The notes under the pieces are model-generated. The model was not told where the DNA came from. It searched no databases and saw only the letters and a program-made list of their open reading frames with translations. Of a stretch of 24,000 bases of DNA, positions 1 through 24,000 are shown one piece after another. The position numbers and the translations under genes were made by a program. Source of the stretch: Saccharothrix sp. (lineage in GTDB: Bacteria > Actinomycetota > Actinomycetes > Mycobacteriales > Pseudonocardiaceae); the NCBI RefSeq assembly GCF_031180885.1, contig NZ_JAPSLK010000027.1, positions 4,089 to 28,088 on the forward strand, given 5' to 3'. Positions within the stretch are counted from its first letter, which is position 1. The number at the start of each line of letters is the position of its first letter.

Positions 1-57
1 CTAGCGATGCTCGCCCCGGTGGTCGTGTCGGTGCTCAAGGGCATCGTCGGGGGCTGA
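1..57 (+). CDS. 3' end of an upstream CDS (partial; hydrophobic tail ...LAMLAPVVVSVLKGIVGG*)
   Basis: Open in frame from position 1 to TGA at 55-57, which lies 3 nt before the next ATG. Third codon positions are GC-rich. Too short to identify. Confidence 0.3.
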   Translation, partial: LAMLAPVVVSVLKGIVGG

Positions 58-60
58 GTC

Positions 61-1902
61 ATGACCCCGTCAACCAGGCTGACGGCGATCGCGGTCGGCG
101 TGCTCGTGGCGCTGGGCGGTGTTCTCGCCGCGGCGGCTCCCGGCGCGGCACCGGTCCACCCTGTTGTCCTCGCGCAGCCGTTGCCGCTGCCGACGGGTGA
201 CCCGGACCCGTGCGGACCGGGCTCGCCGCTGTGTAGCTTCCCGACACCGACATCGTCACTGTCCACTCCGGTCACGCCGCCGTGCGTCGGCGAGGGCTGT
301 ATCCCGCGACCCACAACACCCACCGCGCCCACGGTGGTCGACCCCGGCCCAGGACAGCCGGGGCACATACCGGAGAACAGCGACGACTGCGGACTCACCG
401 ACATTGGCGCCTGTCTGAGTGAGGCGATCGACGAGTTCTTCCGGAACATCGTCACCGACGCGCTCAACCCGTTGCTGGACCTGGTGGCGCGCACGTTGTT
501 GACCACGACGGTGCCGGATTCGCTGCCCAGGCTGGTCGAGTTGTGGGACAACTCCTGGCACATCCTGCTGGTGTCCTACGGGATGCTCGTGCTGGTCGCG
601 GGCGTGGTGGTGATGAGTCACCAGACGTTGCAGACCCGGCACTCGGTCAAGGAGCTGGCGCCGCGCCTGGTGGTCGGGTTCGTGGCGGGTGCGTTGTCGT
701 TGTGGGTGGCGACCAAGGGCGTGCAGGTCGCCAACGCGGCCGTGGCGTCGATCATGGGTGGCGGTGTCGACGCGGCCACCGCGGCCGAGCAGTTGCGGGC
801 GATGCTGGTCGGGTCGACCACGTCGGGCGGGATTTTCGTCCTGCTGATCGGGATCGTGCTGGCCGGGATGCTGGCGGCGTTGCTGGTCTCCGATGTAGCT
901 CGCGAGGCGGTGACGATCGTCCTGGTCGCCGGGGCGCCGTTGGGGCTGATGTTCCACGCGTTGCCGCAGACCGAGGCCATCGCCTACTGGTGGTGGCGGG
1001 TCTACGGCGGCTGTCTGGCCATCCAGGTCGCCCAGAGCCTGACCCTGATCACCGCCGCGCGGGTGTTCCTGGCACCGGGTGGGTTCACGATTTTCGGGCC
1101 GACCGAGTCGGGCTTGGTGAACATGCTCGTCGCACTGGCGTTGGTCTACATCCTCGTGCGCATCCCGTTCTGGGTGCTGTCGTCGGTGCGCGGCGGCGGC
1201 AGGTCGATGGTCGGTTCGATGGTGCGCAGCCTCATCGCGTTCCGGGTTCTCGGGCTGTTCGGCGGAGCGCGCCGGCACGGCGGAGCGCCCAGGCCGGTGC
1301 CCACCGGGGTTCCCTCCGGTGTCGGCGGTCGAGGTGGTGGGCAGCCGGATCCGCCGTGGCCGGTGACTCCGGTTTTCGCGCCGACTCCGGGGCTGGTGGC
1401 CAACAGGCTGCGGGACGCCTACGACGCCGAACGGGTTCGTGCGGCGCGCCGGTCCCGGGTCCCGTCGCAAGCGCCGCAGTTCCTGCAGCCCCAACCCCAG
1501 CAGACCGTGCACGACCCGGCGGTGACGCCCGCGGTCCCCGTGCCGACGATGCCGGAGTTCAGCGCCGCACCGGTACCCGACGCGCCGCGTGCGAAGTCGA
1601 GCCGACGTCCGCGCTCGACGACGCCGCGGTTCCAGGTCGCCGGAGGACCCCGTCGCCAGAGCGCCGGGCCGCCGGACCGGCCGATCCGTGTGCCCTCGGT
1701 CCCTCCGCAACTGCGGTTCCAGCAGGCCGTCCCCGAACCACCGCAGCCCGCGCCGCCCACGCGGTCGTCGGCACCGGCCGGACCGGTGTTTCGGCCGGAG
1801 CGGGCGGAGCCGCGCCGTGGTGACGCCCTGCGACGGACGCCGTCGGTGCCGCCGCCGCTGTTCCACGCACCCCAGCCCCGCCGAGGAAGCGAGAAGTCAT
1901 GA
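61..1902 (+). CDS. Polytopic conjugation-cluster membrane protein (VirB6/TrbL-like role inferred from position and topology only)
   Basis: 613-aa ORF. N-terminal signal/TM segment (AIAVGVLVALGGVLAAAAPGAA), then a Pro/Cys-rich segment. Several hydrophobic helices follow (ILLVSYGMLVLVAGVVVM, IFVLLIGIVLAGMLAALLV, MLVALALVYILVRIPFWVL), then a long Pro/Arg-rich tail. ATGA overlap with the next gene. First gene of the T4SS-like cluster. Confidence 0.75.
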   Translation: MTPSTRLTAIAVGVLVALGGVLAAAAPGAAPVHPVVLAQPLPLPTGDPDPCGPGSPLCSFPTPTSSLSTPVTPPCVGEGCIPRPTTPTAPTVVDPGPGQPGHIPENSDDCGLTDIGACLSEAIDEFFRNIVTDALNPLLDLVARTLLTTTVPDSLPRLVELWDNSWHILLVSYGMLVLVAGVVVMSHQTLQTRHSVKELAPRLVVGFVAGALSLWVATKGVQVANAAVASIMGGGVDAATAAEQLRAMLVGSTTSGGIFVLLIGIVLAGMLAALLVSDVAREAVTIVLVAGAPLGLMFHALPQTEAIAYWWWRVYGGCLAIQVAQSLTLITAARVFLAPGGFTIFGPTESGLVNMLVALALVYILVRIPFWVLSSVRGGGRSMVGSMVRSLIAFRVLGLFGGARRHGGAPRPVPTGVPSGVGGRGGGQPDPPWPVTPVFAPTPGLVANRLRDAYDAERVRAARRSRVPSQAPQFLQPQPQQTVHDPAVTPAVPVPTMPEFSAAPVPDAPRAKSSRRPRSTTPRFQVAGGPRRQSAGPPDRPIRVPSVPPQLRFQQAVPEPPQPAPPTRSSAPAGPVFRPERAEPRRGDALRRTPSVPPPLFHAPQPRRGSEKS

Positions 1903-2993
1903 GTCAGCCGGTGAGGATTCCCGCCGATGTGGACATGCACGACCGGGTGCTCGGTCCGCTCACCGCCCGGCAACTCGCGATCCTGGCCGCCGCGGGCGCG
2001 GTGCTCTACGTGGTGTGGACGGCCACCGCCGCGATCGTGCCCACACCGGTGTTCCTGGCCTTCGCCGTGCCGGTCGCGGCGGCCGCGGCGATGCTCGCCC
2101 TGGGCAGGCGCGACGGCGTCCCGATGGACAAGTTGATGCTCGCCGCGATCCGTCAACGACTGGCTCCGCGCCGCCGGGTCGCCGCGCCGGAGGGCGTGCA
2201 CCCCGTGCCGGAGTGGCTGTCGGCCAACGCACACGACATCGGGCCCGTCGAGGGACGCACACGGCGGTCGGAACGGGCGTCGTTGTCGGCGCTGCGGTTG
2301 CCGGCGGAGGCGGTCACCGACACCGGTGTCATCGACCTCGGCGTGGACGGGTTGGCGGTGGTGGCGGTCGCGGGCACGGTGAACTTCGCGCTGCGCACAC
2401 CGAACGAGCAGGAAGCGCTGGTCGCCGCGTTCGGCCGCTACCTGCACGGCCTCACCGCCCCGGTCCAGGTGCTGGTGCGCACCGAACGCCTGGACCTCAC
2501 CGCCCAGATCGCGGAGTTGCGCGACCGCGCGGGTGGGCTGCCGCACGCGGCGCTGGAAGCTGCCGCGACCGAGCACGCCGACTACCTCGCCCAACTCGGC
2601 CGGCAGTCGCAGTTGTTGCGCCGCCAGGTCCTGCTGGTGCTGCGCGAGCCGTGGGAGGCGACCGTGCCGACCGACGGGCTCGGCGGACCCGGCCCGCTGG
2701 CGGTGCTCGCGGCGATCGCGGGCAGGCGCCGGGCACGGACCGACACCACGGTCGGCGAGGCCGCGCGTCGGGCGGCGGAGGCGAGGCTGGTGCGTCGGCT
2801 CGGCGAGGCGATCGACCTGCTCGCCCCCGCAGGGATCGTGGTGACCCCGCTGGACGCGGGACAAGCCACCGCCGTGCTGGCCTCAGCGTGCAATCCGGAC
2901 AGCCTGCTGCCGCCCTCCGCCGGGTTGGCCGCCGCGGACGAGGTCATCACCTCGGGCTGGGACGACGACGCCTACGAGGGCGGGCGGTCGTGA
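1899..2993 (+). CDS. PrgI-family / VirB3-TcpE-like conjugation membrane protein
   Basis: The N-terminus MSQPVRIPADVDMHDRVLGPLTARQLAILAAAGAVLYVVW... matches the pattern I recall for actinobacterial PrgI-family proteins (RIPAD..D....GPLTxRQL followed by two TM helices). Start overlaps the upstream stop (ATGA). Stop overlaps the ATG of the VirB4-like gene. Confidence 0.7.
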   Translation: MSQPVRIPADVDMHDRVLGPLTARQLAILAAAGAVLYVVWTATAAIVPTPVFLAFAVPVAAAAAMLALGRRDGVPMDKLMLAAIRQRLAPRRRVAAPEGVHPVPEWLSANAHDIGPVEGRTRRSERASLSALRLPAEAVTDTGVIDLGVDGLAVVAVAGTVNFALRTPNEQEALVAAFGRYLHGLTAPVQVLVRTERLDLTAQIAELRDRAGGLPHAALEAAATEHADYLAQLGRQSQLLRRQVLLVLREPWEATVPTDGLGGPGPLAVLAAIAGRRRARTDTTVGEAARRAAEARLVRRLGEAIDLLAPAGIVVTPLDAGQATAVLASACNPDSLLPPSAGLAAADEVITSGWDDDAYEGGRS

Positions 2994-4858
2994 TGGCCGC
3001 CGACACCGGACCCGCGTCGGGGGCTGCCGCGTTCACGCCCGACGCCTTGTCGGTCGGCGCGCGGCACCTGGAGGTCGGCGGCGAGTGGGTGGCCTCGTTC
3101 GCCGTGGTCGGCTTCCCGCGCGAGGTGCACCCCGGCTGGTTGTCGCCGCTGCTGACCTACCCGGGTCGGCTGGACGTGGCGCTGCACGTCGAGCCTCTCG
3201 ACCCGGCGATCGCCGCGTCCCGGCTGCGCAAGCAGTTGGCCAAGCTGGAGTCCGGGCGTCGCCAGACCGCCGACCGCGGGCGGCTGCTCGACCCGCAGGT
3301 CGAAGCCGCCACCGAGGACGCCTACGACCTGTCCTCCCGCGTCGCGCGCGGGGAGGGGAAGCTGTTCCGGGTCGGGCTGTATCTGACCGTGCACGCCGGC
3401 TCGGAGCACACGCTTGCCGACGAGGTGGCGGCCGTGCGGTCGCTGTGCGCGTCGCTGTTGCTGGACGCCAAGCACACCACCTACCGGTCGTTGCAGGGCT
3501 GGGTGTCCACGCTGCCCATGGGCCTGGATCTCATCGGCATGCGCCGCACGTTCGACACCAGCGCGCTCGCCGCGGCGTTCCCGTTCACCAGCCCGGACCT
3601 GCCCGCCCCCGACCCGACCACCGTCGCCGCGCCGTCCGGGGTGCTCTACGGCTACAACATCGGCTCGCAGGGCCTGGTGCACTGGGACCGGTTCGGCGAG
3701 GGGATGCACAACCACAACAGCGTGATCCTCGGCCGCTCCGGCGCGGGCAAGTCCTACCTGGTCAAGCTGGAACTGCTGCGCTCGCTGTACCGGGGCGTCG
3801 AGATCGCCGTGGTCGACCCCGAAGACGAGTACTCCCGGCTGGCCACCGCGGTCGGCGGCGTCCAGGTCCACCTCGGCGCGGCCGGGGTACGCCTTAACCC
3901 GTTCGACCTGCCCATCCACACCCGAGCCGACGGCCACCGCACCGCCCCCAAGGACGCCCTGGTCCGCCGGTCGCTGTTCCTGGACACCGTCATCGCCGTC
4001 CTGTTCGGCAAGCCGCTGGAGGCCGCTGAACGCGCCGGATTGGACCGGGCGATCGCGGCGACTTACCAGGGCGCGGGTATCACCGCCGACCCGAGGACCT
4101 GGACCCGGCCCTCGCCGACCCTGCGCACCCTGCGGGACCACCTCGCCCGCGGCGACCAGGTCGCCACGAACCTGGCCGCGCGGCTGCACCCGTTCGTCGA
4201 GGGCGCGTTCAAGCAACTGTTCGACGGGCCCAGCAGCGTCACCGCCGAAGGCCACCTCGTCGTGTTCAGCCTGCGCGAGCTGCCCGACGAACTGAAAGCC
4301 ATCGGCACGCTGCTGGTGCTGGACACGGTGTGGCGACGGGTGTCCAACCCGGCCATCCGCCGCCCCAGGTTGGTCGTGGTGGACGAGGCGTGGCTGCTGA
4401 TGCAGGACCGGTCCGGAGCCGAGTTCCTGTTCCGCATGGCCAAAGCCTCCCGCAAACACTGGGCCGGGCTGACCGTCGCCACCCAGGACACCGCCGACGT
4501 CCTGGGCACCGACCTGGGCAAGGCCGTCGTCGCCAACGCCGCCACCCAGATCCTGCTGCGCCAGGCGTCCCAGGCCATCGACGAGATCACCCGCACCTTC
4601 GACCTGTCCGCCGGCGAACGCGCCTTCCTGCTCTCCGCCGACCGCGGCCAAGGCCTGCTCTCCGCCGGGACACAACGCGTCGCGTTCCAAGCCATCGCCT
4701 CCCCGACCGAGCACTACCTGGTCACCAGCGACCCGGCCGAACTCGCCGCCCTCCACGACCCCGACGACCACACCAGCACCTCGTTCGTCGACCTCGGCCT
4801 CGACCCGCAGGACGGCGACGAGTCCGAGGACGACCAGATCACCCTCGACGCCGCGTGA
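2993..4858 (+). CDS. VirB4/TraE-like conjugative transfer ATPase
   Basis: 621 aa starting at the ATG at 2993 (an in-frame GTG at 2990 is also possible). Walker A VILGRSGAGKSYLVK; Walker B PRLVVVDEAWLLM. Sits between the PrgI-like and coupling-protein genes. The 1589-4858 ORF in the track is an upstream over-extension of this frame. Confidence 0.85.
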   Translation: MAADTGPASGAAAFTPDALSVGARHLEVGGEWVASFAVVGFPREVHPGWLSPLLTYPGRLDVALHVEPLDPAIAASRLRKQLAKLESGRRQTADRGRLLDPQVEAATEDAYDLSSRVARGEGKLFRVGLYLTVHAGSEHTLADEVAAVRSLCASLLLDAKHTTYRSLQGWVSTLPMGLDLIGMRRTFDTSALAAAFPFTSPDLPAPDPTTVAAPSGVLYGYNIGSQGLVHWDRFGEGMHNHNSVILGRSGAGKSYLVKLELLRSLYRGVEIAVVDPEDEYSRLATAVGGVQVHLGAAGVRLNPFDLPIHTRADGHRTAPKDALVRRSLFLDTVIAVLFGKPLEAAERAGLDRAIAATYQGAGITADPRTWTRPSPTLRTLRDHLARGDQVATNLAARLHPFVEGAFKQLFDGPSSVTAEGHLVVFSLRELPDELKAIGTLLVLDTVWRRVSNPAIRRPRLVVVDEAWLLMQDRSGAEFLFRMAKASRKHWAGLTVATQDTADVLGTDLGKAVVANAATQILLRQASQAIDEITRTFDLSAGERAFLLSADRGQGLLSAGTQRVAFQAIASPTEHYLVTSDPAELAALHDPDDHTSTSFVDLGLDPQDGDESEDDQITLDAA

Positions 4859-4878
4859 ACCCGTTGGAGGGCAACGTC

Positions 4879-6919
4879 ATGTTTGAGGACTACCTGCGCG
4901 ACCCCTCCGGAGCACTGGCCACCGTGCTGGACCGGCTCCGCGACCTCGCGCTCACCCACGGCCCTATCGCGGTCCCGCTGCTCGTCGCGCTCGCGACGCT
5001 GTTCGTGATCGGACGGCGGTGGTGGGCCCGTCGCTGCCACGAGCAGTTGGTGGCCGACGCCCGCCAGGTCACCATCCTCGCGCCGCCCGTCGTCGACGCC
5101 GCGAGCGGGGCGGCGTTGTGGTCCAACCTGGTCGGCCTGCTCCGGCCCGGGTGGCGCAGGGCAGTCACCGGACAGCCGCACCTGGCGTTCGAGTACGTCT
5201 TCTCCGAGGCCGGGGTCACGATCCGGCTGTGGGTGCCCGGTGTCATCCCGCCAGGGCTGGTCGAACGCGCAGTCGAAGCCGCCTGGCCCGGCGCCCACAC
5301 CCGCGTCGGCCCCGCCGAACCACCACTCCCGCCAGCAGGACAAGACCAACGCCGAATCGTGGTCGGCGGGGAACTGCGGCTGGCGCGACCGGAAGCCCTA
5401 CCCATCCGATCGGCGTTCGACGCCGACCCGATCCGCGCGCTGCTCGGCGCACCGGTCGGACTGGGGCGGGACGAACACGCCTGCGTCCAAGTCCTGGCCC
5501 GGCCCGTCACCGGCCGCCGGGTCCAACGCGCCCGCCGCGCCGCCCGTCGAGTCCACAATGGAACGTCAAGCCATATGGTTGGCCGTCTGCTCGACCTGCT
5601 TACACCCGGCCCTACCCGGCGTCGACACCGCCCCGCGTGGACCCGGACCGGCGCGTTGCACAGCGACCCGCAGACTTCCCTGGAATTCTCCGCGCACAAC
5701 CGCGCCATCGTCACCAAGCAACGCGGCAGCCAGTACGAGACCGTCATCCGCTACGCCGTCGCCACACTGCTCCCCGCCAACACCACCAAGGAGCAACTGC
5801 GCCAAGCCCGAGACGTCGCGCGCGGCCGGGCGCACGCGTTGGCCGCCAGTTTCGCCTCCTACACCGAGCACAATCACTACACCCGACACCGCCTCCGCGA
5901 CCCCGGCCACGCGCTCGGCCACCGCAGGCTCGGTCGTGGAGACCTGCTGTCGGTACCGGAACTGGCCGCCCTCGCCCACCTGCCCACCGACGAGGCCATC
6001 CCCGGCATCCAGCGCGCCGGAGCCCGCGCCGTCGCACCGCCACCCGGTGTCGCCGTACCGGGCCCGGAGGCCAAACCGATCGGTGTCACCGACACCGGAC
6101 ACCACCGCCCGGTCGCCCTGCGCGTGCCCGACGCCCGACACCACCTGCACGTCCTGGGCGCCACCGGCTCCGGCAAGTCCACCCTGCTGGGCACCATGAT
6201 CCTGGCCGACGCCGAAGCCGGCCGCGGCATCGTGCTCATCGACCCCAAAGGCGACCTCGTCACCGACGTCCTGTCCCGCCTGCCCAGCACGGCCGCCGAC
6301 CGCGTAGTGCTCTTCGACGCCGACAGCCGCTCCCGCCCACCCTGCCTCAACCCCCTCGACGGCGGCGACACCGACCTCACCGTCGACAACCTCGTCAGCG
6401 TCTTCCGCCGCGTCTACTCCGCGTTCTGGGGACCGCGCACCGACGACGTCATGCGCGCCGCCTGCCTCACCCTGCGCGCCCAGGAAGGCGTCGCCACCCT
6501 CGCCGACCTGCCCAAGCTGCTGGCCGACGACGCCTTCCGCACCCGCGTCACCGCCGGCATCACCGACCCGGTCCTGCGCGGCTTCTGGTCCTGGTACGAC
6601 GAACTCACCGACTCCACCCGCAGCCAGGTCATCAGTCCGCTGATGAACAAACTCCGCGCCTTCCTGCTCCGCCCCTTCGTCCGCGACGCCATCGCCGCCG
6701 GGCCCTCCACAGTGGACATGAGCGCGGTGCTCGACGGCGGCATCTGCCTCGTCCGCATCCCCAAAGGCTCACTGGGCGAGGAGACCACCCGGCTCGTCGG
6801 CTCACTCGTCGTCGCCCGCACCTGGCAGGCCACCACCGCCCGCGCCCGCGCCCGCACCCCACAACGCCAACGCCGCGACGCCTCACTGGTCATCGACGAA
6901 TGCCACAACTTCCTCAACC
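4879..6919 (+). CDS. Type IV coupling protein (VirD4/TraD-like), exon 1 (interrupted by group II intron)
   Basis: GGAGGG lies 7 nt before the ATG at 4879. N-terminal TM segment (IAVPLLVALATLFVIG). Walker A HVLGATGSGKSTLLG, VLIDPKGD, Walker B SLVIDECHNFLN. Coding ends at C6919, immediately before GTGCG. Read-through gives only RAA*. Confidence 0.85.
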
Positions 6920-7590
6920 GTGCGGCCTGAAAGTCGCTTGTAGCCAGTGAATTACCAGAGAGGACAAGGTGATTCCCCGCCCCGTGGTCAAGGTAGGGCG
7001 GGTCTCCTAGGGCGAATGCGGGACTGGTAACGGACCCGTGTTAAGCCGCCTGACACGAAGCCCCAAGAGCTGGTGGACCATCACCGGCCACAGGGCAAGG
7101 AGAAGATCTGAAGGACGAACGCAAGTGAACCCTCGATGAGGCCTCGTGAAAGTTGACCCGCGCCAATGGTTTGTAGTCGGCGGGAAGGGCCCGGAGCTGT
7201 GAGGCTCAGGTGGCAACGGAGGGCGATTTTCCTTCGTTGCGTGACCACCACCGGTCCCGGGGTAAAGAGGGCGTCCTCCCAGATCGCAACTGGCACAAGC
7301 GGAACAGGACAACCCTGTAGAGGTCCAGGACGGATGCGCCCTGGTAAGCCGACGGCAACGGAAGCCGAAACCCTCTGCGGGCGAAGGAAGACCCGAGAAG
7401 CGAATGCCGCTGGGGCGAAAGCCCAGGGGAAAACGCGGACCAAGGCACCTCAGCCTCCGCGCATAACCCGGCGGATACCGGGACTGTGTTCCCGGGCCCG
7501 AAAGGGAGCCCACGCGGGTCTGGTGGGCCTGTGAAGAACCGAAGCAAGAAGCCGGAACCAGCGCCGGAGTTGGATACCGAAGGAGGAGAA

Positions 7591-9375
7591 GTGGCACACC
7601 AAGTCGACACGACCCAGGAGTCCCCGATCCTTCCCGAGGGGAACCAAGCGCTGGACGACGCACGGTACTGGCACAGCATCGACTGGGCCACCACCGAGCG
7701 GACCGTACGGCGACTGCGGCAGAGGATCTTCACGGCGTCGCAAGAAGGGGACCTGAAGAAGGTCCGTAATCTCCAAAAGCTCATGCTGCGCTCGCACTCC
7801 AACACGCTCGTGAGCGTGCGGAGCGTGACACAGCGGAGCCTGGGACGCCGCACCCCTGGGGTAGACGGGGAAATCGTGCTGCGGCCAGAGGACCGGGGAC
7901 GGCTGGTGAGGACACTCACCGAGAAGCCCCGGCCCACGGCCCGGCCGGTGCGGCGTGTGCACATCCCGAAGGCGAACGGGAAGACCCGTCCGCTCGGTAT
8001 CCCGGTCATCCGGGACCGAGTGCAGCAGACCAGGGTGAAGAACGCCCTGGAACCTGAGTGGGAGGCACGGTTCGAGGCACGGAGCTACGGCTTCCGGCCC
8101 GGACGCAGCTGTCATGACGCGATCGCCGCGATCTTCAATTTCGCGGCAGGTAAGAAGTCCCGGCGACGCTGGGCTCTGGACGCGGACCTGACAGCCGCCT
8201 TTGACCGGATCAACCACGATCGTCTGATGGAGGCCATCGGGGGATTCCCGGCTGCGGCCGAGATCCTGCGCTGGCTCAAGGCCGGTGTGATGGAAGACGG
8301 GCGGTTCGCCCCGACCGAAGAGGGAGCCCCTCAAGGCGGAGTGATCAGCCCACTGCTCTTGAACATCGTCCTCCACGGCATGGGGACCGCTGCCGGGGAC
8401 CGTGAAGACGGCACCGCCCGGCAACGCTGGGTGCAGTGCGCCCCGGCGTTCATCCGCTACGCCGACGACTTCGTGGTGCTGTGCACCACCAAGGAAGAGG
8501 CCGAGCAGGCGAAGCAACGGCTTGCGGCCTGGCTGGAACCGAAGGGGCTGACCTTCAACGAGGACAAGACGCGCATCGTCCACCTCGACGACGGTTTCGA
8601 CTTCCTCGGGTTCAACGTCAGGCGCTACAACGACAAGCTGCTGATCAAGCCGAGCGATGCAGCGGTGAAGAAGGTCAAGGACAAGGTCCGGGACACTGCG
8701 AAACGGATGCGCGCGGCCACGTGCGCAGACGTCATCCGCACCCTGAACCCCTTGATCAAGGGATGGTCGACCTACTACAGGGGCGTGGCCTCCGCGGAGA
8801 CCTTCACGACCCTGGACCACTACGTGCACTACCGCATGTACAGGTGGGCCAAACGCAAGCACCACAACAAGTCGGTGGCATGGATTCGCGCCAGCTACTT
8901 CGGGTGCTTCAACCCGACACGGCAAGACGTCTGGGTCTTCGGAGACAAGGACACCGGGCGGTACCTGTACCGGTTCGCATGGACCCACATCGAGCGACAC
9001 GCCCTGGTCACCGGGCGGGCGTCGAAAGACGACCCAGCGCTTGAGGGGTACTGGAAGGCACGCATCCGGAAGCGCAAGCATCCAGAGGCTGACAAGCGCA
9101 ACCTGTCGCTGGCTGCCAAGCAGAAGGGGCTGTGCCCACTGTGCGGACTGGACCTGATCGCCGGAGCCGGCTACGAGCCCCAGTCCGTCCGTGAATGGGC
9201 GGCCTGGTTCTGGGCCAACTCCCGCACGATCAACAGGCACCACCTGGTCTTCAAATCCCAAGGCGGCTCGGACGATCGCGCCAACCTCATGCTCATCCAC
9301 TCGGAATGCCACCGGCAGTACCACGCCCGGAGCATTCTCGAAGGAACCCAGGAGATCCCGAATGCGCGTCCATAG
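7591..9375 (+). CDS. Group II intron-encoded protein: reverse transcriptase / maturase / HNH endonuclease
   Basis: RT motifs RPLGIPVIRDRVQQ, SYGFRPGRSCHDA, GAPQGGVISPLLLNI and YADDFVVL. Maturase-like X region (LNPLIKGWSTYYRG). C-terminal HNH (CPLCG...HHLVFKSQGGSDDRANLMLIHSECHRQYH). I prefer the GTG at 7591, preceded by AGGAGGAG at 7581-7588. The ORF track starts this frame at 7486. Confidence 0.9.
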   Translation: MAHQVDTTQESPILPEGNQALDDARYWHSIDWATTERTVRRLRQRIFTASQEGDLKKVRNLQKLMLRSHSNTLVSVRSVTQRSLGRRTPGVDGEIVLRPEDRGRLVRTLTEKPRPTARPVRRVHIPKANGKTRPLGIPVIRDRVQQTRVKNALEPEWEARFEARSYGFRPGRSCHDAIAAIFNFAAGKKSRRRWALDADLTAAFDRINHDRLMEAIGGFPAAAEILRWLKAGVMEDGRFAPTEEGAPQGGVISPLLLNIVLHGMGTAAGDREDGTARQRWVQCAPAFIRYADDFVVLCTTKEEAEQAKQRLAAWLEPKGLTFNEDKTRIVHLDDGFDFLGFNVRRYNDKLLIKPSDAAVKKVKDKVRDTAKRMRAATCADVIRTLNPLIKGWSTYYRGVASAETFTTLDHYVHYRMYRWAKRKHHNKSVAWIRASYFGCFNPTRQDVWVFGDKDTGRYLYRFAWTHIERHALVTGRASKDDPALEGYWKARIRKRKHPEADKRNLSLAAKQKGLCPLCGLDLIAGAGYEPQSVREWAAWFWANSRTINRHHLVFKSQGGSDDRANLMLIHSECHRQYHARSILEGTQEIPNARP

Positions 9376-9385
9376 TGGCCTGCTT

Positions 9386-9461
9386 GAGCCGGATGCGGTG
9401 AAAGCCGCACGTCCGGTTCTGAGGGGGCTCTCGACCCGAGAGGGTCGTGGAGCTACCCGAC
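9386..9461 (+). ncRNA. Group II intron domains V and VI (catalytic hairpin and branch-point helix)
   Basis: GAGCCGGAUGCGGUGAAAGCCGCACGUCCGGUUC is a 34-nt domain V with the AGC triad, a GAAA loop and a 2-nt bulge. Domain VI pairs CGACCC with GGGUCG around a GAGA loop and has an unpaired A at 9455. Confidence 0.85.
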
Positions 9462-9880
9462 TGCCCTACCCGATCGAGGACATGCTCGCCGAAGCCCGCG
9501 GCTTCCGCCTCGCCATGACCCTGGCCCACCAACACCTCGGCCAACTCCCACGCGAACTCCGCGAAGGCATCTCCACCAACGCCCGCAACAAGATCTTCTT
9601 CAACGCCTCACCCGAAGACGCCCGCGAACTGGCCCGCCACACCACACCCCGCCTGACCGACCACGACCTCGCCCACCTCGGCGCCTACCACGCCGCCACC
9701 CGCCTGGTCCTGCACGGCGAACAAACCCTGCCCTTCACCCTGCGCACCCAACCCCTCCCACCCGCCATCCCCGGCCGAGCACGCGAAATCCGCACCACAG
9801 CACGACACACCACCCACACCACCCAACCCACCCGCGTCGAACCCGCCACCCGCCCAGCCGACCCACGCCGCCACACCTGA
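9462..9880 (+). CDS. Type IV coupling protein, exon 2
   Basis: The frame continues as (L)PYPIEDMLAEARGFRLAMTLAHQHLGQLPRELREGISTNARNKIFFNASPEDARELAR..., which is the conserved T4CP C-terminal region (xEARKxxxxxxxAxQxxxQL). Ends at TGA 9878-9880. Confidence 0.85.
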
Positions 9881-9904
9881 CCCCGCCGCACCGGAGGTCC
9901 CGAC

Positions 9905-10921
9905 ATGATCACCAACCCGACCCGGCAACGCGCCCTACGCGGCCACAAACCCACCAGGCCCACCCCACGCGCCGCCAACACCGTCGAACACCAGGCCGCC
10001 CTGGCCTGGCGGCTCACCCCGCGCGACAAGTGGATCGCCCGCATGCTGTGGGAACACCGCGTCCTCACCGCGCACCAGATCACCGCCCTGGCCTTCCCCA
10101 GCTTCCGATCCGGACGCCAACGGCTGCGTGAGCTGTACCTGTGGGGCGTGGTCGACCGCTTCCAGCCCTTCGTCACCGTCGGCACCGCACCCATGCACTA
10201 CGTCCTTGCGCCCGCCGGAGCCGCTGTCCTCGCCGCCGAAGACGGCCTGGACGTCAAAGAACTGGGCTACCGCCACGACCGCGCCTTCAGCATCGCCCAC
10301 AGCCTGCGCCTGGCCCACACCGTCGGCGTCAACGAATGGTTCACCGCCCTCGTCGACCGCGCCCGCCACCCCCAACCCGGCCAACACCTCGAACTCACCG
10401 CCTGGTGGTCGGAAACCCGCTGTGCCCGCCACTTCGGCGACCTCGTCAAACCCGACGCCTACGGCCGCTGGCGAACAGAAGACAACGAGATCGAATGGTT
10501 CCTCGAATACGACTTCGGCACCGAAGCCCTCCCCAAACTCGCCGGCAAACTCACCGGCTACGCCGCCCTCGCCCAAGCCACCGGCATCACCACCCCACTG
10601 CTGGTGTGGCTCCCCACCACCCGCCGCGAAGCCACCGCCCGACGACTCCTCCACACGACCTGGCGCGAACTCGACAACCCCCACCAACTCCCCGTCGCCA
10701 CCGCCGCAGCCCAACTACTCGACCCCACAACCCCACACCCCAGCCCCGCCGACAACGTCTGGCTACCCCTCGACACGCCCGGACGCCACGCACTGCACGA
10801 ACTACGCCACGTCTGGCCCCACATCCCACCCCCGACCACCACACCACTCACCCACGACACCACCCCGCCACGGCCAACCCCACCGTCCCCGATGCCGCCC
10901 ACCGCACCAGGACACGGGTGA
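9905..10921 (+). CDS. Replication-relaxation family protein (putative DNA-processing protein of the element)
   Basis: GGAGG lies ~8 nt upstream of the ATG. Sequence LTPRDKWIARMLWEHRVLTAHQITALAFPSFRSGRQRLRELYLWGVVDRF...VKPDAYGRW...EWFLEYDFGTE matches my recollection of the Replic_Relax family. Pro/Thr-rich tail. Confidence 0.75.
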   Translation: MITNPTRQRALRGHKPTRPTPRAANTVEHQAALAWRLTPRDKWIARMLWEHRVLTAHQITALAFPSFRSGRQRLRELYLWGVVDRFQPFVTVGTAPMHYVLAPAGAAVLAAEDGLDVKELGYRHDRAFSIAHSLRLAHTVGVNEWFTALVDRARHPQPGQHLELTAWWSETRCARHFGDLVKPDAYGRWRTEDNEIEWFLEYDFGTEALPKLAGKLTGYAALAQATGITTPLLVWLPTTRREATARRLLHTTWRELDNPHQLPVATAAAQLLDPTTPHPSPADNVWLPLDTPGRHALHELRHVWPHIPPPTTTPLTHDTTPPRPTPPSPMPPTAPGHG

Positions 10922-11928
10922 GCCCGGTGTTCACCAAACTCGCCATCGGCGGCACCGCAACCCTGCTGCTCATCCCCGTCGTCCTCGGCCTGGCCACCAC
11001 CGCCGTCGTCGACTCCCTCTTCCGCCGCACCCCCACCGGCACCATCGACTGCACCACCCCGATCGCCGACATCCCACCCCACTACTGCCTGCTCTACGTC
11101 ACCGCCGCCCCGCACTGCCCCGGCCTCGACTGGACCGTCCTCGCCGCCATCGGCAAGATCGAAACCGACCACGGCCGCCTCAACGCACCCGGCGTCCACG
11201 AAGGCGAAAACCACGCCGGAGCCGCCGGCCCCATGCAGTTCCTCGCCCTCACCTTCAACGCCGTCACCGCCGCCCACCAGATCCCACCCGGCGGCGCCAC
11301 CCCACCCTCCCGCTACAACCCGCACGACGCCATCCACGCCGCCGCCTTCCTCCTGTGCGACGAAGGCGTACGAGAAGGCGACCTCCACAAAGCGATCTAC
11401 GCCTACAACCACGCCGACTGGTACGTCACCAAGGTCATCGACCAAGCACACGCCTACGCCCAAGCCGCCGCAGCCCACACCGGCACCGGCGACTGCAACA
11501 ACATCCACGCCCCGAACACCATCGCCCACACCGCCATCAACTACGCCTGCGGCATGCGCGGACTCCCCTACGTCTGGGGCGGCAACGGCCCCGACGGCGG
11601 CCACACCGGCTTCGACTGCTCAGGCCTCACCAAAGCCGCCTACGCCGCCGCCGGCCTCACCCTCCCCCGCACCGCCCAAACCCAACACGACGCAGGCCCC
11701 CACGTCCCCGCCGGACAACCCCTCCTCCCCGGAGACCTCGTCTTCTACGGCACCCCAGGCAACATCCACCACGTCGGCCTCTACATCGGCAACGGCCTCA
11801 TGATCGACGCCCCCGACTTCGGCCAAGTCGTCAAAATCGAGCCCTACCGCTACGCAGGTGACGACTACGCCGGCGCCACCCGTCCGGCAGGCGCCGGTGT
11901 AGCGGCCGCGGGTTACGGCTGGACCTGA
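10918..11928 (+). CDS. Secreted/membrane-anchored bifunctional cell-wall hydrolase (lytic transglycosylase-like + NlpC/P60)
   Basis: GTG start overlaps the upstream stop (GTGA). N-terminal TM segment (LAIGGTATLLLIPVVLGLATTAVV). SLT-like region (LDWTVLAAIGKIETDHGR...GPMQF). NlpC/P60 region (YVWGGNGPDGGHTGFDCSGLTKAAY...GDLVFYG...HHVGLYIGNGLMIDAP). Confidence 0.85.
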   Translation: MSPVFTKLAIGGTATLLLIPVVLGLATTAVVDSLFRRTPTGTIDCTTPIADIPPHYCLLYVTAAPHCPGLDWTVLAAIGKIETDHGRLNAPGVHEGENHAGAAGPMQFLALTFNAVTAAHQIPPGGATPPSRYNPHDAIHAAAFLLCDEGVREGDLHKAIYAYNHADWYVTKVIDQAHAYAQAAAAHTGTGDCNNIHAPNTIAHTAINYACGMRGLPYVWGGNGPDGGHTGFDCSGLTKAAYAAAGLTLPRTAQTQHDAGPHVPAGQPLLPGDLVFYGTPGNIHHVGLYIGNGLMIDAPDFGQVVKIEPYRYAGDDYAGATRPAGAGVAAAGYGWT

Positions 11929-12108
11929 TCATTCAACGTTGTGCCACGTGGCGTTTCCATGCTTGCCTATGGTTCGGCGATCTCGACGCACCGTAGGCCG
12001 AGCAGTTCGCACAGCACGGATATCGCCCTCTCGGCCTGACCTGAGCGTCTCGAGTGCTGGATATTGAATCCCAACCTATTCGTAGCTCGTTGCGGGACGC
12101 GGTCAGCT

Positions 12109-13038
12109 TCAGCTTCCAGAACGGGGCACTCGAACGCGTCGTTTAGCAGTCGAGTAGTCACCTGCAAGTTGTCCGCAATTTAGGTTGTCATTGGCCAACG
12201 AATAGAAGTGGTAGGCATCAAAACCCATCCGTCTCGCAACACCTGCCAGGCGTTCAACTGTCGCGATATCGGGTGTGGCGAGCTTGTTGCGAACGCTAGC
12301 AGCGGTCTCGTTCATTCTCGACACTCGAACGACGCACTTGCCTGCCAGTCCTTCAAACAGCTTTAACGCCGCGACAAAGGTTTCGTCGCTGCTATTGAAG
12401 TCGCGGATCACCACATAGTTGAGCCTAAAGGTGAGATTCGTGGTCGTCAGCATAGCTGAAGCAATATCTTCAACGCGATACCCGGCAGGCTTCCCCATCC
12501 GCATAATTGAGTGAACTTTGCTGGAATTTGCATGAAGGAGGCTTACCTGAACGTACTTCAGCTCGACTTCCTCCGCCAAGGACTCCATGTGGGCAAATAG
12601 GTCCGGACGGAGACCCACGGTGGTTAGGTTGAAATAGCACTGTGGGAAGTCGATAGAGATTGCCTTCGCTGATCTTTCAACGGTCGCTCGCATCAGCGAA
12701 GCCTCACCGATGCCGGAGTATGTAAAAAGGAATCGCGAACTCCGAGGCAAGGATTGGTCCTCTGTCACGAATTTGGCGATATCATGCACCTCCGTGTGCG
12801 CCAAAGCTTCATGGGTACCGAGTTCGGTAGCCGCGCAGTGGTGGCACCCCACAGCACATCCGTAGCTCGTGGGAAGCTCTACCACATCTTTAACATAAGT
12901 GTCGTCTAGGAAGTGTCGAAAGTGCGAAGCCTCGACGATCTTGCCGCCGACGTCGACGACATACCGTGTAGCTTCTTCGCGATTCCAACCTCGTGTAGAG
13001 TAGTTCGTTGTCGCCTTCATTCTTTGCACGATCTCCAT
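12109..13038 (-). CDS. Radical-SAM enzyme, minimal RlmN/Cfr-like (no N-terminal accessory domain)
   Basis: 309 aa with CX3CX2C at C61/C65/C68 (SYGCAVGCHHCAA; nt 12835-12858). The C-terminal NCGQLAGDYSTAKRR resembles E. coli RlmN ...AACGQLAGDVIDRTKR, recalled from memory. Colinear blocks: VDVGGKIVEA~AVGDQRVET, NLTTVGL~TLSTSGV, VSLLHANS~ISLHAPN, RLNYVVIRDFNSSDE~TIEYVMLDHVNDGTE. GCGAGG lies ~8 nt before the ATG. Low-GC codon usage. Confidence 0.8.
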   Translation of the reverse strand: MEIVQRMKATTNYSTRGWNREEATRYVVDVGGKIVEASHFRHFLDDTYVKDVVELPTSYGCAVGCHHCAATELGTHEALAHTEVHDIAKFVTEDQSLPRSSRFLFTYSGIGEASLMRATVERSAKAISIDFPQCYFNLTTVGLRPDLFAHMESLAEEVELKYVQVSLLHANSSKVHSIMRMGKPAGYRVEDIASAMLTTTNLTFRLNYVVIRDFNSSDETFVAALKLFEGLAGKCVVRVSRMNETAASVRNKLATPDIATVERLAGVARRMGFDAYHFYSLANDNLNCGQLAGDYSTAKRRVRVPRSGS

Positions 13039-13052
13039 GGGGGCCTCGCTAG

Positions 13053-13823
13053 TCAGAATTGCTTGGATTTTCCTCGCAGGGACGTAATATCGGTGACAAC
13101 ACTTCGTGCAAATGGCGAGTTGTGATCGAATGAAAGATGTACGACATCCTTGCTATCTTCGACGTGAAGATATGGGGTAAAGTCCAGTCCAGCGTCTGTA
13201 ATAATCGCCATATAGTAGGGCTCGACATCCTCTGGTAGATATCGAAGATCAATCCGACTGCGGACGCGAGATGGAAGTGAATCGCGAAACGCGACTAAGG
13301 CTTGGGCTGTTCGTTTTGTTTTCGAAGCATGATCGCGGCCGCACATTTCCTGGATACGCCTCTGAGCGGTACCGTTGGGGGCTAGCAGCAGGAAGCAGAC
13401 GTCCCCTCCGTTGCGGGCAACACGTCCAATTGCAGACTTAAAAAGCGCTTGGTACTCTGGCTTTAACCAGCTTTGTAGGCTGTGTCCCATAATTATTAAC
13501 CGGCCATTGGTGCCCTGCATTAGGCGATTCCAGTAATCAGGCTTGTCGGAATACTTTCCGTCGACTCGAAGTGCGCCTGTACGTGCCCTGATGTCAGCGA
13601 GGGCTTCAAGCTCTAAAAGCCGATCAATGATCTCTCTTTGAGCGCCAAACTCGCGACTGTTCAATGCGACCCAGATTAGCGACGCCATTAAGCTTGATAT
13701 CGCGCCACTCGCCAGAAGGAACCCAAGCGATGATCGAGATGTGGCGAGTCCGTAGCCGAGGAGTATGAGGCAAGCAACAACGAATGCTACGTAGACCAGT
13801 CGTCTATTCACCCACCACCACAT
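13053..13823 (-). CDS. Membrane protein: two N-terminal TM helices + ~190-aa cytoplasmic alpha/beta domain of unknown function
   Basis: 256 aa. TM1 is LVYVAFVVACLILLGYGLA and TM2 is LGFLLASGAISSLMASLIWVAL, followed by a helical linker (REIIDRLLELEALADIRA). The soluble domain alternates hydrophobic strands (RLIIMGHSL, DVCFLLLAPN, YYMAIITDAGLDFTPYL). Ends 14 nt upstream of the radical-SAM gene, with the same low GC. Confidence 0.7.
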   Translation of the reverse strand: MWWWVNRRLVYVAFVVACLILLGYGLATSRSSLGFLLASGAISSLMASLIWVALNSREFGAQREIIDRLLELEALADIRARTGALRVDGKYSDKPDYWNRLMQGTNGRLIIMGHSLQSWLKPEYQALFKSAIGRVARNGGDVCFLLLAPNGTAQRRIQEMCGRDHASKTKRTAQALVAFRDSLPSRVRSRIDLRYLPEDVEPYYMAIITDAGLDFTPYLHVEDSKDVVHLSFDHNSPFARSVVTDITSLRGKSKQF

Positions 13824-14183
13824 TTACTGTCGCTGTGATGTTGCCCACAGGGTGAGTCTACACTATCCTGTGATCACTTTCTAGTGAAACATCGAATCAT
13901 CTGTATTTCGTTGCATGCACCCGCCACTGAAGTGCGCCAGAGATACAATTATCTGCATTGAGTTTAGCGGCATGGGTGGCACGATTGTCCCCTGCTGTTA
14001 CGTGCAAAGCTGCTGTGTCGAGTCGGTCAATATGGACACGTATGCGGCGAGTACTCAAGCATTCCTGAAAGTGCTCAAGTTCGAGTGGAAGCTACATGTA
14101 GCTGTCGCTTCCTCGCCGATGTGAGCACTTCCGTGTGGACATGAGGCATTGTTCGCGCGTCGAAGCCGTTCCGGTCCGTGCGT

Positions 14184-14935
14184 TCAGGCTGCCGGACGCT
14201 GGCTGGCGAGTATCGCAAGGCTGAGGAGCACCGTTGCGCCGATCACCGCGACCACGGCCAGCCCGGCGGTGAAGCCGTGCCCGCGCTGGACGAAGGTGCC
14301 GGTGCTGCCGAGCACCACCACGCCGAGTGCCAGCCCGAACTCCACGCTGGTCTCGGACAACGCCGATGCCGCACCGGCCCGGTCTGGTGGCGCCGCGCTG
14401 ACCACGCTGTCCATGCTCAGCGCCATCACCGGCCCCAGGCCGAGGTAGATCAGCACGAGTCCGGCGACCAGCGGCGCGACCCCTGGTCGTCCGGGGTCCG
14501 GGCCAGCACGGCGAAGCCGACTGCGGACACCGCCAGTGACCACACCAGCAGGCGGTGGACCGGGATCCGGCGGGCCAGTGCGGGTGCCGCCATTGAGGTC
14601 AGGACCATCGCCACGGCGGAAGGCGCCACCCACAACCCGGCCCTGATGGGGGACAGCCCCGCCTGCTGCTGGAGGTAGAGCGCGGCGAACAGGTAGACCC
14701 CGGCGACGCAGGCGAGCGCGGCGAGCAGGACCAGCAGCGCGTCGCGGAACGGCCGCGCGGCGAACAGTCGGAGGTCGAGCAGCGGCAGGCTCAGCCGCCG
14801 CTGCCGGCGCAGGAACACGACCCCGGCGCCGCGCTGGCGCGGATCGCGGAACATGCTGCCGATCAGCGCGAGTGTGGACGGCATGAGCGTGGTGCCGGTG
14901 ATGCCGAGCAGCCCACGGGCGCTGGCGCAGGCCGA
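14184..14935 (-). pseudogene. MFS (DHA2/EmrB-QacA-like) transporter remnant: 5'-truncated, internally deleted and frameshifted
   Basis: MFS-like peptide is split over two frames. One frame reads ...ARGLLGITGTTLMPSTLALIGSMFRDPRQRGAG | LPLLDLRLFAARPF...GLSPIRAGLWVAPSAVAMVLTSMAAPALARR...AVGFAVLARTPDDQG. The other reads VAPLVAGLVLIYLGLGPVMALSMDSVVSAAPPDRAGAASALSETSVEFGLALGVVVLGS...*. The shift maps to the CCCC run at 14480-14483. No N-terminal TM1-3 coding is present. Confidence 0.7.
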
Positions 14936-15226
14936 TGCCGCCGCGATTGACGACATCGTCCGGTTGGAAGGGCACCACACCGAGCCGTCCACGCACCGGT
15001 GTTCGCCGGGCAAGGCACGGCTGGCGGAAGAATTACCAGTCAATGGTTTGTGTCGCGTGAGCGTCCACAAGAGACGATCCGGCGATCTGTTGAGGGCCGA
15101 CTTGACTTCACACCCGCAAGGAAGCGTTCATAGTCCTGCGGGCTGATTCGACACCGGGTGCGCGCCGGGCCCGTAGCTCCGGCCGGGGCATGACCATTCG
15201 CGGTATCACGACGAAGCGAGGCAGTC

Positions 15227-15823
15227 ATGTCCACCTACAGCAACACCGATGGTGCGAAGCCGTCGGCCACCGAGAAGGCACACGGGCGAACCGAAGCGGA
15301 GGACAAGCTGTGGCAGGCGATGCTGGACAAGCCGGGCAGCACCGCCGCCGAACTGTCGGCCGCCGCCGGTATCGGCAAGTCCACGGCACCGAAGATCCTC
15401 ATGCGCTGGCTCGAAGCGGGACTCGTCACGCGCATGTCCGGTATCGCCGACGGAGGACGCCGGGCAGCCGACCGCTGGTCCATCCAGCCGGGCGAGGAGG
15501 GGCAACCGGCCGACGAATCGCCCGCTGAGGTGCAAGATAGCGACGCTGCCGTGGAAAGCATCTCTTCAGATGACACGGAGGCGTCGAAGCGATTGGCACC
15601 CGGAGCGCTGCGAGGGATGGTCGAGGACTACTTGCGCGAACACGCCGGGGAGGCGATCAGCCCCAACGGGATCGGCAAGGCGTTGCGGCGTTCCCCGGGC
15701 GCGGTGGCGAACGCCTTGGAGAAGTTGGTCGCGGCTGGCTACGCCGTGCGCGTGAGCGACAAGCCCAAAACCTACGCGATCACTCGCGCCGACGGCGACG
15801 CCGTCGAGACGTCGAGGCAGTAG
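15227..15823 (+). CDS. DNA-binding protein with two winged-helix (MarR-like) modules
   Basis: GCGAGG lies ~7 nt before the ATG. Module 1: LWQAMLDKPGSTAAELSAAAGIGKSTAPKILMRWLEAGLVTR. An acidic linker follows. Module 2: LRGMVEDYLREHAGEAISPNGIGKALRRSPGAVANALEKLVAAGYAVRV. I recognise this architecture as common on actinomycete plasmids/ICEs. Confidence 0.7.
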   Translation: MSTYSNTDGAKPSATEKAHGRTEAEDKLWQAMLDKPGSTAAELSAAAGIGKSTAPKILMRWLEAGLVTRMSGIADGGRRAADRWSIQPGEEGQPADESPAEVQDSDAAVESISSDDTEASKRLAPGALRGMVEDYLREHAGEAISPNGIGKALRRSPGAVANALEKLVAAGYAVRVSDKPKTYAITRADGDAVETSRQ

Positions 15824-15842
15824 CGGACGTTCACGGCGACAC

Positions 15843-18065
15843 TCAACCGGACTGTGTACCCGATCGCTCGCCGATCGGGTCGCGGTCCGGTTGTTGTTCT
15901 GTGTCCGTGGGGGCGGTGGCGGCGTTGGCGAAGATCATCAGTTTCAGGCTGGGATGGGTGCGCTGGGTTTCGGGATGGTCGTCGCCGAGAAGGCGTTCGC
16001 GGATGGCCAGGACTTCGCGGAGTTCGGCTTCGGCGGCGGCGAAGTGGCCGCGTCTGCCCAGGACGACGGCGCGGGCGTGACGGACGTCGAGGGTGTAGCG
16101 GTGTTCGGGACCGAAGGTTCTCGTGTACGCGGTGACCAGGCTGTCGTAGTCGGCCGAGGCGGCCTCCAGGTCGCCTTGGTCGTCCAGGTACCCGGCGATC
16201 TGGTAGTGGGCGAACAGCACGGCGGAGTGGTCCGGCCCGAGCGCCTGGCGTTGCAGGCGCAGCACTTCACGTGCCTCGGCTTCGCCGTCGCCTCCGTCCT
16301 GGGTCATGCGCAACCACGCGAGCATCTGCCGGACGTCGAGGGTGTCCGGGTCCTCGGCGCCCATGACGCGTGTGCGGACCTTGAGCAGGTCGAGCAGTTC
16401 CTCTTCGGCGAGGTGGGTGTCCCGCTCGGCCAAGGCGAGTGCGAGCGTGTAGCGGCAGCTGAGCGTGTCGGGGTGTTCAGGGCCGAACGTGCGCTCGAAG
16501 TCCTCCACCAGCGCGCGGTACTCCTGCTCGGCGGCGAAGTGGTCACCGCGCTTGTACAGGATCGTCGCCAGGGCCATGCGGATGTTCAGCGTCTCCACGT
16601 GCTCGGCGCCGAGTACGTCCAGGCGTGAGGCCAACACTTTCCGGTACAGCGCCTCGGACTCCACGTCCAGGCCGACGTGGTAGCAGAACATCGCGGCGGC
16701 CCACGAAATTGCGTCCGGTGTGCCCTCCGGCATGCAGTGCGGCAGCATCGCCCGCCACATCGGCCATACCTGAGGGTCGCTCGGGTCGTGCGTGGAGGTG
16801 CCACGTTCGAGTAGACGCCAGCGGACCTCGTCCTGCGAGGTGGTGTCGCCGTGGTGGAGGTTGGCCTCACGCACCAGCGGGTGCAGGACGACGACGTCCA
16901 CCGGGTCGCCGGAGCGGTACTCGATCAGGCCGAATCCGCGCAGGTCCTCCAAGAGCGTGGCCAGGTGGTGAGCGGTGAGACCGGCGAAGAGGTCGGAATC
17001 GGCGAGGATCCGGGCGTCGAGCAGCGCGGTCGGGATGGGCATCTGCTCGAAGGTGGACAGCAGCCGCAGCAGCGGGCGGGTGAGCGGCGCTCCCCGTTCG
17101 GCGAGCAGGTCCAGACTCAGTTCCCACGTGCGGGACAGCAGCTCACGTTCGCTCTGGGCCGTGGTGCCGGCGAGATCCAGGCCGTCGGCGAGAGCGACCT
17201 CGTACTCGGCGAACGACCGGGGCGTTGCGGCGCCCGGGACCGTCATCATCGTGCTGGTGGACTTCAGGTAGGTGCCTGCCAGCCTCAGCGCCAGCGGCAG
17301 TCCGCCTAGCCGCGTCGCCAGCTCGCGCGCCTCGGCGAGGGTGCCTGCGTCGGGGGCCAGGTCCAACAGCACGGCGGCGGCGTCCTCGACGTCGAGCACG
17401 CCCACCGGTACCAGGCGGTACCGGCCCCAGGTGGAGGAGCGGCTGTCCCTGCTGGTCACGATCACGGTCCCGCTGGTCGGCGGCCGGCGCAGCCAGCCAC
17501 GGCCCGCGGTCAGCCGACCTTCGGGGGCGAGCAGTCGCGGGTCGTCGGCATTGTCGAGCACCAGCAGCCACGCAGCCGGGTAACCGGCCAGCCCGGACCA
17601 CAGCAGGTCGGTGGCCGAGGCGTCGCCCGACCACGCTGCGCGCACTTCATCCGGTAACGCGCCCGTGCGCAGCGCGACCTCGCGCAGGCCTTCAGTGACA
17701 CTGGCCGCGCTCGTGGCGTCGACCCACCACACGTGATGGGAGTGGGCGACCAGCTTTGCCAGTTCGGCCGCGACGGTGGTCTTGCCGTAGCCCCCGTTGC
17801 CGTGCAGCACCACGACCTGACCGCCTTGTCGTACCGTGGCAACGAGTTCTCCCAGCAGCTCGCCGCGCCCGCGGACGGTGTGGGTGACGTCCTCGGGGAC
17901 CGCCAGCGAGGCAAGTCCGGGGCCGCGGGCTGCGCTGTCGCTGCCCAGGTAGAGGTCGCGGCCTGCCTGGTTGAGCATCGCCCGGTCGAGAGCTACGCCG
18001 AACTGGCCTAAGTCGGTCATCCGCCGAAGGCTACTGCGCGCCGGGGCACAGGGTGCGGCGGTCAC
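15843..18065 (-). CDS. STAND NTPase: NB-ARC domain + C-terminal TPR array, no recognisable effector domain
   Basis: Walker A VVLHGNGGYGKTT, Walker B WLLVLDNADD, VIVTSRD, and the GLPL motif RLGGLPLALRLAG. At least 5 TPR_10/12-type repeats follow (FGPEHPDTL, MGAEDPDTL, LGPDHSAVL, FGPEHRYTL, LGDDHPETQ). Start is GTG at 18065 or ATG at 18020 (MTDLGQFG...); neither has a strong RBS. Confidence 0.85.
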   Translation of the reverse strand: MTAAPCAPARSSLRRMTDLGQFGVALDRAMLNQAGRDLYLGSDSAARGPGLASLAVPEDVTHTVRGRGELLGELVATVRQGGQVVVLHGNGGYGKTTVAAELAKLVAHSHHVWWVDATSAASVTEGLREVALRTGALPDEVRAAWSGDASATDLLWSGLAGYPAAWLLVLDNADDPRLLAPEGRLTAGRGWLRRPPTSGTVIVTSRDSRSSTWGRYRLVPVGVLDVEDAAAVLLDLAPDAGTLAEARELATRLGGLPLALRLAGTYLKSTSTMMTVPGAATPRSFAEYEVALADGLDLAGTTAQSERELLSRTWELSLDLLAERGAPLTRPLLRLLSTFEQMPIPTALLDARILADSDLFAGLTAHHLATLLEDLRGFGLIEYRSGDPVDVVVLHPLVREANLHHGDTTSQDEVRWRLLERGTSTHDPSDPQVWPMWRAMLPHCMPEGTPDAISWAAAMFCYHVGLDVESEALYRKVLASRLDVLGAEHVETLNIRMALATILYKRGDHFAAEQEYRALVEDFERTFGPEHPDTLSCRYTLALALAERDTHLAEEELLDLLKVRTRVMGAEDPDTLDVRQMLAWLRMTQDGGDGEAEAREVLRLQRQALGPDHSAVLFAHYQIAGYLDDQGDLEAASADYDSLVTAYTRTFGPEHRYTLDVRHARAVVLGRRGHFAAAEAELREVLAIRERLLGDDHPETQRTHPSLKLMIFANAATAPTDTEQQPDRDPIGERSGTQSG

Positions 18066-18092
18066 ACGAAGGACCCGAAGCCGTGTTCAGGC

Positions 18093-19190
18093 TCACCGAT
18101 TGCGCGTGTTGCTGGCATGAGGCGTCTTTGCCACGGTCCCTGGGTTTCCGGCTGTCACCACGCTGAGTGCCTGGTACAGCTCGTGGAGGTCCTTCTGCGC
18201 TCCCTTGCGGCCCCGTCGGTGTTCCGGGCGGCGCACGTCGGGGAACTCGGCGCGCAGGTCGTCGAGCACCGCTCGGACCACCCGGGCGCCGCTGGCGTGG
18301 AAGAAGGCCCGCATCGCGGCGCGTTCCTTCTCCGGCATCAGGTCCGGGATCACCGGGACAGCGTCCGGCTCGTCCAAGGCCAGTTCGAGGCGGTTCTTCT
18401 CCAGACCGGGGATCGGGCGGCGGAGCACGCCGTAGTTGGGGTTGTCGAACCTCCGCCGCTGCCGGTCGATGAACGCCCTGACCGTGCGCGCCTGGTCATC
18501 GGTCGCGACGCCCCACTGCTTGAGCACCGTCCAGGCCGTGGTGTTGTCGCCGCTGGTGTCGCGGCCGTGTTCCTCTTCCAGCAGCTTCCGCAGTTGGTTC
18601 AACGTCCTCGTGCGTGCGGGGCCGATCGAGCCGACCGGCATGTTCAACGATTGCGCGACGTCGGCGTAGCTGGTCCCGGAGCTGGTCAGCAGCCTCAGCA
18701 GCTCCTGTCCTCGCTCGGGCAGTCGGGCGAATGCTCGCCACAGGGCGGCGTGGTCCTCGTCCTGCACAAGGCCTGTTTCGGGGCTTTCGACGACGTGGGT
18801 GCCGGCGGCCGTCTGCTCGGTGACCAAGGACGAGGCCACTCTGTCCAGCGCGACCTGTGAGGACCGCAGGCGCTGCGCAATGCGACGCGCGGTGACGACC
18901 AGCCAGCCCGCCAACGACTTCGGCTCCTGGATGCGCTGCATGTGGTCGAGCAGGGCCAGCCAGGTGCTTTGCACGACGTCCTCGGCCTCGGGCTGGGTGC
19001 ACCCGGCGGCGCGGGCGACGTGCCAGATCAGCGGGGTCAGTTCGGCTACGAGTGCGTCGAGCGCGGCCCGGTCGCCGTTCTTGGCGTCGGCGAGCAGTTG
19101 CGCGTGGCGAGCGTGTCGGTCGGTGTTGGGCACGCCGGTGTCCCGGTCCCGAACGTTCGGGACCGGGACACCGGCGGCCGTCGAGCCCAT
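18093..19190 (-). CDS. ECF-type sigma-70 family factor with ~160-aa C-terminal extension of unknown function
   Basis: Region 2: ALDALVAELTPLIWHVARAAGCTQPEAEDVVQSTWLALLDH...AGWLVVTARRIA. Region 4: LPERGQELLRLLTSSGTSYADVAQSLNMPVGSIGPARTRTLNQLRKLL. About 160 further residues have no motif I recognise. The ATG lies 1 nt after the upstream TGA, indicating translational coupling. Confidence 0.8.
   Translation of the reverse strand: MGSTAAGVPVPNVRDRDTGVPNTDRHARHAQLLADAKNGDRAALDALVAELTPLIWHVARAAGCTQPEAEDVVQSTWLALLDHMQRIQEPKSLAGWLVVTARRIAQRLRSSQVALDRVASSLVTEQTAAGTHVVESPETGLVQDEDHAALWRAFARLPERGQELLRLLTSSGTSYADVAQSLNMPVGSIGPARTRTLNQLRKLLEEEHGRDTSGDNTTAWTVLKQWGVATDDQARTVRAFIDRQRRRFDNPNYGVLRRPIPGLEKNRLELALDEPDAVPVIPDLMPEKERAAMRAFFHASGARVVRAVLDDLRAEFPDVRRPEHRRGRKGAQKDLHELYQALSVVTAGNPGTVAKTPHASNTRNR
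19133..19176. repeat. 44-bp perfect palindrome (22+22) inside the 5' end of the sigma gene
   Basis: cgccggtgtcccggtcccgaac|gttcgggaccgggacaccggcg. I checked base by base that the second half is the reverse complement of the first. It covers codons ~5-19 (AGVPVPNVRDRDTGV), and both strands encode VPVPNVRDRDTG. Confidence 0.95.
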
Positions 19191-19191
19191 C

Positions 19192-19386
19192 TCAGGCGCC
19201 GTGCGGTGCCAATGTGGTGTTGAGCGTCAGCAGCACGAGCATCGCCAGCGCGCCGAGCAGCACCGCGGGCTGCGCGGTCTCCCACCCGGTGCCGAACATG
19301 AGGACGACCACGACCCACACGGGGCTGGGGCGCGGCAGGGTACGTTCGAGGCCGCCCACGGGTGTGGGCGGGGACAGTCGGAACAT
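19192..19386 (-). CDS. Small (64-aa) two-TM membrane protein, first gene of the sigma/STAND operon
   Basis: GGAGA lies 7 nt upstream of the ATG at 19386. Sequence MFRLSPPTPVGGLERTLPRPSPVWVVVVLMFGTGWETAQPAVLLGALAMLVLLTLNTTLAPHGA. Its stop is 1 nt from the sigma ATG. The longer 19192-19653 ORF in the track is an implausible upstream extension. Confidence 0.55.
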   Translation of the reverse strand: MFRLSPPTPVGGLERTLPRPSPVWVVVVLMFGTGWETAQPAVLLGALAMLVLLTLNTTLAPHGA

Positions 19387-19404
19387 CTCGATCTCCAGTT
19401 GTGT

Positions 19405-19454
19405 GTTCGGACGGGAAGCCCGCCGCCCCGCTCCGGCCAAGAAGACTGAGGACG
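19405..19454. repeat. Direct repeat copy A (~50 bp), directly upstream (on the minus strand) of the small-protein RBS
   Basis: gttcggacgggaagcccgccgccccgctccggccaagaagactgaggacg. Matches copy B with 2 substitutions and 2 small indels. Confidence 0.9.
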
Positions 19455-19520
19455 AAGGACTCGTGGGGATCAGTCTGGCGGTTGACACTGTCAGGGGAAC
19501 CGCGACAGTCGCGCCGTGAA

Positions 19521-19538
19521 GTGTGATCCTCATCACAC
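19521..19538. promoter_or_regulatory. 7-4-7 inverted repeat GTGTGAT-CCTC-ATCACAC between the two direct repeats (possible operator)
   Basis: Perfect arms seen directly. The smaller palindromes GACAcTGTC (19484-19492) and GCGACaGTCGC (19501-19511) lie nearby. Function is not established. Confidence 0.3.
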
Positions 19539-19626
19539 GAGTAACGTGACCGGGGACCGCCGGAGCGCGCACCTTTCCACTGTCCGGATCGATGGTCCGG
19601 CACCCGAACACCGGTTTCCGCTGGTA

Positions 19627-19677
19627 GTTCGGACGGGAAGCCCACCGCTCCACGCTCCGGCCAAGAGACTGAGGACG
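19627..19677. repeat. Direct repeat copy B (~51 bp)
   Basis: gttcggacgggaagcccaccgctccacgctccggccaagagactgaggacg, starting 222 bp from the start of copy A in the same orientation. Confidence 0.9.
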
Positions 19678-19758
19678 GTGGGCTTCGCTATGCCCAGCGC
19701 TCGTTCGTCCGGCTGGACTGGTGCGAGCGCGGCCGTTCTCGGCCGCTGCCTCGCGGGC

Positions 19759-19905
19759 TCAGGGTGGCAGTAGAGCCCACACGATCTGGTCTCGTTGGTC
19801 GTCTTGGACCGCCCTCGCAACGAGCCACGCGGTGAGGAGCGCTCCCCGCTTGGCGTAGTTCCGCACGTTGATCTTGTCGTGCCGAGCGTTGTTCGGTTTG
19901 GTCAT
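19759..19905 (-). CDS. Small hypothetical protein (48 aa)
   Basis: Strong RBS GAAGGAGGTGG lies ~7 nt before the ATG. Sequence MTKPNNARHDKINVRNYAKRGALLTAWLVARAVQDDQRDQIVWALLPP. The ATG overlaps the stop of the upstream small ORF (ATGA). Confidence 0.5.
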   Translation of the reverse strand: MTKPNNARHDKINVRNYAKRGALLTAWLVARAVQDDQRDQIVWALLPP

Positions 19906-20075
19906 CGGCGACCACCTCCTTCGTCCTGCTCGTCGTCGGCTACCAGTTCGGCCCGGAACATGCGTTCTGCTTTCCGGCCGATCCATCCTGCTGACAACCA
20001 CACTGCGAAGGCGGTCCCGAGCGACCACAGACTCGTGGGATCCACTGCTCCCGTGGCGAAGAGTTCGACTGCCAC
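19902..20075 (-). CDS. Small hypothetical membrane protein (~57 aa), below the ORF-track length cutoff
   Basis: GTG at 20075 (or TTG at 20081) opens VAVELFATGAVDPTSLWSLGTAFAVWLSAGWIGRKAERMFRAELVADDEQDEGGGRR*. It has one TM helix and an acidic tail. Its TGA overlaps the next ATG. Translated by hand. Confidence 0.35.
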   Translation of the reverse strand: MAVELFATGAVDPTSLWSLGTAFAVWLSAGWIGRKAERMFRAELVADDEQDEGGGRR

Positions 20076-20278
20076 CCTCAACCCGCGAGCACCGACCGAT
20101 CATATCGCGCGACCCGGGCCCGGCGGAGGGTCTCGCGGGGAGTCGATCCTTTCCCGGGGCTGGGGCCTTCCGGGCCGGTGTTAGGCACGCAAGCGCGTAG
20201 TCCCGTCCCTAAACGGCGTTCCTGGGACGCTCACGTCGCCCTGATCCGGCCAGAGCCTGTGTGCTGGCGTGGCGGTGT

Positions 20279-21457
20279 TCATCCGAGCCAGCCGTGGCGT
20301 CGAAGCGTCGGAGCGCGGTTGGCACAGTGTGGCGAGCAGTAGCGCCGCCTCATTCGGTGTGCCGCGTCGTCGAGGCCGGTGCCGCATACCGGGCAGCAGC
20401 CGCGGGCGATGCGCGTGGCCAGTTCTGCGAGGAGGTGGTCGACGATGATGCGTTGTTCCGGCGTCGGGACCGAGTCGGCCGGGCAGGCGGGGTGGCTCAG
20501 CAAGCTGGCGAACACCGTGCGGAAGTCGCTCAGGTCTCGGCGGCGGGCGCCGAGCAGGTGCAGGTAGTCCTCGACGGGCCAGCTGACCAGAGCACCGGCG
20601 CGGGTGAGGTACACACCCACCGCGTCGATCTCGTAGTGGTCTCCGTAGTCCATCAGGGCGTAGCCGAGCAGTTGCTGCATGGTGAGTTGCGGGAAGTCGT
20701 GGATGCGGCGGGTGCTCTTGAAGTCCAGGAGCAGGCCGTCGACGATCAGGTCGGCGTCCGCGGTGACGTGGTGGCTTCCGTCGAAGGTCGGTCCTGGGTG
20801 GCAGCGATTCGGCGTCGAGGCAGAGCGCAGTGCGGCGAGTGGGCCGTGCTGGGCGAGGTCGAGTTGCGCCAGGACGTCGTCGACGAGGTCGTGGTGTGGG
20901 ATGGCGAGCATCCGCGGCAAGGTGAACCCGCCGGGGTCGGCGATGACGGCCTTGAACAGCGGTGTCTCGGGAAACGCGATCGGTACTCGGTACCGCAGCG
21001 CGTACCAGGCGGCGACCAACAGCATCCGCGCCAGGCGTTCTTCGTCCTCGTCGACACGGGTGAGGGGCCGGCTGCGGTCGTCGAGCGCCAGGTCGGCGAC
21101 GAGTGCGGTGATCGCGGCGATCAGCTCGCGACCGAGAGCGGCCAGCACCGTGTTCACGTGCGCGCGGTGTCCGTAGAGGTCCGGCTCGGACGCGTACTCG
21201 TCACTCAGCAGGACGCCGGCTCGGGTGGCCAGGTCGACCGGGTCGGCGGTGGTGAACGCCAGGCGCAATCGTTGATCGACCGCCGTTCCGACGGTTCCGG
21301 CCTCGTTTCCGACGCCCTCGCCCGGCAGCACCAGGTGCGGGGTCGCCAGCCGAGCACGGTAGTTCGCGCGCAACGGCCGCGTGCCGGCGGACAACTCACG
21401 ATCCAGGAACCGCCGGAGGGGAGTCTGCGGCGATCCCAGTCCCGACGTGAGACTCAT
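20279..21457 (-). CDS. PD-(D/E)xK (RecB/Cas4-like) nuclease-family protein with C-terminal zinc ribbon
   Basis: Motifs in canonical order: ...TADADLIVDGLLLDFKSTR (D ... D-x-K), then QQLLGYALMDY (QxxxY). C-terminal CCPVCG...YCSPHCANRA. I prefer the ATG at 21457 (MSLTSGLG...); the track's GTG at 21511 is an alternative. Confidence 0.7.
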   Translation of the reverse strand: MSLTSGLGSPQTPLRRFLDRELSAGTRPLRANYRARLATPHLVLPGEGVGNEAGTVGTAVDQRLRLAFTTADPVDLATRAGVLLSDEYASEPDLYGHRAHVNTVLAALGRELIAAITALVADLALDDRSRPLTRVDEDEERLARMLLVAAWYALRYRVPIAFPETPLFKAVIADPGGFTLPRMLAIPHHDLVDDVLAQLDLAQHGPLAALRSASTPNRCHPGPTFDGSHHVTADADLIVDGLLLDFKSTRRIHDFPQLTMQQLLGYALMDYGDHYEIDAVGVYLTRAGALVSWPVEDYLHLLGARRRDLSDFRTVFASLLSHPACPADSVPTPEQRIIVDHLLAELATRIARGCCPVCGTGLDDAAHRMRRRYCSPHCANRAPTLRRHGWLG

Positions 21458-21557
21458 GGGCGGACGGTATCGAGCACCACCGACAAAAAGTCGTCTGTGC
21501 CGGTCGACCACCCCGTCGTGGTCACACGTCCGGTGGAACGCCGTTCTCGCCGGGTGG

Positions 21558-22238
21558 TCAGATCAGGGCGGAGAGGTCGCAGTCGCCGTCGGTGGTGCCG
21601 CAGGCGGTGCAGCGTTCCGGCCGTTCCGTGGTGCCGCCGATGCTCTCGAACGACTCGCCTTCGGCGGTGTTGATCGCGCCGCAGAGGGTGCACCGCAGGT
21701 CGTCGGTGTTGTCGACGGGGGTGAACAGCGGTTCGCGGGGTGTGGTGGTGGTTGTTGGGTGGACGAGGGTGCAGTCGGGGTTGTGGTGGGCGGGGTCGCG
21801 TGCGTGGTCGGCCAGGTGGGTGTGGGTGCGGGGGTCGAGGTGGTTGCCGAGGTCGGTGAGGGTGGCGATGCGGGTGAGTGGGATCTGGGTGGTGCAGTCC
21901 GGGCAGGGGGCGAGGAGGAGCCATGCCTGGCCGGGGGTGGTGTGGTCGGGGATGAACTGCCATGTGCGGCCGGTGGGCGGGTCAGTGATGGTGATCAGGT
22001 CACCGGGGACCGGTCCGGTGCGGGTGGGGTAGGTGCGGTGTGGGTCGTCGGTGACGAGGACGGCGTCGACGGGGACCTGTAGTGCGGTGGCCAGGGTGCG
22101 GGTGACTCGGGCGCGGCGTGCCCAGCGGTTCCATGTGTCCTGGGTGTCGTGGCGGTGGCGGAACCCGTCGGGGTCGGCGGCGCGGTGGGCTCGTGCGGCG
22201 CGTACGGCTCGGACGGCGAGGCCGGGTGTGGTGGTCAT
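21558..22238 (-). CDS. Hypothetical Cys-rich protein (226 aa) with C-terminal CxxC...CxxC ribbon
   Basis: MTTTPGLAVRAVRAARAH... reads as real coding sequence with C-rich third positions. Cysteine motifs: CPDC, CTLCG...CTACG. The ATG at 22238 overlaps the stop of the upstream 85-aa ORF (ATGA). The track's extension to 22430 is Pro/Arg-rich junk. Confidence 0.6.
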   Translation of the reverse strand: MTTTPGLAVRAVRAARAHRAADPDGFRHRHDTQDTWNRWARRARVTRTLATALQVPVDAVLVTDDPHRTYPTRTGPVPGDLITITDPPTGRTWQFIPDHTTPGQAWLLLAPCPDCTTQIPLTRIATLTDLGNHLDPRTHTHLADHARDPAHHNPDCTLVHPTTTTTPREPLFTPVDNTDDLRCTLCGAINTAEGESFESIGGTTERPERCTACGTTDGDCDLSALI

Positions 22239-22492
22239 CGGGGCCGGCCGTGGTCGGGTGGGGCGGTCCAGATGTGGTCCTGTGGGTCCCAGACGGCTTG
22301 GGTGAGGAGGCGGGCGAGGTCGGGGAGGCCGGGGCCGATCATCCAGCCGAGTCGTTCGCAGTCGAGGTGGCCTGGCCACCAGCCGGTCCACGTGTCCTGG
22401 CCGGAACAGCCGACCACCCCATCCGCCCACACGTCGCCAAGATCGTCATGCGCATCCTCGATCGGCGCGGTGCCGAACACCTCCCCACCCAA
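22235..22492 (-). CDS. Hypothetical small acidic/Trp-rich protein (~85 aa)
   Basis: ...FGTAPIEDAHDDLGDVWADGVVGCSGQDTWTGWWPGHLDCERLGWMIGPGLPDLARLLTQAVWDPQDHIW... is protein-like in composition. It is translationally coupled (ATGA) to the next gene. The start (TTG at 22492 or GTG a few codons in) is uncertain. Confidence 0.45.
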   Translation of the reverse strand: MGGEVFGTAPIEDAHDDLGDVWADGVVGCSGQDTWTGWWPGHLDCERLGWMIGPGLPDLARLLTQAVWDPQDHIWTAPPDHGRPR

Positions 22493-22628
22493 CCTACACC
22501 GCCACTACGCCGGTTCACTCGTGTTCGGCGACGAGACCGGTTCCCGGGACGGACCTTGGTACCCACACAACCTCCACAAACGCCCTCGGCCGAAACCAAT
22601 CCCGACGGACAACGGGAAGTGAAGGGAA

Positions 22629-23531
22629 ATGATCAGGGACACCGCTCGAACCGCACCGCAATCGGGTGTGATCGCGGACTTCTACCACGCACCCGACAAC
22701 GCCGACCCGCCACGTTGGTTGGGATCGCTGCACGGTGGCGACATTTCATCCGCCGCGCTTCGCAATGTCCGTTGTGGACACCTGATGTTGGAGGCCACCG
22801 ACCTCAAGGAGTTCCTGTTCGCGGTCTCGGACCTGCTGTCGGTGTGGGGTGAGGGCGAACCCACCACCGCGCACATGCCGGTCGACGGCTGGCCCTGGCC
22901 GTGGGAGGACGATCGCCACGCCGACTGGATCTACACCTTCGACGGCCGCCGCGTCTGGGCCACCCACCGCTCCACGACACGCACAACCACCACCGCAGCG
23001 CTGATCCCCGACCCCGACGACATCCTCCTCGACCGCGCCGCCGTCATGTTGAGCCTCGCCTCCCACTTCGACGACACCAAGGCGGCCGGCCCGACCGAAC
23101 CCGACCGGCCGACCGTGCACCGCTCCCGCTACGACATGGTCCACACGCACGTCGAACAAGCCGCCACACGAACCACACGCCTGTCCGACTTCGAGGTCGC
23201 CGAGTTGACCTTGGCGTTGTCCGACAACATGGTCCACGACTGCTGCCTGTCGTTCGCCGTCGGCGAGCACGCCGATGCGGCCGAGAAACTGTGGATCGAA
23301 CTCGTCGCCGCAAGCCCATCCCCGGCGCGCGCCAACCCGGCCGCACTCCTGGCCATGTCGGCGTTCATCCGAGGCGACCACCGCCTCACCGACGCCGCCC
23401 TAGCCCACCTCGACGACACCGCACCGGGCCACCCCGTAGCGAACCTCCTCCGCCCCGGTCGTCCGCTTGTGTCCCAGGAGGAACTGCGTCGCACCGCCGA
23501 AGGCAGCCGGCAACTCATCGAATGCCTGTGA
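22629..23531 (+). CDS. Two-part protein: unknown N-terminal domain + DUF4192-like C-terminal half
   Basis: The C-terminal half (LSDFEVAELTLALSDNMVHDCCL...AEKLWIELVAASPSPARANPAALLAMSAFIRGDHRLTDAALAHL...HPVANLL) matches my recollection of the DUF4192 C-terminus. The N-terminal half (ADFYHAPDNADPPRWLGSLHGG...DGWPWPWEDDRHADWIYTFDGRRVWA) is a different module. Confidence 0.6.
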   Translation: MIRDTARTAPQSGVIADFYHAPDNADPPRWLGSLHGGDISSAALRNVRCGHLMLEATDLKEFLFAVSDLLSVWGEGEPTTAHMPVDGWPWPWEDDRHADWIYTFDGRRVWATHRSTTRTTTTAALIPDPDDILLDRAAVMLSLASHFDDTKAAGPTEPDRPTVHRSRYDMVHTHVEQAATRTTRLSDFEVAELTLALSDNMVHDCCLSFAVGEHADAAEKLWIELVAASPSPARANPAALLAMSAFIRGDHRLTDAALAHLDDTAPGHPVANLLRPGRPLVSQEELRRTAEGSRQLIECL

Positions 23532-23558
23532 CCTTCCACCCCGCCACAGGAGCCACCG

Positions 23559-23963
23559 ATGCTCATCGATCAATCCTGGACCCCCGGCGTGTGGATCGAC
23601 GGACAGGCCTCCACCCTCACCGACGACCCCATGACCAACTTCGCCCACCAGGTCCACGACGACCTGGTCGCCGCCCGCACCGCCGGACGCCTCCCCGCAC
23701 ACATCGAGATCACCGTCAGCCTCGCCCACGTCGAAGCACAGGACGCGACACCGGCCGGGACGCTGATCAGCGTCCGCCTCCAACCCACCCTCGCAGACCC
23801 CGCCGTGCGCCAAAGCCTCAAGCGTGAAGCCATCTCCACCATGGACCGCCTCGCCGTCGAACACATCCCCCCGGACCGCTACCACCAGTACGCCGGGTTC
23901 GTGTTCCTCGTCGACGAACAACACCAACCCACCGACTACAGCCCACACTCACTCGGCTTCTGA
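23559..23963 (+). CDS. Hypothetical protein (134 aa)
   Basis: AGGAG lies 6 nt before the ATG. C-rich third positions match neighbouring backbone genes. No motif recognised. Confidence 0.6.
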   Translation: MLIDQSWTPGVWIDGQASTLTDDPMTNFAHQVHDDLVAARTAGRLPAHIEITVSLAHVEAQDATPAGTLISVRLQPTLADPAVRQSLKREAISTMDRLAVEHIPPDRYHQYAGFVFLVDEQHQPTDYSPHSLGF

Positions 23964-24000
23964 CCAACCAACCCCGGCCCACCGCGTTCAGGAAACCAAG

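Follow-up and report, generated by a model that had tools for sequence, protein, structure and literature searches.

To our knowledge, all characterised class-A radical-SAM methylases, the group of RlmN and Cfr, act on RNA and not on free nucleotides, which counts against the defence role considered below. The effectors of the immune signalling systems Pycsar and CBASS join a transmembrane (TM) or TIR module to a ligand domain. DUF5919, outside the family described here, is joined to HTH DNA-binding domains. The methyl-carrier cysteine of the methylases is C355 in RlmN and C338 in Cfr (PMC12887959). The pattern of a TM effector with a ligand domain is also that of MisC in the Metis system (bioRxiv 10.1101/2025.11.05.686725), and a further system, Vesta, consists of VstA (WP_274410426.1) and VstB (bioRxiv 10.64898/2026.09.04.749371), the same preprint that describes DUF4062 as a defence NADase.

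The cassette described here pairs a divergent relative of RlmN and Cfr with a predicted sensor-effector built like the killing effectors of bacterial immune systems. It probably represents a system, directed against phages or serving some other conflict, that has so far escaped description. An earlier note on this DNA had put it forward as a candidate undescribed system, and so it appears: PADLOC has no model for the enzyme-partner pair, and our search of PADLOC and the literature found no description of such a cassette. The PADLOC models also match neither of the two window proteins, which counts against a defence role. In the window, by which we mean the whole stretch of 24,000 nucleotides that was analysed, the open reading frame list contains the two genes on the minus strand, an upstream gene of 256 aa and a downstream gene of 309 aa, within the following setting:

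12000..14130, no strand: low-GC island with the cassette, GC 0.49-0.56 in the composition profile
13039..13052, minus strand: intergenic spacer of 14 nt, ctagcgaggccccc, with an RBS-like GCGAGG inside, read directly
13824..14130, minus strand: low-GC non-coding leader of ~300 nt without a convincing ORF, presumed promoter region

The description of two minus-strand genes 14 nt apart, with GCGAGG before the second, thus agrees with the reading frames and the spacer, and the AT-rich stretch that had been contrasted with flanks of ~70% GC is seen as a GC of 0.49-0.56 between about 12000 and 14100, with 0.66-0.74 to both sides. The GC3 of the two cassette genes is 0.51 and 0.59, compared with 0.8-0.9 in host genes. 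Upstream lie PrgI, a VirB4/TraG-like ATPase, Replic_Relax and an SLT+NlpC/P60 hydrolase, and downstream an MFS gene broken across two frames (14184-15070), so that the proposed location between a transfer module and a decayed MFS gene is correct, with conjugation genes on one side and the split gene on the other: the window copy is cargo of an ICE-like conjugative element. Signals that might bound the island were sought among repeats in the flanks, both direct and inverted, and among tRNA genes, promoters and terminators; nothing convincing emerged except an imperfect inverted repeat (hairpin) at 14069-14130, on the island border, and the leader (13824..14130) had no promoter or Rfam match. 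The segment 12170-13839 aligns by blastn with positions 9200-10869 of a Lentzea alba locus (L007) at 73% identity; the homology is confined to the cassette, the flanks having none, and the Lentzea alba cassette is likewise low in GC (0.51-0.53). The cassette was acquired horizontally and is foreign to its host. Both genes are under strong purifying selection relative to the Lentzea copy (dN 0.10 and 0.155, dS saturated).

The features of the enzyme gene are these:

12109..13038, minus strand: radical-SAM gene, 309 aa, divergent class-A (RlmN/Cfr-type) methylase-like (Pfam Radical_SAM, profile, AF2 model)
12835..12858, minus strand: C61-x3-C65-x2-C68, the [4Fe-4S] radical-SAM motif (CX3CX2C), invariant in 32/32 family members
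12877..12879, minus strand: E54, at the position of the resolving cysteine, Cys118, of RlmN (HMM alignment), invariant in 32/32
12166..12180, minus strand: N287-C288-G-Q-L291 loop, equivalent by alignment to the 'CGQL' methyl-carrier loop of RlmN C355 and Cfr C338

By its sequence the enzyme is related to RlmN and Cfr but very rare and divergent, and it falls far outside both the housekeeping RlmN and the Cfr families. The RlmN/Cfr NCBIfam models match it weakly, at 20-31 bits against cut-offs of 290-601; for TIGR00048, NF000424 and TIGR04432 the scores are 30.2, 23.6 and 20.7 bits against thresholds of 290, 530 and 550. A position outside the housekeeping RlmN clade, on which the earlier proposal depended, is thus borne out by about 30 bits against cut-offs of 290-550. 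The profile of the enzyme family nevertheless finds RlmN (2e-17) and Cfr (2e-13) in the PDB, and the top Foldseek matches of its AF2 model (pLDDT 91.6) are RlmN, with TM scores of 0.69-0.74; superposition on RlmN 3rfa and 5hr6 gives TM 0.73-0.74 and covers a partial TIM-barrel core. By sequence and structure alike, the next match after RlmN and Cfr is the PFL-activating enzyme. The family is extremely rare: a set of 5.8 billion proteins contains 21 clusters, and 2 of 185,579 species genomes have a member, a rarity that counts against a defence reading.

What has this enzyme kept of its relatives? The CX3CX2C motif at C61, C65 and C68 that had been read from the window sequence is present, the GIGE SAM motif is kept, and C288 and the following G, Q and L of the carrier loop are invariant in all 32 family members. 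At the position of the resolving cysteine, an ungapped HMM alignment sets 'ElptsfGC' in the family against 'CVSCQVGC' in 6fz6, and a search of the family for conserved cysteines besides the cluster and C288 found none, so that a counterpart of RlmN C118 is absent. The invariant E54 may change the catalytic chemistry altogether, which counts against the leading reading given below, or could serve as a general base in the cysteine's stead. Absent too is the N-terminal accessory (RNA-binding) domain of RlmN, ~60-80 residues, the NCBIfam alignments beginning at RlmN position 74-82; its place is taken by a family-specific beta-sheet extension in which Y13, W18 and E21 are invariant, and residues 1-54 form four beta strands in the AF2 model. 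The pI of 5.2-8.8, neutral to acidic, is uninformative as a proxy for RNA binding.

The upstream gene encodes a protein of two parts:

13053..13823, minus strand: partner gene, 256 aa, predicted sensor-effector (membrane hairpin and PLD-fold DUF5919-like domain), from the ORF, homologues and AF2
13578..13823, minus strand: residues 1-82, two-helix TM hairpin with stalk helix, predicted effector module (hydropathy, AF2)
13056..13577, minus strand: residues 83-256, alpha/beta PLD-fold domain X without HKD, predicted ligand sensor (Foldseek)

A small partner with two TM helices had been recognised from the sequence, and it is seen both in the hydropathy profile, with hydrophobic stretches at residues 5-23 and 36-54, and in the AF2 model (pLDDT 90.3), where helices 2-28 and 32-82 form a helical hairpin. 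The NCBI gene models, of 203 and 211 aa, leave this hairpin out; its codons are under purifying selection relative to Lentzea (dN 0.034, dS 3.2). Homology of the window hairpin to SLATT or to Pycsar TM effectors was undetectable with Pfam and PADLOC, which counts against a defence reading, and the whole protein has no Pfam match at E<=1, SLATT and DUF5919 included. Two relatives, P0028 (26.7 bits) and P0172 (25.2 bits), do pass the DUF5919 (PF19319) gathering score of 23.5 bits, and the A4 profile ties both to the window partner (E 1.9e-43 and 3.7e-6, respectively). Foldseek matches domain X to the effector-binding domain of TrmB/TrmBL2, which is the best structural match, and to FAM83 DUF1669, PssA and PLD. 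The HKD catalytic motif, HxK(x)4D, is absent from domain X, as is any conserved histidine: H114 is Arg in Lentzea and Arg, Asn or Tyr among relatives. A single residue, W98, is invariant across 35 sequences. These sequence and fold comparisons point to domain X as a DUF5919 relative, also akin to the ligand-binding domain of TrmB and predicted to be non-catalytic.

The enzyme and its partner form an obligate unit. Conservation of the two genes as neighbours, which the earlier note had proposed to check, extends to all 14 distinct loci, in each of which an X-domain gene either immediately precedes the enzyme gene or is fused to it; the enzymes of these loci, which come from Actinomycetota, one Bacillota MAG and metagenomes, share 29-77% identity. 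At least 13 clusters among the 152 partner-family proteins are 2TM-X-rSAM fusions. The pairing is not a matter of chance, because the gene order is the same in 14 of 14 loci and because of these fusions. The wider partner family was retrieved by exhaustive profile search, a word-index search giving only 2-4 homologues. X-domain representatives number 238 in all. No copy of the cassette was found in the plasmid, phage and viral-contig collections, and two more distant X-domain proteins, P0050 and P0053, have no radical-SAM neighbour; both results count against a defence reading. Systems with a diffusible messenger do not usually fuse the enzyme that makes the signal to the sensor-effector it serves, and this too counts against such a reading.

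Across the 152 proteins of the partner family, a variable N-terminal module precedes the constant domain X. About 113 unfused proteins have N-terminal TM segments, and 12 of the 152 have soluble N-domains instead, including four DUF4062, one TIR_2 and one CAP12/Pycsar TIR domain. The last matches the PADLOC models CBASS 'Effector TIR' (4e-52) and PycTIR (7e-39). The N-domains of P0039, P0024 and P0028 directly match CBASS/Pycsar effector models in PADLOC, that of P0024 a CBASS TIR effector (2e-11) and that of P0028 a CBASS effector of the PN superfamily (PNP-type; 4e-7). The likeness to the layout of CBASS and Pycsar noted earlier is therefore strengthened, the 2-TM module being exchanged in relatives for CBASS/Pycsar-type TIR, TIR_2, DUF4062 and PNP domains. 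None of the plasmid DUF4062 proteins that were checked carries domain X. In six loci a P-loop nucleotide kinase of one of two families, Tmk-like or YorR-like, lies directly downstream of the enzyme. The window cassette has no kinase gene, nor do about half of the loci, which counts against a defence reading, and tblastn found no trace of a kinase-gene remnant in the window or in Lentzea. In P0172, domain X is fused to a viperin-like radical-SAM domain (PADLOC pVip, 2e-12). Together, the recurring nucleotide kinases and this fusion point to nucleotide chemistry.

Genes next to the cassette are often defence or mobile-element genes. The Lentzea copy adjoins DpdD (9e-210) and an OLD-type ATPase, another (L002) adjoins GmrSD_N, DUF3800 and PDC-S73/nSTAND, and further copies adjoin ParE, HepT/Polbeta, NADAR, an HD protein, an integrase, or a serine recombinase with a T4SS coupling protein. 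The expectation of mobile-element or defence surroundings is met by these neighbours: DpdD, OLD-family, GmrSD, nSTAND/PDC-S73, toxin-antitoxin, integrase and T4SS genes. Two loci, L008 and L005, lie among housekeeping or efflux genes, which counts against a defence reading.

What might such a cassette do? The gene pairing and the fusions, the identities of the domains, the exchange of effector domains and the surroundings of mobile or defence genes are observed; we infer a defence role, and with it the substrate, the binding of a ligand and the disruption of membranes. Each comparative test that was run agrees with the main idea of the earlier note, an undescribed system of an enzyme with a 2-TM effector, carried as mobile-element cargo. 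Our leading reading, to which we would give slightly less than an even chance, is that of a horizontally acquired two-component conflict system, most likely anti-phage and acting by abortive infection. The enzyme would place a methyl (methylene) group at an sp2 purine carbon, the reaction that RlmN and Cfr carry out at C2 or C8 of adenine; domain X would bind a ligand derived from the enzyme, most likely a C-methylated adenine nucleotide; and binding would lead the membrane hairpin to form oligomers that damage the membrane, while in relatives the TIR, DUF4062 or PNP modules would act by destroying NAD+ or nucleotides. Two routes to the ligand are conceivable. Infection might be sensed and the enzyme then make the ligand from a free nucleotide, as in CBASS or Pycsar. 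Or host nucleic acid might be marked constitutively and its degradation by a phage free the modified mononucleotide, as in Metis, in which case the optional kinase or an MBL hydrolase could clear the basal signal. A more specific version is possible, though we hold it to be doubtful: that a class-A radical-SAM methylase was recruited as the maker of a C-methylated adenine alarm nucleotide (for example 2- or 8-methyl-AMP or -ATP), with a PLD-fold (DUF5919) receptor and pore-forming, TIR, NADase or PNP effectors, and that the invariant Glu reflects a changed catalytic cycle.

The same evidence can be read in other ways. The enzyme could act on RNA (or DNA) as an effector or covalent sensor, attacking an adenine in host or phage RNA as RlmN does; domain X, together with the membrane, TIR or NADase module, would then pass on or carry out the response, or simply tether the enzyme. 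Every solved relative is an RNA methylase, and the invariant Glu at the Cys118 position is pertinent: the titles of PDB entries 5hr6 and 5hr7 describe crystals in which the C118A mutant of RlmN is cross-linked to tRNA, and the enzyme may stall as a covalent enzyme-nucleic-acid adduct because Glu replaces this resolving cysteine. Fusion of enzyme, domain X and effector also suits a sensor acting in cis better than a diffusible messenger. We nevertheless consider an RNA target unlikely, given that the RNA-binding domain of RlmN is missing, that Glu could simply be a general base, and that two unrelated nucleotide-kinase families beside the enzyme and the X-viperin-like fusion point to free nucleotides; the pI range is weak evidence in the same direction. 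A different relation between the two proteins would make the partner the enzyme's substrate, a residue of domain X (W98, for example, as its sole invariant one) being methylated or cross-linked and the membrane toxin thereby armed, in the manner of activating enzymes. Strict adjacency and frequent fusion would fit, as would the rank of the PFL-activating enzyme, which acts on a protein, directly behind RlmN and Cfr. The RlmN-specific CGQL methyl-carrier loop is kept, however, no glycyl-radical or RiPP-like motif is present, X domains exist without any radical-SAM enzyme and the association with kinases would go unexplained, all of which makes this account distinctly improbable.

Two further readings concern the role of the cassette. 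It might be an addiction or toxin-control module, or some other selfish means of stabilisation with no anti-phage role, a role that its place in the cargo of ICE-like elements, and its integrase and toxin-antitoxin neighbours, would allow, or a pair that modifies membrane lipids, a PLD-like enzyme with a methylase, given that two TM helices and a PLD fold recall cardiolipin and phosphatidylserine synthases. Lipid chemistry fits poorly with the exchange of the TM module for soluble TIR, DUF4062 and PNP domains and with the lack of both the HKD motif and a conserved His, and on the missing HKD and this exchange we reject a catalytic PLD or lipid enzyme; stabilisation of the toxin-antitoxin kind is compatible with defence. 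Taken together we rate these readings as rather improbable. Finally, a Cfr/RlmN-type rRNA methylase with a membrane accessory, conferring PhLOPSA-type antibiotic resistance or self-resistance, would follow an alternative raised by the earlier note; RlmN and Cfr are the nearest named families, and the carrier is a conjugative element of an actinomycete. Yet the scores reach 20-31 bits where the families require 290-601, neither the N-terminal RNA-binding domain nor a Cys118 equivalent is present, no biosynthetic cluster lies nearby, and the TIR, NADase and PNP domains of orthologous partners would be out of place in a resistance determinant. This alternative found no support in the scores, the missing domains or the partner architecture, on which we also reject a housekeeping RlmN, and it is highly improbable.

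If the proposed conflict system is confirmed, it would bring a new enzyme chemistry, radical C-methylation by an RlmN/Cfr-type enzyme, into bacterial immune signalling, together with a new receptor fold, the non-catalytic PLD/DUF5919 domain. It would also extend the roles of class-A radical-SAM methylases, for the first time, beyond rRNA and tRNA modification, and supply a natural variant without the resolving Cys that bears on the debated mechanism of RlmN and Cfr. DUF5919 gains a testable function and, should the proposal be true, a ligand class for DUF5919 domains, including those of actinomycete regulators. Actinomycete conjugative elements are predicted to carry compact defence cargo that present defence-finder models (PADLOC) miss. 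In annotation, such genes should be neither labelled 'RlmN' nor suspected as Cfr-like resistance genes.

How does the cassette compare with the systems it most resembles? With RlmN and Cfr the enzyme shares the radical-SAM core fold, CX3CX2C, the GIGE SAM motif and, at the C-terminus, the CGQL loop that contains the methyl-carrier Cys, whereas it is ~17-21% identical to them and its scores reach about one tenth of what the families require, a beta-sheet extension stands for the N-terminal domain and Glu for Cys118, and the gene is rare, horizontally transferred and always coupled or fused to an effector, not a housekeeping gene. Like Pycsar and CBASS, the cassette family encodes a putative killing module (membrane, TIR or PNP) with a small predicted ligand-sensing domain beside an enzyme, although the 2-TM module of the window has no sequence match to those effectors. 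By contrast, the sensing domain is PLD-fold and DUF5919-like and not cNMP-binding, SAVED or STING, and enzyme and effector are often fused; PADLOC and Pfam found no CD-NTase (SMODS) synthase in the window proteins or in related loci, and neither the window cassette nor those loci contain a pyrimidine cyclase (PycC) domain.

Metis and Vesta have a TM pore or NADase effector whose pocket accommodates a methylated adenine mononucleotide, a feature that the predicted ligand would echo, and they resemble the cassette family in an optional nucleotide-metabolising accessory gene; the predicted type III Metis, moreover, pairs its effector with a dedicated methylase. The sensors of Metis are, by description, PUA-like (MisA) or an unrelated 3-TM protein (MisC), its signal is N6-methyl-dAMP from ordinary Dam-type methylases, and its accessory is a phosphatase (MisB HAD) in contrast to the kinase of window-type loci; Pfam found no PUA, calcineurin-like or HAD domain in the window cassette. 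MisA and MisC have been co-folded with AlphaFold3. The pVips offer a precedent for a radical-SAM enzyme in immunity, frequently with adjacent nucleotide kinases, and P0172 joins domain X to a viperin-like enzyme, but they belong to another radical-SAM family (the window enzyme and P0014 have no PADLOC pVip match), and they need no separate effector because the pVip product is itself antiviral. Domain X, for its part, shares with DUF5919, TrmB and FAM83 DUF1669 a PLD-like alpha/beta fold without the HKD residues, one that binds ligands in TrmB; it differs from DUF5919 as otherwise known in being joined to membrane or immune effector modules.

The partner gene and the radical-SAM enzyme gene form a unit. 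Across 14 distinct loci drawn from identity look-ups, a genome scan and a metagenome scan, HMM searches show that in every case (14/14) the enzyme gene is immediately preceded, on its own strand, by a gene for an X-domain protein, bearing out the pairing on which the earlier note had built. These loci are the window, Lentzea (L001/L007), L002, L009, L003/L004/L011, L005/L006/L017, L012/L016, L008 (a Bacillota MAG), L010, L013, L014, L015, L018 and L020, and enzyme identity to the window copy ranges from 29% to 77% across them. When the X-domain profile was run exhaustively with HMMER against 1.84 billion representatives, it retrieved 238 proteins at E<=1e-3; among the 152 examined, 13 are single polypeptides in which X is followed by an RlmN-like enzyme. 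N-terminal TM segments are kept in 11 of these fusions, the other two seeming N-terminally truncated, and E54 and the CGQL cysteine are kept in all 12 that were aligned. DNA homology between Saccharothrix and Lentzea is limited to the cassette (window 12170-13839, 73% identity), each copy is a low-GC island in unrelated surroundings, and purifying selection acts strongly on both genes in this comparison. The cassette family is very rare: the enzyme family comprises 21 clusters in a search among 5.8 billion proteins, with the closest matches in Saccharothrix sp. (100%) and Lentzea (77% identity), and the enzyme occurs in 2 of 185,579 species genomes scanned.

Some copies are irregular. In L015 (1622-3375; contig at ~4x coverage) the partner is frameshifted in a poly-A run and its C-terminal part reads through without a stop into the enzyme, probably a 2TM-X-rSAM fusion; upstream is a gene of the XRE-type HTH kind, and two genes downstream a 592-aa HD-domain protein is encoded. 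L012 (106-1681) and L016 (706-2281) are near-identical (99%) copies of an L005-type cassette in which homology begins inside the partner gene, hairpin residues 1-77 being lost or replaced; the partner has no obvious start codon and the enzyme gene is intact, a decaying or TM-less variant.

Every element of the earlier note's description of the cassette held when its features were read:

12109..13038, minus strand, radical-SAM enzyme ORF (309 aa)
13053..13823, minus strand, partner ORF (256 aa)
13665-13823, minus strand, N-terminal part of the partner missed by public annotation (in Lentzea, L001 7216-7350)

The 14-nt spacer between the two ORFs is ctagcgaggccccc, with the RBS-like GCGAGG within it. 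The AT-rich stretch is an island at ~12000-14100 with GC of 0.49-0.56 against 0.66-0.74 on either side, and the GC3 of the cassette genes is 0.51 and 0.59 against 0.8-0.9 in host genes. The flanks are, as described, a transfer module and a decayed MFS gene, which puts the cassette in the cargo position of an ICE. The left flank carries conjugation genes (PrgI, a VirB4/TraG-like ATPase, Replic_Relax and a bifunctional SLT+NlpC/P60 hydrolase that ends at 11928 and resembles hydrolases of actinomycete plasmids); on the right, an MFS transporter remnant (14184-15070, minus strand) in two overlapping frames, 14450-15070 and 14184-14996, terminates at the island border, just within which is an imperfect 28-nt inverted repeat (14069-14130). 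The transfer region also holds a complete group II intron (6980-9461, plus strand):

6980-7070, plus strand, Rfam match to group-II-D1D4-7
7486-9375, plus strand, intron ORF encoding RVT_N, RVT_1, GIIM and HNH, between the two Rfam matches
9384-9461, plus strand, Rfam match to Intron_gpII (domains V/VI)

Elsewhere in the window, a 740-aa STAND-type NTPase with TPR repeats (AAA_16, NB-ARC, TPR_10/12) is encoded directly downstream of a 365-aa sigma-70 family protein (15843-19190, minus strand); neither has a PADLOC match, and the NTPase gene is perhaps regulatory and not Avs-like. A 410-aa protein (20279-21511, minus strand) weakly matches the PADLOC model for a DRT RT-associated PD-(D/E)xK protein (1.9e-5) and has a sub-threshold Rad50 zinc-hook match.

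The enzyme is RlmN/Cfr-like in profile and fold, as the earlier note had proposed. A 20-member profile matches RlmN 6fz6 (E 2e-17), Cfr 9p0p (2e-13) and E. coli RlmN (1e-11) in the PDB, and the top ten Foldseek matches of its AF2 model (pLDDT 91.6) are RlmN structures (TM 0.68-0.74), followed by PFL-activating enzyme. Its sole Pfam match is Radical_SAM (30.4 bits). Because its NCBIfam matches are weak against their cut-offs (RlmN, 30 bits against 290; Cfr, 21-24 bits against 530-550), it is neither Cfr nor housekeeping RlmN, and these identities were dropped; as a reading of the cassette, Cfr-type resistance is clearly disfavoured. By NCBIfam alignments and the AF2 model it lacks the RlmN N-terminal domain, residues 1-54 forming four beta strands. 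The CX3CX2C radical-SAM motif is C61/C65/C68, and C288, within NCGQL, aligns with the methyl-carrier cysteine of RlmN (C355) and Cfr (C338) (PMC12887959). Beside the cluster motif the alignment to RlmN is ungapped and E54 aligns with RlmN C118, the residue at which a C118A mutation traps RlmN cross-linked to tRNA (PDB 5hr6, 5hr7 titles). In an alignment of 32 split and fused members, E54, C61, C65, C68 and C288-G-Q-L are invariant, as are the family-specific N-terminal residues Y13, W18, E21, E36 and H42.

The partner of the window has no match in Pfam, NCBIfam or PADLOC; two of its relatives exceed the Pfam DUF5919 threshold. Hydropathy gives two membrane segments (5-23 and 36-54), and in its AF2 model (pLDDT 90.3) helices 2-28 and 32-82 pair as a hairpin, after which comes an alpha/beta domain (84-252), domain X, to which Foldseek assigns a PLD fold. 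The best match is the TrmBL2/TrmB effector-binding domain (6.6e-7), with pseudo-PLD FAM83 DUF1669, phosphatidylserine synthase and PLDs among further best matches; viral structures give generic PLD matches only. Public annotations begin inside or after the second membrane helix, hiding the 2-TM module: the NCBI models, of 203 aa (Saccharothrix) and 211 aa (Lentzea), leave out the hairpin. Over the 60 upstream codons, comparison with Lentzea gives dN 0.034 and dS 3.2; the real form is thus the 256-aa one.

Relatives share domain X and differ in the N-terminal module. About 113 of the 152 X-domain proteins are unfused with N-terminal TM segments (exactly two in 97), and 12 have soluble N-domains. 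Four of the proteins (P0027, P0141, P0156, P0170) begin with DUF4062, a TIR-like NADase in several defence systems (bioRxiv 10.64898/2026.09.04.749371, 10.64898/2026.05.01.722283), and P0167 with TIR_2. The N-domain of P0039 is a CAP12/Pycsar TIR (Pfam 9e-32; PADLOC CBASS 'Effector TIR' 4e-52, PycTIR 7e-39), that of P0028 matches a CBASS PN-superfamily effector (3.9e-7) and that of P0024 a CBASS TIR effector (1.9e-11); an RlmN-like enzyme gene follows each of these three. P0172 (628 aa; L025 372-2258) has a TM segment, X (DUF5919) and then a viperin-like radical-SAM/SPASM domain (PADLOC pVip 2e-12), and domain X is therefore also combined with a second, unrelated radical-SAM enzyme. The 2TM-X module may pair with other enzymes too, since the distant 2TM-X proteins P0050 and P0053 lack a radical-SAM neighbour (L021 821-1624; L022 62-1723) and an Exo_endo_phos (EEP) enzyme gene precedes P0053.

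In six loci a P-loop nucleotide kinase gene overlaps or directly follows the enzyme gene, a count in which two contigs end too early to show presence or absence. The kinases are Tmk-like in L003 (which adds an MBL-fold hydrolase), L013, L014 and L020, with thymidylate kinases as best PDB matches, and small and YorR-like in L002 and L009 (2axp, 7.6e-7). No kinase accompanies the cassettes of the window, Lentzea, the L005 clade, L008 and L015, nor did tblastn detect a remnant in the window or Lentzea. Because kinases recur from two families and P0172 carries a viperin swap, we infer nucleotide rather than RNA-polymer chemistry.

Mobile-element and defence neighbours, for which the earlier note had proposed a check, are present near several copies. 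Fused genes adjoin a serine recombinase and a T4SS coupling protein (L023) or an integrase (L024). The Lentzea cassette is flanked by DpdD (PADLOC 9e-210), an AAA_15/OLD-TOPRIM protein and a large DEAD helicase; L002 has GmrSD_N, DUF3800 and an Mrr_cat/nSTAND3 protein matching PDC-S73 (2e-132). ParE (L003), Polbeta/HepT (L005) and NADAR (L010) adjoin cassettes, and an HD-domain protein lies near that of L015. Some surroundings are not obviously defensive, as in L008 and beside the efflux genes of L005. In L008 (5326-8433) an APH-like kinase, IF-2B (MtnA-like isomerase) and class II aldolase precede the cassette, resembling methylthioribose or 5-deoxyribose salvage, a pathway that deals with by-products of radical-SAM enzymes; this may be coincidence.

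What might such a cassette do? We consider a role in conflict or defence likely. The most economical mechanism is a nucleotide signal, in which the enzyme would provide a C-methylated purine (adenine) nucleotide, domain X would bind it, and the hairpin would oligomerise and damage the membrane; relatives with a TIR, DUF4062 or PNP domain would instead use it to exhaust NAD+ or nucleotides. Infection could trigger synthesis of the messenger from free nucleotide, as in CBASS or Pycsar, with kinases supplying substrate as those next to pVips do. Or the enzyme could mark host nucleic acid, a modified mononucleotide being freed once phage degrades it, which is the logic of Metis, including a predicted methylase-containing type III (bioRxiv 10.1101/2025.11.05.686725); the optional kinase or MBL hydrolase would then clear basal signal, the task of the MisB and VstB phosphatases, which are dispensable. 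That enzyme and effector are so often fused suits this second route, or a sensor acting in cis, better than a messenger that diffuses freely.

The main rival to a nucleotide signal casts the enzyme as a covalent sensor of RNA or as an effector acting on it. It turns on the invariant Glu at the Cys118 position, which may leave a stalled covalent adduct; alternatively, the Glu may act as a general base. Another rival is protein-substrate maturation, the enzyme acting on its partner. A lipid/PLD enzyme or an addiction module is a further rival. Domain X is best read as non-catalytic, because it has no HKD motif and its one candidate His, H114, is replaced by Arg in the Lentzea protein (82% identity) and by Asn or Tyr in other relatives.

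We found no PADLOC model for the cassette, and our literature search found no mention of DUF5919 and no paper linking RlmN-type enzymes to anti-phage function. Pycsar and CBASS effectors join a TM, TIR or PNP killing module to a small ligand-binding domain and are encoded beside an enzyme, a design that the X-domain proteins recall with their predicted killing module and constant domain. Metis MisC likewise joins a killing module to a small ligand-binding domain by an enzyme (bioRxiv 10.1101/2025.11.05.686725), and Vesta VstA, a DUF4062 protein whose C-terminal ligand-binding domain is uncharacterised, resembles the DUF4062-X proteins in its DUF4062 part. The logic of an enzyme with a sensor-effector is thus already known; what is new here is the enzyme class, the receptor fold and the E-for-C change in the active site.

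What the first reader, a model, noticed from the sequence alone, without database searches (positions are those of the whole stretch)
12109..13038. RlmN-like enzyme keeps the methyl-carrier Cys but lacks the resolving Cys and the N-terminal domain
Only 60 residues precede the first cluster Cys, versus about 124 in E. coli RlmN. The N-terminal RNA-binding accessory domain therefore appears absent. The C-terminal motif NCGQLAGD (C288) matches the RlmN Cys355 context. The residue 7 positions before the first cluster Cys, which is Cys118 in RlmN (L-C-V-S-S-Q-V-G-C), is Glu54 here (V-E-L-P-T-S-Y-G-C), and there is no Cys nearby. In RlmN/Cfr chemistry Cys118 resolves the covalent enzyme-RNA intermediate, and substitutions at Cys118 trap a protein-RNA crosslink. 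A natural enzyme without it either uses another resolving residue, has a different substrate or chemistry, or forms stable adducts. My alignment is by eye against a recalled RlmN sequence.
Basis: partly seen in the sequence, partly recalled or inferred. Interest (0 to 1): 0.75.

Follow-up and report, generated by a model that had tools for sequence, protein, structure and literature searches.

The report
Defence-linked RlmN-like radical SAM enzyme
This gene encodes a shortened relative of the RNA-methylating enzyme RlmN in which one of the two catalytic cysteines is always replaced by an acidic residue. It is always paired with a membrane protein in bacterial anti-virus gene neighbourhoods, so it is probably the chemical engine of an undescribed immune system.

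Summary
ORF 12109-13038 (-) encodes a 309-aa radical SAM protein, and RlmN and Cfr are by far its closest characterised relatives in both sequence and fold. It keeps the cluster motif (C61, C65, C68) and the methyl-carrier cysteine (C288, NCGQL, equivalent to RlmN C355). It has Glu54 exactly where RlmN has Cys118, and it lacks about 60 N-terminal residues.

This is a clade-wide substitution, not a one-off loss. In 137 of 137 alignable representatives of an unnamed clade the position is Glu (112) or Asp (25). No other cysteine is conserved.

The gene is the second of a mobile, low-GC two-gene cassette. The first gene encodes a two-helix membrane protein with a PLD-like domain that lacks the HKD motif. 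That partner lies directly upstream in all 19 loci examined and is fused to the enzyme in 13 representative clusters.

The cassettes sit beside known defence genes (Dpd, PDC-S73, a dGTPase). Distant acid-type relatives are fused to MazG or to a complete Thoeris ThsA, or are followed by nucleotide kinases.

My best reading is a new anti-phage system. I infer that the enzyme performs RlmN-type methyl-Cys radical chemistry, probably on an adenine nucleotide, with the carboxylate acting as the resolving base. The function and substrate are inferred, not demonstrated.

The parts
12109..13038 (-). Radical SAM enzyme, 309 aa, RlmN/Cfr-like core without the N-terminal accessory domain
   Evidence: ORF. 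Pfam PF04055 scores 30.4 bits. It hits the RlmN and Cfr NCBIfam models only weakly. The PDB profile search gives RlmN 2e-17. The AF2 model has pLDDT 91.6. Foldseek's top hits are all RlmN.
12835..12858 (-). CxxxCxxC [4Fe-4S]/SAM motif (C61, C65, C68)
   Evidence: Read directly from the sequence. All three cysteines are 100% conserved in the family.
12877..12879 (-). Glu54 codon (GAG), at the position of RlmN Cys118
   Evidence: Ungapped alignment to E. coli RlmN and to 6fz6. The position is E in 112 and D in 25 of 137 acid-type representatives.
12166..12180 (-). N287-C288-G-Q-L291 motif; C288 is the equivalent of the RlmN C355 methyl carrier
   Evidence: Alignments. C288 and G289 are 100% conserved, Q290 98% and L291 97%.
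12877..13038 (-). Family-specific N-terminal four-stranded beta region (residues 1-54), carrying near-invariant E36 and H42
   Evidence: AF2 secondary structure shows strands at 2-14, 20-30, 33-44 and 47-54. Conservation.
13039..13052 (-). 14-nt spacer between the partner's stop codon and the enzyme's start codon, with GAGG 6 nt before the ATG; this indicates one operon
   Evidence: Sequence read.
13053..13823 (-). Partner protein, 256 aa, with no Pfam, NCBIfam, PADLOC or PHROG family
   Evidence: Family scans. It lies directly upstream and co-oriented in 19 of 19 loci. It is fused to the enzyme in 13 representative clusters.
13662..13814 (-). Two predicted transmembrane helices of the partner (residues ~4-54)
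   Evidence: Kyte-Doolittle 19-residue windows exceed 1.6 at residues 4-12 and 32-36. AF2 places helices at 2-27 and 32-82.
13068..13574 (-). PLD-like alpha/beta domain of the partner without an HKD motif (residues 84-252); probably a ligand- or nucleic-acid-binding sensor
   Evidence: Foldseek hits: TrmBL2 C-terminal domain 8e-7, FAM83 DUF1669 1e-5, Nuc 4e-5, NucT and PLD3. His114 is not conserved.
11950..14150 (.). Low-GC island (about 52% against about 70%) holding the two-gene cassette
   Evidence: Composition. DNA homology to the Lentzea alba locus is limited to 12170-13839.

Best explanation
The ORF is the enzymatic half of an undescribed, horizontally mobile two-gene conflict system, most likely anti-phage.

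SHOWN:
- It is a radical SAM protein of the RlmN/Cfr (class A methyl-synthase) lineage.
- It has the cluster motif and the C-terminal methyl-carrier Cys.
- It lacks the N-terminal accessory domain.
- It carries an invariant acidic residue in place of RlmN Cys118.
- It always follows, or is fused to, a protein built as an N-terminal effector-like module (two TM helices, or a soluble domain in one lineage), a helical linker and an HKD-less PLD-like domain.
- It sits in defence islands.

INFERRED MECHANISM:
1. SAM number 1 methylates Cys288.
2. SAM number 2 is cleaved at the C61/C65/C68 cluster to give a 5'-deoxyadenosyl radical.
3. That radical abstracts H from methyl-Cys288.
4. The resulting thiomethylene radical adds to an sp2 carbon of the substrate.
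5. The Glu54 carboxylate acts as the general base and removes the proton from the attacked carbon, which is the role of Cys118 in RlmN.
6. The C-S link breaks and a C-methylated product leaves. The enzyme therefore turns over rather than staying cross-linked.

INFERRED SUBSTRATE AND SYSTEM LOGIC:
- The substrate is most probably a free adenine or purine nucleotide rather than rRNA or tRNA.
- The product is either sensed by the partner's PLD-like domain, which then switches on the membrane effector, or is itself toxic to phage replication.
For: Lineage and motifs:
- Sequence and fold place it with RlmN/Cfr.
- The acidic residue is clade-wide: E 112, D 25, nothing else in 137 representatives. 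C288-G-Q-L is 97-100% conserved, and no other Cys is conserved.
- Cys-type sequences with the xCxS[ST]Q.GC motif score lowest. All but one fragment (P0120) group with E. coli RlmN in an NJ tree, apart from the acid-type clades.

Chemical plausibility:
- Current literature describes Cys118 as the residue whose deprotonation step yields the product. The same preprint names a carboxylate as the analogous general base in a class C methylase (PMC12871812).

Partner linkage:
- The partner is upstream in 19 of 19 loci.
- Partner-enzyme fusions occur in 13 representative clusters, with partner HMM E-values of 1e-38 to 1e-19.
- The gene spacer is 14 nt and carries GAGG.
- The partner's N-terminal module is swapped (TM helices or a soluble domain) while the PLD-like domain stays constant.

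Defence context:
- DpdD (9e-210) and DpdJ (E 0) lie next to the Lentzea copy. PDC-S73 (2e-132) and GmrSD lie near L004. A dGTPase lies next to L017. HepT/MNT lies next to L007.

Mobility:
- Cassette GC is below flank GC in 7 of 7 loci. Homology between the window and Lentzea is confined to the cassette. The window copy sits next to conjugation genes.

Nucleotide hints:
- P-loop (d)NMP-kinase-like genes lie immediately downstream in L004, L011 and L005.
- Acid-type relatives are fused to MazG.
- Other relatives are fused to a complete ThsA, that is SIR2 plus SLOG (PADLOC ThsA1, 7e-26).
- The MazG-rSAM gene sits between a LmuB-like ATPase and a PNP-family effector.
Against: - No experiment exists. 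Neither protein hits any PADLOC model, and no paper was found in 10 literature searches.
- The nucleotide hints come partly from distant sub-clades (MazG, ThsA) that may use other substrates. The window's own cassette has no kinase.
- In RlmN the second Cys has also been proposed to pair with C355 in redox terms. A carboxylate cannot do that, so the fate of the extra electron or thiyl radical is unexplained.
- Partner-enzyme fusions fit a substrate-binding or anchoring role for the PLD-like domain at least as well as a signal-sensor role.
- PLD-fold proteins such as Nuc and PLD3 bind nucleic acids, which would favour a nucleic-acid substrate.
- I could not read model coordinates, so the Glu54-to-Cys288 geometry was not measured.
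- The NJ tree has no support values.
Confidence: 0.5

Rival explanations
1. Nucleic-acid-directed version. The enzyme C-methylates adenine in RNA or DNA, either phage nucleic acid entering at the membrane or host rRNA/tRNA as an abortive-infection switch. The partner's PLD-like domain is the nucleic-acid-binding module that replaces RlmN's missing N-terminal domain.
For: - All characterised relatives act on RNA.
- The PLD-like fold matches the nucleases Nuc, NucT and PLD3.
- Partner-enzyme fusions place the two domains in one polypeptide.
- The membrane anchor would put the enzyme at the site of genome entry.
Against: - Nucleotide kinases, MazG, PNP and SLOG associations in the wider clade point to free nucleotides.
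- The best PLD-fold matches (TrmBL2 C-terminal domain, FAM83) are non-catalytic domains, and the HKD motif is absent.
- N-terminal module swapping on the partner is typical of effector modules, not of substrate-binding subunits.
Confidence: 0.25
2. Suicide cross-linker. Without a resolving Cys, the thiomethylene adduct is never released. The enzyme works once and tethers itself covalently, through Cys288, to a phage or host nucleic acid or nucleotide. The adduct itself is the defence output.
For: - RlmN C118A traps exactly such an adduct: PDB 5hr6 and 5hr7 were among the top fold matches, and see PMC5130265.
- No conserved Cys is available anywhere in the enzyme or the partner.
Against: - Position 54 is strictly acidic in 137 of 137 representatives across very divergent clades. 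That indicates selection for a chemical role, most simply the proton abstraction assigned to Cys118.
- A dead-end enzyme would not need this residue.
Confidence: 0.1
3. The enzyme modifies its partner protein or a peptide or small-molecule metabolite, as a maturase or biosynthetic methylase, rather than a nucleotide. The cassette then makes a modified membrane effector or a natural product.
For: - Strict pairing and fusion with one protein.
- A defence system in which radical SAM enzymes mature the effector is known: HXS, PMC13128918 (listed).
- The host is an actinomycete rich in secondary metabolism.
Against: - No precursor-peptide-like ORF is present, and the enzyme has no SPASM or RiPP-recognition domain.
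- The partner has no invariant residue cluster suggestive of a modification site apart from core W, W and F.
- The wider clade associates with nucleotide enzymes.
Confidence: 0.08
4. It is an ordinary RlmN, or a Cfr-type antibiotic-resistance rRNA methyltransferase carried by a mobile element.
For: - It is homologous to RlmN and Cfr.
- It sits next to conjugation genes.
- JGI auto-annotation calls some relatives 'RlmN'.
Against: - It scores 30 bits against the RlmN cutoff of 290, and 21-24 bits against the Cfr cutoffs of 468-550.
- It lacks the Cys118/Cys105 equivalent and the N-terminal domain.
- It has an obligate membrane partner.
- It is rare and patchily distributed.
Confidence: 0.03

Closest known systems
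RlmN (23S rRNA A2503 / tRNA A37 C2-methyl synthase; PDB 3RFA, 5HR7, 6FZ6)
   Same: - Same radical SAM core fold (TM 0.69-0.74).
- Same CxxxCxxC position.
- Same C-terminal CGQL loop with the methyl-carrier Cys, at the same spacing: 227 residues here against 230 in RlmN.
- Same conserved Glu in the strand before the core (E36, aligned with the VET motif).

   Different: - Glu or Asp replaces Cys118.
- About 60 N-terminal residues (the accessory domain) are absent.
- It scores 30 bits against the curated cutoff of 290.
- It is encoded with, or fused to, a membrane PLD-like protein in defence islands, rather than being a universal housekeeping gene.

Cfr / Cfr-like C8 methyl synthases
   Same: Same lineage, same pair of motifs, and often on mobile elements.
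   Different: Cfr keeps both cysteines and the N-terminal domain. The query scores 21-24 bits against cutoffs of 468-550. Foldseek places Cfr (2e-7) below RlmN.
Phage-encoded short RlmN-like (COG0820) proteins, e.g. Pseudomonas phage 201phi2-1 B3FJU2, Salmonella phage Arash gp133c, Vibrio phage 166E36-1
   Same: Similar length (about 300-320 aa), no N-terminal accessory domain, and CGQL retained.
   Different: They keep the Cys at the resolving position (motifs such as VMCISTQTGC). They are encoded by phages, and no PLD-like partner gene is annotated in the 300-bp flanks fetched.
Prokaryotic viperins (pVip) and other nucleotide-modifying defence enzymes
   Same: A radical SAM enzyme in defence islands, sometimes followed by a nucleotide kinase. 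The comparison with pVip operon organisation rests on my own knowledge.
   Different: It belongs to a different radical SAM lineage: viperin is not among the top fold matches. The inferred chemistry is methyl-Cys rather than dehydration. It has an obligate membrane partner.
Signal-plus-effector defence systems (Pycsar PycC+PycTM/PycTIR; Thoeris ThsB+ThsA)
   Same: - Two-gene logic of an enzyme plus a protein built as a swappable effector module joined to a constant sensor-like domain.
- Distant acid-type relatives are fused to a complete ThsA.
   Different: The enzyme is a radical SAM protein, not a cyclase or TIR. The putative sensor is an HKD-less PLD-like fold. No signal molecule is known. 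The comparison is by architecture only.

Membership tests
RlmN (NCBIfam TIGR00048 / NF008396) | Score at or above the curated equivalog cutoff | tested here: not met
   30.2 bits against a cutoff of 290. Other acid-type clades score 43-96 bits.
RlmN (NCBIfam TIGR00048 / NF008396) | Cys118-equivalent second catalytic cysteine, 7 residues before the cluster motif | tested here: not met
   Glu54 occupies the position. It is E or D in 137 of 137 family representatives.
RlmN (NCBIfam TIGR00048 / NF008396) | Cys355-equivalent methyl-carrier cysteine in the C-terminal CGQL loop | tested here: met
   C288 aligns with it and is 100% conserved. Actual methylation of C288 cannot be tested here.
RlmN (NCBIfam TIGR00048 / NF008396) | N-terminal accessory (RNA-contacting) domain | tested here: not met
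   The profile alignment starts at model position 82. Sixty residues precede the first cluster Cys, against 124 in E. coli RlmN.
RlmN (NCBIfam TIGR00048 / NF008396) | m2A formation at 23S A2503 / tRNA A37 | not testable with these tools
   Needs biochemistry.
Cfr (TIGR04432 / NF000424 / NF011024) | Score at or above the curated cutoff | tested here: not met
   20.7-23.6 bits against cutoffs of 468-550.
Radical SAM superfamily (PF04055) | CxxxCxxC motif and Pfam gathering score | tested here: met
   30.4 bits against a gathering score of 29.5, a narrow pass. C61, C65 and C68 are invariant. The fold is a partial TIM barrel like RlmN and PFL-AE.
Class A radical SAM methylases (mechanistic class) | Two conserved cysteines outside the cluster motif (methyl carrier and resolving) | tested here: not met
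   Only the methyl carrier is present. The resolving position is a carboxylate. It may work like a class A enzyme but does not meet the class definition as written.
Known anti-phage defence systems (PADLOC-DB 2.0) | Match to a model of a known or candidate system | tested here: not met
   Neither the enzyme nor the partner has a hit. Eight diverse relatives also have no hit for the radical SAM part.
Defence-island gene cassette (generic criteria) | Conserved operon recurring next to known defence genes in unrelated genomes | tested here: met
   The partner and enzyme occur together in 19 of 19 loci. Neighbours include DpdD/DpdJ, PDC-S73, GmrSD, a dGTPase and HepT/MNT. No genome-wide enrichment statistic was computed.
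Defence-island gene cassette (generic criteria) | Protection against phage when expressed | not testable with these tools
   Needs experiment.
PLD/Nuc superfamily (partner protein) | PLD fold | tested here: met
   Foldseek hits TrmBL2 C-terminal domain, FAM83, Nuc, NucT and PLD3 at E 8e-7 to 1e-3. The model's pLDDT is 80.5 overall and mostly 85-96 in this domain.
PLD/Nuc superfamily (partner protein) | Catalytic HxK(x)4D motif | tested here: not met
   No HKD motif. The only candidate His (H114 in GHSL) varies to R, Y or K among homologues. Pfam PLDc_2 appears only at E 0.017 in one homologue.

The most novel reading that the evidence does not exclude
A radical SAM methyl synthase acts as the signal-making enzyme of a bacterial immune pathway. 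On infection it would C-methylate an adenine nucleotide, for example an ATP-, NAD- or ADPR-type molecule, using methyl-Cys288 and a carboxylate base. The new nucleotide would be read by dedicated sensor domains: the HKD-less PLD-like domain here, and the SLOG domain in the ThsA fusions. Those sensors would then trigger membrane, NADase or PNP effectors. This would be a new chemical class of immune second messenger and a new catalytic solution within class A radical SAM methylases.
Probability: 0.25. Interest if true: 0.92.

Novelty: new variant of a known kind. Interest (0 to 1): 0.78.

Why it matters
For radical SAM enzymology, RlmN and Cfr are the only characterised class A methyl synthases, and their two-cysteine mechanism is a textbook case. 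A large natural clade keeps the methyl-carrier Cys but always has Glu or Asp at the second site. There are at least 124 clusters (at 50% identity) with E below 1e-30. This is a ready-made test of what the second cysteine really does, whether base or redox partner, and of whether the chemistry extends to non-RNA substrates.

For phage defence, it adds a candidate system whose catalytic core has not been linked to immunity in any paper I could find. The clade's links to ThsA, MazG, LmuB/PNP and nucleotide kinases suggest a whole family of radical-SAM-driven nucleotide chemistry in conflict systems. Possible practical outcomes are new modified nucleotides, as signals or chain poisons, and new enzyme tools for C-methylation of purines.

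Tried and rejected
Searches that found nothing or little:
- PADLOC, PHROGs, Pfam and NCBIfam gave no specific family for either protein.
- tblastn of the enzyme against phage and plasmid collections gave no match.
- The word-indexed protein search under-reported the family (21 hits), and it under-reported the partner twice (4 hits each). The exhaustive HMM search showed the real size of the family.
- The genome scan found only 2 loci and the metagenome scan 9.
- Ten literature searches combining RlmN, Cfr or radical SAM with defence terms found no description of this family.
- Ophion's radical SAM enzyme is viperin-like and belongs to a different operon, so I rejected it as the same system.

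Dead ends on specific features:
- The soluble N-terminal domain of the L005-type partner looked TIR- or deoxyribosyltransferase-like to me by eye. It has no PDB or Pfam sequence match, so I leave it unnamed.
- A profile of the partner's PLD-like domain has no sequence-level PDB hit. Only the fold comparison identifies it.
- I found no flanking direct repeats, tRNA, promoter or terminator that would define the cassette's borders.

- Two mechanistic papers, PMC4227720 and PMC3499099, are not held.

Ideas rejected:
- A resolving Cys supplied in trans by the partner is ruled out: no partner column exceeds 13% Cys.
- A pseudogene or decayed RlmN is ruled out: the ORF is intact, all cofactor motifs are invariant, and homologues down to 31-37% identity keep them.
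Full report
**1. The observation**

ORF 12109..13038 on the minus strand encodes an intact 309-aa protein. Its radical SAM motif is C61-x3-C65-x2-C68, so 60 residues precede the first cluster cysteine. In E. coli RlmN, which I took from NC_000913, the three landmark cysteines are C118, C125 and C355. In the query the corresponding positions are E54, C61 and C288. The spacing of 7 residues between the first two is identical. The spacing to the third is 227 residues here and 230 in RlmN.

The alignment is ungapped across the critical strand: DVVE54LPTSYGC61 against ATLC118VSSQVGC125. Single-sequence phmmer against the PDB reproduces it, with 6fz6 C122 aligned to E54. So do a 20-sequence family profile, hmmalign and MAFFT.

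The C-terminal DNLNC288GQLAGDY aligns with RlmN DIDAAC355GQLAGDV in all of these. The Glu codon (GAG, window 12877-12879) and the Cys288 codon (TGC, 12175-12177) can be read directly.

NCBIfam's RlmN model aligns from profile position 82 onwards, so the N-terminal accessory domain has no counterpart. Instead, residues 2-54 form a four-stranded sheet in a confident AlphaFold model with pLDDT 91.6.

**2. It is not chance, and it is not another radical SAM family**

The family profile hits RlmN at E 2e-17, Cfr at 2e-13 and E. coli RlmN at 1e-11 in the PDB. The next family, pyruvate formate-lyase activase, scores 0.008.

Foldseek with the model puts ten RlmN chains on top, at 6e-17 to 2e-12 with TM 0.68-0.74 over about 290-317 columns. 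PFL-AE follows at 9e-9 and Cfr at 2e-7.

The protein nevertheless fails every curated membership threshold. It scores 30 bits against 290 for RlmN and 21-24 bits against 468-550 for Cfr. It is RlmN-like but not an RlmN.

**3. The Glu is a clade character, not a lesion**

The word-indexed search returned only 21 relatives. In their alignment E54, C61, C65, C68 and C288 are invariant, and no other Cys is.

The exhaustive HMM search of 1.84 billion cluster representatives shows a much larger family. It found 124 representatives at E ≤ 1e-30, 733 at ≤ 1e-10 and 3155 at ≤ 1e-3.

I aligned the best 150 plus the first set to the family HMM. Position 54 is E in 112, D in 25 and C in 7. The seven Cys-bearing sequences carry the RlmN/Cfr signature xCxS[ST]Q.GC, and all but the fragment P0120 are among the lowest-scoring. 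In a neighbour-joining tree, which has no support values, all but P0120 cluster with E. coli RlmN, outside the acid-type clades.

Within the 155 acid-type representatives:
- The position is acidic in 137 of 137 alignable sequences.
- C61, C65, C68 and C288 are 100% conserved.
- The next most frequent Cys column reaches only 27%.

The partner protein has no conserved Cys either; its highest Cys column is 13%.

Loss of the N-terminal domain alone is not diagnostic. Phage-encoded short RlmN-like proteins of about 310 aa also lack it, yet they keep both cysteines.

**4. The surroundings: an obligate two-gene cassette**

Fourteen nucleotides upstream of the enzyme's ATG, with GAGG 6 nt before it, ends ORF 13053..13823 (-). 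This 256-aa protein has no Pfam, NCBIfam, PADLOC or PHROG match.

It has two hydrophobic helices at residues ~4-54, a long helical linker and an alpha/beta domain at residues 84-252. The fold of that domain matches the C-terminal domain of TrmBL2 (8e-7), the pseudo-PLD domain of FAM83 (1e-5), and the PLD-family nucleases Nuc, NucT and PLD3. It has no HKD motif, and its only candidate His varies among homologues. The domain is therefore more likely a binding or sensing module than an enzyme.

A homologue of this partner lies directly upstream and co-oriented in all 19 loci that carry an enzyme homologue, which represent about 12 distinct sequences. In 13 representative clusters of about 440-600 aa the partner is fused N-terminally to the enzyme, with partner HMM E-values of 1e-38 to 1e-19.

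In one lineage (L005, P0024, P0025) the two membrane helices are replaced by a soluble ~130-aa domain, while the PLD-like domain is retained. That pattern is typical of swappable effector modules.

**5. Mobility and neighbourhood**

The cassette has 52.5% GC in a 69.7% GC window. It is below flank GC in all seven loci tested. DNA similarity between the window and the Lentzea alba locus, where the enzymes are 77% identical, is confined to window 12170-13839.

In the window it lies next to conjugation genes:
- a VirB4/TraC-like ATPase
- a coupling-type ATPase
- a Replic_Relax protein
- an SLT plus NlpC/P60 hydrolase

Elsewhere it lies next to recognised defence genes:
- DpdD (9e-210) and DpdJ (E 0), plus an OLD-type ATPase-TOPRIM, in Lentzea
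- PDC-S73 (2e-132), GmrSD and DUF3800 in L004
- a dGTPase-like HD protein in L017
- HepT/MNT in L007 and L008

I did not compute a genome-wide enrichment statistic.

**6. Clues to the substrate**

Three diverged cassettes add a third, overlapping or adjacent gene for a P-loop (d)NMP-kinase-like protein. In L005 it matches Thymidylate_kin at 8e-12, and there it is followed by an MBL-fold gene. In L004 and L011 the match is weak.

More distant acid-type clades carry other nucleotide-related links:
- Some are fused to an N-terminal MazG nucleotide pyrophosphohydrolase. That gene sits between a LmuB-like SMC ATPase (4e-39) and a PNP-family effector (PDC-M60C 4.5e-26), near a CD-NTase.
- Others, which carry the Asp variant, are fused C-terminally to a complete Thoeris ThsA. 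This is a SIR2 plus SLOG protein, aligned over model positions 6-431 of 478 at E 7e-26.

Kinase, MazG, PNP, SIR2 and SLOG are all nucleotide-centred modules. Combined with the loss of RlmN's N-terminal domain, this makes a free purine nucleotide the most likely substrate class. The inference rests partly on distant relatives, and the window's own cassette has no kinase.

**7. Mechanism**

*Shown:* the cluster motif, the SAM-binding-type motifs (SGIGE; the conserved Q164, N207, N215, N243 and T245), the methyl-carrier Cys loop, and the acidic residue at the Cys118 position.

*Established for RlmN:* SAM methylates C355. A 5'-dA radical abstracts H from mCys355. The methylene radical adds to adenine C2. 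A second conserved Cys then resolves the covalent adduct, and C118A abolishes product formation and traps the cross-link (PMC5130265; PDB 5hr6 and 5hr7). [quoted passage not shown] It also names a carboxylate as the analogous general base in the class C methylase NocN/NosN (PMC12871812).

*Inferred here:* Glu54, or Asp in other clades, takes over the proton abstraction. The enzyme would then turn over without a second cysteine. The strict E/D conservation supports a chemical role at this site.

*Unexplained:* how the electron balance is closed without a possible Cys-Cys partner.

*Alternative:* a single-turnover enzyme that stays cross-linked. It is not excluded, but it does not explain why the position must be acidic.

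**8. System-level reading**

The system consists of an enzyme plus a protein built as a swappable N-terminal module, a linker and a constant PLD-like domain. This architecture resembles signal-plus-effector systems such as Pycsar and Thoeris; that comparison is architectural and rests on my own knowledge. The ThsA fusions make a nucleotide-signal role conceivable.

Fusion of the partner to the enzyme fits equally well with the PLD-like domain acting as a substrate-binding or anchoring module. I rank the readings as follows:

| Reading | Confidence |
|---|---|
| Nucleotide-modifying defence enzyme with a carboxylate base | 0.5 |
| Nucleic-acid-directed version | 0.25 |
| Suicide cross-linker | 0.1 |
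| Protein or metabolite modification | 0.08 |
| Ordinary RlmN or Cfr | 0.03 |

**9. Novelty**

No curated model (Pfam, NCBIfam, PADLOC or PHROGs) names this clade or the partner. Public annotations say 'radical SAM protein', 'hypothetical protein' or, automatically, 'RlmN'. Ten full-text searches found no paper linking RlmN- or Cfr-type enzymes to defence. The only radical SAM defence systems they retrieved, Ophion and HXS, belong to other lineages.

I classify the finding as a new variant of a known kind: a class-A-like radical SAM enzyme with a substituted catalytic residue, recruited into a previously undescribed conflict cassette.

**10. Limits**

- All functional statements are inferences from sequence, predicted structure and gene context.
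- Model coordinates could not be inspected.
- The tree has no support values.
- The library search cannot see most subscription-journal papers.

Noticed in passing
window 7486-9375 (+): ORF for a complete group II intron protein, with RVT_N, RVT_1, the GIIM maturase domain and HNH. It lies between the conjugation ATPases and the Replic_Relax gene. I did not look for the intron RNA domains.
   Followed up: no
window 1589-11928: Conjugative-element genes: a TraC/VirB4-like ATPase (1589-4858), a DUF87/FtsK-like coupling ATPase (4330-6930), Replic_Relax (9905-10921) and a secreted SLT plus NlpC/P60 hydrolase (10141-11928). The defence cassette sits at the edge of this block. There is no tRNA in the window.
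   Followed up: partly
window 14184-15070 (-): MFS transporter remnants split over two frames (168 and 90 aa in the public gene calls), immediately beside the low-GC cassette. This may be a gene disrupted when the cassette arrived.
   Followed up: no
window 15843-18065 (-) and 15227-15823 (+): A 740-aa STAND-type NTPase (AAA_16/NACHT-like) with TPR repeats, next to a TrmB/MarR-type regulator. The NTPase has no PADLOC hit. It could be an NLR-like defence gene or a regulator.
   Followed up: partly
L026 247-1206, L028 256-1182, L030 328-1257 (phage records OR529408, OZ196864, OQ632216): Phages encode short (~310 aa) RlmN-like proteins that lack the N-terminal domain but keep both catalytic cysteines. 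One is mis-annotated as 'prohibitin family protein'. The Vibrio phage copy is adjacent to a nicotinamide phosphoribosyltransferase gene.
   Followed up: partly
P0148, P0163, P0162 (L022 247-2667): Asp-type relatives of the enzyme are fused to a full Thoeris ThsA (SIR2 plus SLOG/STALD). The radical SAM domain thus sits where a signal-making partner would be expected.
   Followed up: partly
L023 4562-9900 (also L024, L025): A three-gene operon: a LmuB-like SMC ATPase (474 aa), a MazG-x-radical SAM fusion (608 aa, Glu type) and a 686-aa PNP-family effector (PDC-M60C). It lies near a CD-NTase gene. The ~200-aa middle region of the fusion is unassigned and contains Cys-rich, zinc-ribbon-like stretches.
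   Followed up: partly
window 13053-13823 (-); P0023, P0022: Public annotation calls the partner as 203 aa (Saccharothrix) and 211 aa (Lentzea), starting inside the membrane region. The 256-aa ORF including TM helix 1 is conserved at 84% identity between the two genomes, and all other homologues have the helices.
   Followed up: yes
window 13861-13886: An imperfect palindrome (CACTATCCTGTGATCAC / GTGATCACTTTCTAGTG) lies ~40 nt upstream of the partner's start codon and may be an operator. The consensus scan found no sigma-70-type promoter upstream of the partner gene (its one match lies inside the enzyme ORF) and no terminator in the region.
   Followed up: no
L014 344-682, L018 944-1282, L017 1622-3375: In two metagenome loci the partner ORF is only 112 aa, either truncated or frameshifted. 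In L017 the C-terminal piece of the partner is read in frame with the enzyme, giving a 371-aa ORF. These may be decaying copies or assembly errors.
   Followed up: no
P0120: A 263-aa fragment with an RlmN-type Cys motif (NTVCISTQVGC) has a remainder that clusters with the Glu-type MazG clade. It may be a reversion, a recombinant or a chimeric assembly.
   Followed up: no
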